Source of the DNA: a virus
Length of the DNA stretch: 64,000 nt
Reading direction: 5' to 3' (one strand)
UHGV virus genome: UHGV-0141439
Shown: piece after piece, positions 1 to 64,000 of the stretch
Layout of the letters: every line of letters starts with the position of its first letter
How positions within the stretch are numbered: position 1 is the stretch's first letter
Notes under the pieces: model-generated
What the model saw: the letters and a program-made list of their open reading frames with translations, nothing else
Database searches by the model: none
What the model was told of the DNA's origin: nothing
Made by a program: the position numbers and the translations under genes

Positions 1-229
1 GGCGAAATCCTGCATTCGTAAATACGGAACCGCCACCAACGAATGGTTCTATTAACCGCTTACCGTGTGGTAGATGCTCAAGCACTGTAGGCAATTCTGA
101 GAATTTACCACCTACCCATTTGAATATCGGACGCTCATATTCATCCGGAGTCCGAATGGTGCGCATATAGCTAATTTCAGCCATCGTATCCTGTTTTTCT
201 ATGGCTATGCTTGCTATAGATTTACTCAT
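1..229 (-). CDS. Dam-like N6-adenine DNA methyltransferase, N-terminal ~76 codons only (gene runs off window start)
   Basis: Reverse-strand ATG at 229-227 after a GGGGG RBS; hand translation MSKSIASI...PIFKWVGGKFSELPTVLEHLPHGKRLIEPFVGGGSVFTNAGF matches the Dam N-terminal motif (KWAGGK...VEPFxGxGSVF). Start overlaps the stop of the upstream gene. Confidence 0.7.
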   Translation of the reverse strand, partial: MSKSIASIAIEKQDTMAEISYMRTIRTPDEYERPIFKWVGGKFSELPTVLEHLPHGKRLIEPFVGGGSVFTNAGFR

Positions 230-971
230 AGAGCACCCCCTTATTCGCTTCGAAAACTGCCTTTGCGAATCCATGTGGAGTAGCACTTCGAAAATTAGCC
301 CTGTCAGGCCCTGGTGGCGCGGCATGGATTCTGTTATCTGGCTTGCCTAATGATTCGTCCATTAGGGCATCAGGCATGACAAAGCCCTGGCCGCTCCAGA
401 GGCATGTTTTTTTTGTGTAGTTATCTTCCTGACAATATGCAGTGAAGAAGTAAGGGTGAAAGATGTGATCTGGCTTACGCCAGAATGTCGATATTTTGCT
501 GACCGGATTTTCAATCATGTACGGACAACCGATCATCTTTGCAATGTCATAACACTGCCAGACAACCTGCATTGCTTTGAACTGGAAAACCGGATCTTTA
601 TTAGCCTTGTCCGAAAACCAGCGCGCGCCGGAAACAGCCAGGTCAGTACACGGTGGGAACCCGGCCAGAAACACGATGCGCTGCAAATTCTTACGGAGAA
701 AAGCGTATACTTCATCGCTATCGATGATCGCACTAATACGCGTCAGAACGGCACCTGATTGCATCCGCTCGTCACTGGTCGATAAGTGCTGTGGATCGAC
801 GATAGCGGCATCGACACCGTATTCCAGCCAGGGGGCAACCATTGCCCCCGTAAAATCACAAAGACTCACAACAAGCTGTCGGTTATTATCGTTCTGCTTC
901 ACCGCCAATGGCCTCCACCAGCGCGTTAAACAGTGCAGATAATTCGCCCGTAAAGAGCACGAAATCAGCAT
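222..971 (-). CDS. DNA methyltransferase-like protein with C5-cytosine-MTase-type motifs
   Basis: ORF-track protein has DFTGAM (degenerate FxGxG), GFPPC (PCQ-like) and ENPV (ENV-like) at C5-MTase spacing. Track start 974 is TTG; ATG at 971. Overlaps the 3' end of rdgC. Confidence 0.4.
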
Positions 972-1791
972 CAAATCGTTGTGCTACATCCTCCCGGTCG
1001 ATATCGTCGTTCTGGTCATAGAGATCATCACAGAATGTCAGGGCTTTGATACTCATATCATCGTTGACTCTGAACGACGCACGGTCCATCCAGTTAATTG
1101 CAACGGTCGTAGCTACTTTCCCCGCCTCAATGTGAGACATAATCTCGTCGGACTGTAGATCAACTTTGTTGCAGCGAACGGCACCACCATTATCGAGCAG
1201 ACCCTTTAATGTGGCGTCTTCACCTGCTGTAAATCCGGCAGGGAAGCCGCTTTTAAACCACTCGGTCATTGTAATTTCCAGCGGTTCGCGTGGTGTGAAT
1301 GGAATGACAGGCAGGCTGCCGAGCGACTTTCGCAATAAAGCCAGCTGGTCCTCTGCCTTTTTGGCGCTGCTTGCCTCAACGAATACCAGATGGTTGCTGC
1401 GGTCGATCAGGATTTTGGCGAGTGATTTTCTCGTGAACGCGCGAGGCAAAAGTGAATGCAGGACTTCATCTTTAAGACTGTCTCTTTCCGTTTTCTTCAG
1501 CTTGCGGGCTTGCTCTTCTTCGAGTTTCAGGACTTTTTTCTGCAACTCTTCCTTGAGCACCTGCGAGGGGAGAATTTTTTCTTCTCGCTTATGCTGTATT
1601 AGCAGAAAACCCTGGTATTCATGGGTGAGGTTGTCACCAAGAACAGGTGTCCAACCGACTTTAGCTGTGTCCTGAGAACCGCAAGGAGTAAACACGAATT
1701 TGCTAAGAGCATCGGATACTTCTGCGGCACTCCAGTTAACTTCACGTGAAAGACGATAGATGAAGATGTTTTTGAAAGCGACTGATCTCAT
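886..1791 (-). CDS. rdgC: RdgC-like recombination-associated protein (HrdC of P1-type phages)
   Basis: 301 aa, collinear with E. coli RdgC (FKNxxxYRLSRE, [17 protein letters not shown](R/K)[16 protein letters not shown], [15 protein letters not shown]). Confidence 0.85.
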
Positions 1792-1797
1792 GTTTCA

Positions 1798-1841
1798 CCA
1801 ATTGTGTTAGAAAATTCTATTCAATTATCTAACACAATTGG
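1798..1841. promoter_or_regulatory. Perfect 14-bp inverted repeat CCAATTGTGTTAGA-N16-TCTAACACAATTGG (paired operator-like sites)
   Basis: Read directly; lies 7 bp upstream of the rdgC start codon and overlaps its RBS. Confidence 0.6.
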
Positions 1842-1850
1842 ATGTGTTTT

Positions 1851-2504
1851 CTATCCCTTCTTGAAATCAAAGTTGCTTGCGATGGCCTGGAAGGTGCCTC
1901 CAGCCTTGAAATCAATATTTTCGTCGGCTGTCACAGTAATGTTTTTGCCATTAACGCTGATGTTATCGGCTGATTTGACGTTAACACTCCCTCCCGCATT
2001 CACTACTACATCAGCCGGACCAATGATGTATATCTGCCCTGATTCATTCATTCCAATCCTTGAGCCTGCTGCCGTATTCGCTATTTCATATCCACCGCCA
2101 GCCGTTCGCACTTCGAGCACATTGTTGCGGTGAATCACGAAATCTTTTGTCGCCGAAAATTGCGGGCGGGGAGGCGCTCCGTCTACTTCTGGTGGCGTCC
2201 AGCCGCTACCATTGCCTGACGCCTCCGGCGCGACGTTTGGTACTCCTCCAGGCGCATCCTGAGCTGCGCCAACTATCATTGGGCGTCTGGTATCAATTCG
2301 ACCATTAACATCCAGATAAGGAAACTCTACCCATACCAGGTCGCCTTTTACTGTAGGTACAAACGCGTTACCTATGGGTAACAGGTATTCTGCCCAGGGT
2401 AGATCGTCATCAGGAACGCCATTCCAGTCTGGTAAAACACGGACCTGAGCACGCATAAGCCCTGCCGGGTGCACAGTTCCAACAATTTGCGCTCTACGCT
2501 TCAT
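1851..2504 (-). CDS. Baseplate spike/hub-like protein (gpV/gp5-like) candidate
   Basis: 217 aa; N-terminal region resembles an OB-fold and the C-terminus has short G-rich beta-helix-like repeats (GGSVNVKSADNISVNGKNITVTADENIDFKAGG). Assignment by pattern recognition only. Confidence 0.4.
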   Translation of the reverse strand: MKRRAQIVGTVHPAGLMRAQVRVLPDWNGVPDDDLPWAEYLLPIGNAFVPTVKGDLVWVEFPYLDVNGRIDTRRPMIVGAAQDAPGGVPNVAPEASGNGSGWTPPEVDGAPPRPQFSATKDFVIHRNNVLEVRTAGGGYEIANTAAGSRIGMNESGQIYIIGPADVVVNAGGSVNVKSADNISVNGKNITVTADENIDFKAGGTFQAIASNFDFKKG

Positions 2505-3481
2505 TTGTTCGGCACTCCTAATATCATTCGTGTTGTGTAGCCTACGCGGTCTTCAAAGTGCGCAACATTTTTTACTATCAGCTTGCGGGGCATTGATTCA
2601 TCAATGCGGTTTTCCTGGTCATAGCGGTATACGATAATCTCTATTACCATTCCCGGTTTTATATCCGGATTGCCTGCGACTTCTATATCCATTTTGGGGA
2701 CGAGAGACAGCTGCATATTGCGAAGAGTTTCCATATCAGAGTCGGATATATAACGCACTGGGAGTGAGCTATCGCCATATTCGACGTAGCCATCGGTCAT
2801 GGAATACCCAACAAAACGATATTGATTCTTTGCTGTTGTCGCATGTTCCTGTTGGAGTAGGCGCATTTTGGACAAAGTGTATTCTGCTTTAGGGTTATTC
2901 CCCTCGTAGGTAAATGATGGCGTTTGCTTCATCAGATCAGCCAGGGTGTAAAAGTTAAATTCCCCACGGCATACCCAACATAATGCACCTTTGTCTCGCG
3001 CTATCTGCGAGAGCATTTTTGACGGTTTGTCACCGGCATTCAGATGATATGTAACTGCGCGTTTTAGCACGCTGCTGGTAATTTTAAGCTTGCCGGAATA
3101 TGCCTTGAATATAGCGTCTGGTGTTTTGTTGGTATGTAAATTTGTGCGCGGGGAGGGGATCTTAAACCTGCGCACGTCTTCACTGACAGCAATAACGGTA
3201 ACAACATCACCAGCCAGCATTGCAGACGTAACAAAGAAGTCTGTTTTAAAAGTGCCTGCATTACCGTTTGGATCGCCCATTTCAGCCACCAGCGATGCAC
3301 CGTATTTGGCTTTCCAGTCATCAATTACAGTGCCGGTAGCGTCATGAATTTCCAGTTTTAGCAAAGGGGCTTTGAGGCTGGTTTTTTCTACATATACTGC
3401 GGTAAAAATCCAGTCTCGTGGCACTTTGTTATCGTTAATGAGCACTGACTGTAGAAAATATTGTTGTAACTCCTGGGCCAC
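2501..3481 (-). CDS. Hypothetical protein, translationally coupled in a four-gene operon
   Basis: 326-aa ORF; start overlaps the upstream stop, stop overlaps the downstream start. Confidence 0.4.
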   Translation of the reverse strand: MAQELQQYFLQSVLINDNKVPRDWIFTAVYVEKTSLKAPLLKLEIHDATGTVIDDWKAKYGASLVAEMGDPNGNAGTFKTDFFVTSAMLAGDVVTVIAVSEDVRRFKIPSPRTNLHTNKTPDAIFKAYSGKLKITSSVLKRAVTYHLNAGDKPSKMLSQIARDKGALCWVCRGEFNFYTLADLMKQTPSFTYEGNNPKAEYTLSKMRLLQQEHATTAKNQYRFVGYSMTDGYVEYGDSSLPVRYISDSDMETLRNMQLSLVPKMDIEVAGNPDIKPGMVIEIIVYRYDQENRIDESMPRKLIVKNVAHFEDRVGYTTRMILGVPNK

Positions 3482-3484
3482 TTA

Positions 3485-4252
3485 TCACCCCATAGATATC
3501 GAGGTTTCGGTAATAATACGTTTTGCGTCCAACTCCCATGCTGTGATCACGTCTGCAATCACACTTATCGGCGCTTGTGTGGCATAAATACGCTCTTCTC
3601 CAATTGGTGCCGAAACATCCGTAAATCCGACTTCTTTGGCATCCTGTATCGAGCAAATCAGCGGGACCGGGACACGAACAAGGTGAGTGGTTGCTTCAAA
3701 TTGTGTACCTGTCATCAGGCGAAGCCGTGCGCCCAGCGAATTACACATCAGACTCATGGTCGCTTTATCAGTTGCCATTAACGTAACGTCATACGTCAGA
3801 ATGGCCTGGGTGTATTCCAGTTCTGCTAAAGGCATTCCGGTATCCGGTTCGCAAAAACTGGCTACTTTTTTGCGGTCAATCTGCTGATCATCGTTGATAT
3901 AATTGATATCCATAGTGCGTGAGATATTGACCAGGGGGAGAGCATCCCGGTTAATGTTCTGGTTTTCAGGTTTTCTCCCTTGCCCGGCATTTGCGCGACG
4001 AACTGCTTTAAGAAACTCGATCGCATTGTCGAAACGGGCCACATAGACACGCTCTGCTGGTGGACGATTCAGGAATGACGCAAAGCGTTTTTCTTCCGGC
4101 GCGGGGGCCACCAGTAAGATATCAGAAAAGATATTGCTGATTAGCGTAGCAAACGCGTTATCCACGTTTTCAAAGCCCGTGGTCTGGAATTTTCCTGTGC
4201 GTGAGGTTTGCCATTCACCTGTTCGCGCCAGGAGGGTTTTATTTGAAGTCAT
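3485..4252 (-). CDS. Hypothetical protein (operon member)
   Basis: 255-aa ORF; 4-nt overlap with the upstream gene. Confidence 0.4.
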   Translation of the reverse strand: MTSNKTLLARTGEWQTSRTGKFQTTGFENVDNAFATLISNIFSDILLVAPAPEEKRFASFLNRPPAERVYVARFDNAIEFLKAVRRANAGQGRKPENQNINRDALPLVNISRTMDINYINDDQQIDRKKVASFCEPDTGMPLAELEYTQAILTYDVTLMATDKATMSLMCNSLGARLRLMTGTQFEATTHLVRVPVPLICSIQDAKEVGFTDVSAPIGEERIYATQAPISVIADVITAWELDAKRIITETSISMG

Positions 4253-5040
4253 TCGATCACTCCGTTTTGAGTCGTATCAAAATTCCTGGCAGGTATGCAG
4301 TAGTAAAGCGAACCAACATGCTGTGTGCCGTAGCTAAAAATACGGTGCACGTACCACCAGCGGCGGGCTACGCCGTTTACCATCTCTTCATTCCATTCAA
4401 GAATTGATCCGACGGGGACGTTATTTGCTGCAATACGCAGAATCAGAACATCATCGGTTAAGCCATCCTGCTCACCGTCTGCGTCAATCGCATGGAAAGA
4501 GTCACGCCCGTCCGGGTTATCCAGCACATAAACGATTTCAGGTTCCTGGTAAGTCAGTTCGCGCTGGTTGTTATCCAGTTCAGTGAATGACTCTTCTCCT
4601 GTTTCGTCGCTGACTACCCCATATGTGCCAACATCTGGTCGATATAAGAGAGCCTGAAACGCGTCTGGGCTGGATTCAATAATCAGCATCCAGTCTGCGC
4701 GGATTTGGTCGTTAAAGGCTTTATGCCCGTTATAGCGTGCTTTTAGCTGTGGAGTTGGTTCTCTGCCAGCCAGGGAAGGTGGAAGTATGGCTATATCTGA
4801 TTCGGCAGCATCCGGAGTAAGGCCAGCGTTGCTATCAGCAAAATTATCATGGCTATCAGCTTTGGCGGCGGGTTGCTCTTCCAGAATGCTGAATGAATCC
4901 GAACCGGTATTGCCATGTTCCGGCGCACCTCCTGCATTCGCTTCAATCGGCGCTGGCGTTTCTCTCTGCGTGCTGTCATGTTCTGACTCCTTACTTGCCA
5001 GGTTTGCATCGTCAGCAAACCATTCGTCAAAACGGCCCAT
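4249..5040 (-). CDS. Hypothetical acidic protein (operon first gene)
   Basis: Track ORF 4249-5142; likely start is the ATG at 5040 (MGRFDEW...), 6 nt after a GAGG. Confidence 0.4.
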   Translation of the reverse strand: MGRFDEWFADDANLASKESEHDSTQRETPAPIEANAGGAPEHGNTGSDSFSILEEQPAAKADSHDNFADSNAGLTPDAAESDIAILPPSLAGREPTPQLKARYNGHKAFNDQIRADWMLIIESSPDAFQALLYRPDVGTYGVVSDETGEESFTELDNNQRELTYQEPEIVYVLDNPDGRDSFHAIDADGEQDGLTDDVLILRIAANNVPVGSILEWNEEMVNGVARRWWYVHRIFSYGTQHVGSLYYCIPARNFDTTQNGVIE

Positions 5041-5202
5041 AAGCATCCTCAAAGGTCGATCTGTCAGGTATCGAAAGGAAGATTTTCGGGAGATTGTGAT
5101 TTTGGATGAAGGAGGGGGAATCCATAAAATGCACTTGCGCACAGTGCAACAGTGCGCTATAGTTATGGCATTCGGTAATCATCACGGAGGATCAAATGAC
5201 TA

Positions 5203-5505
5203 ATGACCAAAAAAATTAACATAAAGGATTTCAGGGATGCGTGGCTTGATGATTTTTTTGAATTTTCAACACCACATAGAAAGATACCTCCTGATATTCA
5301 TATGACATTGTCACGGAAGTTGGACATTATCAATGCCGCAACTACCTGTAAGGATTTAAGATCACCACCAGGTAATCGGTATGAGGAACTGTCAGGGAAG
5401 CTAAATGGCTATTCATCAGTAAGGGTGAATAAGCAATATAGGTTAATTTTTAAGTGGGTTAACGGAAAGGCCGAGGACTTGTATCTCGACCCTCACAAAT
5501 ACTAA
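5203..5505 (+). CDS. higB: HigB-family toxin (plasmid maintenance system killer, RelE/ParE fold)
   Basis: 100 aa; C-terminal pattern SVRVNKQYRLIFKWVNGKAEDLYLDPHKY is typical of HigB-like toxins; antitoxin follows. Confidence 0.75.
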   Translation: MTKKINIKDFRDAWLDDFFEFSTPHRKIPPDIHMTLSRKLDIINAATTCKDLRSPPGNRYEELSGKLNGYSSVRVNKQYRLIFKWVNGKAEDLYLDPHKY

Positions 5506-5575
5506 AACAGATACCCGGTTACGGACCGGGTTCTGACCAGAGTCCACTTAATACGCACGCTAGTAAGGGCAAAAA

Positions 5576-5914
5576 ATGAAACAGGCAACCAGAAAACCGA
5601 CGACCGTAGGTGATATCCTTCTGTACGAATACCTGGAGCCGTTAGAGCTGAAGATCAACGAGTTAGCAGAAATACTTCATGTTCATCGTAACACCGTAAG
5701 TGCTCTTGTTAATAATAATCGTAAGCTAACGATGGATATGGCATATCGCCTGGCAAAAGCATTCGATACTTCTGTAGATTTTTGGATTAATCTTCAGACC
5801 GCAGTAGATCTGTGGGAAGTCGAAAATGATATGCGCGTTCAGGAAGAGTTAAGTCGTATCAATACTGCTGAAAAATTTATTTCTCAGCGGAACCTGAATA
5901 AAAAAGCAGCCTGA
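5576..5914 (+). CDS. higA: HigA-family antitoxin, XRE-type HTH
   Basis: 112 aa; HTH segment LAEILHVHRNTVSALVNNNRKLTMDMAYRLAKAF...FWINLQ; immediately downstream of higB. Confidence 0.75.
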   Translation: MKQATRKPTTVGDILLYEYLEPLELKINELAEILHVHRNTVSALVNNNRKLTMDMAYRLAKAFDTSVDFWINLQTAVDLWEVENDMRVQEELSRINTAEKFISQRNLNKKAA

Positions 5915-5936
5915 TATAGTAAAACACATACAAAAA

Positions 5937-5964
5937 GCCCACTTAGCAAGTGGGCTTTCCTTTG
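5937..5964 (+). terminator. Rho-independent terminator after higA
   Basis: GCCCACTT-AGC-AAGTGGGC hairpin followed by TTTCCTTTG. Confidence 0.6.
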
Positions 5965-5970
5965 TAATTA

Positions 5971-6171
5971 ATGAACATTAAACCTATCCGTACAGAACAA
6001 GATTATGAGGCCGCACTGCGTGCGGTCGAACCGATGTTCGATAACGAACCGGAAATGAATACTCCGGAAGGTGATTTCTTTGAGGTTATGAGTCTTCTCA
6101 TTGAGGAGTACGAGAAGAAACATTACCCAATTCAGCCACCATCACCTGTTGAATCTTTTAACTATCCATAA
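5971..6171 (+). pseudogene. Orphan N-terminal fragment of a YgjM/HigA-type antitoxin (no HTH domain)
   Basis: 66 aa (IRTEQDYEAALRAVEPMF...LIEEYEKKHYPI) resembles the N-terminal half of HigA-type antitoxins; the reading frame stops before any HTH and AT-rich DNA follows. Confidence 0.35.
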
Positions 6172-6192
6172 TAAAAGTAATCAGGATAAGCT

Positions 6193-6921
6193 ATGATGTC
6201 AGAAAAAGTTACAGATAATCCGTCTATAAATGAAACAGAACTAAAATCATTTTCTGAAATAATAAAAGATAAAATATTTAACAAGGTTTTTGCATATGTT
6301 GTCATTTCTTTTCTAATTTTTAACTGGAAGGATATTTTAATTATATTAAAGTCAAAGGACGACATCCTATATACATTATCTATTGTTTTTGTTGGTGGTA
6401 ATGTCCCGTTCTTTGATAATTGGATTGTATCCCCGTGGGTTTATCACGTTGTAATCCCATTTGTTTATGGAGTATTTGCATCTGTGTTAGCTCCTATTCT
6501 CACACTGAAGATATCTAAGCTAACAAGTAAATTATACACTGAAATAAGATATTTAGATGAAGCTGCTGATTATGATAAAAGAATAGAATTGCAAAGAAAG
6601 AAAACAAAGTTAAATCAAGCAACCAATGACGCTAAATATTCAAAACAAATCTTAGATGAAAATGAAAATAAACTTAATGACCTAGCTAAGAAACAGCGAG
6701 AAATTTGCGGCGCGATAAAACTATTGCATACTGATGTTGGCAGTATTATTGAGCTATATAAAAATAAGGGGGTTAGCATTGAATCTCCGCAAGATTTATG
6801 TGATTTTATAGTCGCTATAAAAAGCACATCATTCTATAATGATGACAAGCATTTTAATAAATTGGTGTCTGATATTTCCAGTTTGTTTGATAATACTGGA
6901 ATTGATCTTTCAAAAAAATGA
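6193..6921 (+). CDS. AT-rich membrane protein with C-terminal coiled coil (possible abortive-infection/exclusion protein)
   Basis: 242 aa; three hydrophobic helices then a K/E-rich coiled coil; local GC far below the flanking DNA. Confidence 0.5.
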   Translation: MMSEKVTDNPSINETELKSFSEIIKDKIFNKVFAYVVISFLIFNWKDILIILKSKDDILYTLSIVFVGGNVPFFDNWIVSPWVYHVVIPFVYGVFASVLAPILTLKISKLTSKLYTEIRYLDEAADYDKRIELQRKKTKLNQATNDAKYSKQILDENENKLNDLAKKQREICGAIKLLHTDVGSIIELYKNKGVSIESPQDLCDFIVAIKSTSFYNDDKHFNKLVSDISSLFDNTGIDLSKK

Positions 6922-6928
6922 AAGCCCA

Positions 6929-6966
6929 GCATAAACTACTAGGCTATGTGTGGTTTATGCTTTTTT
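6929..6966. terminator. Bidirectional hairpin terminator between convergent genes
   Basis: GCATAAAC-N16-GTTTATGC followed by TTTTTT on the + strand and preceded by an A-run. Confidence 0.5.
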
Positions 6967-8148
6967 CACGTACTCTATAAACATCTTCTCAGCCTGTTCT
7001 TGTGGCGTTCCAGCCATGACAAGCGCATCAATGAACGCCTGCTTCTTCAGTGCGAACTGATCGGCAAGGCGTTGCTGAAGTTCCTTATTTTTCTGTTTCT
7101 CACGTTGCAAGGCCGCTTCTTTTGCAGCCGCCCGTTTTTTCTGTGCGTCTGACAACTTTCTGGCCCTGGTCAATTGGTCACGTAGCTTGTCGATCTTGCC
7201 GTTGTCCTTTGCCAGTTTTGTACTTAAAGCTGCCTGGCGTTTCTGATAGAGCCTCCATTCGCGTTTGGCGGCTTCAACGTTCGTTTTACTGCTACGATTG
7301 CGATTAAACTCCTTCTCGTCTTCTTTTGAGAAGTGTTTAGTTGTACGGCGGCGATCGTCACCAAATGCAATTTGCGTTGCAGCCTTTTGTAGCGCACGAG
7401 CAATACTCATTTGCCAACTGGCGGACTGTAACCGCGTCATTGAGTGGATCACGTGTTTACAGGCGACGCCTTGCAGCTTCGGGTTGCGAACTTTTGGATA
7501 GGCGTATTCTTTTGGCGGTGCCAGGGCAAAGTTACCCGCAGTGGCGATGTAACGATACCAGTATTGATGACGACCACAGTCACAATCGAAAGACACTCGC
7601 CCGGCGCACAGTGATTTAGTGATTTTGAGAGCTGATTTATCGTCTTCTGCGATGTCATCAACCATCTGATCCCATTCTTCAAAGCGTATCCGGACGATAT
7701 GGTGCTGGTGGACGGATATATCCGATGCTTCTACGCGGATATTAATCACATTGTGGCGAAGAGATACGGGGGTAGCTCTTTTGATACCAGATCCGTCATC
7801 CACGGCGTTATTTGCACGCTTAATATCGATTGCCTGGCTGGATGCCACCAGCTGGGCGTATGTGATGCCAGCCGTCTTGCTGTCATATTTTTCGCGCGTT
7901 TTACTCCGTAGCTTTTCGAAACCTTTCAGGTCGTCTCGCGTGAAGAACGTGCCGCCTTTTTTCTTCCCTAACTTGAGAATATCTTCGGCGGATTTGTTCC
8001 TCAGTCTACCTGGCGTCAGCGTCCGGTGAGCTTGTCGGCGCTTACGGGTTTGTTCTTTCCTGATAATCTCGAATAAACGCGTGAAGTCCTTAGAGGACAG
8101 GCCGTCAGTGATATAGCGCCCGTCCTGGTTTTTCAGGAAATCAGGCAT
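6955..8148 (-). CDS. SWIM-type zinc-finger protein with basic coiled-coil C-terminus
   Basis: 397 aa; CDCGRHQY...CKHVIH fits the CxCxnCxH SWIM pattern. Confidence 0.45.
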   Translation of the reverse strand: MPDFLKNQDGRYITDGLSSKDFTRLFEIIRKEQTRKRRQAHRTLTPGRLRNKSAEDILKLGKKKGGTFFTRDDLKGFEKLRSKTREKYDSKTAGITYAQLVASSQAIDIKRANNAVDDGSGIKRATPVSLRHNVINIRVEASDISVHQHHIVRIRFEEWDQMVDDIAEDDKSALKITKSLCAGRVSFDCDCGRHQYWYRYIATAGNFALAPPKEYAYPKVRNPKLQGVACKHVIHSMTRLQSASWQMSIARALQKAATQIAFGDDRRRTTKHFSKEDEKEFNRNRSSKTNVEAAKREWRLYQKRQAALSTKLAKDNGKIDKLRDQLTRARKLSDAQKKRAAAKEAALQREKQKNKELQQRLADQFALKKQAFIDALVMAGTPQEQAEKMFIEYVKKA

Positions 8149-8470
8149 TTTCTATCTCCGGTTCCGCGCTTGCGTAATCACGGATCTTGTTCCTCAGCCA
8201 TGCCACATCAGGAAGAGTTAACGTGGTCCCTGCGGGCATTTCTTCCATTTCTGACTCATGGCCCACCAGCACCCGGAATACCCAGCGCAAATCTGCATTG
8301 CCATACGCCCTGTAGGCTGCAAGGTCTGAACGATATACTTCATCAATCTTTATCGTGTACTGGAAATTATCAGAGTGATACTCCGATACCCGCTTAATCA
8401 TTTCCTGGTGAAACAGCGCACGAAAAATATCGTCTTCAATGTACCTATCGTCGAGTCTGCTATAGCCCAT
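8141..8470 (-). CDS. Hypothetical protein, translationally coupled upstream of the SWIM protein
   Basis: 109-aa ORF overlapping the downstream start by 8 nt. Confidence 0.4.
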   Translation of the reverse strand: MGYSRLDDRYIEDDIFRALFHQEMIKRVSEYHSDNFQYTIKIDEVYRSDLAAYRAYGNADLRWVFRVLVGHESEMEEMPAGTTLTLPDVAWLRNKIRDYASAEPEIENA

Positions 8471-8663
8471 AACAAAGCCTCTCAGTCATAACCTGGGGGA
8501 AACTGTATGCAGGGTGTGAAATGCGAGAAACAGACAGGCCACCAGTTCAGGGGGATGTGGTTCATAAATCCCCTCACTGGTGACAAGTGACTTTCATTAA
8601 TCTTTATGCGGGGGCCAGCTTCATTTGCTGGCATTAGATTAAAAATTAAACGGAGTGAATAAC

Positions 8664-8798
8664 ATGGATGTTATCTTCGAATTATTAATGCTAATTGATC
8701 TGTTTATGAACGCTTCATTGACCACTCAAATACTGGCGTCAATATTTTTGTTACTCTTCTACCTGGTATTGAGGGAGTTAACAAAGCTACTAATGTGA
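8664..8798 (+). CDS. Small hydrophobic peptide (44 aa), membrane-toxin-like
   Basis: ATG at 8664 after GGAG; hand translation MDVIFELLMLIDLFMNASLTTQILASIFLLLFYLVLRELTKLLM. Not in the ORF track (under 60 aa). Confidence 0.25.
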   Translation: MDVIFELLMLIDLFMNASLTTQILASIFLLLFYLVLRELTKLLM

Positions 8799-9452
8799 TC
8801 AAAGTATCACGGTATCTTCATCAACTTCTTTCCCAGTCAGTGTCTTTGACTGGGAGGTGCCTGCTTTAACTTTTTCATGCCCAATAATGGACAGGAACGA
8901 AGCGAGTATGCCTGTTTTTTGCTCTTTCTCGACTGTACCGGTCATCTGCTCTACGTAATCCGCACTGGCTACATTGTGGTATACGGTCGCGTAGCAACAC
9001 AGGATCATCAAAATATGCTCCGGCCTGATATCCTGCCAGTTCACCCGGTAGACTTCTTCTCCGTTACCGTTGTATTCGGTGTCAACGATGGAGTCAGGGA
9101 TTTCGAAAGCACCTTTGTTATTTTGCGGCAGGGATAATAGCTTCTGGAGTTTTAACTCTCTGTATCTTTCCATCCCGACGATGATTGCTGCTCTGCCATC
9201 GGCATGACGGGTCTTGAGAGTCACCTGGCTTGCTCCGGTGCCAGCGGAGATCGTTGGCGTAATTTCGTCTACCAGTACCTTAAATTTGCTTTTCCGCAGG
9301 GCTGCTATAGCTGGAGGAATTTTTTGCTTTTGCTCCAATGCTGACGCGGGAAGGGGTTTTACTTCGTTAATAATGAGAGCACCGTCTTTCAGTATTGCAG
9401 TGAGCATTTGAGGCTTGCTGGTGGTCAGGCTGAATATTGCGATCTTTTCCAT
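8799..9452 (-). CDS. Hypothetical protein
   Basis: Track ORF 8799-9494; best start is the ATG at 9452 (MEKIAIFSL...) after a GGAGGAAGG RBS. Confidence 0.5.
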   Translation of the reverse strand: MEKIAIFSLTTSKPQMLTAILKDGALIINEVKPLPASALEQKQKIPPAIAALRKSKFKVLVDEITPTISAGTGASQVTLKTRHADGRAAIIVGMERYRELKLQKLLSLPQNNKGAFEIPDSIVDTEYNGNGEEVYRVNWQDIRPEHILMILCCYATVYHNVASADYVEQMTGTVEKEQKTGILASFLSIIGHEKVKAGTSQSKTLTGKEVDEDTVIL

Positions 9453-9479
9453 TGTCCTTCCTCCACGGATGACGGATAC

Positions 9480-9503
9480 AAAAAAAGGCCGCACATGGCG
9501 GCC
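9480..9503 (-). terminator. Hairpin plus U7 on the minus strand, 28 nt upstream of the 9452 start codon (leader terminator/attenuator candidate)
   Basis: GGCCGC-ACATG-GCGGCC hairpin flanked by AAAAAAA on the + strand. Confidence 0.45.
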
Positions 9504-9720
9504 TGCTTTGGCGTTATGACTCCCTACCGCGCTTCGGCTGAAAGTTAATCGTCAAAAGAACCTTCAACGGGAGCCGTTAGCGCGATGGATTATGTGCAGT
9601 TTGTGATTTCCAAAATAGTGTCAACCACTTTTGGTGGATTTTATTTTTTAACCGAAATTTGGCCTAAATCATGTTTATGTAGTTAATTGTTTTTATAACA
9701 TAAAACTTCATTTTGTTTGC

Positions 9721-10344
9721 ATGAAGGATGGTGTAGTGAAGTTAAGGGCTTTAGGGGCCGCGCTCGCGGCTATGTTGGGATGCGTATCTGCTAATACTGC
9801 CAATGCAACTGCGTTACCTGCACAATTCAGGGCAGGGCAGCAGGTTATGAATAACGCTGGTGGAGATCATTCACAAGCGGCCATTATGGACTTTTGCAAG
9901 AGGGAGGGCATTCCATTACGGCCTGTTGGAACTCAGTTTATTGGTAAAACTGACTTTTGCGTTTTTGCATATACAGCATATCTGACGGACAAAGCTATAA
10001 CAAAAACAGGTTATTCAACCAAAGATACTCTTTCCAGATTAAGTCAGGGATGGCAGCAATTCGAAGTGTATCGCCAGCAAGGATTAGGTGAGTTATTGCA
10101 ACCTCTTTTTATGCTTGCGTTGGTGCCAGAGGGGCAGCAATTTTTGGTTAAAAAGGGAATGCTTCGCCAAAGTGATATTGCCGGGTTCGATAGCATGATG
10201 GCTTATGAGCGCAAACTAACCGAGCAGCGAAATAAAAAACCATCTGCTTCATGTGTGCAAAGTAAAACAGCAGAATACAGTGCAGTAGCCGGGCCTTTAG
10301 CCAAACAAATGGCAGAGCAATGGTGTAAAAAATACGGGCAATAA
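9721..10344 (+). CDS. Secreted protein or lipoprotein
   Basis: 207 aa; N-terminal signal peptide with a possible lipobox (AAMLGC). Confidence 0.45.
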   Translation: MKDGVVKLRALGAALAAMLGCVSANTANATALPAQFRAGQQVMNNAGGDHSQAAIMDFCKREGIPLRPVGTQFIGKTDFCVFAYTAYLTDKAITKTGYSTKDTLSRLSQGWQQFEVYRQQGLGELLQPLFMLALVPEGQQFLVKKGMLRQSDIAGFDSMMAYERKLTEQRNKKPSASCVQSKTAEYSAVAGPLAKQMAEQWCKKYGQ

Positions 10345-10364
10345 GTTACGCAGCGGAGGCAGAA

Positions 10365-10757
10365 TTGAAAAGATTGGCTATTGCTTTACTGGCGTCTTTC
10401 CCTTTGATCGCGAGCGCCGGAAATTTACAAGTTAAGTGCGGTCGGTTTGATATAAAAATCTATCCAGATGCCATATTTCTGAATGGGAATAAGGTTGATA
10501 ACGCACACCGAAAAACTGAATCTGACGTAATGAGCTATGTGTTCCAGGAGTATGCGGAGATGGGGGGAACTTACACGCTGTACTCGCTGGATGTTCCTTC
10601 TCGCGGTGATATGACATTATCCCATCAATGGCAGAACGCCGATGGCGAAGCTCTGCGCGAGGTTAAAACAGAAAAATGTGGCACTTTCCATTCTTTTAAA
10701 GGGAAAGCGCCAAATGTTAAATCTGTGCTTGAAAAACAGCGCGCAGGTGAGCTTTAA
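10365..10757 (+). CDS. Periplasmic protein
   Basis: 130 aa; signal peptide MKRLAIALLASFPLIASA; TTG start per ORF track. Confidence 0.45.
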   Translation: MKRLAIALLASFPLIASAGNLQVKCGRFDIKIYPDAIFLNGNKVDNAHRKTESDVMSYVFQEYAEMGGTYTLYSLDVPSRGDMTLSHQWQNADGEALREVKTEKCGTFHSFKGKAPNVKSVLEKQRAGEL

Positions 10758-11144
10758 ACACCTTTAACCACGGAGATGCCGTTCCCTGCACGATAGCGGC
10801 GGGGAACGGAATTCTCCATCAGGTCACGAATTACTCCCGCCTCATGTAGTTCCACTGTTTCCCAGTATCTGTTTGTCACCAATTACGCCCCTTTCCGCCA
10901 GGGGAAGGTATGAACGAGCTTCTGCTTCGGTTGCAGCCATGACGCAGATATACAGGTGTTTTTGGCAGGAATAGAAACGCCAGATAAATTCAGAATGAGT
11001 TGGGGTGGGGATAGTAGCGATATTGGCAGCCTCCTTTGACTAAGTTAAGGAGCTACCGCGTGAGGTTCCAATCCCGGCACCCGTTTTTCTAAGGTGCCGT
11101 AGAAATATACCCCACGATAAGGCCAGGGCGCAAAAGTCAGTATT

Positions 11145-11312
11145 TTATGCTTTGGCGGATTTCTTCCGGGCTTGCTTGCAGGCGTAGGCCATTGCTTTAG
11201 CTTTCACTTCATCCAGCTTCCCGGTGATCACTTCTTTTCCGAGAGTGACAAACCAGTCATAGCAACCGCCAGTGATGTTCTGGATTTGAAAGTTGAGGTA
11301 GCGAACGGTCAT
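11145..11312 (-). CDS. Small protein (55 aa), hypothetical
   Basis: Hand-translated MTVRYLNFQIQNITGGCYDWFVTLGKEVITGKLDEVKAKAMAYACKQARKKSAKA; GGGGG upstream. Confidence 0.25.
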   Translation of the reverse strand: MTVRYLNFQIQNITGGCYDWFVTLGKEVITGKLDEVKAKAMAYACKQARKKSAKA

Positions 11313-11633
11313 TTTGACACCCCCAGCGCGAGTAAAGAATGCAGATTATCGCGTGAGTGGCGGACAACGAGTGATGGGAAAAGACAGTAGCTGTTCATAG
11401 TGTAGTGACTCCTTGCTTTCGGAGCCGCCTTCGACTGTTCCACGGTCTGGTGGCGGCGCAATAAAGGCTGGAACACCGTGAGTCAACGGGGGCTTTTCAG
11501 CCACCTATATTGCACCGCCATAGGTATAGCGGCGGCAATAATACGAAAAACTAAACAGTTTGTCTCAAAAAGTTGACCGGTGTGCCAATCGGTAGTGAAT
11601 GTACATCGGAGAAATTTACAATTCAACTTAAAA

Positions 11634-11650
11634 TGTTAGAAAACTAATTT
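11634..11650. promoter_or_regulatory. 17-bp operator-like site TGTTAGAAAACTAATTT
   Basis: Matches the window-wide consensus; overlaps the ref stop codon. Confidence 0.5.
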
Positions 11651-12222
11651 ATCAATTCAATCGCCATCTGATACAACGTCATTTCATCGGCATTGTGCCG
11701 CATGAAATCTGCTTTTCCGCCTATTTTTCCATCAGCATGAACAGGGACCAGCCAGGGATATTGTTCTCGGACCTCGGCTGGCGCTGCGTACTGGTGGTGC
11801 CATTTACACAAAGGGAGGACATATTTATGCGCGTTCTCTGCCGTTCTCCCGAAGATATGGTGCAGGGATACCACTGGGCTATGTTGCCCGTGAATATGGC
11901 AGGCAATGCAGGGGAGAGTACCGATAGCGGTCTGTATCCGGCGTTCATCGGCTGTGAGTGATCTGCCCTTCAGGCCGCGTGACGTGCGTGTTTTTTTGGG
12001 CGGAGCGGATACCGCTTTATCTTTTCTCCGCTGTTCATATTGCTTTGCTTTTTCAATTTTCTTTTGCCGATATTCAGGCGATGCGGCTTTTTCTCTCGCT
12101 CGCTGCTGCTGGCGTTGAGCTTGTTGAAGGCGCTTTGCCCTTTGTTCCTCTCGCCAGGCTGGGTCAGCCAATTTTTGCATGGCTTTTTGTCTCTGTTTCT
12201 CCCAATAACTCTGTTTCTGCAT
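11644..12222 (-). CDS. ref: Ref-like HNH endonuclease (recombination enhancement function)
   Basis: 192 aa; very basic N-terminal half; C-terminal Cys/His cluster CIACHIHGQH...HH...CKWHH. Operator pair lies upstream, as for P1 ref. Confidence 0.6.
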   Translation of the reverse strand: MQKQSYWEKQRQKAMQKLADPAWREEQRAKRLQQAQRQQQRAREKAASPEYRQKKIEKAKQYEQRRKDKAVSAPPKKTRTSRGLKGRSLTADERRIQTAIGTLPCIACHIHGQHSPVVSLHHIFGRTAENAHKYVLPLCKWHHQYAAPAEVREQYPWLVPVHADGKIGGKADFMRHNADEMTLYQMAIELIN

Positions 12223-12270
12223 GATGGCAGTCTCTTACTTTTCAACGATTTTTCTATGATTGATCAAAAT

Positions 12271-12300
12271 TGTTAGATATTCAAAATTGATTTTCTAACA
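12271..12300. promoter_or_regulatory. Paired operator-like sites TGTTAGA-N16-TCTAACA
   Basis: Read directly; sits in the divergent region between ref and the 12495 gene. Confidence 0.6.
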
Positions 12301-12494
12301 CAAAATATTAATATCATTCCTGATAACTGTTTGGAGGACATGATGCTTATAGCTTTAAGTGCGATCCACCAGCCATCTGTGAATGAAATTGGCCTGTTCT
12401 ATGTGTTGTTTTTCGGGGCGTTGGCGCTACTTGAGCTTGGTATTGAGCTTTTCGCAGTGCTTATGTTTTGCGTCACGATTTTGGGGAAATTTTG

Positions 12495-13118
12495 ATGGTG
12501 AAACGTGTTTTGAAAATTTACATCGCGGGGCCGATGACTGGTTATCCAGATTACAACCGTGCGGCGTTTAATGCGAAAGCGAGCGAGCTGATGGCTGAAG
12601 GGCATATCGTTCTGAATCCAGCTGTGTTACCTGGTGGCCTTTGTCAGAGTGAATACATGGATATTTGCCTGGCAATGGTGCGTTCTGCTGATGCGATCTA
12701 TCTGCTTAAGGGATGGGATGTGTCCGCAGGAGCACGTGCAGAACACGCTCTGGCTGAAAAACTGGGGTTGACGGTAATTTATGAAGCACCATCTGACACA
12801 GATTGCAGAATGGCAGCGCATCTTTACCGTGAACTGGTCGATGCGTTACGTGATGTTGCTATTGAATGTCACGGCACGGATCAGCTTCGCGCTCGCTTAA
12901 GCCAAACCCTTTCCAGTTACCTGTCTTTAGCTGAAGGATACAACCTCCGGCAGCGGAGAATGGTCAAATTAATCACGCGTTTATCTCAATCCCTGGCAAA
13001 TGCCGAACCAACTAATCCGCTACCTAATGACGCAATGAATTATCTGAAGTCATGCGGCGTTGTTTCTGAAGATGCAGTTCGTTTTGTGGAGTTTATGTCT
13101 CAGAGGATGTCGGCGTGA
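12495..13118 (+). CDS. DUF4406-like (nucleoside 2-deoxyribosyltransferase-like) protein
   Basis: N-terminus KIYIAGPMTGYPDYNRAAFNAKASEL...DAIYLLKGWDVSAGARAEHALA; ATG at 12495 after GGGGA. Confidence 0.55.
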   Translation: MVKRVLKIYIAGPMTGYPDYNRAAFNAKASELMAEGHIVLNPAVLPGGLCQSEYMDICLAMVRSADAIYLLKGWDVSAGARAEHALAEKLGLTVIYEAPSDTDCRMAAHLYRELVDALRDVAIECHGTDQLRARLSQTLSSYLSLAEGYNLRQRRMVKLITRLSQSLANAEPTNPLPNDAMNYLKSCGVVSEDAVRFVEFMSQRMSA

Positions 13119-13432
13119 GCTGGCGGGGATGGGGAAGGGCAGAAATCATGATACTCCGCCAGTGCGCCGGAACTATGACGGTAGAGAGTATTGGGAAGCT
13201 GATCGGTCGTACCGGTGATGCCGTCAGGACTAAAGCGCGAGAGCTGGGGATCAGAATGATTCTGAAAGGTGACTTTCACCAGTCAGCCAAATATCGGCAG
13301 AGCGATATAGAGCTGGCGCGGCAGCTTCATCAGTGCGGTGTTCCCCGCCGTGAGATCGCAGAAAAACTCGAAATGCCCCTGGGCATGATTAATCAGTACG
13401 TTTATTTCGAAAGGAGAGTGCATGAAGTCTGA
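13115..13432 (+). CDS. Small HTH-like protein
   Basis: 105-aa ORF overlapping the upstream stop. Confidence 0.4.
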   Translation: MSWRGWGRAEIMILRQCAGTMTVESIGKLIGRTGDAVRTKARELGIRMILKGDFHQSAKYRQSDIELARQLHQCGVPRREIAEKLEMPLGMINQYVYFERRVHEV

Positions 13433-14123
13433 AGGTTTAACGCCAGAGCAACTGGCGGAGATCGAGCTTTACTATCCGTTACGTGAACGTTATTCACCGA
13501 AACCAGCGCCTAAATGCCCTGTTTGTGGCGAGGAAATGTCAATGCAGCGCATATCTGGATCACATGTTGTTTATGCCTGTTCCGGCATGGAGGATGACGG
13601 ATGCTTCAAAACTGGACGAACTTATGCTGACGAGCATTACAAAAATTCGCGCATATCAGTAGTTGATGGTAGCGATCCTGATGTGATTGAACTGCTTGAC
13701 GAGAAAGTGGAGATGGCCCTAACGCTTGAGAAGCTGCGTGTTGAGCTGGAGGCCGCTAAAAAGTGTATTGCAGAGCTGGAAAGCAATAGCGGGGCGCTGG
13801 TGGCGGAATGCCAAAACAAAAAAGCAGCACTTGAGGCAATTCTTAGCCATCTCCCAATTAATCATCCAGATATAGACATCGCATGCGTAGCGAACATAGC
13901 TCATAACGAGTTAGGTGAAGCGAAAAGCACTATATCTGAGGCTTATCTTGTAGAAATACAGGCTCAGGGATTGGAGGCATTCGCTTTGACGATGCGCGAT
14001 ACCGGAGATGATCCATTTTTTGATTCCGTTGCTTCTGCTTGCGCGGATGCGGCCGACAGGTTCGCAGCCCTGCTTCGTAAAGGACAATCCTGCCTGCGCC
14101 CGAACTTTGAAGGGGAAAGATGA
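13422..14123 (+). CDS. Ea22-like family protein, paralogue 1
   Basis: Coiled-coil segment [10 protein letters not shown]; shares central and C-terminal motifs with three other ORFs in the block. Confidence 0.45.
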
Positions 14124-14446
14124 TGACCACATCTCATTCTGCAATTACCCAGGAAAAAGCCTTCCACATACTCGAACGATTAGAAACGCTCGCTACGGAG
14201 GAGAAGATATCCCCGGAGATGCTGGTCGAGTGCAGCCGTGTGATATTGCGTCGCAAGAACGACATCGCGCGGCTGACATCTGGCGCACCATCCGTATCAG
14301 CCAGTCCAACGCTTTATTGCAGCTTCTGCAACAAATCCCAGCACACCGTTAAAAAGTTAATTGCCGGGGACAACGCTTTCATCTGCAACGAGTGCGTGAA
14401 AGATTGCAACAACATTATCCAGGAAGAGCAAAGGGAATCAGCATGA
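14120..14446 (+). CDS. ClpX-type C4 zinc-finger protein
   Basis: [17 protein letters not shown]...FICNECV matches the ClpX N-terminal zinc ribbon. Confidence 0.5.
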
Positions 14447-15159
14447 AATTTTCCAAATTTTCTGAGTTGGTGAATCGTATTTTGTCCGACAACCACAGCC
14501 ATCGTCGCGATATGGATGTAACGATCGTTGTTCATTCGCCTGGTCGCATCGGTTCAACACCATCAGTTGAGGTTCAGTCAATTCAGGTGGGTTTTGATTG
14601 GGATGCCGGGAAAGTGCTGATTTTCCCAGCACAGCCACTGACCACGCTAACACCAGAACAGATTACTGATATCACGGATAGTGTGCGCAAAGGTCAGTCT
14701 TGGCACGCATATCAGGAATACAAGAAGCATAAAGAGCAGTTGGAAAAATTGTCGATTGAACTGGATGCTGCAAGACGGCGCATTACAGAACTGGAGAGCG
14801 AACGCGCGGTGCTGGCGGCGGAGAATGCGGAGCTGAAGTCTGTGCACCCTCAACCATTCGGAGCTGAGATGATGAAGGCTCTTGATGCGTATGAGAAGCA
14901 TCAGGATGAAGTGCCAGAGACTGGAATGCTCAATGCATTTTTCATCTTGCGCGACAGTATCTGTGTTGACACCCCAGCCACCGATGCTTTCCTGGCTGAA
15001 GTACGGGCGCAGGGGGTAGAGATGTACGCAGATAACCTCGACAACGGAGCAGACGACGCAGAACGAGGTGGTTTTGATTATGCCGTTAAGTTTCTACGCA
15101 GTGAAGCGTCTAGTGTACGTTTGTTCGCCGACCAGCTTCGCAAAGGAGGCAGCCAGTGA
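14443..15159 (+). CDS. Ea22-like family protein, paralogue 2
   Basis: Start ATG at 14443 overlaps the upstream TGA; C-terminus [17 protein letters not shown]...QLRKGGSQ is shared with 17734-18351. Confidence 0.45.
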
Positions 15160-15449
15160 ATATCGACACGACAATAACGATCGATACGCTCCTAAATACC
15201 GGTCTGGCACTTCTCGGTTGGCTTTACATCATGTCCCGTACATGGCGATGGCTGGGTTCCATTTTCCTGAAACAGTGGAAAAAACGGCGCAAACAGGAAC
15301 TACGCCAGAAGGCATTAGAAGCGTTCTATGACGCATTTGAACTTGGCAGCATTGAACCAGGCACAACAGCGAGGATAGCGACAAAAGGTGACCTGATGAT
15401 CGTGATGTTCCGACAGGAGAAAGCAAATGGCAGCAAAGCGAATGACTAA
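15156..15449 (+). CDS. Small membrane protein
   Basis: 97-aa ORF with one hydrophobic helix. Confidence 0.35.
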   Translation: MNIDTTITIDTLLNTGLALLGWLYIMSRTWRWLGSIFLKQWKKRRKQELRQKALEAFYDAFELGSIEPGTTARIATKGDLMIVMFRQEKANGSKAND

Positions 15450-15654
15450 TCGCGAACTTGTTGATGCCGCGATTGAACTTGCTGGCGATTTTTATTCCAT
15501 GATGGGTTACGAGCATCGACCTGGTTTTAAGTATTGGGAGTCACCGCATCCGCAAGAACAACAGGTGTTTGAAATGGCCTGCCGCGCTTTTGAAGTTATT
15601 CGCGGTTCTGATGTGATGGACGCGGTTGCTGATTTGGAGGATGTTGCAGAATGA
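15427..15654 (+). CDS. Hypothetical small protein
   Basis: 75-aa ORF in operon context. Confidence 0.35.
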
Positions 15655-16334
15655 TCACCGTTAACGACCAGGCGTTATATAGCCGTATTGATGGTTCAGG
15701 ATACAGAAACATATGGGTTGTTGGTGATTTGCACGGTTGCTACACCCTGCTTATGAATGAACTCCATCGTGTGGATTTTGACCCGGCGCAGGATTTACTG
15801 ATATCAGTCGGCGACCTTATCGATCGCGGCACTGAAAATGTCGAATGCCTGGAGTTATTGCAAATGCCCTGGTTCCGGGCTGTCATGGGTAACCATGAGC
15901 GGTTGATGATCGATGCGTTAAGCCCAGCTGGAAACGTGAATAACTGGCTAATGAATGGCGGTCAGTGGTTCTTTATGCTGGATAGTGATAAGGAAGTTTT
16001 AGCCAGGGCGCTGGTGGAGCTGGTAAGGCAATTGCCTCATATCATTGAGCTGAACACCGGGCAGGAGACTATTGTCATTGCTCATGCTGACTATCCGGAT
16101 AGAGAGTATCAGTTCGGTAAGGCTGTGCCGCTTTTCAATGTCATCTGGTCGCGCGACCGTGTTAGTGATTCGATAGATGGCATCGGTGAAGAAATTACAG
16201 GTGCAGATCGATTTATCTTCGGACACACCCCGGCTAAAAGCCCAAAAGCATTCTGGAACCAGCATTATATCGATACTGGTGCTGTATTTTGCGGAAACCT
16301 GACGCTAATGCAGGTGAAGGGAGGGCAATCGTAA
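15651..16334 (+). CDS. Ser/Thr protein phosphatase (lambda PPase-like metallophosphatase)
   Basis: GDLHGC, GDLIDRG and GNHE motifs in canonical order. Confidence 0.8.
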
Positions 16335-16366
16335 GCCGGGTTACATCGTTTACGCGCTCAAAAGTG

Positions 16367-16396
16367 TGTTAGATTGTTGATTTTAATTTTCTAACA
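16367..16396. promoter_or_regulatory. Paired operator-like sites TGTTAGA-N16-TCTAACA
   Basis: Read directly; about 45 bp upstream of the 16439 start. Confidence 0.6.
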
Positions 16397-16438
16397 TATT
16401 ATTTTACCGCTCGGAACAAAACAGAGTCGGTATGCATT

Positions 16439-17434
16439 ATGAGTGCAATAATCACCCCATATGTCGTAAATGAAACTGGTGTGGCTGTCTTTCCTGTAGA
16501 TAAGCCCACCAGCAATTACATCGGCGCAGGCCGCCGTTTTCTTATCTCCCCATTGCCGCGCGAACAGGCTGAAAACACCCCTGATGGCGTCGTGGACCTG
16601 AATTATTCCCTGGTTGCCAACCAGTCACTGACACCCTTTTTTCAAAGTGAGCGCGTATTTAATGCGTTAGGTGGCGAGGATTCTATCGTTCACTGGGTTA
16701 GCACCAACATTCACGATTGCCAGGCGCATGATAAGCGCGATTGTAGCCACCAGCTAACCACTCACTTCTATAACGGTTCTGCCGTTCGCCTGTGCTGGAA
16801 GCATGATGCGGAATACATGATGAAGGGGTACAGCAAGCTGGACGACCAGTTATCCCTGAATCGCGCCAACTGGGTTATGAACTGGGCTGCGAGCGAGTTA
16901 AAACTACCGCCAGAACGCGATCTGAGCATGGTTGAACTCACTTTTTGGGCCATTCGCCGGAATCTGAAAGATGAGCTGCCAGATGAAGCCGGGCGCATTG
17001 CATTTTGTCAGCCAAAAACTGAAATCCCTACCGGTACGCTGAAAGAATCAGATATCACCTGGGAGCGCAGTACGCGCGAGCTGGTGGACATAACCGCAGA
17101 GCAGATCGTCAACCTGTCTGTAGATGAGGATTCTGGCCTCCTATATATGCGCCGTCCAAAAACCTTACTCGGAAAAAGCCCGGCTTATCTCCGCTTTGTG
17201 GTTTCTCGTCCGTGCATCGGATGCGGTGGCAAAGTTAACCACCCGTTCATGTACCGCGCCCGCTCGTTAAACGAACACGACCGCTGGGCTGTTCCTCTTT
17301 GCGATGACTGCGCCAGAAGCGCAGAAAACGATGTCCGGGCATGGGAAAAAGCACATGGCATACGCCTTTACGTAGCCGCTAACCAGCTTTTTGACTTCGC
17401 CATCGAGCGCGGAGTGATCACGTTCAATAACTGA
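16439..17434 (+). CDS. Prophage protein with C-terminal Cys/His-rich (DUF968-like) domain
   Basis: 331 aa; C-terminus RPCIGCGGK...HPFMYRARSL...PLCDDCARSAEND. Confidence 0.35.
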   Translation: MSAIITPYVVNETGVAVFPVDKPTSNYIGAGRRFLISPLPREQAENTPDGVVDLNYSLVANQSLTPFFQSERVFNALGGEDSIVHWVSTNIHDCQAHDKRDCSHQLTTHFYNGSAVRLCWKHDAEYMMKGYSKLDDQLSLNRANWVMNWAASELKLPPERDLSMVELTFWAIRRNLKDELPDEAGRIAFCQPKTEIPTGTLKESDITWERSTRELVDITAEQIVNLSVDEDSGLLYMRRPKTLLGKSPAYLRFVVSRPCIGCGGKVNHPFMYRARSLNEHDRWAVPLCDDCARSAENDVRAWEKAHGIRLYVAANQLFDFAIERGVITFNN

Positions 17435-17447
17435 TGGGAACAATGCA

Positions 17448-17747
17448 ATGAGTCAAGGTAATGGTGACGGAGCTGCAAAGTGCAGAATCTCCACTTGTTT
17501 GATTAATGACAAAAAAATAGAACCGTGCGCGGCGTTGGCACAATCTCTGGAGCAGGATGCTGAATACACGACGCGGAAAGGTCTGCTGAAATACAAAATC
17601 TATAACCATGAATTAATTCATTCACAAGACCTGATCATGCTGCGATCAGGCGAGTTTTCTAAATCGCCGATTCGAATTTCATTTTGCCCGTTCTGTGGTG
17701 AAAGTCTGAAAACGCGGGAAGCGGAGGCAACCAGTGAGCAAAATTAA
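17448..17747 (+). CDS. Small zinc-ribbon-like protein
   Basis: 99 aa with Cys pairs near both ends. Confidence 0.35.
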   Translation: MSQGNGDGAAKCRISTCLINDKKIEPCAALAQSLEQDAEYTTRKGLLKYKIYNHELIHSQDLIMLRSGEFSKSPIRISFCPFCGESLKTREAEATSEQN

Positions 17748-18351
17748 CTATCAAGAACTGCGCGAGGCGGCGGAACAGGCAACGCAAGATGAATGGGTAG
17801 CATATATTTTGCCGGGTCATAACGGCATTTATCCTGCGCGCACATCTGAGGGTAGGCATTGCGGATACTTTATTGACTGGCCTGGCATTGATGGACAAAG
17901 GAATGCTGGTGCTAATGCCCGTTATATCGCTGCTATCCCACCAAAAGTTGCGTTGTCACTACTGGATGAAATTAAACGTCAGGAGGACTCAAATATTGAT
18001 GCTATGTGCCGTATTGCAGAGCTTGAAACTAATATCGCGGCGCTGGTGGCAGAGAACGCCGGACTGAAACACGCAATGGCCGTAACTCTTGAGCATGTGT
18101 CGGTAACGGATGCAGGGCAGGCCGGAGTTGCTGCGATGATTATTAATGATGCCCTGCACCACAGCGAAACGCCAGCTACCGACGCTTTCATGGCGGAAGT
18201 GCGGGCGCAGGGGGTGGATATGGCTCGTAACGCGATGATTGATTTTGTTGATGGTGAAGTTGGGCCAAACAAGAACGTTCCGGGTCTGATTAGAGGCGCA
18301 GAGATATGCGTAAGTATTGCTGAACAGCTTCGCAAAGGAGGCAACCAGTGA
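17734..18351 (+). CDS. Ea22-like family protein, paralogue 3
   Basis: N-terminus MSKINYQELREAAEQAT; C-terminus [16 protein letters not shown]...QLRKGGNQ. Confidence 0.45.
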   Translation: MSKINYQELREAAEQATQDEWVAYILPGHNGIYPARTSEGRHCGYFIDWPGIDGQRNAGANARYIAAIPPKVALSLLDEIKRQEDSNIDAMCRIAELETNIAALVAENAGLKHAMAVTLEHVSVTDAGQAGVAAMIINDALHHSETPATDAFMAEVRAQGVDMARNAMIDFVDGEVGPNKNVPGLIRGAEICVSIAEQLRKGGNQ

Positions 18352-18833
18352 GCGAAATTAATTACCAGGCACTGCGTGAGGCGGCGGAACGTGCAACTCC
18401 AGCAATGGAACGCCTGTTAATGTTGCCAGCTGATGATGATTTGTTAAGTGAACAGGAACTTAAAGATTACGGTGTGGATATTGATGCGCTCAACGCCTTC
18501 AAATTTCTGATCGGACCAGAAACCGTGCTGGCGCTGCTGGATGAACGGGAAAGAAACCAGCAATACATAAAACGCCGCGATCAGGAGAACGAGGATATTG
18601 CGCTAACGGTAGGGAAGCTGCGCGTTGAGCTTGAGGCAGAAAAACAGCGGGCAAAGGATCTGTTTATGGAAAATGCTCGGCTTAAGTCAGGTATAGCCGG
18701 TCTGATACACCTCGGTATTCGATATGCGGATGTTGAGGTCATGAAAATTGCTGGAGATGCCCAGCTTTCTACCCCATGCACTGACAGCATCATAAACAGC
18801 ATTGCAACAGGCATTCGCATCGAAGGAGAGTGA
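18348..18833 (+). CDS. Ea22-like family protein, paralogue 4
   Basis: N-terminus MSEINYQALREAAERAT; coiled coil LRVELEAEKQ. Confidence 0.45.
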   Translation: MSEINYQALREAAERATPAMERLLMLPADDDLLSEQELKDYGVDIDALNAFKFLIGPETVLALLDERERNQQYIKRRDQENEDIALTVGKLRVELEAEKQRAKDLFMENARLKSGIAGLIHLGIRYADVEVMKIAGDAQLSTPCTDSIINSIATGIRIEGE

Positions 18834-18834
18834 C

Positions 18835-19608
18835 ATGACCACTTTAACCGACAAAGAACTGATTAAAGAAATCAAAGAGCGCATAGGCAGCTTGGACGTT
18901 CGAGACAATATTGAGCGCCGTGCTTATGAAATTGCACTGGCATCGATGGAAGCAGATCCAGTTGCTTATATTTTCAAACATCCGGCCGGGAAATTATTCT
19001 GGGCTTTAACGGATGAAAGCAATAAAGAGCAAGCGGACGTTATTCCTGTTTATGCCGCCCCTCCAGTACCAGTAGTACCTGCTGCATTACCTGAGAACGA
19101 CGATGATGACGGGCATGACATTGATTATCTTGAGCCATCTGAAGTTTACTCGCTTGGGCGAACAGCTGGCTGGAACGCCTGCCGTGCTGCCATGCTTCAT
19201 GGTGCCGAACCTGTAAGCCAAACTTACAAGTTGCCTCCCCTGTCATCCAACGAAGTAAACGACGCGGCATGGAAATTACGCAACATGCTTACTGAACACG
19301 GTCCTCTTAATGGGCGTCAGTTCAACAATCTGAAAGGTTGCTTCTATGAGGCATTAAAGGTCGCAATGCGCAACTATCCGGTAACTCCGGATGGTTGGAT
19401 AAGCTGTAGTGAGCGAATGCCGGATACCAAAACAGCCGTTCTTGTTGCCAAGGAGTTTGATAGGAAAGGTGACTGGCGAATGAAATGGGCGACTTACATC
19501 CCGGGGCATCCTGACGCTAATGATGGGTGGATCATTCCTGGGGCGTCGTGGAAACCGTCACACTGGATGCCGCTACCAGAACCGCCGCAGGAGGTTAACC
19601 GTGGCTAA
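18835..19608 (+). CDS. DUF551-domain prophage protein
   Basis: C-terminus WISCSERMPD...HWMPLPEPP; ATG at 18835 after GAAGGAGAG. Confidence 0.55.
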   Translation: MTTLTDKELIKEIKERIGSLDVRDNIERRAYEIALASMEADPVAYIFKHPAGKLFWALTDESNKEQADVIPVYAAPPVPVVPAALPENDDDDGHDIDYLEPSEVYSLGRTAGWNACRAAMLHGAEPVSQTYKLPPLSSNEVNDAAWKLRNMLTEHGPLNGRQFNNLKGCFYEALKVAMRNYPVTPDGWISCSERMPDTKTAVLVAKEFDRKGDWRMKWATYIPGHPDANDGWIIPGASWKPSHWMPLPEPPQEVNRG

Positions 19609-19882
19609 CCTTCAACTGGCAGTTAACGGTGAATATTTCGACCAGATGAAGTCTGGAGAGAAAACGGAAGAGTATCGCTTGTGTAATGACTACTGGAATA
19701 AGCGAATTCTGTTCCGCGAGTATGACCGCCTGATTATCACAAAGGGATATCCGAAGCGCGATGATTCCAGCCGCAGAATAGACGTCCCGTATGACGGATA
19801 TGAAATCAAGACAATCACGCATCCCCACTTCGGCGATAAACCGGTAAAGGTTTACGCGATAAAGGTAAATATCAATGGCTAA
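19601..19882 (+). CDS. Hypothetical protein
   Basis: GTG at 19601 preceded by GGAGG; overlaps the upstream stop. Confidence 0.4.
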   Translation: MANLQLAVNGEYFDQMKSGEKTEEYRLCNDYWNKRILFREYDRLIITKGYPKRDDSSRRIDVPYDGYEIKTITHPHFGDKPVKVYAIKVNING

Positions 19883-20279
19883 ATTTCAAAGAAATATTAT
19901 TTTTCTGGCAATGTTATCTGCCTGTCATTTATCTCATGCATCGGTTATTGCTGCGGGAGCTGCGGCAACCGCTGTAATTAGCGCCTCATCCGCCAGCGAG
20001 CATGAGCAACGTACTGCAATCAATGCATCTGCCAATACCACCACGGTATCAGTAACACAAGAAAAGCCGAATATCGGCTTTGTTACTTGTGGCAAGCGAT
20101 ATGGTGAAATGGTTGGCTCTCTTGGTTGCGTAATGTGGCAAGACGACGACCGAACAGAAATTCCGTGGAACTCATGGCCTGGCTACATTCTTGGTAAGAA
20201 GCTGCCCACCAGCTATGAAGTAAATGCTATTTCGTTCGACCAATATAACAGTGTTGCAACGGTCTATTTCTCTTATTAA
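19875..20279 (+). CDS. Secreted protein
   Basis: 134 aa with an N-terminal signal peptide. Confidence 0.45.
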   Translation: MAKFQRNIIFLAMLSACHLSHASVIAAGAAATAVISASSASEHEQRTAINASANTTTVSVTQEKPNIGFVTCGKRYGEMVGSLGCVMWQDDDRTEIPWNSWPGYILGKKLPTSYEVNAISFDQYNSVATVYFSY

Positions 20280-20291
20280 CACGGAGTAATT

Positions 20292-20585
20292 ATGTGGCGC
20301 GGTAATAATCATGGTGGAAGCCAGATGATACTTACCGAATATCAGCTCGACCACAAAACCAATAAATCACGCTCAGTATATTTGCTTCGGCACAATAGCC
20401 GCGTAAGGAATACCGTGCTGGAGCAAAATCTGACCGTTGAAATGGATAATTCGGGGAACTTCAAGCCAACAATTTCGCTTGATGATTTTCCGCGTGGTTT
20501 AAGCGAAAGAGAAGCCATGCTGAAATTAGCAGAATGGCTTCAGAGGTTAAGTATTGTTATTGAAGATAACTGGAGTCAACCATAA
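20292..20585 (+). CDS. Hypothetical protein
   Basis: 97-aa ORF. Confidence 0.4.
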   Translation: MWRGNNHGGSQMILTEYQLDHKTNKSRSVYLLRHNSRVRNTVLEQNLTVEMDNSGNFKPTISLDDFPRGLSEREAMLKLAEWLQRLSIVIEDNWSQP

Positions 20586-20739
20586 TGAAAAACAGAAAGA
20601 AATTTTGGATTACTTTTTTGTTTGTATGCCTTTGCGGTTTATTTATTTTATTAGCTGGTGGTGTTAAATGGGGTACGGTGGGGTGTGGTTTTTGGAGCGG
20701 GGTTACTCTTTTCGCAGCCTGGCTTATCGCCAACTTTGA
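20584..20739 (+). CDS. Small membrane protein (51 aa)
   Basis: Hand-translated MKNRKKFWITFLFVCLCGLFILLAGGVKWGTVGCGFWSGVTLFAAWLIANF; not in the ORF track. Confidence 0.3.
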
Positions 20740-20781
20740 GTCAGGCGGAGGGTATTGGTAAGTGGTCTTATTCCCCACTTC

Positions 20782-20834
20782 ATAACGGATATCACGCTCG
20801 TGATAACGGATATTCCAATTTTGATAACGGATAA
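20782..20834. repeat. Three direct repeats of (G)ATAACGGATA at 21-bp spacing
   Basis: Copies begin at about 20782, 20802 and 20823; upstream of the 20841 gene. Confidence 0.6.
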
Positions 20835-20840
20835 GGCCAA

Positions 20841-21050
20841 ATGAAGCATTTTTTAAGGTTGGCATTTGTTCTGGCGCTATTTGATCCTCCGGCTGCAATG
20901 GCTGGAGAACAGCAACATTGCACAAAAGAGAATGAACCCCCTTTCATCGTTATTCAATGCGATGACGGAACGGTGACTGTGGTTAATGTAAGAAATGACC
21001 GTGTAGCTGTTTGCCGTAAAGGCGAACCATGCAAGGAAATAAAACTATGA
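20841..21050 (+). CDS. Small secreted Cys-containing protein
   Basis: 69 aa with signal peptide. Confidence 0.4.
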   Translation: MKHFLRLAFVLALFDPPAAMAGEQQHCTKENEPPFIVIQCDDGTVTVVNVRNDRVAVCRKGEPCKEIKL

Positions 21051-21805
21051 CAAGAATCACTAAAGAGCGTATTTCAGATATTATTTCCCGTATCGAAATG
21101 TATGGTCACGGTGCTGGATATACGGCAGATGAAGTATTGGCACTTGCCCAAATGGCTTTGGCGGCTTGCAAAGATGATAAAAAAATGAAGCTTATCGACT
21201 TGTTAGTGAAGGAGCTGCCTAAGTGCGGCGGGTGGCCTGATGGTATGATCGATTGTCGCCTGCTCAGTGCCAATTTAATGGCGCCATGCGCGACTTTTGC
21301 TTTTGGCTCAGACCACAAAAAAGACACGTTCTTTGGGCGCAATTTTTGTTGTGAGATTGAGCTTCCAATTGGTGACCTTGATAGCGATGAATACCTGTCA
21401 GTTGTCACTCGCGAACAATACGAATCAGCTCTCATAGCGTCGCAGAAAGTCGAGTTCAATGGTGATGAACTTGAAAGTAAGACTTACAGGTTGGATTTTG
21501 GGCAATGGCTGGAACAGCAACGCGGGAAAATCGATGTGGACTGTGGTTGTGTGTCCACTGAAACATTCATGCACTGGCTGCGGGTAGCTTACGAGGCTGG
21601 CAACCATCCGGATTTTCCGGATAGTTCCCAACAATCGCCCAAGAAAAGCGTAAAAACCACTCTGGAAAGAGGCTATCTTGAGGCCGCATTAAAGATTAAG
21701 CCTGGCCATACGCTAGGCGTCATTGATGCCATGTTGGTTCATGAAATGGCGAAGGCTTTATTGCCGCTGGTGGCTGATAAAATTCCGAATAAAGCCGATA
21801 TCTGA
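21029..21805 (+). CDS. Hypothetical protein
   Basis: 258-aa ORF. Confidence 0.45.
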   Translation: MQGNKTMTRITKERISDIISRIEMYGHGAGYTADEVLALAQMALAACKDDKKMKLIDLLVKELPKCGGWPDGMIDCRLLSANLMAPCATFAFGSDHKKDTFFGRNFCCEIELPIGDLDSDEYLSVVTREQYESALIASQKVEFNGDELESKTYRLDFGQWLEQQRGKIDVDCGCVSTETFMHWLRVAYEAGNHPDFPDSSQQSPKKSVKTTLERGYLEAALKIKPGHTLGVIDAMLVHEMAKALLPLVADKIPNKADI

Positions 21806-21844
21806 TCACCATGCTAAAATCCCCTCAATTCACAGAGGGGATTT

Positions 21845-22117
21845 TTGTATATGTTGCATAGAGTTTTATGGAAAAGCGTTATTGTCGGCGCGATACTGGC
21901 TATATCTGGGTGTGCAATGGTGCAATACAACGACGGTGAAAAGGTAAGCATACAGTCAGATGGTTGGTATGGCCTGGATAGCCTGCAAAAAACCGCAGAT
22001 AAAGCCTGTCAGCAATATGGGAAGTCTAAAGCAGTATATCAGCATAGCGCGAACGCTAACCCTCATCTAGCGCCCGGTTCTGGTGTTCAGAATACCATCT
22101 GGAAATGTGAGCCTTAA
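21845..22117 (+). CDS. Lipoprotein
   Basis: Signal peptide with lipobox ISGC. Confidence 0.45.
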
Positions 22118-22119
22118 AT

Positions 22120-22371
22120 ATGAGCGACTGGAATATTGCAGCTAAAAGTCAGGAAGAACGGGATAAGGTTAACGTTGATCTGGCTGCCAGCGGTGTGGCG
22201 TACAAAGAGCGATTGAACATACCTGTCATAGCTGAACAGGTAGCCCGCGAGCAACCAGAGAATCTGCGCACCTATTTCATGGAACGGCTACGGCACTACC
22301 GGCAGTTAAGCCTCCAGTTGCCAAAAGGGAGCGATCCGGTGTATCAGAACGAGGATGCACCAAAAAAATAG
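22120..22371 (+). CDS. Hypothetical protein
   Basis: 83-aa ORF. Confidence 0.4.
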
Positions 22372-22494
22372 CGGCAAGATGGGGGAGAAATGTGATTAGC
22401 CCCCAGCGTGGCGCGCCTACAAACCCAGCTTTCACAAACTATGCCTTTTCAATGTATACTGTATGAATAAACAGTATCATTAAGGTAAAACGCT

Positions 22495-22884
22495 ATGGGC
22501 TTCCCTTCTCCTGCGGCGGATTATGCAGAGAGCCGCATTTCTCTTGATCAGCAACTAATCAGACATCCTTCCGCGACCTACTTCATGCGGGCGGCAGACA
22601 GCCATCACCGTGAGGGAATATTGCAAGGTGCTTTGCTGGTGGTTGATTCCTCACTTACTCCGGTTGATGGTTCACTGCTTATATGCGCTATGGAGGGTGA
22701 ATATCGCATAAAGAGATACAGGAAGTATCCGCGCCAGCACCTGGAGGATTTAAGCACCGGGAAGAAAGAGGCGTTACCAGTAGATGACGATGGATACACG
22801 GGCAGTAATGCTGTTTTTGGTGTGATCACTCATGTCATCAATGATGCCCGAAGTGGGGAGTTTGATTATAGACCTGTGATTTAA
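22495..22884 (+). CDS. humD: UmuD'-like protein (HumD-type)
   Basis: Begins GFPSPAADY...HPSATYF, i.e. at the processed UmuD' N-terminus; Ser/Lys region retained. Confidence 0.75.
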   Translation: MGFPSPAADYAESRISLDQQLIRHPSATYFMRAADSHHREGILQGALLVVDSSLTPVDGSLLICAMEGEYRIKRYRKYPRQHLEDLSTGKKEALPVDDDGYTGSNAVFGVITHVINDARSGEFDYRPVI

Positions 22885-22897
22885 GGCGCATAAAGAA

Positions 22898-22925
22898 GCC
22901 CGCCAGACCAGGCGGGCTTTTTGTT
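22898..22925. terminator. Rho-independent terminator after humD
   Basis: GCCCGCC-AGACCA-GGCGGGC followed by TTTTTGTT. Confidence 0.65.
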
Positions 22926-22929
22926 GATA

Positions 22930-24024
22930 TCATTCAATGATTTTTTCGGCTGTCAGCCAGCTAATTTCGTGCCTGTCTTTCGGCGGTTTTAGCATGTGAG
23001 CATATTCAGCGACATGCTCCCACGGAATTGTTTTTGCCCACTCAACGATAGCATTGTGATCTGCAGTGAAGAGTGGAATAGTGTGCGATTTCAACCATTC
23101 TAATGTCGTGACGCCATGTTTTTTGGCGTGGTGCTGCGCATGATGCCGGGCTATCACTCGTAATGGCATTGTCCATTCACTACCATCAGGCATCGAAAAG
23201 CGCATTGTCTTCGGCATATCTGATTCAAGAACAGCCTCCCTAATACCAGGGAACTCACCAAGAATCATACGACGATAGTCATCACTATTTCGCCCGCCAT
23301 ACCTTTCGGCAAAATGATCAAGATATTCTTGGGTAATAAATGGTGAATCCTCCGCACTCAGCTTAATGGCTTTATATACACCACTCGGATTATCTTCAGC
23401 TAAAGCACGTCCATGATGTGAATCATAAAAAAAGCCTATTTCCTCTGGTGACGGAATTGAAGTGAGCAATATGCGTGAATCACCACTAGTCATGCTTGCC
23501 CACACAATGCTGTATGCCCGATCGCTGATATGTGCGGAATCCACAATAATGAATAAAAGATGGTCGGCGTAGTGACCTGCAATGCTATCTTCATAGTTAA
23601 GGCGGTAGTTACAAAAGCACATTCCCCAAAATTCATTGAACATCAGACCGCTATCACCGACCTTAAAATACTCAATGATAAAAGGTTGTTTTTTCAGCAA
23701 TGCCTCCCAACATTGCCACACATATGCAACAATTCCTCTTTTGCAAACATTTGATTTTGGATAAACAATTACTGTCCGGGAATCAGGATACATAATCGTA
23801 TAAAGGGTACTAATAACAGCAAGCACTTGCGGTCGTCCGATCCCATACGGAGTGGTGACAGTAGCTTTTGCATTATTGGGCTGTATAGCTTCAACAATTT
23901 GTTGTTGCTGGTGGCTTAAATCAATATCAAACAATTCTTTTGCTGCCAGTACCCAATTGTCTTTATATTTCTCCACCAGCGACAGCCAGCGCGGATCTTT
24001 ATAAATATTGCTCTTAGTCGCCAT
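22930..24024 (-). CDS. PacB paralogue: terminase-large-subunit-like ATPase domain with degenerate Walker motifs and a different His-rich C-terminus
   Basis: Collinear with PacB at 29172-30680 (DPRW, SHQQQ, HLLxI(V/L)D, FYDSHH, YGGR...GxFP); Walker A GHGTGKS is replaced by PYGIGRP and DEAS by DSAH. Start at Met98 of the track ORF. Confidence 0.5.
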   Translation of the reverse strand: MATKSNIYKDPRWLSLVEKYKDNWVLAAKELFDIDLSHQQQQIVEAIQPNNAKATVTTPYGIGRPQVLAVISTLYTIMYPDSRTVIVYPKSNVCKRGIVAYVWQCWEALLKKQPFIIEYFKVGDSGLMFNEFWGMCFCNYRLNYEDSIAGHYADHLLFIIVDSAHISDRAYSIVWASMTSGDSRILLTSIPSPEEIGFFYDSHHGRALAEDNPSGVYKAIKLSAEDSPFITQEYLDHFAERYGGRNSDDYRRMILGEFPGIREAVLESDMPKTMRFSMPDGSEWTMPLRVIARHHAQHHAKKHGVTTLEWLKSHTIPLFTADHNAIVEWAKTIPWEHVAEYAHMLKPPKDRHEISWLTAEKIIE

Positions 24025-24781
24025 CTGCCACTTCCTTAACTTCTTCTTTGGCCTGTTCTGCAATCGCCGCACGGCATTTCGCCCTGGCCGTAGCGATTGC
24101 TTCAGCACGCACATCATCAGGAATCGTTGACGTGATATACATATCCAGTTCTTCGGCGCGGAACACTGTTTGGTCCAGATATTCGCGTAGCATCCAGGTA
24201 AATTCGAAATCACACGCGATAATCTCTGCGCTACCTTCTGCACCATTTGGGAAATGAATAAAAGCCTGTTTAGCCAAACCGATAACACGACATGCGGTTG
24301 CCAAAACAGCGGCAACCAGGTTTACATTTTCACACGCTACGGGCTGATTAACGCCGGAGATTACTCCATTTAACTGTCGGTTATATGGAAGGTAGTTTGA
24401 GATGCGTTCTACGCGCCATGTGCCAGTCAGGCTGCCATTCTTAAAGATAATTGGTGTAACGGATAGCCCAAGCTCGCGTATAAGTCGTTGCGCTATAGCA
24501 GGATCATTAAACATGTCTAATGCTACACATTCGAAAGACTGTGCAAGGGTAAACAGTTCTTCCAGAGAGTAGTCTTTGCCCCTGGCGGTGATGTAACGAT
24601 GAACGCCGCTTTCTGCATCACTCCATATAGCTACGCCATGCTCTTCATTCAGCTCTTCATTAAAGCCGAGATACGTCATGATAGTACGTTCAATCGTGTC
24701 AAACGGCAGTGACATGTCGGCGTTAACAGCCACCAGCAGGCCATTACGCAAGCGGTATTGAATTGCTTTAGTATTTTCCAC
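24014..24781 (-). CDS. Hypothetical protein
   Basis: 255-aa ORF; overlaps the downstream start. Confidence 0.4.
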   Translation of the reverse strand: MENTKAIQYRLRNGLLVAVNADMSLPFDTIERTIMTYLGFNEELNEEHGVAIWSDAESGVHRYITARGKDYSLEELFTLAQSFECVALDMFNDPAIAQRLIRELGLSVTPIIFKNGSLTGTWRVERISNYLPYNRQLNGVISGVNQPVACENVNLVAAVLATACRVIGLAKQAFIHFPNGAEGSAEIIACDFEFTWMLREYLDQTVFRAEELDMYITSTIPDDVRAEAIATARAKCRAAIAEQAKEEVKEVADGD

Positions 24782-24787
24782 GTTAAA

Positions 24788-25252
24788 TCACTCCACTACA
24801 AACCAGTCACATGCCAGTAAGTCGCCTACAGAAGGCGCCCACGGAACAACTACACCTTGTGCATTTTTTAAGGCGAAATAAGCACCATACGGAACGAGAT
24901 CGCCGGGGAAATATCCCTTAATGGCTTCCATTCGTGCCGGGTACTGTCCTTCAGGAACCAGCCAGCAGAATTGGTTTTCGCCGTTCCACCCGCGCCGGGC
25001 AACTTTCTTGCCATCCTTCAGCCACATCAGCGCGTCAGAAAAGTCGGCTGCTTCAAGGTCGATTTCTTCTTGCTGGGTGGTGATGCCACCAGCAGAAATA
25101 GTTACGCTCCCGGTAAGATTAATCATCACGCCGTTGTCATCCGTAATGATGACCGTGGTTCCATTTTTGGAGGCGTCGTTAACCAGGCCATAGCGTTCCT
25201 CAGATGATTTGGGAAGGAACTTAAAAAGCTCTTTCGTTGCCATGTTATTCAT
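24788..25252 (-). CDS. DUF2829-domain protein (Tad2-like fold) with N-terminal extension
   Basis: C-terminal half ALMWLKDGKKVARRGWNG...VPWAPSVGDLLACDWFVVE matches the DUF2829 pattern as I recall it. Confidence 0.5.
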   Translation of the reverse strand: MNNMATKELFKFLPKSSEERYGLVNDASKNGTTVIITDDNGVMINLTGSVTISAGGITTQQEEIDLEAADFSDALMWLKDGKKVARRGWNGENQFCWLVPEGQYPARMEAIKGYFPGDLVPYGAYFALKNAQGVVVPWAPSVGDLLACDWFVVE

Positions 25253-25266
25253 AGTCTTTTCTCTGC

Positions 25267-25761
25267 TTATAACTTTTCGTACTGAAGCGGTGAACGCTTA
25301 ATTTCAAAGTGGCCTTCCGATGTGCTACCAAAGCCACCAGCGCCTCGCTCTGTTTCATCGAGTTCATCAACTTCTACCAGCGATACCGGTTCAACACGCT
25401 CAAAAATGCCTTGCATGACCGCCATTCCTGGCTTGAGGCAAACGCCTTCACCACCGGGATCTGTAATCAGTTTTGCCATGATTTCACCGCGATAATCGGA
25501 GTCGATAATTCCTACGCAGTTAGCCAGGCGAGTATGTTTTTTGCAGCCCAATCCGGAACGCGGATAGAGTTTCAGACACCAGCCGGGCGGGATCTCCATA
25601 GCCAGTCCGGTGTACACCCACCAGCTTGAGGAAATTGCACCATTGCTATCGACACATGGTTTTATTTCAACAGCCTCAAAATCCATCGCCGCCGATCCGG
25701 AGGTGGCATAAGCTGGAAGTTTTGCTGCCGGATGTAGGCGTTTCACTTTTACGTAAATCAT
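25267..25761 (-). CDS. dut: dUTP diphosphatase (dUTPase)
   Basis: Motifs RSGLG, GIIDSDYRGE and GGFGSTS. Confidence 0.7.
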   Translation of the reverse strand: MIYVKVKRLHPAAKLPAYATSGSAAMDFEAVEIKPCVDSNGAISSSWWVYTGLAMEIPPGWCLKLYPRSGLGCKKHTRLANCVGIIDSDYRGEIMAKLITDPGGEGVCLKPGMAVMQGIFERVEPVSLVEVDELDETERGAGGFGSTSEGHFEIKRSPLQYEKL

Positions 25762-26234
25762 TGTTTTTTAGCTCTCTGCGTGAATGTGTAAACCCGACGT
25801 TTGATATGTGGAACGGTAGGAACAGGAAGACAGGAACTTTCAATAACTCCTTGCTCCTCCAGCGATCGCACCGCCCGCAAGAACTGCGACGTGTCGCCGC
25901 CAAACTGGCGGGCATAGGTGCTGCCGTTATGAAGTATTTGAGCTATTACCCGAGCTTTTGTCTGGCTGTCACGATATGCGAATAGCCGCACGGCCTCTTC
26001 TGGCGCAATCGCTAACTGATAGCCTTTCCCGGCACGGTGTCGAATGAATCCATGCGCCAGTAGGTTTTTGAGTTCGTTACGAGTGCGAACAGATCCGTAA
26101 CCCAGGAAGTGTGGATTGATAACGACTGGCTTAAACCATTCCGTAGGTGCTTTAGCTAATAGAGCTAACAGCTTCCCGGATAATTCTGGATAGGAAGACG
26201 GGTAACAATTCAGAGATGGGTAATAAGTTTTCAC
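25758..26234 (-). CDS. Hypothetical protein
   Basis: 158-aa ORF, 4-nt overlap with dut. Confidence 0.4.
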   Translation of the reverse strand: MKTYYPSLNCYPSSYPELSGKLLALLAKAPTEWFKPVVINPHFLGYGSVRTRNELKNLLAHGFIRHRAGKGYQLAIAPEEAVRLFAYRDSQTKARVIAQILHNGSTYARQFGGDTSQFLRAVRSLEEQGVIESSCLPVPTVPHIKRRVYTFTQRAKKQ

Positions 26235-26575
26235 CGACGCCCCCTTGCAGGATATCGACCGGCATTAGTATCCGGTGCAATAAAGCCGGTAGTGGGGCGA
26301 GTGAAAGCGAGATTAATCTTCTCGACCATAGTGCGATAATTTTCCTGATAGTGGGCCAGGAGTTTTTCGGCGGCAATGATGGTTACTTTCCGGACGTAGC
26401 TTTCTGCTTCCTCCAGATTTCGCCAGTTTTTTTCGAGGGTAAACACAGGGACGGCCTCAAGCCCGGTCATGATGCCGAACACAACGACAGCATGACTGTT
26501 CTTAACACCAGCGGCGAAGGTTACGGTGTAACCATCCACCTTGAAGCGTCTTGATTCCGTGATTTGACTCTGCAA
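26231..26575 (-). CDS. Hypothetical protein
   Basis: 114-aa ORF. Confidence 0.4.
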   Translation of the reverse strand: MQSQITESRRFKVDGYTVTFAAGVKNSHAVVVFGIMTGLEAVPVFTLEKNWRNLEEAESYVRKVTIIAAEKLLAHYQENYRTMVEKINLAFTRPTTGFIAPDTNAGRYPARGRR

Positions 26576-26633
26576 AGCACCCTCCTAAATAGGCGAGGGT
26601 ACTTTACAGCAAAGACGTTAATCTAAAAAGATG

Positions 26634-26650
26634 TGTTAGAAATTTAATTT
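26634..26650. promoter_or_regulatory. 17-bp operator-like site TGTTAGAAATTTAATTT
   Basis: Exact consensus; overlaps the cre stop. Confidence 0.5.
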
Positions 26651-27677
26651 ACGAATCCATCAGGCGGCTATTAGCCCCCACAGACACGCCGCCACGGCGA
26701 AGATACCGCATAAGTGTTTCCGGTTTCTTCCAGGTTCCTTCCTGCATGATCTCCACCATAGACACCTGCTTTTCAGCCATATCAATAGCGGCCCCGACGC
26801 GTGCACTATGCCCGGTCCACGTCCGGTATCTTCCTTTGTTTGGCGTAGCATCTCTTTTATTCAGCAACACCCAGGCGTCGCTGAATATTTTCTCCATTGC
26901 AGGTGCAGTAAGGGGCGTTGTCGTGATCCTGGCCTTATTGCTACGGTGTATCGGCGGGAACAGCACTGCGTCAGGATGTTCGCGAAGCCCGGAAACATCC
27001 AGCCAGTCATTCAGCACAGCGGTAGTGCGACGGGAAAGCACCTTATCAAGCCCGGCGGCGGTCGTTATTGTCTTCGTGTGTGAAATATGTAGCGTGACAG
27101 TGTCACCTGTTTGGTCCAGATCTCCTACACGAATACGCGAGATTTCCGACATACGCATCAGCGTATTGTATGCAACAAAGAGAAAAGCCCGGTTGCGCAG
27201 GTCCACCAGCCGTTCTGACCTGGACAACAGGACGTCGAGCAGTTTCAGATCGTCCCACCGCAGCGGTATAGCCTGGCCTGTTCGTTCGCCTTTTTCAGTT
27301 GCCGCTTCGCGCCGGATGCGCCGCATAGCCAGAGAAACACTTTTATCATCCGAAAGTGGCGGAAGGCCACAATGCGAAAGCAGCATGTTCAGCATGGCGT
27401 AGTGCTTATCAATGGTGGTCGAAGCCAGATCGGCATCATGCAGCTGAAGAAAATACTCGCGGGCCATTTCTGGTGAGATCGGAAACCAGGCAAGCTGGCG
27501 AGCGTGACACCAGCGCGCCCAGGAATGAAACACCAAACGGAGGTCGCGCAGAGTATTCGGCGCATAAGCTCCCTGGTCATTCATGAACCGCATAAAGTTT
27601 TCTGCGGCTTCCTGGTACTCTTTGCCAATGTTGCGCAGAAAACCACCGGAACTGCCAGAGATAATTAATTCACTCAT
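26649..27677 (-). CDS. cre: Cre-type tyrosine recombinase
   Basis: 342 aa, collinear with P1 Cre (WFP..PE..R(E/D)YLL, VSL(A/V)MRRIR, AYNTL(M/L)R..EI.RIRV.D, W(T/S)GHSARVGAA.DMA, EIMQ.G.W); lox-like site upstream. Confidence 0.85.
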   Translation of the reverse strand: MSELIISGSSGGFLRNIGKEYQEAAENFMRFMNDQGAYAPNTLRDLRLVFHSWARWCHARQLAWFPISPEMAREYFLQLHDADLASTTIDKHYAMLNMLLSHCGLPPLSDDKSVSLAMRRIRREAATEKGERTGQAIPLRWDDLKLLDVLLSRSERLVDLRNRAFLFVAYNTLMRMSEISRIRVGDLDQTGDTVTLHISHTKTITTAAGLDKVLSRRTTAVLNDWLDVSGLREHPDAVLFPPIHRSNKARITTTPLTAPAMEKIFSDAWVLLNKRDATPNKGRYRTWTGHSARVGAAIDMAEKQVSMVEIMQEGTWKKPETLMRYLRRGGVSVGANSRLMDS

Positions 27678-27828
27678 GAAACTATTTAACCTCTATATAC
27701 AGATGACGCTACGCGAAAAATATAAAAATGACAGGGTAGCTATAAGTTAATTTTCAAGATTCAAGCCTTTGATTCGATGCACGTATTTTCAGTGATGTCA
27801 ATACTGATCATCTACCCATGATTATAGC

Positions 27829-27862
27829 CTAACTTTAAATAATGCCAATTATCTAAAGTTAG
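27829..27862. other. lox-like site: 13-bp inverted repeats around an 8-bp spacer (CTAACTTTAAATA-ATGCCAAT-TATCTAAAGTTAG)
   Basis: Read directly; 12 of 13 arm positions are symmetric; about 150 bp upstream of cre; same 34-bp architecture as loxP but different sequence. Confidence 0.6.
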
Positions 27863-28034
27863 AAATTTAGGAATTTTTTTCCTTTCCGCGCAGATGGGCA
27901 ATGCATTGCTGGTGTGGGCTTTAAGTTATGCCTGGCAGTTTTTAAGCAGAATTTTCTAAATTGGATGATAAAAAAATGCATCTTGATCCTTTACTCACCC
28001 TGTTATTCGGCATAGATTTGTCATAGTAATTTTA

Positions 28035-28051
28035 TGTTAGAAAACTAAATC
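28035..28051. promoter_or_regulatory. 17-bp operator-like site TGTTAGAAAACTAAATC
   Basis: 12 bp upstream of the 28063 start codon. Confidence 0.5.
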
Positions 28052-28062
28052 GAGTAGGAATA

Positions 28063-29100
28063 ATGAGTAAGAAGTCGATCGAGAAAGAGTACAAACGGTT
28101 CCTGCAAACCGCTGAACGGTGGAAAGAGCTGGTGGTCGCAAACTCTGTTTTCCATGATACCAGTTATTCCGGCGAGGAATTCCGCCATGTTGCACTAACA
28201 CATGATCAGAATGTGCTAGAAGAAGCTGAAAAGTGCCTCACAGAATGGAAAGCCTTTGTTGACTTGTGCCGTAACGCTGACGGCAAAGCGTCTAACATTG
28301 TTGAGTCTGTATATTCTCCGATCCCATTCATTATCGAGGACACAAATCAAAGCACGCATATTGTTGTGCAAAGCGCGACCACCACCCGCTCATTTACGCG
28401 CGAAAATCTGCTCAAAAAATATGATGCAATTATAAAGAAAAGCCTGAAAAACAAGATATTTTCGCAGATTGTTGGTGCACTTGAAGAAGAGCGCCGTTTT
28501 TTCGCATCAGAACCTGAAGGGGAAGTTTACCGGGCGCGCAAAGATGGATACACAGATGTAGTGCTTACAACAAACATTGAAGGCAGCAATGCTCTGTCAC
28601 GATTCAGGGTAGGCGCACACGGAGCCTTAGTGTTCGCAAAACTTCCGAACACCACAGTGCCCGTTGTTAATAATGTCGGCGAACGTCGCAGCATTACTAT
28701 TTATTCTGGGGTTGAGTCGATACCTTGCGGCCTGCTTGGTGACTTTAGTCTCTATCGCGTTCGCGATCTGGAGAAACACCAACCAAGCTATGTTGCGAAG
28801 TCATACATCTTGCGAAACATCGACATCCGCAATGAGAGCTTAAAGAACAAATCAGCCAAAATGCTTGAGGAAGCCGATCCGGCTATTCGCCATATCATTG
28901 AGCGTAAAATACAGACAGCACGCGAAGCGATGGCGAGACTGAATAAAATGGATCTGGAGTTGTTAGACGTAATGATGACATCCGGAGATGACCTGACAGG
29001 CATAAAACTGACAGACGCGCGGAAAAGATACGGTAAAACCATAGAAGAACGTTACGGGTTCACTTTCTCCCAAACACAGCACGCCGCTAAACTCTGGTAA
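28063..29100 (+). CDS. Hypothetical 345-aa protein; candidate C1-type immunity repressor by position only
   Basis: Convergent with pacB, next to lox and cre (the place c1 occupies in P1), with an operator-like site over its promoter; no sequence motif recognised. Confidence 0.4.
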   Translation: MSKKSIEKEYKRFLQTAERWKELVVANSVFHDTSYSGEEFRHVALTHDQNVLEEAEKCLTEWKAFVDLCRNADGKASNIVESVYSPIPFIIEDTNQSTHIVVQSATTTRSFTRENLLKKYDAIIKKSLKNKIFSQIVGALEEERRFFASEPEGEVYRARKDGYTDVVLTTNIEGSNALSRFRVGAHGALVFAKLPNTTVPVVNNVGERRSITIYSGVESIPCGLLGDFSLYRVRDLEKHQPSYVAKSYILRNIDIRNESLKNKSAKMLEEADPAIRHIIERKIQTAREAMARLNKMDLELLDVMMTSGDDLTGIKLTDARKRYGKTIEERYGFTFSQTQHAAKLW

Positions 29101-29171
29101 TCACAAGCCCCGCATTGCCGGGGCTTTATCCGGTGCGCCGTAAAACCCCGTCCTTCAGGGCGTGGAGGATG

Positions 29172-30680
29172 TCAAATATCCAGATCTGGCATTTCTACAT
29201 CTGCAAGAACCTGATCGCGGAAGGTAGCCATTTCAGCGCCGATATCTTCATTAGCAGGAACATAGTCCACCAGCATTGTAAAGCAGTAGGTATCCCATCG
29301 GTCAGGTGATTTGATGTTCAGCTTTTGCCGCATGTGCTCCTTGCGCATCATCGCCATCTTCCCTTCTTCATTAAGTAAAAAGGGGATTTTTGACGCTTGC
29401 TCTGCCGTTTTAGGGTCGCTGTCTATTCGCATACGACCTGACTTTATGGCATCACGAGCCATAATATTTGCGTAGGCACGCTGGTTAACAAAACGCTCCT
29501 TGTCTTTGTTCGAAAACATGGGTTTCCCCCACCGAATCCGTACCGGATTAGCCCCACGGCGCACCAGCTGCGCACAGGTATCTGAACCAAAACCGTCTGC
29601 GTCAACCGCGATTGTAATATTCGGGTATTTATCCGGCGTGCATTCGTTGTATATAAAGTCAGCAAAAGCCAGCGGGTCCATAGTCCCTGGCATTTCCATT
29701 ACCTTAAAGTTAACAACACGCCGCTTTTCCCGGTGACCAGACACTTTACAGATATTAAGAACTGACTTGTCTCGCCCGTTACCAACGTCAGCAGTAGCCA
29801 CCCATCCCCAGTTTTTCTCCAACAACACCTTGCGCCGCGCAGCGCGATCGCATTCATCACGACCAAGCAAATAGCCGTTAATCTCCCGAGGAAACTGACC
29901 AAGAACCTTGACCATGTACTCAATAGAATCGCGCCCGCCATATTCTAGGAGTTTCTGCCTGATGAATTGTGGTGTGACGAACGGTGATTCTTCTGAGTTA
30001 AGAACAATTGCTGTCCAGATCCCTTTCGGGTTGTCTGGGGTTTTAGCTTGAGAATGGTGCGAATCGTAGAAATAACCACTTGGCCTTGTTGGCTGGGATA
30101 GCATCAACATTCGGTTATCTTCTTCAGTCAGAGCGCCAGTCATTACGCCGATCGCTTTATCAGATATACCTGATGCTTCATCCAGAATTAGAAGCAAATG
30201 TGCCGCGTGCTCCCCCGCCAGAGCTTCTTCGTTACCGAGTCGATAGCCTTTGCAGAGAACTTCCCAGATCCCCTTTCGAGAGCGTTCATAAAACATGGTG
30301 TCAGACAGGACAAAATAGGTCTGTAACCACCCATGACGCTTAACGGCATTCGCCCAATACTGTTTAACGTATTTGAATACACCTGTCTTAACCTGACCTA
30401 TTTTGTTAGCAACAATGATGACACGGGCATCGGGGAACAGAATCAAATAAATCAGCAACAACATAGCCGTTAGCGACGATTTCCCTGTACCGTGACCAGA
30501 GGTAACAGTGGTTCTGCTCCCTTTTTGCTGTACGGACTGGATAATCTCCTGCTGCTGGTGGGAGGGAAACATCCCGAATATATCAACAACAGCCTGGGTA
30601 AAGTTGTAGCGGTATTTGATTACCATATCGCGCCAGCGTGGATCGCTGGTGACGCATTTAATCTTGCGCCCACCAGCCAT
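29172..30680 (-). CDS. pacB: Terminase large subunit (PacB-type)
   Basis: 502 aa; Walker A SGHGTGKSS, Walker B LLILDEAS; follows the pacA-like gene. Confidence 0.75.
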   Translation of the reverse strand: MAGGRKIKCVTSDPRWRDMVIKYRYNFTQAVVDIFGMFPSHQQQEIIQSVQQKGSRTTVTSGHGTGKSSLTAMLLLIYLILFPDARVIIVANKIGQVKTGVFKYVKQYWANAVKRHGWLQTYFVLSDTMFYERSRKGIWEVLCKGYRLGNEEALAGEHAAHLLLILDEASGISDKAIGVMTGALTEEDNRMLMLSQPTRPSGYFYDSHHSQAKTPDNPKGIWTAIVLNSEESPFVTPQFIRQKLLEYGGRDSIEYMVKVLGQFPREINGYLLGRDECDRAARRKVLLEKNWGWVATADVGNGRDKSVLNICKVSGHREKRRVVNFKVMEMPGTMDPLAFADFIYNECTPDKYPNITIAVDADGFGSDTCAQLVRRGANPVRIRWGKPMFSNKDKERFVNQRAYANIMARDAIKSGRMRIDSDPKTAEQASKIPFLLNEEGKMAMMRKEHMRQKLNIKSPDRWDTYCFTMLVDYVPANEDIGAEMATFRDQVLADVEMPDLDI

Positions 30681-32044
30681 TAGTCATCCTCCGGCGGTTC
30701 TATCGCAATATCATCATCTCCGGCGTCATACCCTGCATCTGATGCATCATAATCACCGTAAATTTCAGCCGTTGCCGAAGGGTCAATGTCCAACTCTTCA
30801 TCGTTGGCCTCGAATTCCCCAGCCTTACGCTCGCCATTGTGGTCGTAATCTCCGCACCCCAGATCTTCAACAATGGTTGCCACATCCGCCCGGCGCTCTG
30901 CCAGCCATTGCGGATGGTTAGCCTGAAGCGATGCAAACTCCTTCGCTTCTTTGTCCAGCTGTTCATCATCAACATCATTGATGTCAGAAACTGGAGGTTC
31001 GAGAAGAGTGATAGCTTTCGCCGCGCGCGCCGCGAGGATAGCCGGGACACTGACACCCTGACGCTCGATGTATTCAGCAACACCGATATCGTCCAGCTCC
31101 TCGCGCTCACGCATACGTATAGCGGCGGCGATAACTCTGGCTGCGCGTGCGTCAGCGCCAATGCGATATTCAATCTCTTTGCCACGCTGTTCGGCCTGTA
31201 GGCGTGCTAATTCGAGTTTTTCTCTGGCCTCGGCCTCTCTGAATGCTTGCTGGCGAGCACCCTGACGAAGTTTTTCATCACCCTGTCGCAGCTTTTGTTC
31301 GGACTGATATATCGCTGCCAACCTACTGATAAAATCGTTCATGTAGTAGGCCGCGTCACTGATTAGACCGAGAAGTCGCTGCCCAGGGTGCATTCCTTCT
31401 GGCTGTTCATCACCCAGGGCGTCTATCTCCGCCTGTAGGCGTTCGGCCTCCTGATCAACAATGCTTTGGTACTGAAGTGCGCGTTCTTGCGCCATTTGAA
31501 TTGCTAACCGCAGGTGCTCTTCTGCGCCGTTCTTCATCATGTCGCGAGCCACACTCGTAGTGGGCAACGTGGCACGCTGCACAGCACCGCCAGGGATCAT
31601 TGCTGAAGATCCCTCGATTTTTGAGGCGCATTTATCTTCGGTGGGGATCATTTTCGCCATTTTTTCGCGCAATGATCTCCTGACAGATTCTTTTATCTCA
31701 TTGTTATTATTTGCATTATTTTCATGATCCGAAGTTTTCTTTCTCGGCATACTTCGGAAAGAACCTGTGCCCTGCGAATTGTCAATTTCTGTAAATTTTG
31801 TTGTTTCTGTACCCTCTTCTGGTCTTTTTTTTGCTCTTCCTGCCCGTTTTTTTTGAGGTGATTTGGTGCTTTTTTTTGTAGTCTTCACCTGCGACCGCAC
31901 CTCATTTTTTTTCATATTGAGATGCTTTCTGGCGGTATTGAAGCTAAGGTCGTGTTGCTCGCAGTATTCCTTTACGGTGATCCCTTTTTCTTCACGCAAC
32001 GCTATAAATTTGGCGCGGTGCTCTTCCCAATTAACCAGACTCAT
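30680..32044 (-). CDS. pacA: Terminase small subunit (PacA-type) with acidic C-terminus
   Basis: 454 aa; N-terminal HTH-like segment; stop overlaps the pacB start; contains a GATC cluster. Confidence 0.55.
   Translation of the reverse strand: MSLVNWEEHRAKFIALREEKGITVKEYCEQHDLSFNTARKHLNMKKNEVRSQVKTTKKSTKSPQKKRAGRAKKRPEEGTETTKFTEIDNSQGTGSFRSMPRKKTSDHENNANNNNEIKESVRRSLREKMAKMIPTEDKCASKIEGSSAMIPGGAVQRATLPTTSVARDMMKNGAEEHLRLAIQMAQERALQYQSIVDQEAERLQAEIDALGDEQPEGMHPGQRLLGLISDAAYYMNDFISRLAAIYQSEQKLRQGDEKLRQGARQQAFREAEAREKLELARLQAEQRGKEIEYRIGADARAARVIAAAIRMREREELDDIGVAEYIERQGVSVPAILAARAAKAITLLEPPVSDINDVDDEQLDKEAKEFASLQANHPQWLAERRADVATIVEDLGCGDYDHNGERKAGEFEANDEELDIDPSATAEIYGDYDASDAGYDAGDDDIAIEPPEDD
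31595..31729. other. Cluster of five GATC sites (TGATC(C/T) repeats in both orientations) inside pacA: candidate pac site
   Basis: GATC at 31595, 31608, 31646, 31674 and 31726; GGGATCATT occurs twice. Confidence 0.4.
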
Positions 32045-32433
32045 AAAGCAACACCACGCTTTTTAACGGCGGCATTCCACAGCTTATTCGCCATGTCCAC
32101 CAGCTCTCGTTGCTCTTTTCGCGCCTGTTCGACTGATTTCCTGCTACAGTTTTTAACCAGTAAGCTACCGTATTCAGGGGTGCGCCCGCGCACCTTGAAC
32201 TGATATCCGTTCAGGCCATGCAACCAGTATTTCCGTGGGTAAACACGATCATCAAGCTCACAAATAGCTCGGCTTGACCGCACAAAATGCCGAATGATGT
32301 TGGTTACACTTACTCGTGAAACATGAAGGTGAGGATATTTTTCTTTAGCTAGAGTGGTGATTTCGGTGACTGTCAGATAGCAGTCAGCCCTAATCATGAT
32401 ATCCGCAATTTCTGCGCTGCTGATATGCTCCAT
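32041..32433 (-). CDS. Lpa-like late-promoter activator candidate (by position upstream of pacA)
   Basis: 130-aa ORF overlapping the pacA start (ATGA); an operator pair lies upstream. Confidence 0.4.
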   Translation of the reverse strand: MEHISSAEIADIMIRADCYLTVTEITTLAKEKYPHLHVSRVSVTNIIRHFVRSSRAICELDDRVYPRKYWLHGLNGYQFKVRGRTPEYGSLLVKNCSRKSVEQARKEQRELVDMANKLWNAAVKKRGVAL

Positions 32434-32511
32434 TAATCCCCCAGGCAGGAAATGACCGAGGGGATGATAATGAGAATGTTATTTCTGTATAGACTGGCAA
32501 AAAGTTGGTTA

Positions 32512-32541
32512 TATTAGAAAATTAATTCCATTCATCTAACA
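32512..32541. promoter_or_regulatory. Paired operator-like sites TATTAGA-N16-TCTAACA
   Basis: Read directly; upstream of the Lpa-like gene. Confidence 0.55.
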
Positions 32542-32934
32542 CTACCAGCGAGATAAGCGAACGACGTGTTTTACCTTAGCGATCCACTTACCACGTGAGT
32601 TATTAATTACGGCCTGCGCCACCTTTAAGCTGACTTCAAAATCAGCCTTACGACCATCAGAATCCACCAGCGTTGCACCGTCTATTTCCGGCAGGCTTAA
32701 ATAATCCTGTTCTACCTCTAATGGCATTGACGGCTCTCTGAATGGTGTCAATTGCCGAGCTTTCCAGATAAAGCGAACTCTCAATCCCCTATAAGCCATT
32801 ACCATGTAGCCTGTTATCGTGCTCTTATGGCCTGCATCAGTACGCGCAGCATTACACGATACAATCTTACAGGTGACGATATTCCACTCCACGTTGGAGA
32901 CTTCGTGAATGCTTAATTTTGTTGTCTCGTACAT
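32542..32934 (-). CDS. Hypothetical protein
   Basis: 130-aa ORF. Confidence 0.4.
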   Translation of the reverse strand: MYETTKLSIHEVSNVEWNIVTCKIVSCNAARTDAGHKSTITGYMVMAYRGLRVRFIWKARQLTPFREPSMPLEVEQDYLSLPEIDGATLVDSDGRKADFEVSLKVAQAVINNSRGKWIAKVKHVVRLSRW

Positions 32935-33509
32935 CAGAATGCCTCCCAGTCAGTTGCGATAATATCCACGCCAGTTGCGAACCAGTCTGTCTGCGCCTGT
33001 AAATCCCCATTCATCATTACCAGGCGAGGCATAACCATCACATCGCACCCTTCCACAATATCGAATGCCTCTTCCGGCAAGAATTCGAAGAGCTTTTCTT
33101 TGCTGCCAATGCTGCCACGGAACATCGATAAATAGCTCCCTTTAGGCCATGATGCCCGGCGGGCATCCAGCCCCTTCATCATCCAGAACATGGCGGCAGA
33201 AAAATTGATGTTCTTTTTGGCGATGAAAACATTATTGGCTTCTGTTTGCTTCAGAAACTTAATTAGCCTTGCCATCGACTCGGATAACGCTACGTATGGC
33301 TCATGATTGGCTGCGGACACGCTCACACCATGTAATCCAACACTGACTACCGTCATATCGCCGCTTTGAGCGGTTTCAATGTTGACACCTTTGCGAACTA
33401 ACGAGGCATAAAGTTCCTCTCGCTTTTGTGTCCAGCGTTCCCGCTGACCGATGAAGTCACTCAATATGAGGTCTGCTTCTGCATACGCGTTATCGTTCGC
33501 CGTTAACAT
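32934..33509 (-). CDS. Hypothetical protein
   Basis: 191-aa ORF; AAAAGGAG RBS. Confidence 0.4.
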   Translation of the reverse strand: MLTANDNAYAEADLILSDFIGQRERWTQKREELYASLVRKGVNIETAQSGDMTVVSVGLHGVSVSAANHEPYVALSESMARLIKFLKQTEANNVFIAKKNINFSAAMFWMMKGLDARRASWPKGSYLSMFRGSIGSKEKLFEFLPEEAFDIVEGCDVMVMPRLVMMNGDLQAQTDWFATGVDIIATDWEAF

Positions 33510-33629
33510 AACGTCTCCTTTTTACACGCGCGACCATCCCTCGGTTAAACCGATAGAGATGTCGAAACTTCGTATTAATTAAGGGTTACAGCCTGAGCGG
33601 CTATATGATGAATTGAAAGGAGTTGTGGC

Positions 33630-33644
33630 GGTGGTGCCTCCACC
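33630..33644. other. Hairpin GGTGG-TGCCT-CCACC
   Basis: One of three hairpins with an identical loop and different complementary 5-bp stems. Confidence 0.4.
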
Positions 33645-33962
33645 TGCCAGGTTAGCCACTCCTGGCGACGTCACTTATCAGAACGTAGTGAATGAAAATG
33701 GCTTCGTCACGAGCGCATAGCCGCAATTACCACAACGGAAACGGCGCTCACGCTAATTAAACGCCTTTTCCTGTTGTGCGCCGTACTCTTCCGGCTGTCA
33801 CACCGAATCGCCAGGGTGGTGAGTCCTCGGTCCGACGATATGAACGGGGCTTGCACATTCCGGCTACCTGGTTTGTTGCCTGAGCTAGGGGAAAAGGTAA
33901 CCCCTTTAACGTCACCAGACCGCTAACGACGCATGTGCCATACGCCGTGTTACAACCAAATA

Positions 33963-34038
33963 TGGTGGCCCCTACCGGACTTGAACCGGTGACCGTGCGA
34001 TTATGAGTCGCCAGCTCTAACCACTGAGCTAAAGGGCC
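33963..34038 (-). tRNA. tRNA-Ile2/Met type, anticodon CAU
   Basis: Hand-folded 76-nt cloverleaf with encoded CCA; closely resembles E. coli ileX. Confidence 0.8.
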
Positions 34039-34208
34039 AGATTACTGTTAATTCCGCTTACGCTTTTTGCCAGAACCGCGTAAGGCTTTTGCCGCTTGCT
34101 CGATCCCATATGCAACCACCAGCAGAAATAAAAATGTCCAACCAGGGTTCTTATCGGCAAAGGCCCAAAAATCCATCACTTGCAGCTACCTTTTAAGACA
34201 AAACGCCA

Positions 34209-34223
34209 TTGCTGTTAGATTGC
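34209..34223. other. Hairpin CCTGG-TGCCT-CCAGG
   Basis: Second member of the covarying hairpin set. Confidence 0.4.
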
Positions 34224-34450
34224 GGTGCCTGGTGCCTCCAGGTGACGTTAACCAGTTAACAATTAACGCCGGGATGTTTGATTTAACCACTAAGGAGGAT
34301 TGTTTTAACTGTTCCGCGTGCGCTTAGCCGCATTCACCGCAATGGTAAGAGCACTTGGCTGGCTGGGCGGCGATGACGCCTGTACGCATTTGGTGATCCG
34401 GTTCTGCTTCCGGCATTCGCTTAATTAGCCAAATACTCTTAACGTTGCGC

Positions 34451-34537
34451 TGGCGGAGAGTAATGGAATCGAACCATCATCGCTTGCGCAATGGGACGGT
34501 TTTCAAGACCGCTTGAGCACCATGCTCCCTACTCTCC
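34451..34537 (-). tRNA. tRNA-Ser, anticodon UGA (class II, long variable arm), tentative
   Basis: 87 nt; GGAGAGT/ACTCTCC acceptor stem, loop CUUGAAA, GGTTCGATTCC T-arm, encoded CCA; D-arm spacing is atypical. Confidence 0.55.
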
Positions 34538-34682
34538 GGCCGTTGTGGTGGCCGGTACTGAATCTCCGGCATACGGTGCAGCCAATTAGGACTACGGACG
34601 ATCACCGCTCGCGAAAGGGAAGATTTGCGGCCGCATTTCCCTAACATCCAAGAAAGCTATCGCATCAGTCTGCGAATCCACC

Positions 34683-34774
34683 ACAACGTTGAGAACACTG
34701 GTTGTCACGCTGCAACGCAACATTTATTCGTAGATTGGGATATGACCCCGTTACGTCAGTGTTCTCAACGTTGT
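34683..34774. repeat. Perfect 18-bp inverted repeat ACAACGTTGAGAACACTG with 56-bp spacer
   Basis: Arms at 34683-34700 and 34757-34774. Confidence 0.6.
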
Positions 34775-35002
34775 AGTACCGGTTACGGTTCCGGCCAGGC
34801 CTCTTCCTCAACGGGGTATTCTCCATACGGACTACCGTTTATTGGTCGTTCCTGCGGTTTATGTTGTGAAGCCAGATGCTTATCTTCTGGTTGCTTCAAA
34901 GAGCTGCACTTCATCACAACGGTAAGGGTACTTCGTAGGGATTCGAACCCTCTGCCAAGCACGGCGATCTCCGACGTCGCAAAATACCCTTACCTGTTGT
35001 GT

Positions 35003-35078
35003 TGGTGCCGATTAACGGACTCGAACCGCTGACATCCTGCTTACAAGGCAGGCGCTCTACCAACTGAGCTAAACCGGC
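35003..35078 (-). tRNA. tRNA-Thr, anticodon UGU
   Basis: Canonical 76-nt cloverleaf, loop CUUGUAA, encoded CCA. Confidence 0.8.
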
Positions 35079-35080
35079 AT

Positions 35081-35157
35081 TGGCGATGGTGGGTGGATTC
35101 GAACCACCGACCGACAGCTTAGAAGGCTGCTGCTCTATCCTACTGAGCTACACCATC
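35081..35157 (-). tRNA. tRNA-Arg, anticodon UCU
   Basis: Canonical 77-nt cloverleaf, loop CUUCUAA, encoded CCA. Confidence 0.8.
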
Positions 35158-35660
35158 ACTTGCCGGTTACGTCTCCGGCGAGGGCTTCCACCTCCGTATG
35201 CTTTTCGGCGCACCGCGCCCTGGCTGCAATTCGGTAACAGGGGATGCACAACCCTGGCTTCCAGCGTGATTAGCGCCTTCAGCATGACGGGATATACCCG
35301 TAACCAACAAACTTTCCCATATACCATCAAACAATGGCTGTTACGCGGGAGGGACGTAACAGGTAAGGGCGCTGACCAGAAAGACCTGACCCTTCTCATT
35401 CATCTGGTTAATCACACCAGCGCCCTTGCCTGTTATGCCTCCCCGTTCCCTAATACACAGACGGGGACACTCTGCGGTCGATTTTTTGACGGGGGACGAC
35501 TCATACCCCGTGGCGTCTGGCTTCTTAGGCCGCTACCATCATCAGATCATCGTTTGCATTTACTTTAATGGTCGGTTTCTAAACCGCCGCAAAGCCGCTA
35601 ACCATGACGAAAACCCTAAAAAAGCCCACCCGAAGATGGGCAAATACGCTACATCTCACA

Positions 35661-35739
35661 CAAGAAAGAAGCCGACTGCCTGAGCTGGATTCACTTTCAA
35701 ATGCCCGCAGAAAGGGAACACAAGTCGGCTTCTTTCTTG
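35661..35739. repeat. Perfect 17-bp inverted repeat CAAGAAAGAAGCCGACT with 45-bp spacer
   Basis: Arms at 35661-35677 and 35723-35739. Confidence 0.6.
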
Positions 35740-35856
35740 ATGCGGCACTCTCTCCGCCCGTCACCGCTCTGTCTCGGTTGTCGCGTTTGCCACGCCAGCC
35801 ATAACGAGGTTTAAAGTCTTTGCACGTTTCCATCACTCGACTGCCGTCTGTGGCTG

Positions 35857-35871
35857 TTCGTTGCAGCGGGG
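35857..35871. other. Hairpin GGGGG-TGCCT-CCCCC
   Basis: Third member of the covarying hairpin set; followed by the palindrome GGGGATATCCCC. Confidence 0.4.
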
Positions 35872-35956
35872 GTGCCTCCCCCTGGGGATATCCCCGGCCT
35901 TACCCCATTCTTTCAAGACACAATGCAAGGCCGCATCCGCATAGGTGCATTACCGC

Positions 35957-36021
35957 AACATTAAGGAGACTTAGGGCAAAAGGTAATCGCCACAAAAAAA
36001 TCCCTATGCCTCCTTAATGTT
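35957..36021. repeat. 12-bp inverted repeat AACATTAAGGAG with 41-bp spacer
   Basis: Arms at 35957-35968 and 36010-36021. Confidence 0.55.
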
Positions 36022-36030
36022 GAGGATGTG

Positions 36031-36088
36031 CATTGATGATGATTCGATGCGGCGAGTCCCGTTACTCTCTGCCGGACCATCATCAATG
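36031..36088. repeat. 11-bp inverted repeat CATTGATGATG with 36-bp spacer
   Basis: Arms at 36031-36041 and 36078-36088. Confidence 0.55.
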
Positions 36089-36221
36089 AACATCTTAAAA
36101 AGACCTTCCGTGGCTCAACATGTCTTGTCGTTTACTCCGTAAAGTGCTCTCTCTGAAACCACTTTACGCACTAAACCTGCTGAACTTTGGCTTGCTCGGT
36201 GCCAAAGCGAATCCCTGTATG

Positions 36222-36238
36222 CATGTAATTTTCTAACA
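36222..36238. promoter_or_regulatory. 17-bp operator-like site (reverse orientation)
   Basis: Plus strand CATGTAATTTTCTAACA. Confidence 0.45.
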
Positions 36239-36377
36239 CTTTAATTTGTTATTTGCTGGTGGGCGAACAACAACCAATAAGTGACTATCAAGCCCAGCAA
36301 GCGAAATGTGGCAACGCTCCACCAGCAAGGAAAATTCTAAGTTAAGTTACTCTCACAATCAATATGTTCGTTTGGTG

Positions 36378-36394
36378 AAATTAGATTTCTAACA
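36378..36394. promoter_or_regulatory. 17-bp operator-like site (reverse orientation), with a degenerate partner TGTTCGT 16 bp upstream
   Basis: Plus strand AAATTAGATTTCTAACA; overlaps the stop region of the 406-aa gene. Confidence 0.5.
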
Positions 36395-36396
36395 CA

Positions 36397-37617
36397 TTAT
36401 TTCCCATAAAGATCTTCTACGCCCCCATTCTTCTTGTCCCATTCGTTAGCCCACACCCGGCAGGCATCAATAATTTCTTGACGACGGTCGCCCTGCATAA
36501 AGGGGATGCTTTCATGAAAACTACTTGGGATACAGGCCACGCTGAATACGGTATCAAACGCAGTCTGTTTGATAGCTTCCAACGTCTCTGGGCGCATTTT
36601 CAATTCATCGATCGGCGCATCCTTAGAGTCCATAATCCGGCGATGCAGGCGCGGGAAATCAGTCTCCAGGTACGCCATAATTTTATCTGCCAGGCATTCG
36701 TCTATATCGGTATTCCAGTCCGTTTCGAAGCCGGGCAGGCGATAGTAAAGCGGCGTTCCCCATACTGATGGGATCACATCCATCGTCAGCAGGCGGTTGG
36801 TTCTAATTTGTTGATGGTAATTAGCCGTCAACAGAGCTTCACCACGCTGACCAGTCTCCGCAACCAGACCATGCGGGTACTCATGGATATAGGCAATAGC
36901 ATCCACCCCGTCATACATGAGCGGGAATGTCTCTGGCCTTTGTCCCATACCACAAGCGCGGTTCAGATCATGACCAAGCTGTGAGCACTCTCGTTTCAGC
37001 GTTTCAATAATGTTCTGCGCTGCTGCTAACTTTTTACGCAGTGTGACGCCTTCGCCTTGATACTTAATGCATTGCTGATTCAGCTCTGTTAAACGCTCTT
37101 TTAGTTCCCGACGCTCTCTTTTCAGCGCACGGTTATCCTTCTCCGCAACATCCAGTCGTTTTGACAGACTGGCTGGATAGTCTTTTTTGTAACGACTCAA
37201 ATCGGCTTCTGCGGATTTGCGCAGTGTGTTTGCCTGTTCAAGACGCGCTTCCAGATTGCCGATCTCACTACGCATATTCGCGGCAAATTGATTAACAGCA
37301 TTGCCAAGACTTTCAACTGTCGCTGATACGCCTGTGACTTGTGAAAAACGGATCAAGCCATCATTAACGGCTTGTTGATATTCCTCAAACTGATCCACCA
37401 GCTTGTTGTAATCAACCGTCCCTTCCTCAAGTAGCTGGTTGATCTCCGCGACCAGGTTATCAGTAGTGGCAATGACGCTCTCATGTAGCCGTCTAGACAG
37501 GTCATCCCCCGGATTCCGCTTTTGAATAAGGGCGATCTGTGTCCGCAGCGTTTCAATCGCGGCTGAGATGATTTCCAGATTAGAAGTATCAGTTTGTTGA
37601 CTCATTGCAGTTCCCAT
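36397..37617 (-). CDS. Hypothetical 406-aa protein, N-terminal coiled coil plus C-terminal globular domain, flanked by operator-like sites
   Basis: Track ORF; likely start at MSQQTD (37605); no recognisable catalytic motif. Confidence 0.5.
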   Translation of the reverse strand: MGTAMSQQTDTSNLEIISAAIETLRTQIALIQKRNPGDDLSRRLHESVIATTDNLVAEINQLLEEGTVDYNKLVDQFEEYQQAVNDGLIRFSQVTGVSATVESLGNAVNQFAANMRSEIGNLEARLEQANTLRKSAEADLSRYKKDYPASLSKRLDVAEKDNRALKRERRELKERLTELNQQCIKYQGEGVTLRKKLAAAQNIIETLKRECSQLGHDLNRACGMGQRPETFPLMYDGVDAIAYIHEYPHGLVAETGQRGEALLTANYHQQIRTNRLLTMDVIPSVWGTPLYYRLPGFETDWNTDIDECLADKIMAYLETDFPRLHRRIMDSKDAPIDELKMRPETLEAIKQTAFDTVFSVACIPSSFHESIPFMQGDRRQEIIDACRVWANEWDKKNGGVEDLYGK

Positions 37618-37627
37618 TGTTTTTGCA

Positions 37628-37644
37628 AAATTAGTTTTCTAACA
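37628..37644. promoter_or_regulatory. 17-bp operator-like site (reverse orientation) upstream of the 406-aa gene
   Basis: Plus strand AAATTAGTTTTCTAACA. Confidence 0.5.
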
Positions 37645-37719
37645 TATTTTATTAGTATGAGAACAAGATCGAAAGATGTGATAAACAAAAAACCCGCTAA
37701 TCGGCGGGTTTTTGAGCGG

Positions 37720-38034
37720 TTATTGTGTCATTGCCTGGTAGATAAAATACACGATGCATACCGGTACGATAGCCCATTGCAGCAATGAAAGCAGCCTCAT
37801 GGCTGTCATTGGAGTAACTCCGTCTACGTATTCCTTCTCTGACATTTTCCCTAACCAACTAACCGACAAAAGGGTCGAGTTCTCCCCCATTTCCAGCTCC
37901 CTGAGGGCTTCCCGGATTAAAGGCGCTGTTACCACCTTGCGGGCAGTGTTGAGCGTAATGCTCCGCGTCCTCCCGGCGTCATCGGCAAACGCCAGGTTCA
38001 CATGATATTTTTTGCTCAATGTACAAACTCCCAA
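37720..38034 (-). CDS. Small protein with C-terminal transmembrane helix
   Basis: 104 aa; C-terminus LLSLLQWAIVPVCIVYFIYQAM. Confidence 0.35.
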   Translation of the reverse strand: MGVCTLSKKYHVNLAFADDAGRTRSITLNTARKVVTAPLIREALRELEMGENSTLLSVSWLGKMSEKEYVDGVTPMTAMRLLSLLQWAIVPVCIVYFIYQAMTQ

Positions 38035-38216
38035 TCATCAGCGCCTGTACTTTCCGGGGTAATGTGAACCTTATCACCAGTGACAATATTCCGAGCCTCT
38101 ATTGTTCCATTGCTGTGTTTCAACAACTCAACACACAATGGTTGCTGCCAGGAACGACGGCGAGCAACAACGTTAGCACCAGCAGGGATAAGTTCAGCCA
38201 CGTTAAGTAAACGCAA
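38016..38216 (-). CDS. Small hypothetical protein
   Basis: 66-aa ORF overlapping the downstream start. Confidence 0.3.
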   Translation of the reverse strand: MRLLNVAELIPAGANVVARRRSWQQPLCVELLKHSNGTIEARNIVTGDKVHITPESTGADDWEFVH

Positions 38217-38230
38217 AACGATTTCTCCGT

Positions 38231-38722
38231 TTAATCAAGACAAACATATTCCGTGATAGCTTTTATGGCTTCAGCGGCACTGCGCGCCTCAAAGCAGTAG
38301 TAACCTGCTTCGGTGAGGCGAGTCATCCAGACGAGTTGTTCGGGAGTCAGGCGATTTCTCCCATGTTTCATCTCAATGCGCATTCCGTGGTATCCCCCAC
38401 AAGCAAGGTCTATAGAAAGATCGGGATATCCCTTCTTTTGGCCCTCTGCCACCATTTTTATTGCCGTCCTTATGCCTCGCAGACCGCCGTTTGGAGTGGC
38501 GTGTGTATGCTCATACACATAGCGCATATTGCGATACAACCAATCCAGGACGCGTACCTGCTCGTAATGCTCATGGTTCCTTTTGATTAGATCTGGGTTT
38601 TTCTCCAGTTCTCTGAGAGCTGCGGCATGTGGTGATGTTTCAGAATATTCACTGCGACGCCTTCTTTTTCTCGCTATTTTTCTAACACACCCATTGATAG
38701 TAAATAAGCGAAATAATAACAA
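38231..38722 (-). CDS. VRR-NUC domain nuclease (PD-(D/E)xK-type)
   Basis: EHYEQVRVLDWL...HATPNGG...GYPDLSIDLA...GMRIEMKHGRNRLTPEQLVWMTRLTEAGY matches the VRR-NUC pattern; start codon uncertain (TTG at 38722); an operator-like TCTAACA lies inside the 5' end. Confidence 0.5.
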   Translation of the reverse strand: MLLFRLFTINGCVRKIARKRRRRSEYSETSPHAAALRELEKNPDLIKRNHEHYEQVRVLDWLYRNMRYVYEHTHATPNGGLRGIRTAIKMVAEGQKKGYPDLSIDLACGGYHGMRIEMKHGRNRLTPEQLVWMTRLTEAGYYCFEARSAAEAIKAITEYVCLD

Positions 38723-38861
38723 CTGCGTTAGATTTGTAAAACAAGAGAGATACTACTCAAGGCTGGGCTATATGCAACAGGTCGGATTTGCTTTTAGAGT
38801 AAAAAGTGACCTTAATCAACAAGGAGGGTAAATCGCATGGCATTTACCCAACTTGTTATTT

Positions 38862-39122
38862 TTAAAGGTTTATTTTATCCGGTTCGGATATTTCTGTGAT
38901 TGTCTTGTCGATTGCGATCAACCACCCTTCATAGGTTAAATCATCAACAAGCTCTACCAGTTTGTCTTCTGTATGAGGGAAGTATACCCAGCTCCAGCTC
39001 GCTGGGTTTTCTGCTTTTCGCAGCGTAAAAACCTTCTTGTAACGGTGAAACTCAAGGACATACCCCTTCGATATGGAATATTCCTTTAGGTCTTCGACCG
39101 TAAACCTACGATTCTTTCGCAT
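38862..39122 (-). CDS. Small hypothetical protein
   Basis: 86-aa ORF. Confidence 0.35.
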   Translation of the reverse strand: MRKNRRFTVEDLKEYSISKGYVLEFHRYKKVFTLRKAENPASWSWVYFPHTEDKLVELVDDLTYEGWLIAIDKTITEISEPDKINL

Positions 39123-39124
39123 GG

Positions 39125-39559
39125 CTACCCCATGATTCGATATTTCTCTATTGACTCGTCGTAACTTGTGTACACGTATGGCTCTGTATCATCAGCATAA
39201 GGTGCGACTTCCAGAGCATGAACGGGATTGTATACCGCGTCATTTTCCAGGCGATCGCTCGAATACAGATGCCCAGCCAAAACCGTAAGCGCCGGGCGAC
39301 TCATTTTGTAGATCTCTGCCACATCACTATCTACAACTTGTCCAAATGATATGTCGCCGCGCTCCAGCAATATCGTTTTGAGCGCGGGCCACCACGGACC
39401 ATAAAGGTGATAAAGCTGTGGATTTTTCTTCAGTCTTTCTACCATGCCATCAAGATAAACTGTCAGGTATTCTTCTTCACTCCTGCCATTGAGTGCCTGC
39501 GGCAAGATTTCCTCAAGGTAGGATTCCGTCGGTTTTACAGTGTCAATTAGTGTCGTCAT
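39125..39559 (-). CDS. Hypothetical protein immediately downstream of the DarB-like gene
   Basis: 144-aa ORF. Confidence 0.4.
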   Translation of the reverse strand: MTTLIDTVKPTESYLEEILPQALNGRSEEEYLTVYLDGMVERLKKNPQLYHLYGPWWPALKTILLERGDISFGQVVDSDVAEIYKMSRPALTVLAGHLYSSDRLENDAVYNPVHALEVAPYADDTEPYVYTSYDESIEKYRIMG

Positions 39560-39595
39560 TCAAATTCGGCCCCGGTTGGGGCCGCTCCTTATCTG

Positions 39596-42500
39596 TTAGG
39601 CCGCATCGGCGATTATTTTACGCAGTTCATCTACCGAGTAACGCGTAGATACCATCCACGCCGGACGGTCAAAGTTCACATCAGCAACCGGGTTTGCTTC
39701 AAAATTCCAGAAACGCCCGCCAATCTTCTTAATCGCGTCTTTGGCGTTCCGTATTGTCGAGGAACCTGGCTGGTCGGCAATGAGATAAACCGCGCCAACG
39801 TCTTCGCTGACGCTCCACCAGCGCCCGCGAACACGCGCCTTAGCGCGAATCGGCTTATCATTAACCACAATGATATAGTCATCATTCGCCGCTTCATCAG
39901 CTCTGGCTTCAGCCACTGCCGCCTGCTCTTCTCTTTTGCTTTCAGCCTGCTCAAGCCTTTCCGCGATCTCTGATTCAGTGGCCCCGCCGTTTTTCAGCGA
40001 TACATAGTCCTGCCACGTTGCCGATTTGAGCGCATCCGGCAACTCATTCACATAGTCGCCGTCTTTCAACTCACGGGCGCGACGGGTAGCCATTTCTACC
40101 AGGCGATTAACAGAAACAGCATCAGCAAAATCGTCCTTACTAATGTGTTTTTCATCAAATGCATTGATGACAGCCCCCACCTTAATCCACTGTGCTGCTG
40201 GCGAATCCAGAGGATTATCGGCCTGAACAATGGCTAATTTCGCTCCATCGACACCATTATTAGCCAGCTGCTCCAATGCCGACCAGCCATCGGCATCGCT
40301 GAGTGATTTATATTGCTCAAACAATGCATCGCGCCAGGCCACCAGCGCAGCTCGTGTTTTCTCAATTTTCGCCGTAATTTTCGCGGCCTTCACCTGATTA
40401 AACATCCGTTCAATGTCATCAGTGTTGCTAAAGGCTTTCATCCTGCCCTGGAATAAACGGTATGCCACCACGGTCTTCCAGAAAGATTCCAGCCCTTCTC
40501 CGGACGGTTTACGGAACAGGCTAAGAATATCTTCAGAAGTAACTTTATTAAGTGAGCGACCGGACAAACCACGCCCTGCCATCCAGTTTTCAAACTCCTG
40601 GGAAACATCATCCATCGTGGCCTGTGACCCCCATGCCTGCATTCCCTGGATGTAATCATATCCATACAATGCCTGGAGGAATCCCTCTCCGTCCACGATA
40701 TTCAGCGGGTTATCACTGGCTTGTATTTTTGCCACTTCACGCTTCAGCGCCTCATCGTTGCCATCAGGGTAAATCCACCGCTCAGGCGCTATATCCGATG
40801 CTCGCCCGATTTTTTGACCTATTACGCCATCATAAGCCGATGACAGTGCAATCTGACCATCATCGGTGCGATAAGCCCAGTATTTAATAGCTGAACCACC
40901 GCCCCATACTCTACCAGGCTTCCCGGCAGTGACATTCATTACCCCATTGCGAATAGCATCATAGAACTGATCGCGCGTAAGTGTTGTTGATAGCTGGTGG
41001 CATTGAACACCACGTGCAGCTGTTTCACGCGATTCTGCAACTCCCTCTTCAAAGGTTACCGATTCAATTATCAGGTTAAAGGGCAAAAATAATGCCGTCC
41101 CCGGAGAACGAGAGTAACGACTAGCCACATCCAGCCAGGATATGCGGCACGTACACCCGCCCCTTTCCGCATCAATGGCGGTAACACGAACAATTGCTGT
41201 CGTATTGTGATTCTCATCGATGATCGCGCGATAATGGCTGCCCTTGTGCAACAAGATATTTTTCTCAGTGCGTACATACTCCTGTGGGTTCTGCAATACA
41301 TCGGCATCAAGCTCCAGAACCCCGGCTTTAATCGCACGTTCCAGATCACCACGAGAACGTTTCATAACGGTGTCAGCGTCTTTAGCTCTGGTGATCGCAA
41401 AGCGTAGCTCCCGCACACGTTTTCTGTAGTCTCGCAACTGTTCCAGAACATATTTCTGCCCGTTCCTGTTCGTCCCCGCTTTAATCAGGTCGTCAACATT
41501 GCGCTGGTAATGCTCTACCTGCTCCATCGCGCTTTTCAGTTCAGTCTCCATCATGCCGATATCTTTCCCGGCAGCATTCGCCGCTTTCAGGTAGTTATCG
41601 AGAGCATTATTGGCTTCGCGTAGGGCTTTCAGTTTCAGACGTTCTTCACGCTCTTGCGCCTGACGACTCATGATTGCACGGCGTTCTTCCGGATTTGCCG
41701 CCAGCATAATGGCGCGTTCATCTGCGTCATCCGCATCACCATTGGCGATCTCTGACATGTCGGAGGTCATCACCATATTGATCCAGTCCTTCTTACGTTT
41801 CAGCGTATCCAGACGGAAGTCATCAAATGTGCCTTTGCCACAATAGTAGTGAACATTGACCTTTTCTTGTGGTGAGCCTACCCGAGCGCCGCGTCCATTA
41901 CGTTGGTCGATACTGGCAGGAGTCCAGGGTAGTGTCAGATGGTGGATATCGGTTGTCCCGATGTGCAAGTTAATACCTACTTCAGCCTTCTTGTTACAGA
42001 TTATGATGCGCGTGCGACCTTCGTTATAGTCGGCGGCAATACCTTCCATGCCCTCAAGGCCAGCATCATTTTTAGCTGAGAGATAATCCTCATATTGGGC
42101 AAGTTTGCTGTAGTAGGTTTCCCATGCACCTTCTTTGTATTCACCGTTTTTATTTGGCGTAGGTTCAGTCGGCTTATTCACCTTCTTCAGCTTGACGCCG
42201 CCAGCCTGGCTAACTGTCGTCGCATTGATAATGCCTATCTCCTGCTCCGGCATTTGCAGTGCACTGGCAATAATACGGCGCAGCTTCTGGTGCTGGGCTT
42301 TTTCATCAATGAAGACGATTTGTTTACCGTTCTTCAGACCTTCACGAAGGTTTTCGATCAGCGCGGCATACTTCGGCGGGATGGGGTGTGATACCTGCTG
42401 CATATCAATACCGGCAGCCGCAATGGCCTTCAGTATTTCAGCTTCCAGTTCAATGCCAGCACGTATTTCAACATGCGACGGATGTTCGCTAAAGGTGGTC

Positions 42501-45500
42501 TTCACTACCTTGCTGGTACGCGTACTGACCAGCCCACCAGCGCCATCTTCTTCGGCATCGTCTACATCATCTGCCACTTTACCGCCAGCTACTTTTGGCA
42601 GGGCATCAGCAATAGCTTTTACCTTGTCTGCAAGCTCAACGGGGAACTGGAATGTAATCGCACTGGCATACAGATCAGGATCTATAGCAACCTTATCCAT
42701 GTCGCGGATGATGGAGAAGATGAAATCATCCGGTTTTTCGTTTGTGATATGCCCGTTTTCATCGACCGTCAGCGCATCTTTACTGCTTAACTCCTGTGCA
42801 CGCTTACGAAGTTCTTCGTAAATGGCCTCTTGCTCTCCTGTCATCGGGATCTGCAAGGTATTCTCGACAATATCAGGGATTTTTACCGTCGCCCCGACGT
42901 CAGCAGCAGTCTTCAGAGTAGTCCAGCGATGGAAAATACCACGCAGACCATCCAGGTTCTGGAAGCCCACCAGTCCCTGCTTCTCTTCCACCTCACCGGA
43001 AATTTTCTGAACCTGAACTGTGGCTGTTTTACCGAACACGCGAACGAAATCATCCGGCGTAACAATACCCATGCGCATCCACTCTTCCTGCGGAATGACA
43101 GTAGACAGCATGTTGAAAGCATCAATCGGGCTGTTCACCAGCGGTGTTGCCGTCAGCATAACCACACCACGCCCGTTGTTGCGTTTCATCATGTACGCAG
43201 CTTTTACAGCCATGTCGCGGGCCATTTTGGATACTGCCGGGTTAGGCAAATATGCCAGTTGCCCCGCTTCGCGCCCGGCGCTAAAGGAGTTGCGGTAGTT
43301 ATGCCCTTCGTCGGCAATTACGCTATCGAAGTTCATATCCTCAAAGTACGGGATATTCTGCTTCTTCGTTGTACCGGTATTTGCGGCCTGGTCCTTAATC
43401 TTGTTCTTCTTCTGCGCGTCACGGTGTTTGCCAGATGCCAGGTCAAGACGCCCCATTTCCACAGCATTAAAGACCGCTTGCTGTGAGTTTTCCTCAATGG
43501 TTTCTTCTCGTAGCGGGATAGACGCGAATTGCTCTTTTGTCATGATGACCGTTCGCCAATTTGACGACGGGATCATGTTCATGCGCTGAACGATAACGGC
43601 GCTGGCGGACTCTTTCACAACATTTCTGGTAAGAGCCTGCCCGTTACTGTCGAGGCGTGGTTCGCCATTTTCATCAAGCACCGGCGCGGTCAGAATATTT
43701 CCGCTGTCATCACGAACTTCATCCAAACCGATAAACATCATATTGGCGAAGGCATCAGCACTGTAGAAACTCTGTGCCTCGTGATACCAGTTCTGATAAA
43801 CCGCCTTCGGAACAACAATACACGTGCGTTTAGTGCGACCTGTTTCGAAGTTATACGCCTCAAGCGCAAGCGCGGTCGTGGTTTTACCCAGCCCGGTGCC
43901 AAATCCCATGATGCCGCGCCCATCTTCTGATAAGCGACGAACTTCTTCATTCTGATAAGTCAGAGGAATGCGCTTCCCACTAATCCCCTCCAGGCCAAGC
44001 GGTGCGTCAGAATGCGTAAACGGGATGAAGCCATTAAATGCGTCGTTATAGTCGCGGGCTATCTGATCAGCCTGCGGGTGAGTGCGTAACCAGTCGTTGA
44101 AGCTAATTTCCAGTTGAGCAATCTTATCCAGGTACTCGTTAGCGTTCTGCCCACGCGGTTTAATGCCGTTCAGGTAGTTTTCTAACTGGTTCAGGAAGCC
44201 GTCTTTATTGTTGGCCTTCTTGAACTCATTCCCGTTTTTGCCGTTTACGGTTCGTAGTTGATAGCCAGTAAATACCCCGTCCTTACCTTCGTAATCGTCC
44301 GGAGATACCAGAATGCCGTCCTCAACCTTAAGGTCGGGTTCTGTATACTTAAACTCGTCATAGCCTTGCTCTGCCAGGAACTCTTTTATCAAGCGGCGAT
44401 CCAGCCAGCGGGCGTTCAGATTAACGGTGACTTTATTTAGTGGCGTGAAAATGCGTTTCTCTTCGATTTTCGCCAACTGACGCTCAAAGTTCGCTTTCTG
44501 CTCACCTGTTGACGCATCACGCCAGCCCACCAGCAATGCTGTTTTGGTTGCAATATCGCCGCTGGTGGCGCGGTCCATAGGCAGCAGGCAGCCATACCCA
44601 TCAATAGCGATATCATCAAATTTCGCCAGGTATTCCAGAGCAGCATCGTCGTCTCCTGGCAGTTCGCCAGCAAACGCCTCACGAAAATAGTCCAGTGTGA
44701 TTGGATTAAGTGCCACGTCACTGAAAAGGTGGGTTACAACTTGTTCCGGGCGTGTAAAGTCAATACCGGCAGCACCATCCGTTACATCAAGTCGTCCAGC
44801 AAGGAGGTCAGAAGCAGAGCCGTCCTGTTTCACGTTGCCAGTGAAAGTCATCCAGTTTTTAGCGCCAGCTTCAGCAATCCCATTCAGCTTAATCGCGTGC
44901 GGCGGACCATACTTCGCAATTTCGGCTTCCGCCAGGCGCGCGGCATCAGCAAGTTCATCATCAACATTTTCCCCCAGATTACGCTTATCAAGCGCCTTGT
45001 TGATCAACTGCCCTATCAGTGCGCCGCGCATAACGCGTTCTCTGTCTTTTTCTCTCTGCTTGCCAGCAAAGCGAATCATTGCCGCTACTTCATCACTGAT
45101 AACCGACGGATAGTCGGACGCGATCGCCGATATCTGGTCCCATGACAACGCCAGAATGCCATTTGTTGACTGAAACGCGATCTGCAGATCACCAAACGTC
45201 GTAACACCATATCGATTTACATCAAGCGCGGAGGATTTGGTTGTCGCGTCCTTGACCCATTTCAGACCATCAAACTCATGCCAGATGCCGCCTACAAGGC
45301 GTTTATCGCCCACTTTCGCGCCCTGCCATGCCTGAGTAGTTACGCCAAGCAAATCCCAATTAATGCGGCTTTCAAAGCGGCGCGATAGAGCGGTTTTCAT
45401 CGACTCATTGGATACACGACCGTCCTTTTTCACCACCAGGGTATTGCGGAAGCTGGTACGCTCCATATCGCCGTAAACAAATCGCTTCCCTTCGGTTGTA

Positions 45501-46435
45501 AACCATTTCCCTTTGAGGAAGGTATCCCAAAGGACGTTTGCCGACTTGAGCGTTGCATCATCCGTGTCGGGGATCATCTCCAGGAAGGTTTCCGGGTGTT
45601 TACGCAATACCCATACGTCCACCACTGTATCTGTACCGGATTCGCTGAACGTACCAGAAGGCATACGATGTGCGCCCAAAAATTCCGCTTTACGGCTGAC
45701 TTTATCGCGCAATTTTTTGTATTTCGTACCATCGGTCATGCCATTCGGCACCACCAATACAATTAGTCCACCAGGCTTAACCTTGTCGATCGTGCGCAGC
45801 ACAAAATAATTGCCAACGTTCTTCTCGTTTGCATATGCCGGATCAAGCCCGGCGACACCGGAACGCCCTTCGCCAAACGGTACGTTACCAACAGCATGGT
45901 CATACATTGCGTCTTTCGCCGCCAGAGCTTCAAACGCCCCGATATTCACATCGTCTTCCGGGTGCAAAAGCTGGTTTATTCGACCGGAAATCGGAGACAG
46001 TTCGGCGCTGGTCATTATCATGCCCTGCCGTTTTGTCTCCTGGAAAATACCTGTGCCCGCTGATGGTTCCAGTACGTGCCCACCATCAATACCGTAGTCA
46101 GCAAACAGATCCCATATACCTTCAGCCATAAACTGTGGCGTGTAGTATTCGTATTGGCTGCCCTCACCATCTGTCAGGCCACCTTCACCGGTATACCCGG
46201 CAAGAATCTGACGTTGTTCGTCAGTTAATTTCGCCCCATCGAAGCCGGGCGGAAGGGAATTAAGAAGATTTACTGCGGCATTGTTTGCTGCCCGGCGTGT
46301 TTTCTGAATACTGACGCCATCGGCTTTCCTGACGCCAAAGGTCGCAACAGCACGTAATTTATGCAACCGACTAACAATTTCAATCAGTTCGCCTAAGCTG
46401 GAGGCTTCACTGATTGAATGAAGTAGTTTGTCCAA
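39596..46435 (-). CDS. darB: DarB-like giant methyltransferase-helicase (2279 aa)
   Basis: N-terminal N6-MTase motifs (VLEPSAGTGIF; NVPF) and C-terminal SF2 helicase motifs (GTGLGKT, DEGH, TATP, QRNGRGAR); size close to P1 DarB; TTG start after a GAGGGGG RBS. Confidence 0.7.
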   Translation of the reverse strand: MDKLLHSISEASSLGELIEIVSRLHKLRAVATFGVRKADGVSIQKTRRAANNAAVNLLNSLPPGFDGAKLTDEQRQILAGYTGEGGLTDGEGSQYEYYTPQFMAEGIWDLFADYGIDGGHVLEPSAGTGIFQETKRQGMIMTSAELSPISGRINQLLHPEDDVNIGAFEALAAKDAMYDHAVGNVPFGEGRSGVAGLDPAYANEKNVGNYFVLRTIDKVKPGGLIVLVVPNGMTDGTKYKKLRDKVSRKAEFLGAHRMPSGTFSESGTDTVVDVWVLRKHPETFLEMIPDTDDATLKSANVLWDTFLKGKWFTTEGKRFVYGDMERTSFRNTLVVKKDGRVSNESMKTALSRRFESRINWDLLGVTTQAWQGAKVGDKRLVGGIWHEFDGLKWVKDATTKSSALDVNRYGVTTFGDLQIAFQSTNGILALSWDQISAIASDYPSVISDEVAAMIRFAGKQREKDRERVMRGALIGQLINKALDKRNLGENVDDELADAARLAEAEIAKYGPPHAIKLNGIAEAGAKNWMTFTGNVKQDGSASDLLAGRLDVTDGAAGIDFTRPEQVVTHLFSDVALNPITLDYFREAFAGELPGDDDAALEYLAKFDDIAIDGYGCLLPMDRATSGDIATKTALLVGWRDASTGEQKANFERQLAKIEEKRIFTPLNKVTVNLNARWLDRRLIKEFLAEQGYDEFKYTEPDLKVEDGILVSPDDYEGKDGVFTGYQLRTVNGKNGNEFKKANNKDGFLNQLENYLNGIKPRGQNANEYLDKIAQLEISFNDWLRTHPQADQIARDYNDAFNGFIPFTHSDAPLGLEGISGKRIPLTYQNEEVRRLSEDGRGIMGFGTGLGKTTTALALEAYNFETGRTKRTCIVVPKAVYQNWYHEAQSFYSADAFANMMFIGLDEVRDDSGNILTAPVLDENGEPRLDSNGQALTRNVVKESASAVIVQRMNMIPSSNWRTVIMTKEQFASIPLREETIEENSQQAVFNAVEMGRLDLASGKHRDAQKKNKIKDQAANTGTTKKQNIPYFEDMNFDSVIADEGHNYRNSFSAGREAGQLAYLPNPAVSKMARDMAVKAAYMMKRNNGRGVVMLTATPLVNSPIDAFNMLSTVIPQEEWMRMGIVTPDDFVRVFGKTATVQVQKISGEVEEKQGLVGFQNLDGLRGIFHRWTTLKTAADVGATVKIPDIVENTLQIPMTGEQEAIYEELRKRAQELSSKDALTVDENGHITNEKPDDFIFSIIRDMDKVAIDPDLYASAITFQFPVELADKVKAIADALPKVAGGKVADDVDDAEEDGAGGLVSTRTSKVVKTTFSEHPSHVEIRAGIELEAEILKAIAAAGIDMQQVSHPIPPKYAALIENLREGLKNGKQIVFIDEKAQHQKLRRIIASALQMPEQEIGIINATTVSQAGGVKLKKVNKPTEPTPNKNGEYKEGAWETYYSKLAQYEDYLSAKNDAGLEGMEGIAADYNEGRTRIIICNKKAEVGINLHIGTTDIHHLTLPWTPASIDQRNGRGARVGSPQEKVNVHYYCGKGTFDDFRLDTLKRKKDWINMVMTSDMSEIANGDADDADERAIMLAANPEERRAIMSRQAQEREERLKLKALREANNALDNYLKAANAAGKDIGMMETELKSAMEQVEHYQRNVDDLIKAGTNRNGQKYVLEQLRDYRKRVRELRFAITRAKDADTVMKRSRGDLERAIKAGVLELDADVLQNPQEYVRTEKNILLHKGSHYRAIIDENHNTTAIVRVTAIDAERGGCTCRISWLDVASRYSRSPGTALFLPFNLIIESVTFEEGVAESRETAARGVQCHQLSTTLTRDQFYDAIRNGVMNVTAGKPGRVWGGGSAIKYWAYRTDDGQIALSSAYDGVIGQKIGRASDIAPERWIYPDGNDEALKREVAKIQASDNPLNIVDGEGFLQALYGYDYIQGMQAWGSQATMDDVSQEFENWMAGRGLSGRSLNKVTSEDILSLFRKPSGEGLESFWKTVVAYRLFQGRMKAFSNTDDIERMFNQVKAAKITAKIEKTRAALVAWRDALFEQYKSLSDADGWSALEQLANNGVDGAKLAIVQADNPLDSPAAQWIKVGAVINAFDEKHISKDDFADAVSVNRLVEMATRRARELKDGDYVNELPDALKSATWQDYVSLKNGGATESEIAERLEQAESKREEQAAVAEARADEAANDDYIIVVNDKPIRAKARVRGRWWSVSEDVGAVYLIADQPGSSTIRNAKDAIKKIGGRFWNFEANPVADVNFDRPAWMVSTRYSVDELRKIIADAA

Positions 46436-46586
46436 AGGATTTCCCCCTCTAAACCGTAAAAAATTCCGCTATGCGGTACGGTTGAGAGGGTATGGAGAAT
46501 GTTATTTTCATGGGGACGATACTACCGTCAAAATCACATACTCCCCATAGTTTGCCTACTTATTAACCCATGACCGGGAGAAAAAT

Positions 46587-47072
46587 ATGGCAAATATTGA
46601 ACCTCGCTGGCTAATTGAAGCCCGTAAGCACATTGGCCTGACTGAAATAAAAGGCGCTAAACACAACCCTGAAATCGTTCAGTTCTGGCGCGACATCAAG
46701 CGCGGCGGAATTAAAGACGATGAAACGCCGTGGTGCGCAGCATTTGTCGGTGCAATGCTGGAACGTGTAGGCATCCACTCAACAAGATTTGAGTCGGCAA
46801 AATCCTATCTGGATTGGGGCGAGAAATTAGATACACCGGCATACGGATGTATCGTTGTATTTACCCGCGTAGGCGGTGGGCACGTAGGCTTCGTTGTCGG
46901 ACGCCGTGCCAATGGCGATCTGCTTGTCCTGGGTGGGAACCAGGGGGATGCGGTTAATATTCGCGCATTCCCAACATCAAGAGTGTCTGGCTATCGCTGG
47001 CCTGCTGGCGAACCACGCAATACCGCTCTGTTACCAGTCGGAGACGCAGCAACCTCAACTAATGAGGCATGA
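46587..47072 (+). CDS. TIGR02594-like protein (CHAP-like putative cell-wall hydrolase)
   Basis: 161 aa; conserved Cys (PWCAAFV) and His (GGHVGFVV). Confidence 0.5.
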   Translation: MANIEPRWLIEARKHIGLTEIKGAKHNPEIVQFWRDIKRGGIKDDETPWCAAFVGAMLERVGIHSTRFESAKSYLDWGEKLDTPAYGCIVVFTRVGGGHVGFVVGRRANGDLLVLGGNQGDAVNIRAFPTSRVSGYRWPAGEPRNTALLPVGDAATSTNEA

Positions 47073-47096
47073 AAAAAGCCCCGGCCTGGCCGGGGC
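47072..47096 (-). terminator. Hairpin terminator ending the ant operon (minus strand)
   Basis: GCCCCGGCC-T-GGCCGGGGC with an A-run on the + strand (U-run on minus). Confidence 0.55.
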
Positions 47097-47104
47097 ATCA
47101 CGCT

Positions 47105-47305
47105 TCAAGTCACGATCCAATCATTACCGACTATATCAGCCGTCGATAAATCAACTTCCCGGATCTGGAGTCCATTAATACAAAACCATCCGGTAGTAGA
47201 GTAATTATCAGGCCAGGCCCATACACCAACACTCCATGCTTTACGGCGGCACACTTCAGCCTGTTCTTCCCTGATTTTTTTTACCGCCTGCATGATGTCC
47301 ATCAC
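47105..47305 (-). CDS. Small hypothetical protein, translationally coupled after ant
   Basis: 66-aa ORF; ATGA overlap with ant. Confidence 0.35.
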   Translation of the reverse strand: MMDIMQAVKKIREEQAEVCRRKAWSVGVWAWPDNYSTTGWFCINGLQIREVDLSTADIVGNDWIVT

Positions 47306-48009
47306 TCACCTCCCCAACCGATCACCTGGAATTGCCCCATTTTTGGGTGATACCAGCGTTTTCCTCGGTGTTCAGCCTCCGACATCATCCGGTTAAAAGC
47401 ATTCATGAAGGGAGATAAGGCCACGATGGATCGACGCGACAATACCCCCTCTGGAGTTAAAAACTCATGTGTATCGGTGGGAATCCGGTAAGCGTTGACC
47501 AGGTTGCGACATTTGGCTTTGGTCAGGCCGCATTTTGCCGCCAGCTGGCGGTAGCCAATGTAGCCTTCCGGCATATTGCCTTTCTTGATTTGCTCAACGG
47601 TTTCAGCGACCTGGCTAACCTTTGACTCAACAGCATGAAGCCGCTTTTGCTGCTGAACTGCATTTGCAGCCATTGCGGCGATCATCTCTATTTCGGTCAA
47701 CGGCTGGCGTACTTGTTCTTCCAGTTCGCGCCAGCGGTCCACCAGCCGGGCGGTGAATTCCGGAGAGAGCTGCGCAACGACAATAATGCTGTCTCGTTTG
47801 CCTTGCTCGCCTTCGAAGACGTAAGCCTCGACACTACGGCGTAGTCCTAAGTTATTGATTTTTTCGAAAACCTGCAATGCAGGAAGTTGAATAACTCCAG
47901 ATTTAGCCAGGCGCTCTATTGATATTTTTACGTTATCTGGACGACTTCCCACCAGCTCCGCGATCTCAATGCTGGTCATTGATGGCTTTTCAAGAATGCA
48001 GATATCCAT
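47302..48009 (-). CDS. Antirepressor-like protein with Rha-type N-terminal domain
   Basis: MTSIEIAELVGSRPDNVKISIERL matches the Rha-family N-terminus; ATG at 48009 overlaps the icd-like stop (TGATG). Confidence 0.55.
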   Translation of the reverse strand: MDICILEKPSMTSIEIAELVGSRPDNVKISIERLAKSGVIQLPALQVFEKINNLGLRRSVEAYVFEGEQGKRDSIIVVAQLSPEFTARLVDRWRELEEQVRQPLTEIEMIAAMAANAVQQQKRLHAVESKVSQVAETVEQIKKGNMPEGYIGYRQLAAKCGLTKAKCRNLVNAYRIPTDTHEFLTPEGVLSRRSIVALSPFMNAFNRMMSEAEHRGKRWYHPKMGQFQVIGWGGE

Positions 48010-48233
48010 CAGTGTGCCTCCGCAATTCCGGGATTGGTAATATTGCGATACCAAGGATTAGTGTTTGGTTGTGATGAAGTAGAGAAACGGCCAGTCAGGA
48101 CGCCATGTTGATCAGGGATCAGAGAACGGGCTTCTTTTTCAGTTGCGGCAATTGCGAAGTGATCACAGTGTTTTTGCAGGGAGTGGAAACGCCAGATAAA
48201 TTCCGGGCGCGAGCAAGGATTGGCATTAACCAT
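48009..48233 (-). CDS. Icd-like cell-division inhibitor
   Basis: 74 aa (MVNANPCSRPEFIWRFHSLQKHCDHFAIAATEKEARSLIPDQHGVLTGRFS...); ATG at 48233 after a GAGG RBS. Confidence 0.5.
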   Translation of the reverse strand: MVNANPCSRPEFIWRFHSLQKHCDHFAIAATEKEARSLIPDQHGVLTGRFSTSSQPNTNPWYRNITNPGIAEAH

Positions 48234-48272
48234 AGTTACGGCCTCATTCGTAGGTTTAACAACCTGCGCCCC

Positions 48273-48453
48273 GCTGCTAAACGGGTGGCAGGACGTGACG
48301 GGGTTAGCAGACTGGCACGAATGAAACCAGCAGGCCGAAGCCTCCCCATCACGCCCCACCATAATTCGGGCGTAACGTGGTTTTACGGACACAAAAATAC
48401 CGCAATATCGGATATCTGCGGTTGTCCGCATTCGTATTCAGGCTGCTAAACCC
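48273..48453 (-). ncRNA. Candidate C4-like antisense-RNA control region
   Basis: On the minus strand GUUUAGCAGC occurs at 48453-48442 and 48282-48273 and its complement GUCUGCUAACCC at 48312-48301, giving alternative pairings just upstream of the icd RBS. Confidence 0.3.
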
Positions 48454-48576
48454 GGTCGCAGAATTTGCTACGACGACATGAATATAAGCCTGAAAACATG
48501 GAAGATCAACTAAAAATTTCAGCAATGGATGACTTCAGTCGATGATGCAGATCATACATTCCGATTTAGAAACAGC

Positions 48577-48593
48577 AAATTAATTTTCTAACA
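48577..48593. promoter_or_regulatory. 17-bp operator-like site upstream of the icd/ant module
   Basis: Plus strand AAATTAATTTTCTAACA; degenerate partner ATTTAGA 16 bp upstream. Confidence 0.5.
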
Positions 48594-48647
48594 CAAATTA
48601 TCGGGCGAGCATTTTCCGATCATTGGGATGCTTTGTAGACACACAGG

Positions 48648-49610
48648 TCATCCCCTAAATCCCGCAGGGATTGACCAATCCTCACGGTCAAATTCAGACC
48701 GATAGCCACGCTGTTTCATCAGGTCAAAGGCTTCACCAATGGTTGCACACCCCTGGGAGCCAGAATAATCCATTGAGAAATCCAGGGCACTGGATTGTTT
48801 AGGCTTATTCACTGCGGTAGCGGCACTACGTATCCATGCAAATTTTTTTGCCAGCTTTTCAGCGGTACGATACAGAGCCTGCCGTTTTGTGTGCCCCTCG
48901 TCTGAACGACGCTTTGCAGCTCTCGCTTTTGCCGCCGCCAGGCAGTGGTTGGTATGTTCTTCCCTGATTGCTGTTTTTTTATCCAGTACCCCGTGATCCG
49001 TTTGAGAACTATCTGCTGGTGAAGCCTTTGGCTGAACCGCGCATGATCTTTCTCTTCTTTTGGCTATAGAGTGACTCTTATTTTCTATTGGCTGTTCATT
49101 TTGAACATGGGGGGACTTGTTCAATTTGAACAGGGGGTTCCCAGTTTCAAAAAAATAACGAACCTTTGAAATCAACTGCTTAACCAGTTTTGTGGCGTTG
49201 GCAAATTTGATGCCCTGCTTACCCCCTATCTCCATTGCTACATGAATGAAGTGGAGAAATTGTGTCGTAAACCGATATACGTTACACACCTGGGCATTGT
49301 TATTCGCTACCTGATGTTGCTTAACAAGCATTCCGCACTTCGTCGCTTCAGCAAATGCCCGGCGTACAGTAGAAATACTGCGTCCTGTAATCTCGGACAT
49401 ATCAGCATATGAGCGACGGATCATGTATTCATCGGTAGACCCTGCCAGGTTGGCGAACTCGGCAATAATGGCGCTATGTGAAGGAGAAAGAAGACCACTA
49501 TGACGAGCAAAAAAACTCAACTGATGACCTTTGATTTTTTTGTGGTATTCAGTGTTGTTTTTATACTCAGAAGTGTTGAAAGTTACTGAAACTGAATTTA
49601 AAATATTCAT
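48648..49610 (-). CDS. HTH-domain protein; RepL-like replication initiator candidate
   Basis: 320 aa; HTH-like MSEITGRSISTVRRAFAEATKCGML; position upstream of the immunity module. Confidence 0.35.
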   Translation of the reverse strand: MNILNSVSVTFNTSEYKNNTEYHKKIKGHQLSFFARHSGLLSPSHSAIIAEFANLAGSTDEYMIRRSYADMSEITGRSISTVRRAFAEATKCGMLVKQHQVANNNAQVCNVYRFTTQFLHFIHVAMEIGGKQGIKFANATKLVKQLISKVRYFFETGNPLFKLNKSPHVQNEQPIENKSHSIAKRRERSCAVQPKASPADSSQTDHGVLDKKTAIREEHTNHCLAAAKARAAKRRSDEGHTKRQALYRTAEKLAKKFAWIRSAATAVNKPKQSSALDFSMDYSGSQGCATIGEAFDLMKQRGYRSEFDREDWSIPAGFRG

Positions 49611-49671
49611 CAGATAGTTCCGTGCAAAAATCTATCTACCGTATAAATCTATGCCAGTGGATTTATACACC

Positions 49672-49707
49672 AAAAAGCCGCTTCTCAGCGGCTTTTGCTT
49701 TTTTTGG
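49672..49707. terminator. Bidirectional rho-independent terminator
   Basis: AAAGCCGC-TTCTCA-GCGGCTTT flanked by an A-run and TTGCTTTTTTT. Confidence 0.65.
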
Positions 49708-49783
49708 CAGTCGCTACCGGAGCAGTGACCGCGATCCTACTCGATCACATCGGACAGGATCAACAGTGTATATAAATACACTA

Positions 49784-49800
49784 TGTTAGAAATTTAATTT
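49784..49800. promoter_or_regulatory. 17-bp operator-like site TGTTAGAAATTTAATTT
   Basis: Exact consensus; lies between the stop at 49811 and the terminator. Confidence 0.5.
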
Positions 49801-49810
49801 CATGCAGCGG

Positions 49811-50809
49811 TTATCCCCGTCGCGAAACGAAGAGTAATGGGGTAGTATTTTTGCTCTCCTTCGGCGATAACTCCGGCTCTTTCTTGCCTGATATCGGCAA
49901 GCCATAAGTCGCATTTGCCCCCAGAGATTCAAGCATCGCAGCCACTATGCGAGCATCATCTTCAGACTGCATACGGCAGAGCGCCCGACGCTGTTCTGCG
50001 CTGATAAAAACAGGCAGCTCCTGGATAGCATCACGCAAAATCCTACGGCATTTCTTCGCATCTTCGCCCTGGCTTTCCATCATTGCGGCCTGGTTGCGTA
50101 ATTTGTCGCGAAGTTGCATATTTTCCACTTCAAGGAGCATCAATTCTGACTCAAGGGCTTCACGCTGTGCTGACTCGAAAATAGCCTGCTGATTCTTCAT
50201 TGCTGAAAAGTGGTGAACAAGATCCGTAGCCGCGTTATCGGTAAAACCTTGTTCGATAAGTGCCGCATGAATAGCCGCGTCGCGCTCTTCTGCTGATTCA
50301 AGCATCAGGCTTTTCTTGTCGAGGCTGATATAGTTAGGAACAGTTACGTAATCAAAGCCGTGGAAAGACTTTACCAGGGATACCGATGAATCTGGACCAG
50401 ATGTAGCCCACGACCAACCACCAGCACCAGAGTTAATCATGCCCTGAACAATACGCCCGGTGTCTGTATCCAGTATTTCCTGCGTATGAGTAACAATGCC
50501 GTTGTCGTCAATCGAAATGTCGATAGTCCTGTTTGACGGCACGTTCTCCAATACAACAGGCTTCCCATCTACCATCACAACAGAGACTTCCGGCAAGTTC
50601 AGGCTTTTCGTTTTGTTATAGTGCATCGCCCGGCGACCATGACCGTAATAACCATACATCTCACCCAGCGCGATACGCTCTTTTGTTTCTGGCGAGTTGA
50701 ATGTGTCTCGTACCGACTGAATGACGTAATTTCGGTTGTTCTGCGGTGTGTGTTTGCGGATTTTCTCTACCAGGGAGAAGCGATCCGTAACAGTATTCAG
50801 TGATTGCAT
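49811..50809 (-). CDS. Hypothetical protein; prohead protease/scaffold candidate by position only
   Basis: 332 aa; C-terminal half helical and charged; follows the portal-like gene. Confidence 0.3.
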   Translation of the reverse strand: MQSLNTVTDRFSLVEKIRKHTPQNNRNYVIQSVRDTFNSPETKERIALGEMYGYYGHGRRAMHYNKTKSLNLPEVSVVMVDGKPVVLENVPSNRTIDISIDDNGIVTHTQEILDTDTGRIVQGMINSGAGGWSWATSGPDSSVSLVKSFHGFDYVTVPNYISLDKKSLMLESAEERDAAIHAALIEQGFTDNAATDLVHHFSAMKNQQAIFESAQREALESELMLLEVENMQLRDKLRNQAAMMESQGEDAKKCRRILRDAIQELPVFISAEQRRALCRMQSEDDARIVAAMLESLGANATYGLPISGKKEPELSPKESKNTTPLLFVSRRG

Positions 50810-50822
50810 TATTTCCCTCCGG

Positions 50823-52505
50823 TTAATTGCTCATCACAAATTTTGCAAAGTTTATTAACTGTTCTGGCGTCCAGTTTTCCGGATCGTCACCGGACGACAA
50901 CGGCGCGGATTCGTACATACCATGCTCGTTGTTTTGCTCTGATTCATTCGCCTTAAACTCTTTGATCATGGTGTTGAGAGTGTCATCGTCGATGTGCAAC
51001 TGCTCAGTGAACAGATAACGCATAAACGCGTCGCTACCAGCCAGTTTCGGGTTGTTCTGGATCTGGTCCATAATTTGGGAGATGACAGCAACAAAGTTGG
51101 CGCGTGCATCCAGTTCTCGGTTTTCCTCTTCCTGGATAGCAGTGTTCATTGAGTTGAATTGCACGTCATAAGGGCGGTTTGTTTCGGTGTAAACCTTGCC
51201 GTATTTATAAGCGAGGTGAATGTCCAGAAGCCGATAAATAGTTCGCTGGGCGGCCTGTCTGATCCAGTTCGCACGCAATGCAGCCTGGATAGCAGTTTGC
51301 TGCCAGCCGCCTTCTCCAAGCCCTCCGCTCATCTGATCAGCCCAGCCAAGCATTGTTGCGTCAATGCCGAGGCTTGCAGCAAGCTGCCGGAGGTGAAACA
51401 TAACGTCTTCGATACCACTGATATCTGCGGGTATGGATTGCGTATCAATGGTGATGCCGTTCTTCCCGTCTCCCATAACAGGTATCAGATGGTTAAGCAC
51501 AGTCGGAATAGCGTTGGCATTAATCGACCTTTGCGCCACCAGGTCACTATGACGCTTCAATGCCTGGCTGACGCCACGCGTATAGTTCGCCGCATTAACC
51601 GGGTCCAGTGTGTTCGTCGTAAGAGCAATCAGGCGGTCAATTTTGGCTGCATTATTTCGCGTTGATTTCAGCGCGGCGAGCGAAGCACATAAATTAAGGT
51701 AAGGTTCATAGCTGTATTCCAGGAATGAAGTTCCGTAATTCTGCGTCTCCATTAACGGCTTATCAGCCTGATCACTTAACAGTGAATACCCTTTTGTACC
51801 GTAGCTAACCGGAATAACCTTATGCTGCGGCGTCCAATACGGGTTTTTCATGGAAACAAGATTCCACGGTTCGGTTATTACCCTGCGCAAACTATGCGTA
51901 TCCAGAATGTAATCACCACTGAAACCGACCAGCTGGCTACCGCGATAAAATTCCTGGACGAAGTGTGGAAGAGTGTAATAACTGGATTCAATGCCAGTTA
52001 TCCCTCTGCCCTGTTCAGCATAAGGTCGGACATAAGACACCCCAAAGATCGCCATAATCATGGCCCATGAAGGAAGTCCGTCATTAATCATTGCCCCCAA
52101 ATCAGCTGTTAACTCTTCACACCTACTTACCGCCTCGGCATCGGAACCATCTTTTGGCGAAAGCATGAATGCCAGCCCGGTTTTCTTTGAAGGCGCAAGC
52201 GCATGTGCAATATGAATGTTTAAAGCCGTTGAGATAGTCGGGCTTTTAGCCATCGTTTCCAGGATGTTGTACTTTTGCAGGCGCTCGCCGGGCAGTTCAG
52301 CGGATAAAGAAATTGAATCTGCTGCACTCGTCATGCCATCGCTGTTGCCACCCAGGATGCCTGGACGTAAAGCGGACAGGCCGGAACGAGCAACGACACT
52401 ATGCCCGCTCGTAAAAACGACCGGATCGGCGGGCGTAACATCACCACCGTTGAAGGCTTTCTTCAATGCCGACAGAAAGCCTTTGTTTTTGTCTTTCGTT
52501 GCCAT
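50823..52505 (-). CDS. Hypothetical 560-aa protein; portal-like candidate by size and position
   Basis: ATG after a GGTGA RBS; no diagnostic motif recognised. Confidence 0.35.
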   Translation of the reverse strand: MATKDKNKGFLSALKKAFNGGDVTPADPVVFTSGHSVVARSGLSALRPGILGGNSDGMTSAADSISLSAELPGERLQKYNILETMAKSPTISTALNIHIAHALAPSKKTGLAFMLSPKDGSDAEAVSRCEELTADLGAMINDGLPSWAMIMAIFGVSYVRPYAEQGRGITGIESSYYTLPHFVQEFYRGSQLVGFSGDYILDTHSLRRVITEPWNLVSMKNPYWTPQHKVIPVSYGTKGYSLLSDQADKPLMETQNYGTSFLEYSYEPYLNLCASLAALKSTRNNAAKIDRLIALTTNTLDPVNAANYTRGVSQALKRHSDLVAQRSINANAIPTVLNHLIPVMGDGKNGITIDTQSIPADISGIEDVMFHLRQLAASLGIDATMLGWADQMSGGLGEGGWQQTAIQAALRANWIRQAAQRTIYRLLDIHLAYKYGKVYTETNRPYDVQFNSMNTAIQEEENRELDARANFVAVISQIMDQIQNNPKLAGSDAFMRYLFTEQLHIDDDTLNTMIKEFKANESEQNNEHGMYESAPLSSGDDPENWTPEQLINFAKFVMSN

Positions 52506-52589
52506 GAATCACCGCGAATTGTTTCCAGTTTCGCGGCAGCATAATCAGTATGTGATTTGATAGGAGAGTTTTATTGGTGCTGTTAATGA

Positions 52590-52922
52590 TTACTTACACG
52601 CTTCCCTGCCCACATAGTCAGCGATGGAACCACTTACAATCCCCACCATTTTGGGATCAGGTTTTGAATTTTTCATCTGTTCAAGCGTCTCCCCAGAACC
52701 AAGATACTTCACTTCATTTGTCATGCAATTATATATTCTCTTCGAATATGCTGTCCCAGATGGGCCTTCCCTTTTTGTAATGATAGTTTTATATTCACCT
52801 TCACGACCAATATCCAGCACTGTATAAGTAGCTTTTGGATCAGAAGGGATTTTTATCTTATAGGGCGCAGCACAAACTGATGCAGAAGCTAATAAAGCAC
52901 AAACCAGGATTATATTTCTCAT
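52590..52922 (-). CDS. Small secreted protein in the AT-rich cassette
   Basis: 110 aa with signal peptide MRNIILVCALLASASVCAAP and two Cys in the mature part; a GPSGTAY segment weakly recalls the MliC/PliC SxSGAxY motif. Confidence 0.45.
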   Translation of the reverse strand: MRNIILVCALLASASVCAAPYKIKIPSDPKATYTVLDIGREGEYKTIITKREGPSGTAYSKRIYNCMTNEVKYLGSGETLEQMKNSKPDPKMVGIVSGSIADYVGREACK

Positions 52923-52966
52923 AACTATACTCCATGTTATAAATTATCAAAGCTAAGTAAGTAAAA

Positions 52967-53524
52967 CTAATCTGGATCAACAATAAGTTGTGAAACCTTC
53001 GCTGCAAGTCTTATATAGCGTTCAGCTTCATTTCTGGTGATTTCAAAATCCAGAAAGTGCGCGGCTTCATTTCTTAGCGAGCGAAGCCGTTTTAACAGCA
53101 AAGCAGCGGAATCTTCAAGTTTTCCTTCTTGAATCAACCAGTCAATGAATAGTTCTGGATTCCGTTTCGGCTTTAACCCTCCCTGTATAAAACCAGAGCG
53201 CCCGGCAGCCTCCTCTACCATCAACCATGACTCCATAATAGCAGCTCTAGGTGAAAAATCAGCAATTCTCTCTAATTGTGCGATTTTATTTATATATTCA
53301 GAGTTATTATTACCATTGTTAATATTTTTATTCCCAACTGATGCATCTGTTGCTAATACTTCTGCTGCGGTTAGTCCCGCATTAAACTCAGCTTCAGCTG
53401 CTCCAATCTTGAATCTACTCAGACGTACTATTAACTCCTTAATATCAACCCCATACTTATTAACAAACCACACAAACACCAATGGCCATGCAAGAGCTGA
53501 AACCAAATCTGTAAATGATGACAT
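52967..53524 (-). CDS. HEPN-motif protein with N-terminal membrane anchor (candidate Abi/defence RNase)
   Basis: 185 aa; hydrophobic N-terminus; C-terminal LRSLRNEAAHFLDF contains an Rx4H motif; own TATAAT and GAGGA RBS; AT-rich. Confidence 0.45.
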   Translation of the reverse strand: MSSFTDLVSALAWPLVFVWFVNKYGVDIKELIVRLSRFKIGAAEAEFNAGLTAAEVLATDASVGNKNINNGNNNSEYINKIAQLERIADFSPRAAIMESWLMVEEAAGRSGFIQGGLKPKRNPELFIDWLIQEGKLEDSAALLLKRLRSLRNEAAHFLDFEITRNEAERYIRLAAKVSQLIVDPD

Positions 53525-53649
53525 CGGTTATCCTCATTCATTATATTCTCAGCTAGTTTACATATTATTAAACAGGAACAAAAATGAATTATGCGCCCAT
53601 CTTCAGATATGTTATGAACGCACAGAAAGAGCATTAAGTTACATTGATG

Positions 53650-55014
53650 TTACCCAACAGAGGTTGACTCAAACATAGAAAAAATTAACCCTTTACCTTC
53701 GCCAAACTCAGTCTCAATTTCATCAGAAACGGCAGATAAAATGCTACGCAGATCGACATCTCCGCCGCCGAACATATCGCCTAACGCTTGTTGCTGGTGA
53801 ATAAGCTCATCGTTAATTTTTTGCGCCAGTTTCTTGAAAGCAGCCCCCATACGCTTAGCGCTTCTGTTGTTGGCAACAATAAACAGAGCAAGCGCTTCCG
53901 CTTCCGGAGTGCTATCTCCAAACAATCCGCGCTGTGCGATCACCTCTTCTACTGCCTGACCGTTATCTTTTGCTTCACGAACAAGGTTAATTGCTTCCTG
54001 TAGCGCGGCAATAGCCTGTTTATCCAGCCCATTCAATTGCTCTATGCCGTCTACTAGTCCGGTTACCGTGTCATGGTGAACATCGCCTGAAAGTGACTGC
54101 ATTTGCGCAAAATCGCTGGCTGCCGTATTTAATGCGGTAAGGATGTTACGCATTTCCGGATCTGGCTCTTCCGCCACCAGCCGGACAAGCCTTTCATCCT
54201 TGTACGCTTTGGCAAAAATTGCATTCTGGATGCGGTCGATAAGTTGTTTCGTTGGACGCCCATCGGCAGTAAGCAAACCTGCCGTCGCCGTATCACCTAT
54301 TTCGCGCAGAAACGCACGAATAAACGCATCATTGGACCGCGCCAGTAGATTCCCATCATCTGAAGGATTAAATAGCGCCATGACGCTCTCAGTGAGAAAT
54401 TGCGCATCCGCATACGCTTTTTCACTTGCAGCCATCTCTTGCAGATCGCTGATGTTTGAATCGCGGGCAAATTGTGCGCGGTCTACATCTGTGAGTCTTT
54501 CGCGCACCAATACGGGCATAGACATTTGTGAAATGTCGTCAGGATTCAGACCAAACTCTTTTGCATGATCGATCAGGTACTGGCGATATTCATCCGCCTG
54601 CCCTTGCTCATAGGCACGCCAGATACCCATGCTCCTTCCGTTGCCGGATTCAACAACGTTGTCCGGACCAACTATCGGCGCTCCGTGGCTGCTCATGCCG
54701 GAATCCGTTAATTGTGCCGGGCGTAAATTGGAGGCAATACGGTTAACCTGGAGTTTGCTGGATAGCCGTGTACGGTCACGTGGCTGGAGTTCTTCCGGGA
54801 AGGCCGGATTAATCGTACCGTCAAGGTTGTTCGAAATGATCAGGCTGCTGGCATCAACGACCTTAAAAGCCGTCTTTACCTCTGCCCCTTTACTGGTGAC
54901 TACGTAACTACTGCGCCCCTGGCGTGTTTCTCGCCTCTCTAATGAAGAAACCAGCGCAATAACACTGTTAATGTCTGCTGCTTCGGATATCGCGGAAGTA
55001 ACTGACTTGTTCAA
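53650..55014 (-). CDS. Hypothetical 454-aa protein (DarA-operon-like position)
   Basis: Track ORF; no motif recognised. Confidence 0.4.
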   Translation of the reverse strand: MNKSVTSAISEAADINSVIALVSSLERRETRQGRSSYVVTSKGAEVKTAFKVVDASSLIISNNLDGTINPAFPEELQPRDRTRLSSKLQVNRIASNLRPAQLTDSGMSSHGAPIVGPDNVVESGNGRSMGIWRAYEQGQADEYRQYLIDHAKEFGLNPDDISQMSMPVLVRERLTDVDRAQFARDSNISDLQEMAASEKAYADAQFLTESVMALFNPSDDGNLLARSNDAFIRAFLREIGDTATAGLLTADGRPTKQLIDRIQNAIFAKAYKDERLVRLVAEEPDPEMRNILTALNTAASDFAQMQSLSGDVHHDTVTGLVDGIEQLNGLDKQAIAALQEAINLVREAKDNGQAVEEVIAQRGLFGDSTPEAEALALFIVANNRSAKRMGAAFKKLAQKINDELIHQQQALGDMFGGGDVDLRSILSAVSDEIETEFGEGKGLIFSMFESTSVG

Positions 55015-55107
55015 AATACACTCCCCTTACATAGAAAGCAGGAAGTGTAAAAAGTGTGTGATTTATGGACTTACAGGAAAGTGAAAGGGGCATTTCAGCC
55101 CCTTTGA

Positions 55108-55476
55108 TTACCCTGCATAACCGTTGGCTTTCACCCAGCTTATGGTCTGCTCTTTAGCCTGTTCCAACGTAAGGAACTCGCCTACATAGTTTGAGATCCC
55201 ACGTAGCGCATCAATAAATTCCATTTGCGTGGACTTTGTGAATGCACCTCCAAGGAAGTCTGTCACTATCTTAGGAATGTCACCTGCAACAGTATCTGGC
55301 TGCGCCTGCGGGTCCGATACTGATTGGGCCGCAGCCCCAAGCCCCAGTTTAAGCATCACATCAACAATCTGCTTACCAATTGAGACGCGTTGCAATACTG
55401 GCGCGGTTTTCTGCGCCTGCATTAGATCTGATAGCTCTTTACCTAATTTCAGGCGTTCTAAAACAGAGATAGCCAT
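55108..55476 (-). CDS. Hypothetical 122-aa protein
   Basis: Stop abuts the start of the 654-aa gene. Confidence 0.4.
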   Translation of the reverse strand: MAISVLERLKLGKELSDLMQAQKTAPVLQRVSIGKQIVDVMLKLGLGAAAQSVSDPQAQPDTVAGDIPKIVTDFLGGAFTKSTQMEFIDALRGISNYVGEFLTLEQAKEQTISWVKANGYAG

Positions 55477-57440
55477 TAAGCACCTCCCTGCTGAATTTCA
55501 GCCAGAATATTGATCAGGTAGTCAACGGCTGCACCTACAGTTGCTTCGTTCTCGTCATATCGACCAGCACTGATTAGAGCGTTTGCTGCTTCCTGCACAT
55601 GATCAAGTTCAGCACTGATGACCGTCAGATCGCGGGATGTAAACTGCTTCGGCACGGATTTCAGGTACTCCAGCGCTTTATCTGCCTCCTGATCAGCTTC
55701 ACTTGCTGATTCACCAGCTTCTTCTGGCTCCGGCTCCTGTTCTGGTGCTGGTTGTGGTTGTGATTCCGGCTCAACCACATGCTCTGTTTTTACTTCGCTT
55801 GAATGATTTTGAAGGGCGTTATACACGTCCATAATGAAAAGGTTCTCCCCATCACCAAGTGGATACGCCACGTTTGGAAACGCTTTGCGGAAAAGAATTT
55901 TCACTTGCGCCTTGAATGTTTTCAGGTCACTGCCAAACAGGTCTACATAGCCATCAATATGTTTCGACATGCTGGACACAACCAATTGGCCTGCAAAATC
56001 TTTCAGCTCATCTTCATCAGGAAGATAGAGCAACTCGTACTGGCTGACTTCTTCATCTGTCAGTTTACGGTCATACGTAATGATACCGTGACGAGCATAT
56101 TCGTAATACTGATCAGCCTGGTCAGGACGATCAAGCACGGCTTTATTTCCATCCGGCACAGCACCAACACCAGCCGGGCGAGATTGAAGTGCATAGTGGT
56201 ATTTACCTACATCTTGGCTCTCTGGTTGTGATACTGGGTTCGTCTCGGGGTCTGTCTGTGGTGGTTCGGAGTCTTCCTGCTGGCCTGGTAACACATCAAC
56301 TTTATATTTATCTGCGTTATGCTCTCGGTAGGCTTTAAGTAATTTGGTTGCAGCATCTGCCAAACTGCCTCCTTTGACAGCACTGGCATCAATACTGAAT
56401 TTACCTTCAGGTGCTACTATCGTAACGAAATTGTCACTGCCGGACGTGACATAATTAACTTCAGCGCCATTATCCAGCACTGTTTTTCCGTCAATGGCAA
56501 GATTATGTTTTACATGTCGCAGCTGGTCACTAAACGCTCGTTCTTTCGTTTTTTCACCTTTAGCAGACAACAATTTATCGCGTTTTGCTTGTAATTCCTC
56601 GTTGATGGCTTTCTGGGCATCAAGTTTTTTTTGCATCTCCGTAAGAGCAGCACGCTTTTCAGTCAGCCCACGTTGTGCAACGTCCACCTGATCAATCATT
56701 ATTGACCGTTCTTCTGCCAGTTTATCTGCCTCATTGAGATAACTCTCAATATCTGCCTTCATTTTGTCCTGGCGCTCTTTTGCTTTCTTAAATTTTTCGC
56801 TGTTACGCTCAATCAAATTAGATAGCGCCTGGCATACCTGGCTTAAAGAAACATCTCTCCCACCAATCGGGGCGACAACGTGAGTTACGTTACGCTTATT
56901 AAGTAAAAACTGAAATGCAACAAGCTCGTCGTTACTCTTTATTTTTGCCCCGTCAGCTGTTGGAGAGTGGAAAATTATGCTTGTACTCTGCCCGTCAGTA
57001 AGCGGTATCTGCGCGGTCAAAACAGGGATATTAGCTACCCGACGCACACGACCGATAATCGCACCACCAATACAATTACGTCCATTTTCATCGGTCCCGG
57101 CTTCATCAGTCCCTGCCATAATATTCGTACCATTCAGGCCACGATTCAGCGCACGGACGAAAGCTCGCATTGTTTGAGCTAACCGAATTCTGGTTGTAGT
57201 TATGGACTCAAACATAGCTTCGTCAGACACAACCAGTATTTCATTGCCCATATAGGCAAGCTCAATATCTTCTAAGGTCGCCGCCTCAAAAATCAGGTCA
57301 TCTTCGCTTAATTCTTCTGAAGACCAGCGACTTGGCACATAGCCGGGGATCGTATCAGCAAAAGTAGACTGAATATTAATTCGTAAAGGATTGTTAATCA
57401 TGCTCATCCTCCAGGCGCGCGATTTCTTCTTTAAGAGCAC
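55476..57440 (-). CDS. Acidic 654-aa protein; DarA-like candidate by size and position
   Basis: Follows the LydA/LydB-like genes in the same direction, as darA does in P1; no sequence-level confirmation. Confidence 0.35.
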   Translation of the reverse strand: MLLKKKSRAWRMSMINNPLRINIQSTFADTIPGYVPSRWSSEELSEDDLIFEAATLEDIELAYMGNEILVVSDEAMFESITTTRIRLAQTMRAFVRALNRGLNGTNIMAGTDEAGTDENGRNCIGGAIIGRVRRVANIPVLTAQIPLTDGQSTSIIFHSPTADGAKIKSNDELVAFQFLLNKRNVTHVVAPIGGRDVSLSQVCQALSNLIERNSEKFKKAKERQDKMKADIESYLNEADKLAEERSIMIDQVDVAQRGLTEKRAALTEMQKKLDAQKAINEELQAKRDKLLSAKGEKTKERAFSDQLRHVKHNLAIDGKTVLDNGAEVNYVTSGSDNFVTIVAPEGKFSIDASAVKGGSLADAATKLLKAYREHNADKYKVDVLPGQQEDSEPPQTDPETNPVSQPESQDVGKYHYALQSRPAGVGAVPDGNKAVLDRPDQADQYYEYARHGIITYDRKLTDEEVSQYELLYLPDEDELKDFAGQLVVSSMSKHIDGYVDLFGSDLKTFKAQVKILFRKAFPNVAYPLGDGENLFIMDVYNALQNHSSEVKTEHVVEPESQPQPAPEQEPEPEEAGESASEADQEADKALEYLKSVPKQFTSRDLTVISAELDHVQEAANALISAGRYDENEATVGAAVDYLINILAEIQQGGA

Positions 57441-58029
57441 GTGTCTTAGCTACTTCCTGAGACAAGGCAGCTTTAACGTTACCCGTATCTTGCATTACTT
57501 TGTCTGACTTGCTCTGGAGTTTAGACAGTTTGTCGTTAGCATTAGCGATATCTTCACGGAGTGCATCACGTGATTCTTTCGCTTCAGCTAATTTCTGAGC
57601 GTTAGATTTAACTCCCTGCCGCTTCTTATTTCCGTCATCAATATTTTTTGCTGCACGAGCAAGTTTTCGAGCTAATGACTTCTGGAAAGAAGTTGCTCCG
57701 CGATTAAATAAAGCCGCAAGAGATTGCCCCAAAGCCGACATTGTTTTTACTGGCTTGAACGGTACTGTTTTACCATTCAGTTTGATCCCAGATATATCAC
57801 CGGTATCGTTAACCTGAACTTCCATTGTCTGTTCATCAATACCAATAAGGGTAAACGTGCGCGTCATGATCCCATCTTTCTTCCTGCCATTACTTGCAGG
57901 GATCACCCTCGCTATCTTGTAACCACCTTTGCTGATTTCTTTGACGAGTTTTGCCAGCCCCTTTTCGTTTAACTCATCATAATTAAGAAGAACATAATTA
58001 TTCTTATTTGACATCCCAGTCTCCTTCAC
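57394..58029 (-). CDS. Hypothetical lysine-rich 211-aa protein
   Basis: Track ORF overlapping its neighbours. Confidence 0.35.
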   Translation of the reverse strand: MKETGMSNKNNYVLLNYDELNEKGLAKLVKEISKGGYKIARVIPASNGRKKDGIMTRTFTLIGIDEQTMEVQVNDTGDISGIKLNGKTVPFKPVKTMSALGQSLAALFNRGATSFQKSLARKLARAAKNIDDGNKKRQGVKSNAQKLAEAKESRDALREDIANANDKLSKLQSKSDKVMQDTGNVKAALSQEVAKTRALKEEIARLEDEHD

Positions 58030-58450
58030 GCTTTTCGATCGTAAACTGGCGCTCTATGCAGTCATTGATAGGGAAAATGCGATAAAGCGGATTCAGTCGA
58101 CAGTTACCGTTAGTCAATGTGACTTTCAGATCCCACTTCGTTGGCTCAAGATATTTCGTATCGATGAGCAAATACTCTTCTCTCTCACCGCGTTTTGAGG
58201 CGTCAACTGGTCGCGTTTTCCCTGAAATAACCACAGATGGATTTTTCAGGTCTTGCAACCAATATTCGATTTGAGCATTGCTGACCCAGCTTCGCTTAAC
58301 ACGTAGCGAAACAGGAAATGCTATAGCGGATTCTTTCACTACAGCGTCACCAATACTCAAAATCTCAACACTCTTGCGACGAAAAATGAAACGGTCAATG
58401 ATGGCAACAAATGCCATGATAAAAATGAAATAATTTCCAAAGTTACCCAT
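58004..58450 (-). CDS. LydB-like antiholin candidate
   Basis: 148 aa with an N-terminal hydrophobic helix; immediately downstream of the holin-like gene. Confidence 0.4.
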   Translation of the reverse strand: MGNFGNYFIFIMAFVAIIDRFIFRRKSVEILSIGDAVVKESAIAFPVSLRVKRSWVSNAQIEYWLQDLKNPSVVISGKTRPVDASKRGEREEYLLIDTKYLEPTKWDLKVTLTNGNCRLNPLYRIFPINDCIERQFTIEKREGDWDVK

Positions 58451-58776
58451 TATTTCTCTCCACCTTTTCCCCCATTCGCTATTACGCTTAAGAGATTCAA
58501 GACGTTACTAGCTCTGGACTTCAAGCCCTGTAAAATTTCACTACCGTTGTTACTGGCAATCAGAACAACGCAGAAAATGATACCTTCAGGCCATTCTTGG
58601 CTAACCGCCACCCCATACCCCGCAAGCCCGGCTGTTACCGCAGTAAACAATTCACTCGCAAGATTGAGCAGGGACGCAGAAATGCGCCCGTCTCTAACTC
58701 CGAGAAGGAATACGCCGGTTCCACTTAGTAGGGATGTTATGACTACTACAGCCAGATTTTCATAATCTGCAAACAT
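58450..58776 (-). CDS. Holin-like protein (LydA-like)
   Basis: 108 aa with two to three hydrophobic helices and a charged C-terminus; GGAGGG RBS. Confidence 0.5.
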   Translation of the reverse strand: MFADYENLAVVVITSLLSGTGVFLLGVRDGRISASLLNLASELFTAVTAGLAGYGVAVSQEWPEGIIFCVVLIASNNGSEILQGLKSRASNVLNLLSVIANGGKGGEK

Positions 58777-58852
58777 ACCCCTCCAGAAATAACATCTAAT
58801 GCGCCACTAACTTAGTCAGTTTGTTATTTCCTTACAGGACATCTTCTAGAAT

Positions 58853-58878
58853 CTCCCCCCTTAACATACAAGGGGGGA
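58853..58878. other. GC-rich hairpin CCCCCCTT-N7-AAGGGGGG between lydA and cin, overlapping the cin RBS
   Basis: Read directly. Confidence 0.5.
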
Positions 58879-58881
58879 CAT

Positions 58882-59442
58882 ATGCTTATTGGATACATTC
58901 GCGTATCAACTAATGACCAAAACACCGCTTTACAACGAAACGCCCTTGAAAGCGCAGGATGTGAGCTAATTTTTGAGGATAAGGCGAGCGGCAAAAAGGC
59001 TGAACGCCCAGGGTTAAAAAAGGTTCTGCGTATTCTTTCCAGAGGTGACACCCTGGTCGTATGGAAGTTAGATCGTCTTGGGCGCAGCATGCGTCACTTG
59101 GTTGTGCTGGTGGAAGAGCTGCGTGACAGAGGCATTAACTTCCGGAGTCTCACTGACTCCATCGACACCAGTACACCAATGGGGCGCTTTTTCTTTCACG
59201 TAATGGGGGCGCTGGCAGAAATGGAACGTGAGCTTATCATTGAACGTACACGCGCTGGACTTGATGCAGCTCGCGCAGAAGGTCGTATAGGTGGGCGTCG
59301 GCCTAAATACCAAGAAGAAACATGGCAGCAAATGCGGCGATTGCTGGAGAAGGGCATCCCTCGTAAGCAAGTTGCAATCATCTATGATGTGGCTGTTTCC
59401 ACGCTTTATAAGAAGTTTCCGGCATCATCATTTCAATCCTAA
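58882..59442 (+). CDS. cin: Serine DNA invertase (Cin/Gin/Hin family)
   Basis: 186 aa, near-collinear with Gin (MLIGY(I/V)RVSTNDQNT, DTLVVWKLDRLGRSM, SPMGRFFFHVMGALAEMERELIIERT). Confidence 0.9.
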   Translation: MLIGYIRVSTNDQNTALQRNALESAGCELIFEDKASGKKAERPGLKKVLRILSRGDTLVVWKLDRLGRSMRHLVVLVEELRDRGINFRSLTDSIDTSTPMGRFFFHVMGALAEMERELIIERTRAGLDAARAEGRIGGRRPKYQEETWQQMRRLLEKGIPRKQVAIIYDVAVSTLYKKFPASSFQS

Positions 59443-59458
59443 ACCTTGGTTTAAGAGA
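59433..59458. other. Left recombination site (gix/cix-like)
   Basis: AATCCTAAACCTTGGTTTAAGAGAA resembles the gix/hix consensus; directly after the cin stop. Confidence 0.55.
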
Positions 59459-59590
59459 ACTCGGTACCAGCGGTGAAAAGATCCCCCTGTTGAGTACGGC
59501 TAACACATGGAGTGCGCGCCAGACTTTCAACGGCGGGATCACCGGGGCGCTGACAGGGAACGCCGACACCGCGACGAAATTGAAAACAGC
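59443..59590. repeat. Left arm of a ~148-bp inverted repeat
   Basis: Matches the reverse complement of 63182-63329 with two mismatches. Confidence 0.85.
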
Positions 59591-60554
59591 TCGAACAATC
59601 AACGGGGTGGGATTTGATGGTTCTAAAGATATTACACTGACTCCTGAAAATCTTGGCTTGACGGATATCGTGTCTCAAGCTGGTAACGCCGTTCAGCGTT
59701 CCGGCGATAAAATGACCGGAGAACTGAAAATTGGTACGGTGAATGCGCTTCGGATATTTGATGAAGCATTCGGTCTTATTTTCCGTCGTTCAGAAGATTT
59801 TCTTCATTTCATTCCGACGGCTGAAGGACAAGGCGAAAACGGTGATATCGGCCCATTAAGGCCATTCGCTATAAATCTGAGAACAGGTGCTATATCTGTC
59901 AGCCACGGGGCCAAAATTGAAGGAGGTCTAGCTATTGGTGCTACTGATAACGCACTGGGTGAAAACTCCATTGTTCTGGGAGATAACGACACCGGATTTA
60001 GGCAAGATGGAGATGGTATTATTAGCTTCTATTCAAATGGTTCGCGCATCGGACATATTGATGGGTTAGGATTATATCTTTATAAAGATATTGAATCTAA
60101 TGGCAGCAATTTTAGATTAAAAAGTAATTACCGCCACCACATTACATTCGCCAACGAAGACGGAAGTATTCGTATGTTTTTGTGGAAAGATAACGGTGGT
60201 GATGGTGTTCATATTAATAACGGTTCAGATGGTGGTGGTGACTTCATCTTTAAAAGGGATGGCGGTTTCACTCTGGGAAGTGGTGCGCAAGTCGCGTCTA
60301 GTGGCGATATTTATGGTTCAGTGTGGGAAAACAACTGGTTAAGCACATGGCTGCATAATCATGTCGTTCGGGATATTCGTCTTGGCAGCATTGAACATAA
60401 AAACGTATGGCGCGACTACGGCTTTGGCGATGCGTCAGGTTATGTTTTAACAGCCGCAATTAACAGCAATGCGGATGATATTGTCGACACTGTTGCCAGA
60501 AGGCCAATTCAGAAATTGATTGGGGGAATATGGTACAACGTGGGGAGTGTTTAA
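59490..60554 (+). CDS. Alternative tail-fibre C-terminal segment (Sv'), expressed only after inversion
   Basis: Its N-terminus [36 protein letters not shown] is the same as the segment encoded across the right repeat of the S gene. Confidence 0.7.
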
Positions 60555-60555
60555 G

Positions 60556-61083
60556 ATGATGCACCTGAAAAATATTAAGGCCGGGAATCCGAAAACACCG
60601 GAACAATACCAGCTAACTAAAAAAGCGGGCGTGGTATGGCTCTTTTGCGAAGATGGCAAGAACTGGTATGAGGAACAAAAGAATTTTCAGCCAGACACCA
60701 TAAAAATTGCTTACGATGAGAACAACATCATCGTTGCTGTCAGTAAAGACGTTTCAACTATTAATCCTGAAGGGCTAAGCATAGTTGAAGTTCCTGATAT
60801 TACGGCAAATCGTCGCGCAGACAATAACGGAAAATGGATGTTTCTGGATGGTAAAGTAGTAAAGAGGGAATATACAGAACAGGAACTGCAACAACAGGCC
60901 GAATCACAAAAGGCCGCGTTACTTTCCGAAGCAGAAAGCGTTATTCAGCCACTGGAACGCGCCGTCAGGCTGAATATGGCGACGGATGAGGAACGCGCAC
61001 GACTGGAGTCATGGGAACGCTACAGTGTTCTGGTCAGCCGTGTGGATACGGCAAATCCTGAATGGCCACAAAAGCCTGAATAA
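60556..61083 (+). CDS. Tail-fibre assembly protein, alternative copy (U')
   Basis: [45 protein letters not shown] is paralogous to 61112-61645. Confidence 0.75.
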
Positions 61084-61111
61084 AAATTAAGGCCCGATAT
61101 CGGGCCTTGTC

Positions 61112-61645
61112 TCATTCAGGTTGTTCGGGAAACGTTACTGGCAGGCAGGAGGTGTCTGTGGATTCGACTTTCTGCGCATAGAGCATCCACTCTGTTAATT
61201 TTTGTTTATTCTCGTCGGAAATGATACCCAGCCGTAGCTGTGAGTCCCATAGCTGTGTTTTATCCCTGACGAGCTGTAGCAGGCTTTGCTTTTCATTTTC
61301 CGCTTGTTGCCTCTGCTCTTCCTCGGTATAAGTTCGCTTTATCACTACGCCATCTTTGAACATCCATTTACCCGAAATATCAGCCCGGCGATTTGCTGTA
61401 ATGTCAGCAACCTCAACCACACTTAAACCTTCTGGATTTATTGTAGATACGTCTTTATTTATAGCCACAATAATTCCATCTGATGTGTAAGCAATTTTTA
61501 TAGTGTCATCCTGGAAGTTCTTTTGTTCCTCATACCAGTTTTTACCGTCTTCAGAATACAACCAGACAACACCAAATTGTCGCGTCAATTCATATTGTTC
61601 AACAGTTTTTGGATTACCTGATCTGATGTTTTTTAAGTGCTGCAT
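61112..61645 (-). CDS. Tail-fibre assembly protein (U)
   Basis: 177 aa, [45 protein letters not shown]; follows the S gene. Confidence 0.8.
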
Positions 61646-61647
61646 AA

Positions 61648-64000
61648 TTAAATACTTCCCGCGTTATACCAAGTGCCATTGATACAATACTGCACTGGCC
61701 TTGCTTGAGTTGTATCAATAAGTTCGTCCCCATTTGAGTTGATTGAGGCAGTAACAACATAACCAGATTTATCACCCCAACCAGGGCCATTCCATGTTTG
61801 CACTGACGATTTTGTACCTAATCGAATACCTGTAATAAATCGTGAATTGCATTCTGCTTTGGTATATGCCCCAACATCTCCCGCAGATGGTTTACGTGTT
61901 GTAGTGTAAAATTCTGACCAGTCGGCTTCAAAACCATAATCGTCACGCGCTGAACGATAAAAGATACCGCCGTTCGTATAATTCACGCGGAACTGTACAG
62001 CAGGGCAACTCCCCACATTCATATTGAAGTGGAGGATTAATGTCGTTGCACCACTGATATCTGCATCATAAACACCGCTATTCCAGTTCCAGCCAACAGC
62101 TTTATCATTTGCAACCCTGCTTCCTGTTTGCCCTAAAGCGAATGCAGGCTGCTGGTTTTTCGTGTTGTAGTCTCGTCGCCAGCCAGGAGCATAAGCATCA
62201 CCATGATTAATATAAGTGAATTGAGCGTTAGTGGTGCCGCCTCCGCTGGAAGTGCTCGGTGTGGTTATACGAATGGTCATTGCGCCTTTATTGCCCATAA
62301 CTTCAATAACGCAACCCGCAAGGTGAATAAGTCCACATCCGGTGTCAGTAATAATTTTATTATTGCCGTATGACCATGAGCATTTACACATCCAGTATGG
62401 ATGATTGAAGGCCCACTGAGATTCCAGCCATTCAATAAATTGCGCCGTCGTCCAGTTTCCTGCACCTGTGCTAATAGAGCCATGAAAAGAGCGGCAAGCA
62501 CCTATTGTTTGCGTAAATTTATCTTTGTTTGGAATATCTGCGCCGTTCTGGTTTTTCTGTAATGCTCCTGCGGCTAATTCTACAGTTTGCTCAAGATTTA
62601 AATCTGCCGCCGTTAGCTCAATATTTTTAGAACCATCAAACGACACCCCATTTATAGTTCGAGCGGTTTGTAACTTGGTCGCTGTCGCTGCATTACCTGT
62701 TGTATTCTGATTGCCAGTGGCATTCACACCAGGAATGGAGTCCCTTGATGTATAGACCTGCGCCCACGCTGACCATTCCGAACCTACGGTATCTCTTCGT
62801 GAGCGAATGAAAACTGGCGCATGTGCACCGCTCGTACCACTCCAGCCAATAAGCAACTCTCCCTCACCAGAAGCACTCGCACCTTTCATGTGCAATACGT
62901 TGCCATACATGGTCGGGTAGCTATTGTTGTACGCCTCATACATTTGAATACCAGCAGTACCCTGAGTAGAGCCACTTAACGCCGTTACGGGCCCGCGTGA
63001 TACCAATGTATTAATGTTGATATCGCCTGAGCCATCAAACTTAACACCATTGATGTTTCTCGCCGTCGCAAGTTTTGTCGCGGTAGCAGCATTCCCCGTG
63101 GTGTTCTGGTTACCAGTTGTATTTACACCTGGAAGATTGATATTGGCCGAGCCATCAAATGCCACACCGCCAATAGTGCGTGCTGTTTTCAATTTCGTCG
63201 CGGTGTCGGCATTCCCTGTCAGCGCCCCGGTGATCCCGCCGTTGAAAGTCTGGCGTGCACTCCATGTGTTAGCCGTACTCAACAGGGGGATCTTTTCACC
63301 GCTGGTACCGAGTTCTCTTAAACCAAGGTATTGGATAACAGCAAGAACGCTTGTTTTGGCCAGAATATCGCGACCGACTGACGTTAAGTCAGTCTGAGAA
63401 ACAGTGTCTGTACCGGTAAAGTACGGCAATTTATTTGCGCCTGTCGCAAGACCAGCAAGCGCGGTTAAAGTTGCATCAAGTGGCTGTTTCCCTGCCAGCG
63501 CATTTGTCATTGTTGTCGCAAAGTTCGGGTCATTGCCCAGTGCTGCTGCAAGCTCATTCAGGGTATCAAGAGCTTCTGGTGATGAACCAACCAATGCGGA
63601 TATGGCAGCTCTTACATAAGCGGTCGTAGCAATCTGCGTGTTATTCGTACCCTGTGCAGCGGTAGGCGCAGTAGGTATTCCCGTTAATGCAGGACTTGCC
63701 AAAGGCGCTTTGAGAGCTAGGACATTGTTGATAGTTGTGCTGAAATTCGGGTCGTTATTGATCGCAGCCGCTATTTCTTTCAGCGTATCCAGTGTGCCAG
63801 GTGCGCCGTTGATAAGTGCCGTTATAGCTGCCTTAACAAAGGCTGTATTTGCAATCTGCGTGCTATTTGTGCCTTGTGAGGCCGTAGGTGCTGTCGGCGT
63901 ACCTGTGAACGCCGGGCTTGCCAAAGGCGCTTTGAGAGCCAGGGAATTGTTGATAGTTGTGCTGAAATTCGGGTCGTTATTGATCGCAGCCGCTATTTCT
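61648..64000 (-). CDS. Tail-fibre protein S (constant N-terminal part plus currently expressed variable part); 5' end lies beyond the window
   Basis: The frame stays open past the track start (TTG at 63924) to the window edge; repeated PAFTG..PTAPTA.QGTN.TQIA motifs; crosses the right inverted repeat. Confidence 0.8.
63182..63329. repeat. Right arm of the inverted repeat
   Basis: Reverse complement of 59443-59590. Confidence 0.85.
63313..63338. other. Right recombination site (gix/cix-like)
   Basis: Reverse complement TTATCCAATACCTTGGTTTAAGAGAA, compared with gix TTATCCAAAACCTCGGTTTACAGGAA. Confidence 0.6.
63661..64000. repeat. Near-identical tandem repeat (~230-bp unit) in the 5' part of the S gene
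   Basis: 63661-63790 closely matches 63891-64000; encodes a repeated ~76-aa unit. Confidence 0.7.

Follow-up and report, generated by a model that had tools for sequence, protein, structure and literature searches.

What is the function of a stretch of phage DNA that holds four tRNA genes, hardly any protein-coding sequence and a large number of hairpins? The island in question occupies positions 33510-36396 of the 64,000 nucleotides analysed here, from UHGV virus genome UHGV-0141439, the whole of which we call the window. A first-pass annotation had described it as structured non-coding DNA around tRNAs, a description that was borne out: the region is kept in D6, P1, P7 and more than 1000 phage-plasmids. 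We tentatively propose, with somewhat less than even confidence, that it is an operon of mostly non-coding RNA, read from the minus strand of a D6/P1-type phage-plasmid of E. coli, in which repeated modules, each a long RNase III hairpin (LH) followed by a closed scaffold RNA (a unit), would punctuate a polycistronic transcript.

All signals in the island read on the minus strand, as do the four tRNAs (Table 1), each of which had been correctly claimed. The acceptor stem and most of the T arm of tRNA-Arg are common to the tRNA-Asn of P1/D6. The earlier view that there is no convincing ORF holds for the island at large and fails for one small frame, that of a TciC-like protein; the ORFs that overlap tRNAs were rightly dismissed, as RefSeq lists only the tRNAs and this 43-aa ORF. 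The genes tciA and tciB of D6/P1 are not present in this island. Between 33300 and 36600 only the candidate promoter matches the consensus; a copy of a TTTCTAACAC motif lies on either side of it (36230-36246 and 36386-36402). The terminator comes directly after LHx, and the conserved leader contains long stretches that are invariant across six phages. Downstream of the island, the product of the Tad2-like gene bears the RefSeq name 'Thoeris anti-defense Tad2 family protein'.

Table 1. Features of the island and of the adjoining downstream gene, in window coordinates, listed in the direction of minus-strand reading.
Feature	Position	Strand	Remarks
Candidate sigma-70-like promoter	36334..36362	-	TTGATT-17-TAGAAT, consensus match; upstream end of island
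LHy	36031..36088	-	Long imperfect hairpin, the fourth inverted repeat of the first-pass annotation; -26 kcal/mol
LH1	35956..36022	-	13 bp perfect, ~20 bp with one mismatch; 3' arm overlaps first 4 nt of helix P1 of unit C
Type I unit C (STnc100-like)	35857..35962	-	Model R1 39.7 bits, E=9e-8; same fold as A and B
TGCCT hairpin, stem GGGGG/CCCCC	35868-35882		Helix P5 of unit C
LHx	35661..35739	-	17 bp perfect; 19-20 bp in all
Intrinsic terminator	35612..35641	-	GCCCAUCUUCGGGUGGGC-U6; also at 3' end of the annotated 'dicF-like region' of phage P1
LH2	35347..35443	-	CAUAACAGGCAAGGGCGCUGG.../...CAGCGCCCUUACCUGUUA; >25 bp with mismatches
tRNA-Arg (UCU; Arg-tct)	35081..35157	-	ARAGORN/Rfam/RefSeq calls
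tRNA-Thr (UGU; Thr-tgt)	35003..35078	-	
LH3	34914..34996	-	tRNA-like T arm GGGUUCGAAUCCC inside; 3' arm continues into miniature unit
Miniature, degenerate type II unit	34861..34923	-	Model R2 18 bits, E=0.01
LH4	34680..34777	-	21-22 bp (18 perfect, 34683-34774); 3' arm holds GUUGUGGU strand of unit D
Type II unit D	34540..34690	-	Model R2 50.2 bits, E=1.4e-10; P2 loop ACUGA kisses terminal loop UCAGU
tRNA-Ser (UGA; Ser-tga)	34451..34537	-	
LH5	34344..34443	-	Abuts unit B
Type I unit B	34216..34346	-	Model R1 125 bits, E=1e-27; homologue of E. coli K-12 dicF-dicB spacer
TGCCT hairpin, stem CCTGG/CCAGG	34228-34242		Helix P5 of unit B
TciC-like small membrane protein ORF	34048..34179	-	43 aa; sole RefSeq CDS within island
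tRNA, anticodon CAT	33963..34038	-	tRNA-Ile2 per RefSeq and phage P1 annotation
Conserved non-coding leader	33780..33962	-	Common to tRNA-Ile/ban interval of phage P1; DicF-like 12-mer UCUGGUGACGUU
LH6	33729..33779	-	3' arm holds GUUGUG strand of unit A; phage P1 homology stops here
Type I unit A	33619..33739	-	Model R1 49.7 bits, E=4e-10; single-sequence fold
TGCCT hairpin, stem GGTGG/CCACC	33630-33644		Helix P5 of unit A
Tad2-like (anti-Thoeris) gene	32934..33509	-	Pfam PF11195, E=1.5e-9; ~110 nt downstream of unit A

One hint of a selected structure had been three hairpins with different stems around one TGCCT loop. When both strands of the 64 kb were scanned for a perfect 5-bp stem with this loop, exactly three were found, on one strand and all inside the island. 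The 65 TGCCT pentamers of the window would give about 0.06 such hairpins by chance, and TGCCT is the sole pentaloop that recurs three times on 5-bp stems in the window. The first-pass annotation placed the hairpin at 33630 exactly and the other two, put at 34209 and 35857, wrongly by 10-20 nt. Since the minus strand is the functional one, the loop in the RNA reads AGGCA, the type II loop AGAUCAGCA in shortened form; its supposed invariance holds within the window and breaks down in relatives, where P1 has AAGCA and Ro157c2YLVW has AGGAA. Covariation as the signature of a selected RNA, for which the annotation had suggested an analysis across related genomes, was confirmed by compensatory changes in many relatives. 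Of its reading as a selected RNA or protein-binding hairpin, the selected RNA stands and the stand-alone element does not. Each hairpin is the last helix (P5) of a five-helix, cloverleaf-shaped phage RNA of about 120 nt (105-130 nt) that is closed by a 9-bp stem.

This RNA, the type I unit, consists, as units in general do, of the closing 9-bp helix P1 (GUUGYGGUG / CACCRCAAC), a small P2 hairpin, a hypervariable middle that is unalignable even among otherwise near-identical units, and the terminal hairpin stacked on P1. We searched the 64 kb with a covariance model, R1, made only from other phages, the window and D6 sequences having been left out; the matches were units A, B and C only, the next best having E=0.17. 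Across 66 distinct sequences 98.8% of cells are paired, as against 26-46% in slid controls, with compensatory changes in 16 of the 25 pairs, and the frequent G-U pairs fit an RNA of the minus strand only. The P2 helix covaries within the window itself, between unit C (GCACC/GGaUGC) and unit B (GCGGC/GCaCGC). Units A and C are extra copies that are found only in D6-like elements. In 95 of 105 loci a start codon lies 20-39 nt beyond the end of the B-type unit, the proteins being DicB, KilR, TciA/TerB and others, and in most E. coli genomes the module stands ahead of dicB and kilR, which encode inhibitors of cell division. Of 38 distinct P3 segments, 16 carry an anti-Shine-Dalgarno-like 5-mer (CCUCCUUA in unit B) where shuffling gives 2.7, counts that are not independent because the sequences are phylogenetically related.

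The type I units are relatives of the gammaproteobacterial sRNA STnc100 (Rfam RF02076) that fall below the family threshold. Unit B scores 39.4 bits with the STnc100 model (E=2.4e-6; gathering score 47), units A and C have no match in Rfam at E<=10, and homologues in D6, P7, SJ46, P1 and K-12 score 33-43 bits. Conversely, R1 matches canonical STnc100 copies, which reach 74-75 bits in Rfam, at 42-62 bits. The core of STnc100 recurs in the units, which likewise have an outer stem, an AAU linker leading into a 5-bp P2 and, abutting and stacked on the outer stem, a terminal 5-bp hairpin whose loop is AGGCA (CNGGG-AGGCA-CCCNG). Both RNAs are phage- or prophage-borne and immediately upstream of a gene. 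The window units, however, cover only positions 31-147 of the 206 in the model, differ in P2 sequence (GCGGCUAAGCGCaCGC against CCCCCUGUGCGGAGGGG) and lie in the tRNA island of a phage-plasmid, whereas STnc100 lies downstream of stx2 or Q.

EcOnc27, an sRNA that is bound by Hfq and lies downstream of stx2, overlaps STnc100 (PMC12711010), and PasD (members PasD1 and PasD2), which is alignable with STnc100, came to light in Hfq RIL-seq and was verified by northern blot (bioRxiv 10.64898/2026.05.13.724894). This kinship raises an alternative that we consider unlikely, though by no means negligible: the units may be trans-acting, Hfq-dependent sRNAs of the STnc100/PasD/EcOnc27 family, their helices forming a scaffold and the hypervariable middle an exchangeable seed against host or competitor mRNAs. 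An unalignable middle domain would suit such a seed, as would the 5-mer enriched in P3, although that enrichment is counted from related sequences. Units A and B and nearly all B-type homologues lack a terminator of their own, which, together with a start codon 20-39 nt further on, makes them leaders rather than separate genes, and the position of type II units directly before tRNAs would be odd for a stand-alone regulator.

If type I units are leaders, they could act in cis on the translation of a toxic or membrane-active gene (dicB, kilR, tciA, tciC), either through a CU-rich P3 loop that hides the ribosome binding site or by sensing a signal. The fixed spacing to the start codons of cell-division inhibitors and small membrane proteins, the anti-Shine-Dalgarno-like motifs in P3 and a conserved multi-helix junction of riboswitch size are all consistent with such control. 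Nevertheless, we think it improbable. Duplexes between P3 and the ribosome binding site are no better in cognate than in non-cognate pairs (-11.5 versus -12.0 kcal/mol), a comparison of low power because all the binding sites share GGAG; the best-conserved parts, P1, P2 and P5, are distant from the binding site; no credible ORF follows unit C; and type II units are found ahead of tRNAs and small RNAs.

The type II units, of which the window has unit D and a miniature, form a subtype absent from Rfam, and their model, R2, also cross-matches type I units B and A. A few nt downstream of unit D begins tRNA-Ser, and the downstream flank of the miniature matches that of a full-length unit elsewhere (L070). 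The two loops of the subtype covary as a kissing pair (GCUGA/UCAGC, ACUGA/UCAGU and GGUGA/UCACC, plus G-U variants), with a mean complementary run of 5.05 as against 3.48 in shuffled loops. A 25-nt signature at the 5' end is exactly conserved from Enterobacterales to Betaproteobacteria, with further single exact matches in one alphaproteobacterial record and one Geobacteraceae MAG. What comes after a type II unit is a tRNA, a DicF-like RNA, a short RNA that ends in a terminator, or an ORF; about 1 in 10 of the units have a tRNA on the same strand behind them, none has an antisense one, and 90% have no tRNA nearby. One locus (L250) has a tRNA where the LH would be, and another (L261) has a tRNA-like sequence within the variable domain.

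The units share much with tRNAs and with the engineered 'tRNA scaffolds' that serve to express RNA inserts: a terminal arm stacks on the closing stem, a second arm lies close to the 5' strand, the loops of the two arms touch, and a variable insert occupies the opposite side. It is a rather doubtful proposition, in our view, that types I and II together constitute a single, hitherto undescribed and very widespread class of phage RNAs shaped like tRNA, with a hypervariable domain in the place of the anticodon arm. Were it true, the units would be natural 'tRNA scaffolds', punctuation marks for RNase P or other tRNA enzymes, or decoys for tRNA-targeting defence nucleases; the exactness of the 25-nt signature across classes suggests that it is read by a universal host machine. 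Very unlikely is outright mimicry, with RNase P cutting at the units ('tRNA punctuation') or the units deflecting tRNA-targeting defence nucleases. Mimicry could account for a class II tRNA topology (closing stem, D-like arm after a 3-nt linker, stacked T-like 5-bp arm, covarying loop-loop contact), for units interleaved with tRNAs on the same strand, for the occasional same-strand and never antisense tRNA downstream, for the tRNA and tRNA-like insert of L250 and L261, and for spare tRNAs in an island with a Tad2-like gene downstream; moreover, the C4 RNA of phage P1 is reportedly matured by RNase P. Yet tRNA models and ARAGORN pick out the four true tRNAs and none of the units, and neither ARAGORN nor Rfam calls LH3 a tRNA. 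Helix P1 has 9 bp rather than 7, the T-like loop 5 or 9 nt rather than 7, and there is no anticodon arm, CCA or discriminator; the lack of any nearby tRNA at 90% of type II units also argues against mimicry.

The long hairpins lead back to the modular operon that we favour. All four inverted repeats reported earlier are present, LH4, LHx and LH1 with perfect cores and LHy imperfect, and at least four more (LH2, LH3, LH5 and LH6) had been missed. The island, 4.5% of the window, contains 3/5 of its perfect hairpins of at least 12 bp, of which shuffled sequence gives 0.2 per 64 kb. These repeats are not independent elements, most being physically coupled to units via a common GUUGUGG strand, and most units come after such a hairpin. 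A hairpin of 12 bp or more has its end between -7 and +1 nt of the start of helix P1 in 32 of 42 type II and 24 of 79 type I units, compared with 30 of 400 random sites; for hairpins of at least 16 bp the counts are 19 of 42, 10 of 79 and 2 of 400. The LH arm sequences are unrelated between contigs. Orthologous LHs are too alike for covariation tests, with 3 compensatory changes and many 'broken' pairs that stem from indels; LH2 has one compensatory U-A to C-G change in relatives. Helix P1 is missing when the uncut precursors LH4-D and LH6-A are folded by minimum free energy, and it forms in unit A folded without the upstream LH arm and in unit D folded alone. RNase III processing hairpins, such as those of the dicBF operon and of T7 early RNA, have a duplex of some 20 bp or more in the transcript, and stems of this size are found in LH4, LHx, LH1 (~20 bp) and LH2.

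In the mechanism that we propose, RNase III would cut the LH, and the cut would release the GUUGUGG strand and allow helix P1 to close. The resulting compact, nuclease-resistant 5' domain may then stay on the downstream tRNA, terminator-ended sRNA or small-protein (often toxic) mRNA, while tRNAs and small RNAs would be freed by RNase P and RNase E. Several observations sit uneasily with this module model. There is no strand competition in the LH5-B fold, no recognised unit follows LH2, LHx or LHy, and in lambdoid phages the B-type unit usually comes after DicF, not after an LH. A 5' cap that only protects needs no 25-nt sequence that is exact across proteobacterial classes, a degree of conservation that points to a specific partner. 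In addition, with the published relatives EcOnc27 and PasD bound by Hfq, a trans-acting role fits at least as well.

Much of the proposed operon is shared with P1 and P7, to whose leader 33777-35644 is about 92% identical in blocks; blocks 33777-34049, 34215/34314-34358 and 34663-35644 are 90-96% identical to P1, P7, SJ46 and Ro157. In P1/P7 the C1-controlled ban leader runs dicF-like region, tRNA-Asn, tRNA-Thr, tciABC, tRNA-Ile, ban, and it has in common with the window tRNA-Thr, tRNA-Ile, LH2-LH4, one type I and one type II unit, and the terminator. Homology ends at that terminator (35644), before the promoter region. The window island has no P1-type C1 operator and is not downstream of Pban; it lies, as in D6, between pmgS and the tad2-like gene/orf5/lpa, whereas the P1 leader is upstream of ban. 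Relative to P1, tRNA-Arg(UCU) replaces tRNA-Asn, tRNA-Ser has been gained, and tciA and tciB are lacking.

Homology to P1, P7, SJ46 and Ro157 breaks at LH or unit ends (33777-9, 34353-8, 34663 and 34777-9), and cassette content varies among relatives (Asn/Arg, Tyr, Ser, tciABC, SPFH genes). Such a pattern could arise if the hairpins acted as DNA, as attC-like or 'linker' recombination sites at cassette boundaries that shuffle tRNAs and genes among P1-like phages, and the conserved AAC...GTT ends resemble attC cores. We regard this as extremely improbable. Breakpoints at conserved sequence are expected of ordinary homologous recombination, all elements lie on one strand along with the tRNAs, and the same units are single copies in lambdoid pL operons without a cassette array. 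G-U pairs are frequent, at one position even the most frequent state (35 of 63), and in the DNA of the opposite strand they would be mismatched. A direct comparison with integron attC sites, C(C/U)ACAAC ... GTTGTGG against RYYYAAC ... GTTRRRY, found agreement in AAC/GTT only and disfavours the idea.

The operon that we propose follows the same grammar as dicBF of the Qin prophage of E. coli K-12: a long hairpin, a closed unit, an sRNA with a terminator, a B-type unit and a small toxic protein. The dicF-dicB spacer of Qin and unit B share about 82% identity. The window has no match to DicF (RF00039) at E<=10, where Evi and K-12 give 76 bits, and its likeness to DicF is a 12-nt identity to the DicF 5' end within 33900-33925. 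[quoted passage not shown] 2023 bioRxiv 10.1101/2023.04.14.536235; Faubladier 1990). That length equals one closed unit plus DicF, and the LH-like hairpin of Qin (L129 417-502) contains the predicted 5' end of the precursor (position 490), a site placed by arithmetic (190 minus 53 nt, ~+/-5 nt) rather than from a published coordinate. Qin has two modules where the window has five or more in tandem, and the payloads differ, those of the window being tRNAs, a TciC-like peptide and a Tad2-like gene.

The three hairpins with an invariant TGCCT loop, which had first drawn attention because their stems differ and yet remain complementary, are part of a larger structured RNA. Exactly three perfect 5-bp stems of this kind exist in the window when both strands are considered, all on one strand and within the island (the tRNA and RNA region of about 2.9 kb), against about 0.06 expected by chance from the 65 TGCCT pentamers in the window. 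A permissive Rfam scan gave a minus-strand match to RF02076 (STnc100) below the gathering score of 47, and the 3' hairpin of that model, CGGG-AGGCA-CCCG, is the TGCCT hairpin read from the opposite strand. The three regions align with one another and each, folded singly, gives the same architecture: a closing stem of 8-9 bp (helix P1, GUUGYGGU / RCCRCAAC), an AAU linker, a short P2 hairpin, variable middle hairpins, a P4 hairpin, and P5, a 5-bp AGGCA hairpin stacked directly upon P1. A covariance model of this type I RNA, R1, was built from 12 homologues in other phages, with window and D6 sequences left out. Run with filters off over the 64-kb window, it finds exactly three significant sites, units A, B and C, and the next match has E=0.17. 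Bona fide STnc100 copies (74-75 bits in Rfam) score 42-62 bits with R1, which argues that the window units are STnc100 relatives scoring under Rfam's threshold.

The pairing of type I units is well supported among relatives, as folding and covariation analysis of the kind proposed in the first-pass annotation bears out. An alignment of 66 distinct sequences, fitted to R1 and thereby biased towards the structure, has 98.8% of its cells paired and compensatory changes in 16 of 25 pairs; slid controls are 26-46% paired. P1 and P5, again with covariation, emerge as well from an independent run of MAFFT/RNAalifold. The frequent G-U pairs in these units indicate an RNA of the minus strand and not a DNA cruciform. 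Homology breakpoints between relatives do fall at module boundaries, as might suit hairpins that serve recombination at the DNA level, but the G-U pairs and the strand bias leave that explanation disfavoured. The specific reading as integron-like attC sites was rejected for its core-site mismatch as well as for the G-U pairs.

R1 also gave weak matches beside B-type units in several contigs, and another in the window, that define a second subtype. Type II units have P1 and the AAU linker in common with type I and differ in the rest: P2 is GCGCA-GGCUGA-UGCGC, the terminal hairpin is GCCGG-AGAUCAGCA-CCGGC, and the middle is hypervariable (35-110 nt). The corresponding model, R2, from which window-like sequences were left out, recovers unit D and a 63-nt mini unit and cross-matches the type I units B (40.7 bits) and A (22.4 bits). 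The mini unit replaces a provisional 'unit F' (34771-34913), and a further candidate, 'region E', matched neither R1 nor R2. A Rfam search at the type II units returned no match. Two weak hits in the window, one from each model, are probably due to chance; that of R1 covers only a P1-like closing stem (GCUGUGGUG/CAUCGCAGC).

Features of the window discussed in the text, with the scores or characters on which they rest
Feature	Coordinates	Strand	Score or character
Perfect hairpin outside island	1798-1841		14-bp stem, 16-nt loop, AT-rich sequence
Weak R2 match	4857-5036	-	14.8 bits, E=0.06
Repeated motif, four copies	11626-11642, 12292-12308, 16388-16404, 26626-26642
Weak R1 match	18127-18168	-	12.9 bits, E=0.17
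Perfect hairpin outside island	30310-30406		12-bp stem, 73-nt loop
130-aa protein of unknown function, after Tad2-like gene	32542-32934	-	phrog_7004
Tad2-like protein gene	32934-33509	-	PF11195, E=1.5e-9; RefSeq name
Unit A (type I)	33619-33739	-	R1 49.7 bits, E=4e-10
TGCCT hairpins	33630-33644, 34228-34242, 35868-35882		perfect 5-bp stems
Conserved stretch after tRNA-Ile	33780-33962	-	~190 nt
12-mer within this stretch	~33900-33925		UCUGGUGACGUU
Unit B (type I)	34216-34346	-	R1 125 bits, E=1e-27
Rfam match to STnc100	34221-34341	-	RF02076, 39.4 bits, E=2.4e-6
R1 weak match leading to type II	34539-34690
Unit D (type II)	34540-34690	-	R2 50.2 bits, E=1.4e-10
Mini unit (type II)	34861-34923	-	R2 E=0.01
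Long hairpin LH3	34914-34996	-	T arm enclosed
tRNA-Arg(UCU)	35081-35157	-	position of tRNA-Asn(GUU) in relatives
'Region E'	35158-35346
Terminator in common with phage P1	within 35612-35644
Unit C (type I)	35857-35962	-	R1 39.7 bits, E=9e-8
Repeated motif, four copies	36230-36246, 36386-36402, 37636-37652, 38679-38695
C4 antisense RNA	48281-48366	-	71.9 bits
a1/b1 target element of C4	48435-48487	-	52.2 bits

Two loops of type II units appear to touch: GCUGA in P2 can pair with UCAGC in the terminal hairpin, and this complementarity covaries (ACUGA/UCAGU in unit D and in P7, a G-U pair in D6, GGUGA/UCACC in one metagenomic copy), with a mean complementary run of 5.05 versus 3.48 in shuffled loops. 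The type I loop AGGCA aligns to AG----GCA of the type II loop, and a possible 3-bp contact with the P2 loop, GCU:GGC, is kept. We infer that a loop-loop contact may explain the constancy of the AGGCA/TGCCT loop. Nearly all viral contigs carrying the 16-mer GCGCAGGCTGATGCGC contain a significant type II unit, and the exact 25-mer GTGGTGAATGCGCAGGCTGATGCGC is present in 50 species-representative genomes: many Enterobacterales, Aeromonas, Marinobacterium, Moraxellaceae and Lysobacterales, the Betaproteobacteria Janthinobacterium, Massilia, Undibacterium and Xenophilus, a Martelella record and a Geobacteraceae metagenome-assembled genome (MAG). Since a simple protective cap would leave 25 identical nucleotides across proteobacterial classes unexplained, this conservation suggests a universal partner of the units.

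Type I units occupy a fixed place. In P1, P7, SJ46 and D6, the leader of the ban operon has the B-type unit just 5' of tciA (terB), and in the pL operon of lambdoid phages it is immediately 3' of DicF and immediately 5' of kil. In the Qin prophage of E. coli K-12 it forms the spacer between dicF and dicB (701-824 of the Qin locus analyzed, where the dicB start codon is at 854). We found it in 4673 of 5426 complete E. coli genomes (86%), with a median of two copies, and apart from overlaps with the dicB coding sequence no RefSeq feature lies under it among the records listed. In 95 of the 105 loci listed, 20-39 nt separate the end of the unit from a start codon, and the proteins encoded behind it in these loci are DicB, KilR, TciA/TerB, a 78-aa membrane protein and a few others. 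It is possible that the units exert a translational role in cis on such toxic genes. The energies calculated with RNAduplex between variable domain and downstream ribosome binding site are no better for cognate (-11.5 kcal/mol) than for non-cognate pairs (-12.0 kcal/mol), a comparison that says little because all of these binding sites share GGAG. In the window, unit B is 5' of a TciC-like ORF, unit C has only non-coding RNA downstream, and unit A precedes a Tad2-like (anti-Thoeris) gene by about 110 nt, which links the RNA and tRNA island to an anti-defence gene.

What follows type II units is still more varied: tRNA-Ser (5 nt on), tRNA-Met, DicF-like RNAs, short terminator-ended sequences, or ORFs. 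Six hand-picked loci had suggested that these units mark tRNA clusters. Of the loci listed, 9 of 111 viral ones and 5 of 50 genomic ones have a same-strand tRNA within 450-600 nt behind the unit, an enriched minority and no rule, and none has an antisense tRNA there. An intact tRNA stands in place of the long hairpin in a Massilia genome, and a Geobacteraceae MAG has a tRNA-like sequence within the variable domain of the unit. Payloads this diverse speak for a generic leader or maturation module and against a gene-specific switch.

The four long inverted repeats reported earlier were all recovered. Of the five perfect hairpins in the window with 12 bp or more, three fall in the 2.9-kb island, against 0.2 per 64 kb in shuffled sequence; the other two are listed in the table. 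Read along the minus strand, the island consists of a promoter-like site, the long hairpin LHy, LH1-unit C, LHx, a terminator and LH2, followed by tRNA-Arg, tRNA-Thr, LH3-mini unit, LH4-unit D, tRNA-Ser and LH5-unit B, and finally the tciC-like ORF, tRNA-Ile, a conserved leader, LH6-unit A and the tad2-like gene. Five of the long hairpins (LHs) have a 3' arm that overlaps or abuts the 5' strand of helix P1, so that GUUGUGG can pair either with an upstream CACAAC, at the base of the LH, or with a downstream CACAAC, in P1. A hairpin of at least 12 bp ends between -7 and +1 nt of the P1 start in 32 of 42 type II units and 24 of 79 type I units, and at 30 of 400 random positions; for stems of at least 16 bp the counts are 19/42, 10/79 and 2/400. 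Arm sequences at matching positions are unrelated from contig to contig. Relatives are too similar for covariation to be judged within orthologous LHs, which show only three compensatory changes, and the support for these hairpins is therefore the statistical excess together with unrelated arms at the same position. A canonical T arm (GGGUUCGAAUCCC) lies inside LH3, along with what may be a 7-bp acceptor-like stem. One arm is missing, and LH3 is likely to be a tRNA remnant inside an extended stem, a situation comparable to that of the Massilia locus in which a tRNA replaces the long hairpin.

Minimum-free-energy folds of the uncut LH4-D and LH6-A precursors contain the LH and lack P1, which forms when unit A is folded minus the upstream LH arm and when unit D is folded by itself. 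Strand competition is partial for LH1-C and absent for LH5-B. An index-based check for P1 returned zero for LH3-mini and LH4-D even without the LH arm; coordinate register offsets were blamed, and the printed folds were read instead.

The Qin prophage offers a link to RNase III. Upstream of DicF lies a hairpin like the LHs (417-502 of the Qin locus, bases CAUAAC...GUUGUGG). DicF is described as arising through a precursor of 190 nt that depends on RNase III and a product of 53 nt made by RNase E (Faubladier 1990, cited and confirmed in Ragunathan et al. 2023). By calculation (627+53-190), the precursor would begin at position 490, give or take about 5 nt, within the 3' arm (483-502) of the hairpin and a few nucleotides 5' of a closed unit. 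This unit (495-612, GUUGUGGC...GCUGCAAC) is of a third kind, with a CU-rich loop UUAUUCCUU; it lies between the RNase III hairpin and DicF and is the non-DicF part of the precursor. With a precursor end inside an LH-like hairpin, the LHs of the window would by analogy be RNase III sites and the units the stable 5' domains of processed RNAs. The annotated 'dicF-like region' of phage P1 matches the terminal hairpin of the third-kind unit, not DicF, and has a terminator in common with the window. Separately, the stretch after tRNA-Ile is near-invariant in the window, D6, P1, P7, Ro157 and SJ46. It carries a 12-mer that matches the 5' end of DicF exactly and, after it, a hairpin with a conserved stem and a variable loop; the stretch may be part of the ban leader or a DicF-like small RNA that has escaped annotation.

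Our preferred reading is a processing cassette. RNase III would cleave the LH, P1 would then close, and the compact unit, held by its loop-loop contact, would cap the 5' end of the downstream RNA, from which RNase P and RNase E would free tRNAs and small RNAs. The main rival holds that the units are trans-acting Hfq sRNAs with the hypervariable middle as seed. STnc100 overlaps EcOnc27 (PMC12711010), PasD aligns with STnc100 (bioRxiv 10.64898/2026.05.13.724894), and the hypervariable middle is enriched in anti-Shine-Dalgarno-like 5-mers (16/38 versus 2.7 in shuffles). The two readings are compatible, as a scaffold could display a variable domain.

The window itself comes from a D6-type phage-plasmid. 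Escherichia phage D6 matches 33400-36500 with 95% identity across 94% of the length, and P1, P7, SJ46 and other P1-like phages with about 92% identity over 40-55%. Two E. coli plasmids, NZ_CP116989.1 and p92_MLI108-2 (NZ_CP116996.1), 92,487 bp, are 99.9-100% identical to this region, and the C4 RNA and its a1/b1 targets at 48.3-48.5 kb confirm a P1-type immunity (immI) region. Present in D6 and P1, tciA (terB) and tciB are absent from the window (34180-34215 compared with 2260-2890 of the D6 locus), a difference of about 0.6 kb at a module boundary that leaves unit B directly ahead of the TciC-like ORF. This 43-aa ORF, the single one that RefSeq annotates in the island, is TciC-like and not TciB-like; it is the one exception to the view that the island has no convincing ORF. 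No Pfam family matches the other ORFs there, including the plus-strand counterparts of 'plp/upl' in P1 and an ORF of 162 aa; the sole match for one of them is a PHROG of unknown function.

All four tRNAs were found again by ARAGORN and Rfam on the minus strand (Arg-UCU, Thr-UGU, Ser-UGA and a CAU tRNA that is tRNA-Ile2 in the P1 annotation and RefSeq). The tRNA-Arg(UCU) occupies the position of tRNA-Asn(GUU) in P1, P7 and D6, with the same acceptor stem and discriminator, a nearly identical T arm, and different D (with A20) and anticodon arms. The pattern suggests that a phage tRNA was remoulded or had an internal part exchanged. Eight copies of a motif, TTTCTAACAC(W)TTAWTT (reverse RTGTTAGAAAAYTAATTT), are present in the window, where 0.78 would be expected. 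The inverted repeat TTAGAAAWCTAA is found within several of them; the promoter-like site at the island head has one copy on either side, and another is just upstream of pmgS. This TTTCTAACAC/TGTGTTAGAAA motif is probably a regulatory site, putatively a D6-type C1 operator or late-promoter box.

STnc100, PasD and EcOnc27 are among the enterobacterial 'sRNAs' most often annotated, and we know of no mechanism for any of them. The island places them in a larger structured family with a defined five-helix fold and a second subtype, not in Rfam, that is conserved across proteobacterial classes. Long hairpins are physically joined to members of the family, and arithmetic mapping in Qin puts one of these hairpins at a known RNase III site. 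The family also sits at a fixed place 5' of phage tRNAs, small RNAs and toxic genes (dicB, kilR). As K-12 is among the E. coli genomes that carry a unit, the proposed mechanism can be tested directly in a common laboratory strain. Should the modules serve as cassettes for processing and stabilising RNA, they would explain how tRNAs and small RNAs mature from the long early transcripts of temperate phages, and could act as natural RNA-expression scaffolds.

The tRNA/ban leader of P1, the STnc100 family in Rfam, and the processing of DicF by RNases III and E were already known, and our search found nothing specific on the P1/D6 island in the literature. New relative to the searched literature and Rfam 15 are the five-helix type I model with its covariation; the type II subtype, its kissing loop and its very wide distribution; the coupling of LH and unit via a common strand; the finding that the dicF-dicB and kilR leaders are type I RNA; and the tandem array of at least five modules among the tRNAs of D6-type phage-plasmids.

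Follow-up and report, generated by a model that had tools for sequence, protein, structure and literature searches.

A D6-like darB orthologue and a complete set of dar gene homologues in virus genome UHGV-0141439

The window analyzed here (the whole 64,000-nt stretch of UHGV virus genome UHGV-0141439) carries a 2279-codon open reading frame (ORF) at 39596..46435 on the minus strand, exactly as described in an initial annotation; all coding features described below lie on the same strand. The ORF encodes 2279 aa, has its stop codon within this range, and matches phrog_1685 from end to end. Its TTG start, also proposed in the initial annotation, is supported by a ribosome binding site, by protein alignment, and by orthologues. 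A Shine-Dalgarno sequence (GAGGGGG, 46443..46449, minus strand, read from the sequence) precedes the TTG with a 7-nt spacer and is identical in Escherichia phage D6. No in-frame methionine occurs before residue 103, although the alignment with P1 DarB already covers residues 1-100 and begins at P1 residue 1, and TTG occupies the same position in the orthologues from D6, E. marmotae, and S. dysenteriae (ATG in P1). Across the whole gene, dN/dS was approximately 0.08 (0.07-0.09 versus three orthologues), indicating strong purifying selection and therefore no chance ORF. The P1 late-promoter consensus (AAGTKAYT-N5-TANNNT) gave 5 matches versus 3.65 expected, none of them upstream of the gene, and a look-alike upstream at 46539-46519 was rejected because its spacing was wrong. 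A weak sigma-70 match was located at 46531-46504, and sigma-70-like matches in the scanned region overall did not exceed chance level. The two scans together thus gave no convincing promoter for the gene.

Judged by its sequence, this ORF is the ordinary, already annotated darB of a D6/P1-like E. coli plasmid prophage. The predicted protein aligned to P1 DarB (AAQ13985.1) with 40% identity over 2370 aligned columns (residues 1-2279 versus 1-2255, E = 0), and to D6 orf15 (ASR76325.1) over its full length with 95% amino acid and 92.9% nucleotide identity. Both the proposed identity as a DarB-like methyltransferase-helicase and the proposed size match to P1 DarB (2279 versus 2255 aa) were borne out by these alignments. 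A further match was obtained to phrog_10089, "DarB-like antirestriction" (4e-78). Neither the gene nor its interpretation is new, as the GenBank record of D6 labels orf15 "defense against restriction; similar to P1 gene darB". At the nucleotide level, the gene was at least 99% identical to genes of ~90-kb non-mobilizable E. coli plasmids (e.g., NZ_CP069886), and 113 plasmid records spanned at least 80% of it. The RefSeq name for the D6-like plasmid copies in E. coli, Salmonella, and Shigella is only "SNF2-related protein". Collinearity with D6, at 94.8%, extends over the surrounding 25.4 kb (34215-59623).

Residues 1-30 (46346..46435) are the positional counterpart of the capsid-targeting sequence of P1 DarB, with which they align without gaps at about one third identical positions, and may have the same function. 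In P1, the first 30 residues of DarB suffice for head targeting, and no sequence rule is known for this signal (PMC9024508). An LPD36-like helical N-terminal domain was assigned to aa ~40-95 (46151..46318, boundaries approximate) by motif and position only, using the domain definition of Iyer et al. 2017 (PMC5512222); GEGG at 83-86 fits GxG[GAS], and Y81, T82, G83, G85, and G86 are nearly invariant in the homologue alignment.

A gamma-class N6-adenine DNA methyltransferase domain was identified at aa 96-285 (45581..46150) from its motifs and from Pfam, PDB, and Foldseek matches. The motif set described as complete in the initial annotation is present in its parts, with a TP cap (YYTP, 97-100), motif I (EPSAGTG, 123-129), and motif IV (NVPF, 184-187), but motif IV is non-canonical. 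It deviates from (N/D)PP(Y/F) in the same way in P1 and is invariant in 14 homologues; catalytic competence is therefore not guaranteed. The Pfam N6_Mtase score (20.2 bits) was just below the 20.4 cut-off and the Eco57I match was also weak, and a PDB sequence match was obtained to the type I HsdM 7eew. The N-terminal part of the protein (aa 1-830) was modeled using AF2 with a 14-sequence alignment (pLDDT 68, pTM 0.41), and Foldseek matches of the methyltransferase model included HsdM/M.EcoKI, M.TaqI, BsaXI, CamA, PglX, and LlaBIII.

The conserved region between methyltransferase and helicase (aa 286-819, 43979..45580) is 27-47% identical to P1 and had no Pfam matches. The AF2 model had confident local structure at aa 400-530 and 570-800; searching the aa 1-830 model against the PDB using Foldseek returned the methyltransferase fold only and nothing specific to aa 300-820. 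An SNF2-type SF2 helicase follows at aa 820-1545 (41801..43978), composed of an N-lobe (820-1180), an acidic/helical insert (~1180-1460), and a C-lobe (1460-1545). Pfam matches were SNF2-rel_dom (1e-13, aa 840-1050), ResIII, and Helicase_C. The SF2 motif set noted earlier could be placed as motif I (GTGLGKT, 846-852), motif II (DEGH, 1042-1045), motif III (TATP, 1095-1098), and motif VI (QRNGRGAR, 1511-1518), all identical in P1 DarB. Domain annotation, which had been suggested as a check, thus gave a methyltransferase and then an SNF2 helicase using Pfam, PDB, and Foldseek. A charged linker (aa 1546-1699, 41339..41800) comes next, where identity to P1 falls to 15-32%; its Glu/Lys/Arg/Ala-rich sequence is possibly coiled-coil.

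The remaining 580 residues (aa 1700-2279, 39599..41338) form a lineage-restricted C-terminal module that is 18-25% identical to P1 and remains alignable with P1 DarB to its very end. This module diverges faster than the rest of the protein, yet is under purifying selection (dN/dS 0.08-0.15). Only 21 matches were found among 1.84 billion representative proteins, and the three full-length ones (2251-2289 aa) are the size of DarB; a word-indexed homologue search with the C-terminus returned only 14 near-identical fragments. Pfam searches of four DarB sub-regions with E up to 1 gave no match, and a profile search of the PDB using the C-terminal alignment gave only methyltransferase matches, brought in by full-length rows. 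AF2 modeling of the 580 residues as a single sequence gave an unusable model (mean pLDDT 44). At aa 1701-1800 (41036..41335), identity to D6 drops to 66% versus ~95% elsewhere, and dS rises to 1.69 versus 0.23-0.32 in most other segments, while the E. marmotae allele agrees with the window across the same residues. Positive selection was rejected as the source of this variability given a dN/dS of 0.15 with a dS of 1.7; these values point instead to recombination, by which the patch was probably imported.

Homologues of all five other P1 Dar proteins were found in the window in a P1/D6-like arrangement using blastp and PHROGs. A 144-aa ulx homologue (39125..39559) lies 36 nt 3' of darB, with 48% identity to P1 Ulx (E = 1e-44) and a match to phrog_1629, "Ulx-like anti-restriction" (5e-59). 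The other four genes form hdf-darA-ddrA-ddrB at 53650..58014, after lydAB. The hdf homologue (57394..58014) starts with the same ATG as in D6 (58014), is 40% identical to P1 Hdf, and matches phrog_1620, "Hdf-like antirestriction" (1.6e-76). The darA homologue (55476..57401, from the D6-equivalent ATG at 57401; the longest ORF begins at 57440) is 39% identical to P1 DarA (E = 2e-141) and scored 1154 bits against the NCBIfam equivalog anti_RE_DarA (cut-off 350). The ddrA homologue (55108..55476, 122 aa) is 34% identical to P1 DdrA and matches phrog_1855, "DdrA-like anti-restriction protein". The ddrB homologue (53650..55014, TTG start) is a short form 64% identical to P1 DdrB residues 2-446; at 454 aa, the same length as in D6, it is without the C-terminal half of the 995-aa P1 protein. 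The candidate DarA-type operon reported earlier at 53650-58029 is therefore real by blastp, PHROGs, and NCBIfam, and the window is predicted to encode the complete six-gene Dar (defence against restriction) set, with DdrB at half length.

Selection was not uniform along DarB. The lowest dN/dS values were in the methyltransferase domain (0.01-0.04), followed by 0.01-0.05 in the SNF2 helicase, and the catalytic motifs are invariant across homologues at 40-76% identity. Such values in both enzymatic cores argue that both activities matter and that DarB is no mere plug. Counts of type I restriction sites in the window did not differ significantly from expectation for EcoKI (5 versus 8.4 expected) and EcoBI (14 versus 11.1 expected), and the apparent avoidance of EcoAI sites (1 versus 5.2 ± 2.5 expected) was likewise not significant. 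Since EcoKI and EcoBI sites are as frequent as chance predicts, the element does not escape type I restriction by site avoidance, and that route was rejected.

P1 DarB, the archetype of the family, has been under study since 1987, and we know of no demonstration of methyltransferase or ATPase activity for DarB, even for P1. Its mechanism is termed undefined in reviews (PMC11109961; PMC12707154). P1 heads hold ~40 copies of DarB (PMC9024508), and Dar protects only in cis (PMC12707154). As covered in PMC9024508 (Iida 1987, Piya 2017), P1 is the only phage for which packaging into virions and the restriction phenotype have been demonstrated, and it is by analogy to P1 that we infer both packaging and anti-restriction activity for the window DarB. 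A model for methylase-SNF2 dyads was put forward by Iyer et al. 2017 (PMC5512222).

The best explanation of the whole (probability roughly 0.8) is that the gene is a D6-like darB orthologue encoding the large enzymatic Dar subunit, which would be delivered as in P1 and would protect through both motor and methyltransferase. Following P1, DarB would be made during lytic growth, recruited into the prohead by its ~30 N-terminal residues, and loaded last, with a need for Hdf, DarA, DdrA/DdrB, and Ulx. On ejection of the DNA, tens of copies would leave with it and, acting only in cis, would guard it against EcoK/EcoB-type type I restriction. DarB may then remain on the co-injected duplex, with its SNF2 motor moving along the incoming DNA and the attached gamma-class N6-adenine methyltransferase modifying, or at least engaging, adenines en route. 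Translocation combined with such modification or engagement would mean that host type I enzymes never face naked, fully unmodified target sites.

A somewhat unlikely alternative is that protection comes from the motor and not from methylation, the translocase evicting or stalling HsdR motors or coating recognition sites, with the methyltransferase serving as a clamp for DNA or a flipped base. Shielding is a hypothesis quoted in a 2025 EcoSal review (PMC12707154), and NVPF in place of NPPY/F, the copy number per head (PMC9024508), and the strictly cis-acting behavior of Dar (PMC12707154) would fit it. Nevertheless, no variation is seen in motif I, which binds SAM, in the TP cap, or at the Asn and Phe positions of motif IV, and the lowest dN/dS in DarB would be unexpected in a mere clamp. 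A methyltransferase fused to an SF2 helicase also resembles type ISP enzymes, and DarB could on that basis be a lysogen defence enzyme (type ISP-like or a DISARM/BREX-like methylase-helicase) in place of a counter-defence protein. PglX and LlaBIII among the Foldseek matches and a weak NCBIfam match to DISARM DrmD agree with this, but the DrmD score of 43.5 bits was far under the cut-off (610), and the match covered the helicase C-lobe only. Pfam searches found no nuclease, PLD, or Mrr domain in DarB, and its orthology to P1 DarB, together with its genetic linkage with ulx and with the dar operon for head proteins, makes a lysogen defence role very nearly negligible.

As the C-terminal quarter of DarB is only 18-25% identical to P1, the spectrum of countered systems may differ. 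It is conceivable, though we think it rather unlikely, that the C-terminal ~580 aa act as an interchangeable module for specificity or partner binding, setting the type I or BREX-type targets of each DarB allele and, with the half-length DdrB, giving a spectrum unlike that of P1. A more thorough shift, in which D6-lineage DarB would act against BREX or another defence in place of EcoK/EcoB, or would chiefly serve head assembly or early DNA transactions, appears improbable. The lineage-restricted C-terminus, the shortened DdrB, the TIGR02594 hydrolase-like gene upstream in place of P1 prt/pro, and the BREX protection also credited to P1 Dar (PMC12707154) could all be read in its favor. Set against these are the conserved enzymatic cores and partner genes, a C-terminal module that aligns as far as the last residues of P1 DarB, and Pfam sub-region and PDB profile searches that gave no sign of a new domain.

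Reading the gene as a D6-like darB provides a clean annotation where RefSeq has only "SNF2-related protein", and indicates that D6-like phage-plasmids, common in E. coli, Salmonella, and Shigella, bear the complete six-gene Dar set. It also yields a map of DarB in which both enzymatic cores are constrained and the putative N-terminal targeting region and C-terminal module are variable, and which could guide mechanistic experiments.

Type I HsdM, M.TaqI, and BREX PglX share the methyltransferase fold and motif order of the window DarB. Unlike these enzymes, the window DarB is without an HsdS-type specificity subunit or recognizable target-recognition domain, has an SNF2 motor fused to its methyltransferase, and would have a counter-defence role. 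The polyvalent-protein dyad described by Iyer, Burroughs, Anand, de Souza, and Aravind (2017) has the same order of LPD36, EcoKI/TaqI-like adenine methyltransferase, and SWI2/SNF2 ATPase, and has the TP cap and helical ATPase inserts in common with the window protein. Such dyads occur in phages and conjugative elements and include the giant "DarB-like" proteins of Bcep22-like and PEp14-like podophages (PMC5512222). Those polyvalent proteins carry many extra effector domains and are without the P1/D6-specific C-terminal module, which the window DarB has. P1 DarB is collinear over its whole length, with the same YYTP/EPSAGTG/NVPF and SNF2 motifs, ulx directly 3', and an hdf-darA-ddrA-ddrB operon after lydAB. 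It differs in its ATG start, in first 30 residues that are only about one third identical, in a C-terminal 580 aa of 18-25% identity with several indels, and in the prt/pro genes upstream. D6 orf15 differs in the aa 1701-1800 patch, where synonymous divergence is saturated, and shares with the window gene its TTG start, upstream region, upstream TIGR02594 gene, and downstream ulx and 86-aa ORF.

darB was read as an uninterrupted minus-strand ORF of 2279 codons (39596..46435) with a TTG start, just as the initial annotation had called it. The TTG is preceded by GAGGGGG placed 7 nt to its 5' side. The first in-frame methionine is residue 103; residues 1-100 nonetheless align with P1 DarB from P1 residue 1. 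In phage D6, and in one plasmid each of E. marmotae and S. dysenteriae, the orthologues use TTG at the same place, and the 170 nt 5' of the gene are nearly identical in D6. Together these observations make the TTG start credible, whereas P1 darB starts with ATG.

Searches of the upstream region yielded no promoter that could be assigned with confidence. A strong hairpin terminator was found 643 nt upstream of darB (47078..47096, minus-strand match), with a perfect 8-bp GC stem (GCCCCGGC-CAG-GCCGGGGC) and, on the minus strand, a TTTTTT run after it; it probably isolates darB from the minus-strand operon lying upstream. The hairpin also lies just beyond the end of a divergent gene encoding a 161-aa TIGR02594-family protein (46587..47072, plus strand), and by position alone could terminate that gene too; the terminator match was reported for the minus strand only. 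The 161-aa protein is similar, too, to the C-terminal end of phrog_1259, a baseplate-hub/tail-lysozyme family. P1 carries prt/pro in place of this gene, and the E. marmotae relative has an additional carboxypeptidase-regulatory-like gene between it and darB (L005:392-889).

At the DNA and protein levels, darB is 92.9% and 95% identical, respectively, to orf15 of Escherichia phage D6 (MF356679), annotated by its depositors as "defense against restriction; similar to P1 gene darB". P1 DarB aligns with the protein from end to end at 40% identity, and the size match that had been claimed holds (2279 vs 2255 aa). In PHROGs, the protein belongs to a 2278-position family, matched from residue 1 to 2279, and also matches phrog_10089 ("DarB-like antirestriction"). 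Copies at least 99% identical occur on ~90-kb non-mobilizable E. coli plasmids (e.g., NZ_CP069886), where the product is named only "SNF2-related protein", and at least 80% of darB is covered in 113 plasmid records. Taken in its entirety, the window represents a D6-like plasmid prophage, collinear with D6 from ~62.3 kb (D6 position) through the origin to ~34.9 kb. Both darB and the dar operon lie in a 25.4-kb block (34215-59623) that is 94.8% identical to D6.

Several segments depart from D6. In a blastn comparison with D6 1-89000, approximately 10.6 kb of the window found no counterpart (9779..10901, 14429..15145, 18223..22398, 22877..24040, 25687..27951, and 59626..60499), and part of 25687..27951 may correspond to D6 89001-91159, beyond the range compared. 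The insert at 18.2-22.4 kb codes for proteins of the Ead/Ea22-like and DUF551 kinds, which are characteristic of accessory regions in lambdoid elements. The tail-fibre C-segment (60501..63096) matched D6 on the opposite strand, with identity down to 79.6%; relative to D6, the Cin-invertible segment is thus inverted and diverged. cin itself lies at 58882..59442 on the plus strand. A minus-strand tRNA cluster (33963..35157) encodes Met(cat), Ser(tga), Thr(tgt) and Arg(tct), whereas Asn, Thr and Ser tRNAs are annotated at the equivalent place in D6, so even closely related elements carry different tRNA sets.

Homologues of all five other P1 Dar proteins were recovered in the window by blastp and PHROGs, with starts checked, and all are encoded on the minus strand. 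ulx (39125..39559; 48% identity to P1; phrog "Ulx-like anti-restriction") lies 36 nt downstream of darB. The "DarA-type operon" that had been proposed at 53650-58029 was correctly recognized: hdf (57394..58014; 40%; phrog "Hdf-like antirestriction"), darA (55476..57401; 39%; NCBIfam equivalog anti_RE_DarA at 1154 bits vs a cut-off of 350), ddrA (55108..55476; 34%; phrog "DdrA-like anti-restriction protein") and ddrB (53650..55014) follow lydA-lydB there, as they do in P1. The DdrB homologue is 454 aa long and 64% identical to P1 DdrB, over residues 2-446 only of the 995-aa P1 protein. It thus lacks the C-terminal half annotated in P1 as "possible metallopeptidase", and D6 DdrB has the same short form. 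Directly after ulx, an 86-aa ORF (38862..39122, minus strand; phrog_6844, unknown function) stands in place of P1 lxc (bof), but similarity to Lxc was undetectable and no Pfam match was obtained.

The complete SF2 helicase motif set noted initially was present, with SF2/SNF2 motifs I (GTGLGKT, 846-852), II (DEGH, 1042-1045), III (TATP, 1095-1098) and VI (QRNGRGAR, 1511-1518) identical to those of P1 DarB. The N6-methyltransferase set had likewise been called complete. All of its motifs could be located (YYTP, 97-100; EPSAGTG, 123-129; motif IV, 184-187), but motif IV reads NVPF instead of the canonical (N/D)PP(Y/F), a deviation shared with P1 and invariant in 14 homologues. Domain annotation, which had been put forward as a check, agreed: Pfam returned SNF2-rel_dom (1e-13), ResIII and Helicase_C, with N6_Mtase at 20.2 bits against a cut-off of 20.4. 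A structure model of residues 1-830 was mediocre (pLDDT 68), and its significant PDB matches were to gamma-class adenine methyltransferases only (type I HsdM/M.EcoKI, M.TaqI, BsaXI, CamA and BREX PglX), in agreement with the EcoKI/TaqI-like assignment by Iyer et al. Modelling the C-terminus from a single sequence gave nothing usable (pLDDT 44). A role as a defence enzyme was also considered and rejected, as the DISARM DrmD score reached 43.5 bits where 610 are required, and the domain searches revealed no nuclease.

The six Dar proteins of P1 are head components. P1 DarB (250 kDa, ~40 copies per virion) is the last of them to enter, and its first 30 residues are enough to direct a reporter into the head (PMC9024508); packaging of all other Dar proteins needs Hdf and DarA (PMC12810830). 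P1 darB mutants turn sensitive to EcoB and EcoK, and protection acts in cis only, on DNA from the same head (PMC12707154). By orthology, DarB of the window would share this life history. The biochemical mechanism of DarB is explicitly termed undefined, and plasmid-based darB assays are confounded by restriction alleviation driven by Chi and EcoKI sites (PMC11109961). Chi sites (GCTGGTGG, both orientations) number 48 in the 64 kb, against ~2 expected for a random 8-mer; six lie inside darB (39815, 40339, 40993, 42534, 44527, and 44561). P1 is itself Chi-rich, with 11 Chi sites in darB.

In the model proposed by Iyer et al., DarB would methylate DNA in cis, coupled to translocation. We prefer this model because neither the SAM/adenine-binding residues nor the ATPase motifs vary, and nowhere else in the protein is purifying selection as strong; constraint on both cores is what would be expected of an enzyme that requires the two activities rather than of a passive shield. 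Its main mechanistic rival holds that the motor evicts or occludes type I complexes while the methyltransferase domain serves as a clamp, and is kept alive by the NVPF form of motif IV. EcoKI and EcoBI sites occur in the window at chance frequency, which argues that the element relies on active protection rather than site avoidance. The EcoAI site (GAGN7GTCA) occurs once (1976..1989) in the 64 kb, against 5.2 ± 2.5 expected, which is not significant alone. EcoA is the system countered by DarA/DdrA in P1.

Conservation along DarB was profiled against P1 and three DarB-sized homologues (P0016, P0028, and P0033; 38-54% identity). The methyltransferase core (aa 60-300) and both helicase lobes (aa 780-1200 and 1440-1560) showed high identity and the linker region (aa 300-800) intermediate values, whereas identity was lowest in the last 580-650 aa (vs P1, 7-28% per 60-aa bin and 18-25% per 100-aa bin). 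This C-terminal module had no Pfam match and no sequence match among solved structures, and a search of 1.84 billion cluster representatives recovered it in just 21 proteins; its three full-length matches, at 2251-2289 aa, are as long as DarB. It is still constrained (dN/dS 0.08-0.15, compared with 0.07-0.09 for the whole gene and 0.01-0.05 for the enzymatic cores). Residues 1701-1800 (41036..41335, minus strand) are 66% identical to D6, with saturated dS (1.7) and dN/dS of 0.15, and in this segment the E. marmotae allele agrees with the window; positive selection was rejected on these grounds and, judged from the alleles compared, the segment is a recombination patch. The E. marmotae allele (L005:1001-1180) differs from both the window and D6 (78% identity) in the first 60 residues, by P1 analogy the putative capsid-targeting region. 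The darB alleles are mosaic. It is possible, if rather unlikely, that the lineage-restricted mosaic C-terminal module and the half-length DdrB set a different protection spectrum; no other aspect of the gene offers even slight novelty.

Full-length homology, domain architecture, catalytic motifs and linkage to ulx and the dar operon all place the protein in the P1-type DarB family, and it fits the "methylase-helicase dyad" of polyvalent proteins. The initial DarB interpretation is therefore supported, at the sequence level, by P1/D6 homology, domains and the dar gene set. Because the D6 record carries the annotation and near-identical copies abound in public plasmids, the finding was already known: DarB of the window is an unexceptional representative of a described system, with its annotation already in place.

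Follow-up and report, generated by a model that had tools for sequence, protein, structure and literature searches.

Since 1990 the C4/icd/ant system has served as a textbook case of how an antisense RNA controls phage immunity. Its mechanism in the phages P1 and P7 is described in PMC12197685, PMC8198154 and PMC8546580, and RNase P processing of C4 in both phages is cited in PMC2190699. The P1 and P7 sequence records annotate C4, the target elements a1, b1, a2 and b2, the operator Oc4 and both promoters, and D6-like plasmids have been noted to carry homologues of c4, icd and the antirepressor gene, together with a second such region (PMC6799933). The module described here is thus already known, from P1/P7, from the D6 genome and from D6-like plasmids, and its value as a discovery is small. 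Its worth lies in correct annotation; the GenBank record of D6 and the gene table of a related D6-like plasmid list proteins only, without the C4 RNA or its targets.

The DNA analysed, hereafter the window, is a stretch of 64,000 nt from the virus genome UHGV-0141439. It is a D6-like Escherichia coli plasmid prophage, and the whole window is collinear with phage D6. The segment 47000-49700 is 95.9% identical to D6 (2.7 kb) and 99.6% identical to the plasmid NZ_CP047663.1, the block repL-c4-icd-ant-orf17 is common to the window and D6, and the c4-icd DNA (~48122-48494) is 86-93% identical to that of P1-family phages including P1 and P7 (86-88% to these two). We read the region, with a probability of roughly 0.9, as the operon for secondary immunity (immI) in a D6-like plasmid prophage, homologous to c4-icd-ant of P1/P7. 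The homology, the anatomy, and the complementarity with its covariation are established by the present analysis. A first-pass annotation of this DNA had proposed a P1 immI-like module. All the features it named are present at or near the coordinates it gave, and the proposal is borne out by matches above the Rfam thresholds for both C4 and c4-a1b1, by the Icd homologue and by the overlap of stop and start codons between the two genes.

C4, icd, ant and their predicted promoters

The small RNA, the cistrons behind it and the end of the operon are as follows.

48284-48360, - strand: C4 antisense RNA of 77 nt (homology to the annotated P1/P7 C4; Rfam; fold)
48009-48233, - strand: icd, the cistron upstream of ant, for a 74-aa Icd-like host cell-division inhibitor (NCBIfam; BLAST; D6 annotation)
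47302-48009, - strand: ant, for a 235-aa Rha/Roi-like putative antirepressor (PHROG; Pfam; D6 and RefSeq names)
47105-47302, - strand: ORF of 65 aa, last cistron of the operon, the counterpart of D6 orf17 (PHROG 7385, unknown function, E=5e-49)
47078-47096, - strand: intrinsic-terminator-like hairpin GCCCCGGCCAGGCCGGGGC followed by TTTTTT, at the operon end (terminator scan, 8 G-C pairs)

The Rfam model for C4 (RF01695) matched over its full length at 48281-48366 (-), with 71.9 bits against a gathering threshold of 45 (E=4.6e-12). The predicted minimum free energy fold (-45.7 kcal/mol) is the same as that of the annotated P1 and P7 C4 and has the architecture of the family, a long closing stem around two hairpins in which two short sequences, a' and b', are left unpaired. 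The sequence b' (CAUUCGU) occupies a hairpin loop at 48323-48317, and a' (CUGCUAA) lies in a single-stranded junction at 48310-48304. Both ends of the RNA (5' GGUGGGG and 3' CCACC) are identical to those of P1/P7, and the only difference from the annotated P7 C4 consists of six bases of the b' loop. The internal helices (27 pairs) are almost invariant, being 99.9-100% paired in 48 relatives.

The Icd-like protein matched NCBIfam NF033153 (phage_ICD_like) with 40.4 bits against a cut-off of 25, and its alignment with P1 Icd (61 aa, E=1e-27) shows 62% identity; its counterpart in D6 is annotated as icd. Pfam searches with Icd and with the 65-aa ORF returned no match. The first pass had described icd as ending in a TGATG that overlaps the start of the next gene, and this is what is found: at 48011-48007 the stop codon of icd (48233-48009) runs into the ATG of the 235-aa ORF (48009-47302). 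A second TGATG, at 47304-47300, overlaps the stop codon of ant with the start of the 65-aa ORF.

An alternative reading frame of 140 aa (48009-48431), which runs through C4 into icd, was rejected as an open-frame artefact. A ribosome reading it would have to pass through the C4 structure, and the frame is also disfavoured by the conserved Shine-Dalgarno (SD) sequence and ATG at 48245-48231. In X15639, an early record of P1, c4 was likewise entered as a coding sequence.

Three putative control elements lie at the promoter end of the operon.

48577-48593, - strand: 17-bp operator-like site TGTTAGAAAATTAATTT (exact match to the motif TGTTAGAAAAYTAATTT)
48551-48578, - strand: upstream promoter-like pair TTGCTG-16 nt-TATGAT (read by eye, after the P2c4/P51a arrangement of P1)
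48481-48509, - strand: promoter-like site TTGATC-17 nt-TATATT (promoter scan, 9/12)

The operator-like site, pointed out in the first pass, is an exact member of a family of 12 sites in the window. The motif TGTTAGAAAAYTAATTT has 12 matches there at up to 3 mismatches, compared with 0.35 expected, and none of 100 shuffles reached 12. Further copies are located at 28035-28051 (12 nt upstream of the ATG of the c1-like gene), 49784-49800 (upstream of repL), 12284-12300 (upstream of ref) and 11634-11650, the last one upstream of a second C4-like RNA found elsewhere in the window. The site at 48577-48593 also overlaps the -35 of the upstream promoter-like pair, as Oc4 of P1 overlaps the -35 of P2c4, but it does not follow the P1 C1 consensus: the P1 operator sequence ATTGCTCTAATAAATTT had 0 matches in the window at up to 3 mismatches. 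The 17-mer is presumably the binding site of the divergent C1-like repressor of the window, which is encoded at 28063-29100, is 20% identical to P1 C1 and gave no match in a Pfam search. The upstream promoter-like pair, which scored 8/12 and fell below the threshold of the scan, is a candidate promoter. The pair at 48481-48509, a predicted promoter, aligns with the -35 and -10 of the annotated P1c4 (P51b) of P1.

The a and b elements and their covariation

The sequences with which C4 would pair lie on both sides of it.

48393-48487, - strand: leader RNA with the upstream target copies (Rfam c4-a1b1; sub-threshold isrK; covariation)
48242-48280, - strand: downstream target region in the icd leader, with a2 and b2 (coordinates verified; covariation)

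According to the first-pass annotation, a repeat occurs twice about 170 nt apart, with its complement between the copies and the second copy about 30 nt before the ribosome-binding site of icd. Across the 64 kb of the window the 10-mer GTTTAGCAGC has exactly two copies, both on the - strand (48451-48442 and 48282-48273) and offset by 169 nt. The second begins 35 nt before the SD of icd (GAGG, 48245-48242). The intervening complement is confined to the 7-nt core CUGCUAA (48310-48304), whereas the complement of the full 10-mer, GCTGCTAAAC, is absent. The repeat corresponds to the "a" element, UUAGCAG, at 48449-48443 (a1) and 48280-48274 (a2). A "b" element, ACGAAUG, had been overlooked; its copies are at 48435-48429 (b1) and 48251-48245 (b2). 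It is b2, and not a2, that abuts the ribosome-binding site of icd, overlapping the first G of the SD. Between a'/b' and a2/b2 there are 7+7 exact base pairs, complementarity that is expected of a C4 RNA of RF01695. The upstream copies lie in a stretch (48435-48487, -) that matched Rfam RF03163 (c4-a1b1) with 52.2 bits against a threshold of 46.7 (E=2.5e-10). Here the leader forms two hairpins, the second of which holds a1 in its loop; then come b1, the terminator-like hairpin at 48422-48399 and, at 48398-48391, a U-run.

Covariation was assessed in loci picked from viral contigs because 23 nt of the C4 core match exactly, a sample biased to close relatives. In 127 such loci among the matches listed, a1 and a2 are exact complements of a', and b1 and b2 of b', with one exception, and this three-way register holds over 11 fully scored a x b combinations. 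In the 48 distinct leaders among the matches listed, all four intermolecular helices show complete (100%) pairing, and 8 of their pairs are doubly changed; slid controls are 25-54% paired. The doubly changed pairs number 2 in a'/a2 and 6 in b'/b2, with no broken pair, and the helices a1/a' and b1/b' likewise combine complete pairing with compensatory changes. At least six b-types and at least two a-types were distinguished; the combination of the window, a P7-type a element with a b element unlike those of D6, P1 and P7, occurs in at least 15 other sampled loci. Computed duplex energies were about -21 kcal/mol for cognate pairs and -8 to -13 kcal/mol for non-cognate ones (-10 to -13 for the C4 of the window on the D6, P1 and P7 targets).

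The a and b sequences most likely act as an immunity-specificity code. The alleles form a small, interchangeable set in perfect three-way register, common to P1-type and D6-type backbones, and they would predict which co-resident or superinfecting elements are heteroimmune. The alleles, and the IsrK parallel drawn below, may interest workers on phage-plasmids, elements that often carry resistance genes in E. coli and Salmonella.

RNA processing, translational block, polarity and immunity are taken over from the work on P1/P7, and by analogy the operon of the window would most likely be expressed as follows. Transcription would proceed leftward, on the - strand, from a constitutive promoter (48509-48481) and from the upstream promoter, whose -35 overlaps the 17-bp operator (48593-48577) for a C1-like repressor. 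The transcript would carry, in this order, the a1/b1 leader with its terminator-like hairpin, the 77-nt C4 (48360-48284), a2/b2, icd, ant and the 65-aa ORF. From this precursor, C4 would be cut by RNase P as an RNA of ~77 nt, as in P1/P7, and would repress ant in trans. In the free RNA, b' (CAUUCGU) would pair with b2 (ACGAAUG, touching the icd SD) and a' (CUGCUAA) with a2 (UUAGCAG), and translation of icd would be blocked. Because ant starts inside the stop of icd (TGATG), the block should silence ant as well; the untranslated mRNA would also be terminated prematurely, as in P1. With icd and ant blocked by C4, the prophage would therefore keep its own antirepressor silent, and the same operon of a superinfecting phage with matching a/b sequences would be silenced too.

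The output protein and the leader RNA: alternative readings

The complementary repeats could in principle be a chance pattern or a dead relic from which no functional small RNA is made, and two observations would fit such a view: the 10-mer GTTTAGCAGC taken alone is not significantly enriched in the window at up to 1 mismatch (4 matches, 4.3 expected), and the second module of the window shows visible decay. We hold this to be extremely improbable. The parts of the present module are all intact, the promoter, the SD and the overlapping cistrons are kept in alignments with P1, P7 and D6, the Rfam E-values range from 1e-10 to 1e-12, and both elements covary perfectly in three ways across 48 distinct sequences; because of the Rfam matches, the 86-93% DNA identity to the c4 regions of P1/P7/D6 and the compensatory changes, the locus is beyond chance. 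A different question is what the operon delivers. The RNA part could be P1-like and its output a Roi/Rha-type DNA-binding regulator with some other role in the lytic cycle, rather than a C1 antirepressor, in which case C4 would gate a step other than inactivation of the repressor. In BLASTP the protein has no similarity to P1 Ant1 (best E 0.13 over 82 aa), by which a homologue of P1 Ant1/2 was ruled out. It carries an N-terminal winged-helix DNA-binding domain (Pfam HTH_24, above the cut-off), over part of its gene the DNA is ~90% identical to lambdoid and Stx phage genes named roi ("DNA-binding protein"), and RefSeq names it "Rha family transcriptional regulator" in plasmids that are 98-99.6% identical; D6 orf18 is annotated as "putative anti-repressor, similar to HK97 Roi". 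A sequence search against solved structures with Ant gave spurious repeat-protein matches only. Against a regulator of another kind, the best PHROG match is PHROG 63, "anti-repressor Ant" (E=2.2e-47), with several other antirepressor PHROGs also matching, and the protein sits exactly in the ant slot behind icd. The analogous IsrK module of the Salmonella prophage Gifsy-1 drives an antirepressor-like protein (PMC4825925), and one and the same c4-icd leader precedes a P1-type Ant in some elements and a D6-type Ant in others, which suggests that the two types are functionally interchangeable. On these grounds the regulator reading appears unlikely, and the first-pass label of a Rha-type antirepressor is retained in part: the RefSeq name and PHROG 63 speak for it, whereas Pfam Phage_pRha (PF09669) stayed below its gathering score (22.0 bits against 29.9; E=2.4e-4, residues 11-98) and homology to P1 Ant1/2 is absent. 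The putative role of Ant as an antirepressor, acting against the C1-like repressor, is read from its position only, and the lack of homology to Ant1/Ant2, together with a repressor just 20% identical to P1 C1, makes this step an analogy.

The preferred reading, an immI operon with C4 as its antisense RNA, could be refined, and not denied, in its upstream part. The isrK model of Rfam (RF01394) aligns in full length (1-77) to 48474-48393, including the terminator-like hairpin and the U-run (E=7.4e-7, whole window), but its 46.5 bits lie under the threshold of 50, and we use isrK as a working analogy for the leader rather than as a family assignment. The hairpin at 48422-48399 was not listed in the terminator scan of the - strand, and we keep calling it terminator-like because of the isrK alignment. 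The a1/b1 copy might then be the body of an IsrK-type sRNA, starting at ~48474 and ending at the hairpin and U-run (48422-48391), and this short terminated RNA would be a decoy: by binding the a'/b' sequences of C4, whether in cis or in trans, it would relieve the repression of icd-ant, as IsrK does for the antirepressor gene anrP of Gifsy-1. The terminator would also set the amount of C4 and of icd-ant mRNA. Such a three-RNA switch is a real possibility, though short of probable. Matches to isrK above threshold lie 25-60 nt upstream of C4 matches above threshold in the second module of D6 and in 7/7 sampled viral loci, and in 116/119 such loci among the matches listed the reverse complement of the 7-mer after GGGA in the matched leader motif, which is the position of the a1 loop in D6, recurs 125-170 nt further downstream. 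The terminator stems of the two paralogous D6 modules, located at the same position, are unrelated, and the perfect covariation of a1/a' and b1/b' points the same way. In Gifsy-1, a short terminated IsrK and a read-through isrK-orf45-anrP transcript are made, IsrK activates anrP in trans, and the point mutations G28A and G31A, and C162U and C159U in their partners, disrupt the intramolecular IsrK-orf45 helix (PMC4825925). On the other side, apart from the isrK score and the terminator scan, the terminator hairpin is conserved without compensatory changes (92.5% paired), the record of P1 itself labels a1/b1 merely as "putative" targets, and Gifsy-1, which has no icd, may be wired differently.

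Taken further, immI of the P1 family might be a three-RNA device, with a terminated IsrK-type leader that titrates C4, C4 itself and a2/b2, together with a combinatorial a/b "barcode" shuffled by recombination between P1-like and D6-like phage-plasmids; as a whole we regard this as speculative and rather doubtful. Within it, the barcode with its covariation and the IsrK-type leaders at the a1b1 position are evident from the sequences, and the making and the action of the leader RNA are proposed.

Comparison with known systems

The locus shares with immI of P1/P7 the order of its parts (operator, two promoters, a1/b1, C4, a2/b2, icd and ant), the position of b2 at the icd SD and the overlap of the icd stop with the ant start. 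Its a element is of the P7 type, and its C4 is identical to that of P7 outside the b' loop. The locus differs in the b element, which is AUUCGU/ACGAAU here, ACUAAC/GUUAGU in P1 and ACAAUC/GAUUGU in P7, and in its Ant, an unrelated Rha/Roi-like protein followed by an extra 65-aa cistron. The operator sequence is another one, as is the repressor, with the low identity to C1 given above. The operon lies downstream of repL, whereas that of P1/P7 is upstream of kilA-repL, and the window has no sim genes.

With D6 (MF356679, orf20-orf17) and D6-like plasmids such as pYU39_89, the window shares the same genes in the same order in a collinear genome. In D6, for which no C4 RNA is annotated in GenBank, the a element is of the P1 type (UUGACAG) and b is ACUUAC/GUAAGU. 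Both specificity elements are thus unlike those of the window, and heteroimmunity at immI is therefore predicted between the two.

The sar RNA of phage P22 is a true cis-antisense RNA from the opposite strand, whereas C4 comes from the target's own strand and pairs by way of short sequences in loops. The CI RNA of satellite phage P4 acts mainly through premature termination of transcription of the replication operon, without an icd/ant pair. Like C4, sar is a small antisense RNA, and it keeps an antirepressor gene, ant, from being translated (PMC12197685). The P4 system of CI, seqA and seqC resembles the present one, by description, in that the leader of the controlled operon yields the small RNA by processing, and target copies complementary to this RNA flank it on both sides (PMC4825925).

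The IsrK-orf45(STnc1160)-AnrP module of Gifsy-1 (RF01394) differs from the window in the absence of icd, in the sub-threshold isrK score of the window, and in that trans activation by the leader RNA has been demonstrated there and is hypothetical for P1-type modules. Common to both are a two-hairpin leader ending in a terminator or terminator-like hairpin, then a small RNA, which is processed in Gifsy-1 and predicted to be so here, and behind it a short ORF whose translation would be coupled to that of an antirepressor-like gene; in both, the leader is complementary to the RNA downstream (PMC4825925 for Gifsy-1). If the IsrK sRNA of Gifsy-1 is the counterpart of the upstream target copy, as this likeness suggests, the long-unexplained a1/b1 sites of P1 would gain a testable function.

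The C4–icd–ant operon

The first-pass annotation had reported a repeated 10-mer with its complement between the copies, and had read the region as a module like immI, the secondary immunity operon of P1 and P7. Exactly two copies of the 10-mer, GTTTAGCAGC, are indeed present on the minus strand of the 64 kb, at 48451–48442 and 48282–48273 (spacing 169 nt). The complement between them is limited to a 7-nt core, CUGCUAA (48310–48304), the full 10-mer complement being absent. Because no enrichment of the 10-mer in the window was observed at one mismatch, the repeat by itself proves nothing. The immI-like interpretation is supported by Rfam matches above the curated thresholds for the C4 antisense RNA (48281–48366(-), 71.9 bits, threshold 45) and the c4-a1b1 motif (48435–48487(-), 52.2 bits, threshold 46.7), and by the layout. 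When the window was aligned with D6, P1, and P7 and compared with the annotations of the P1 record (Oc4, P2c4, P1c4, a1, b1, C4, a2, b2, icd, and ant1/2) and the P7 record (operator, C4, icd, and ant1/2), the same layout as in the P1 and P7 immI was found. The system is already known. The repeat is the "a" element of P1, and a second element, "b", which had been overlooked, is also present. The features, all on the minus strand, are:

48509–48481: predicted downstream promoter, TTGATC-17-TATATT, which aligns with P1c4 of P1
48449–48443: a1, UUAGCAG, within a hairpin loop
48435–48429: b1, ACGAAUG
48360–48284: C4 homologue, 77 nt
48323–48317: b', CAUUCGU, in a C4 loop
48310–48304: a', CUGCUAA, in C4
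48280–48274: a2, UUAGCAG
48251–48245: b2, ACGAAUG
48233–48009: icd, its stop overlapping the ATG of the 235-aa ORF at TGATG (48011–48007), as had been noted
47302–47105: 65-aa ORF, its start overlapping the end of the 235-aa ORF at a second TGATG
47096–47078: G+C-rich terminator hairpin, downstream of the 65-aa ORF

b2 and the icd Shine-Dalgarno sequence, GAGG, share one base, the final G of the former being the initial G of the latter. The C4 homologue differs from P7 C4 only in six bases of one hairpin loop, and the same fold is predicted. Icd passed the NCBIfam model NF033153 (40.4 bits, cut-off 25) and shares 62% identity with P1 Icd. A winged-helix domain in Ant, the product of the 235-aa ORF, scored above the Pfam cut-off; Ant shows no similarity to P1 Ant1. 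Its description as a Rha-type antirepressor agrees with a strong match to PHROG 63 ("anti-repressor Ant") and with the RefSeq name in near-identical plasmids ("Rha family transcriptional regulator"), but not with the Pfam Phage_pRha score, which is under the cut-off (22 vs. 29.9 bits). Judging from position and family name only, Ant would be an antirepressor.

Predicted pairing and its conservation

By homology with P1 and P7 (PMC12197685, PMC8198154, PMC8546580), C4 would be excised from the leader of its own operon; RNase P processing of the P1/P7 C4 is cited in PMC2190699. Pairing of b' with b2 and of a' with a2 would mask the icd ribosome-binding site, blocking icd and, via the overlapping icd stop and ant start, ant as well, and the a and b sequences would set the specificity of immunity.

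The six elements (a1, a', a2, b1, b', and b2) were extracted from at least 127 loci with the exact 23-nt C4 core, drawn from viral and genome collections, D6, P1, P7, and the window itself. Six b' loops are well sampled among them (ACAAUC, GUAAGU, ACUAAC, AUUCGU, AUGUAC, and ACAAGU), while two more, with one locus each, were not fully scorable; there are two main a' types (CUGCUAA and CUGUCAA), and 11 a/b combinations were fully scored. In all readable loci except one, a1 and a2 exactly complement a', and b1 and b2 exactly complement b'. In an alignment of 48 distinct leaders, the four intermolecular helices are 100% paired, with doubly changed positions (six in b, two in a) and zero broken pairs; sliding the partner by 1–3 columns lowered pairing to 25%–54%. 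The cognate duplex energy is about -21 kcal/mol, vs. -10 to -13 for the window C4 on D6, P1, or P7 targets.

The sole sampled locus with a broken register, L044 (IMGVR_UViG_2565956613_000015), combines b' and b1 of the window type (AUUCGU/ACGAAU) with a P1-type b2 (GUUAGU). Recombination with a crossover point between C4 and icd may explain it, as may chimeric assembly; should the locus be real, its icd–ant would not be subject to the b pairing.

In D6, a and b both differ from those of the window. The window allele (b = AUUCGU, a of the P7 type) occurs in at least 15 other sampled loci, and is thus neither unique nor bound to one backbone; its Ant partner was of the D6 type seven times and of the P1 type six times. 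The same c4–icd leader alleles are joined to P1-type Ant1/2 or to D6-type Rha/Roi-like Ant, which argues that RNA module and effector gene are swapped independently between P1-like and D6-like phage-plasmids.

IsrK-like leader and a second module

The Rfam isrK model aligned over its full length to 48474–48393(-), spanning the a1/b1 hairpins, a hairpin at 48422–48399, and a U-run. Since the score, 46.5 bits, is just short of the threshold of 50, we draw an analogy rather than claim membership. All 7 sampled viral loci, as well as the second module of D6, have an isrK match above threshold 25–60 nt upstream of an above-threshold C4 match. In 116 of 119 such isrK–C4 loci, which comprise at least seven a-types, the 7-mer occupying the a1 loop position is followed 125–170 nt downstream by its reverse complement. 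The IsrK of Salmonella Gifsy-1 is a short sRNA that ends at a terminator, with read-through giving isrK-orf45-anrP; IsrK activates the antirepressor-like anrP in trans, and IsrK–orf45 intramolecular pairing was tested by point mutations in both strands (PMC4825925). By analogy, the upstream duplicate may form the main part of an IsrK-like RNA able to compete for C4. In a lambdoid-type viral contig (L134:4747–4798), a DicF RNA match (61.1 bits) precedes an IsrK–C4 pair by about 250 nt, placing two small-RNA genes, for cell division and immunity, side by side.

A second, decayed immI-like module was observed at 10835–11660(-). In D6 (L131:24900–26000) the order is a C4-like RNA, two small ORFs, an IsrK-like leader (59.1 bits), a full C4 (76 bits), icd2, and a Rha/KilA-like ant2. 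The window retains an intact first C4-like RNA (11525–11446; 40.2 bits, below threshold) and intact small ORFs. A deletion falling exactly between the a1 and a2 repeats (junction CCGGGATTGGAACCTCACGCGG, ~11076–11055) has removed the IsrK terminator and full C4, the icd2 start codon is ATC, not ATG (11021–11019), and two plus-strand genes (9721–10344 and 10365–10757) stand in place of ant2 and the 3' end of icd2. From the sequence, it looks as if the antisense gene was lost and the genes it controlled were then inactivated. NZ_CP150992.1 has the same arrangement, as the only plasmid in the collection matching the whole query stretch in one piece. The remnant icd2 leader (11070–11035) retains UUGGAAC, and AGUCAA adjoining the SD, which complement (6+6 nt) unpaired GUUCCA and UUGACU of the upstream C4-like RNA; in the undeleted allele of pF719-4 (L133:2040–2600), the cognate C4 has a' GUUCCAA and b' CCUUUGAC. 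This overlap in specificity between two RNAs of one element could be either chance or cross-regulation.

Relatives and probable operators and promoters

Over the 2.7 kb around the module, identity is 95.9% with Escherichia phage D6 (MF356679), which is collinear over the full window length, and 99.6% with E. coli plasmid NZ_CP047663.1. Here the D6 record annotates a repL-like "lytic replication protein," icd ("inhibition of cell division"), a "putative anti-repressor, similar to HK97 Roi," a small hypothetical ORF, an opposite-strand peptidoglycan hydrolase, and darB. For D6-like plasmids, a population study describes an ImmI-related region with c4 antisense RNA, icd, and antirepressor homologues, plus a further stretch with homology to c4 and icd (PMC6799933). 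The c1-like repressor region (27952–29129) is 84.5% identical to D6, vs. 91%–97% for its flanks; as it is the more diverged, the element probably differs from D6 in primary (immC) as well as immI immunity. Four tRNA genes were found by ARAGORN at 33963–35157(-), Met(CAT), Ser(TGA), Thr(TGT), and Arg(TCT), vs. Ser, Thr, and Asn on the opposite strand at collinear positions of the D6 record; the Ser gene scores marginally below the Rfam tRNA-Sec threshold (46.6 vs. 47).

The operator-like site suggested upstream, TGTTAGAAAATTAATTT (48593–48577(-)), belongs to a family of 12 copies of a 17-bp motif, TGTTAGAAAAYTAATTT, at up to three mismatches (0.35 expected), starting at 1805, 11634, 12284, 16380, 26634, 28035, 32512, 36222, 36378, 37628, 48577, and 49784. 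The C1-like repressor gene (28063–29100) has one copy 12 nt before its ATG, and others precede repL, ref, and the second C4-like RNA; several fall within genes. The C1-like repressor probably uses the copies as its operators. The right half of the motif resembles the P1 operator, AAT(A/T)AATTT. No site in the window matches the P1 C1 operator consensus, and identity between the repressor and P1 C1 is only 20%. C1 operators are likewise dispersed in P1, and the last bases of the window operator overlap the weak -35 of TTGCTG-16-TATGAT (read by eye) in the same manner as Oc4 overlaps P2c4 in P1.
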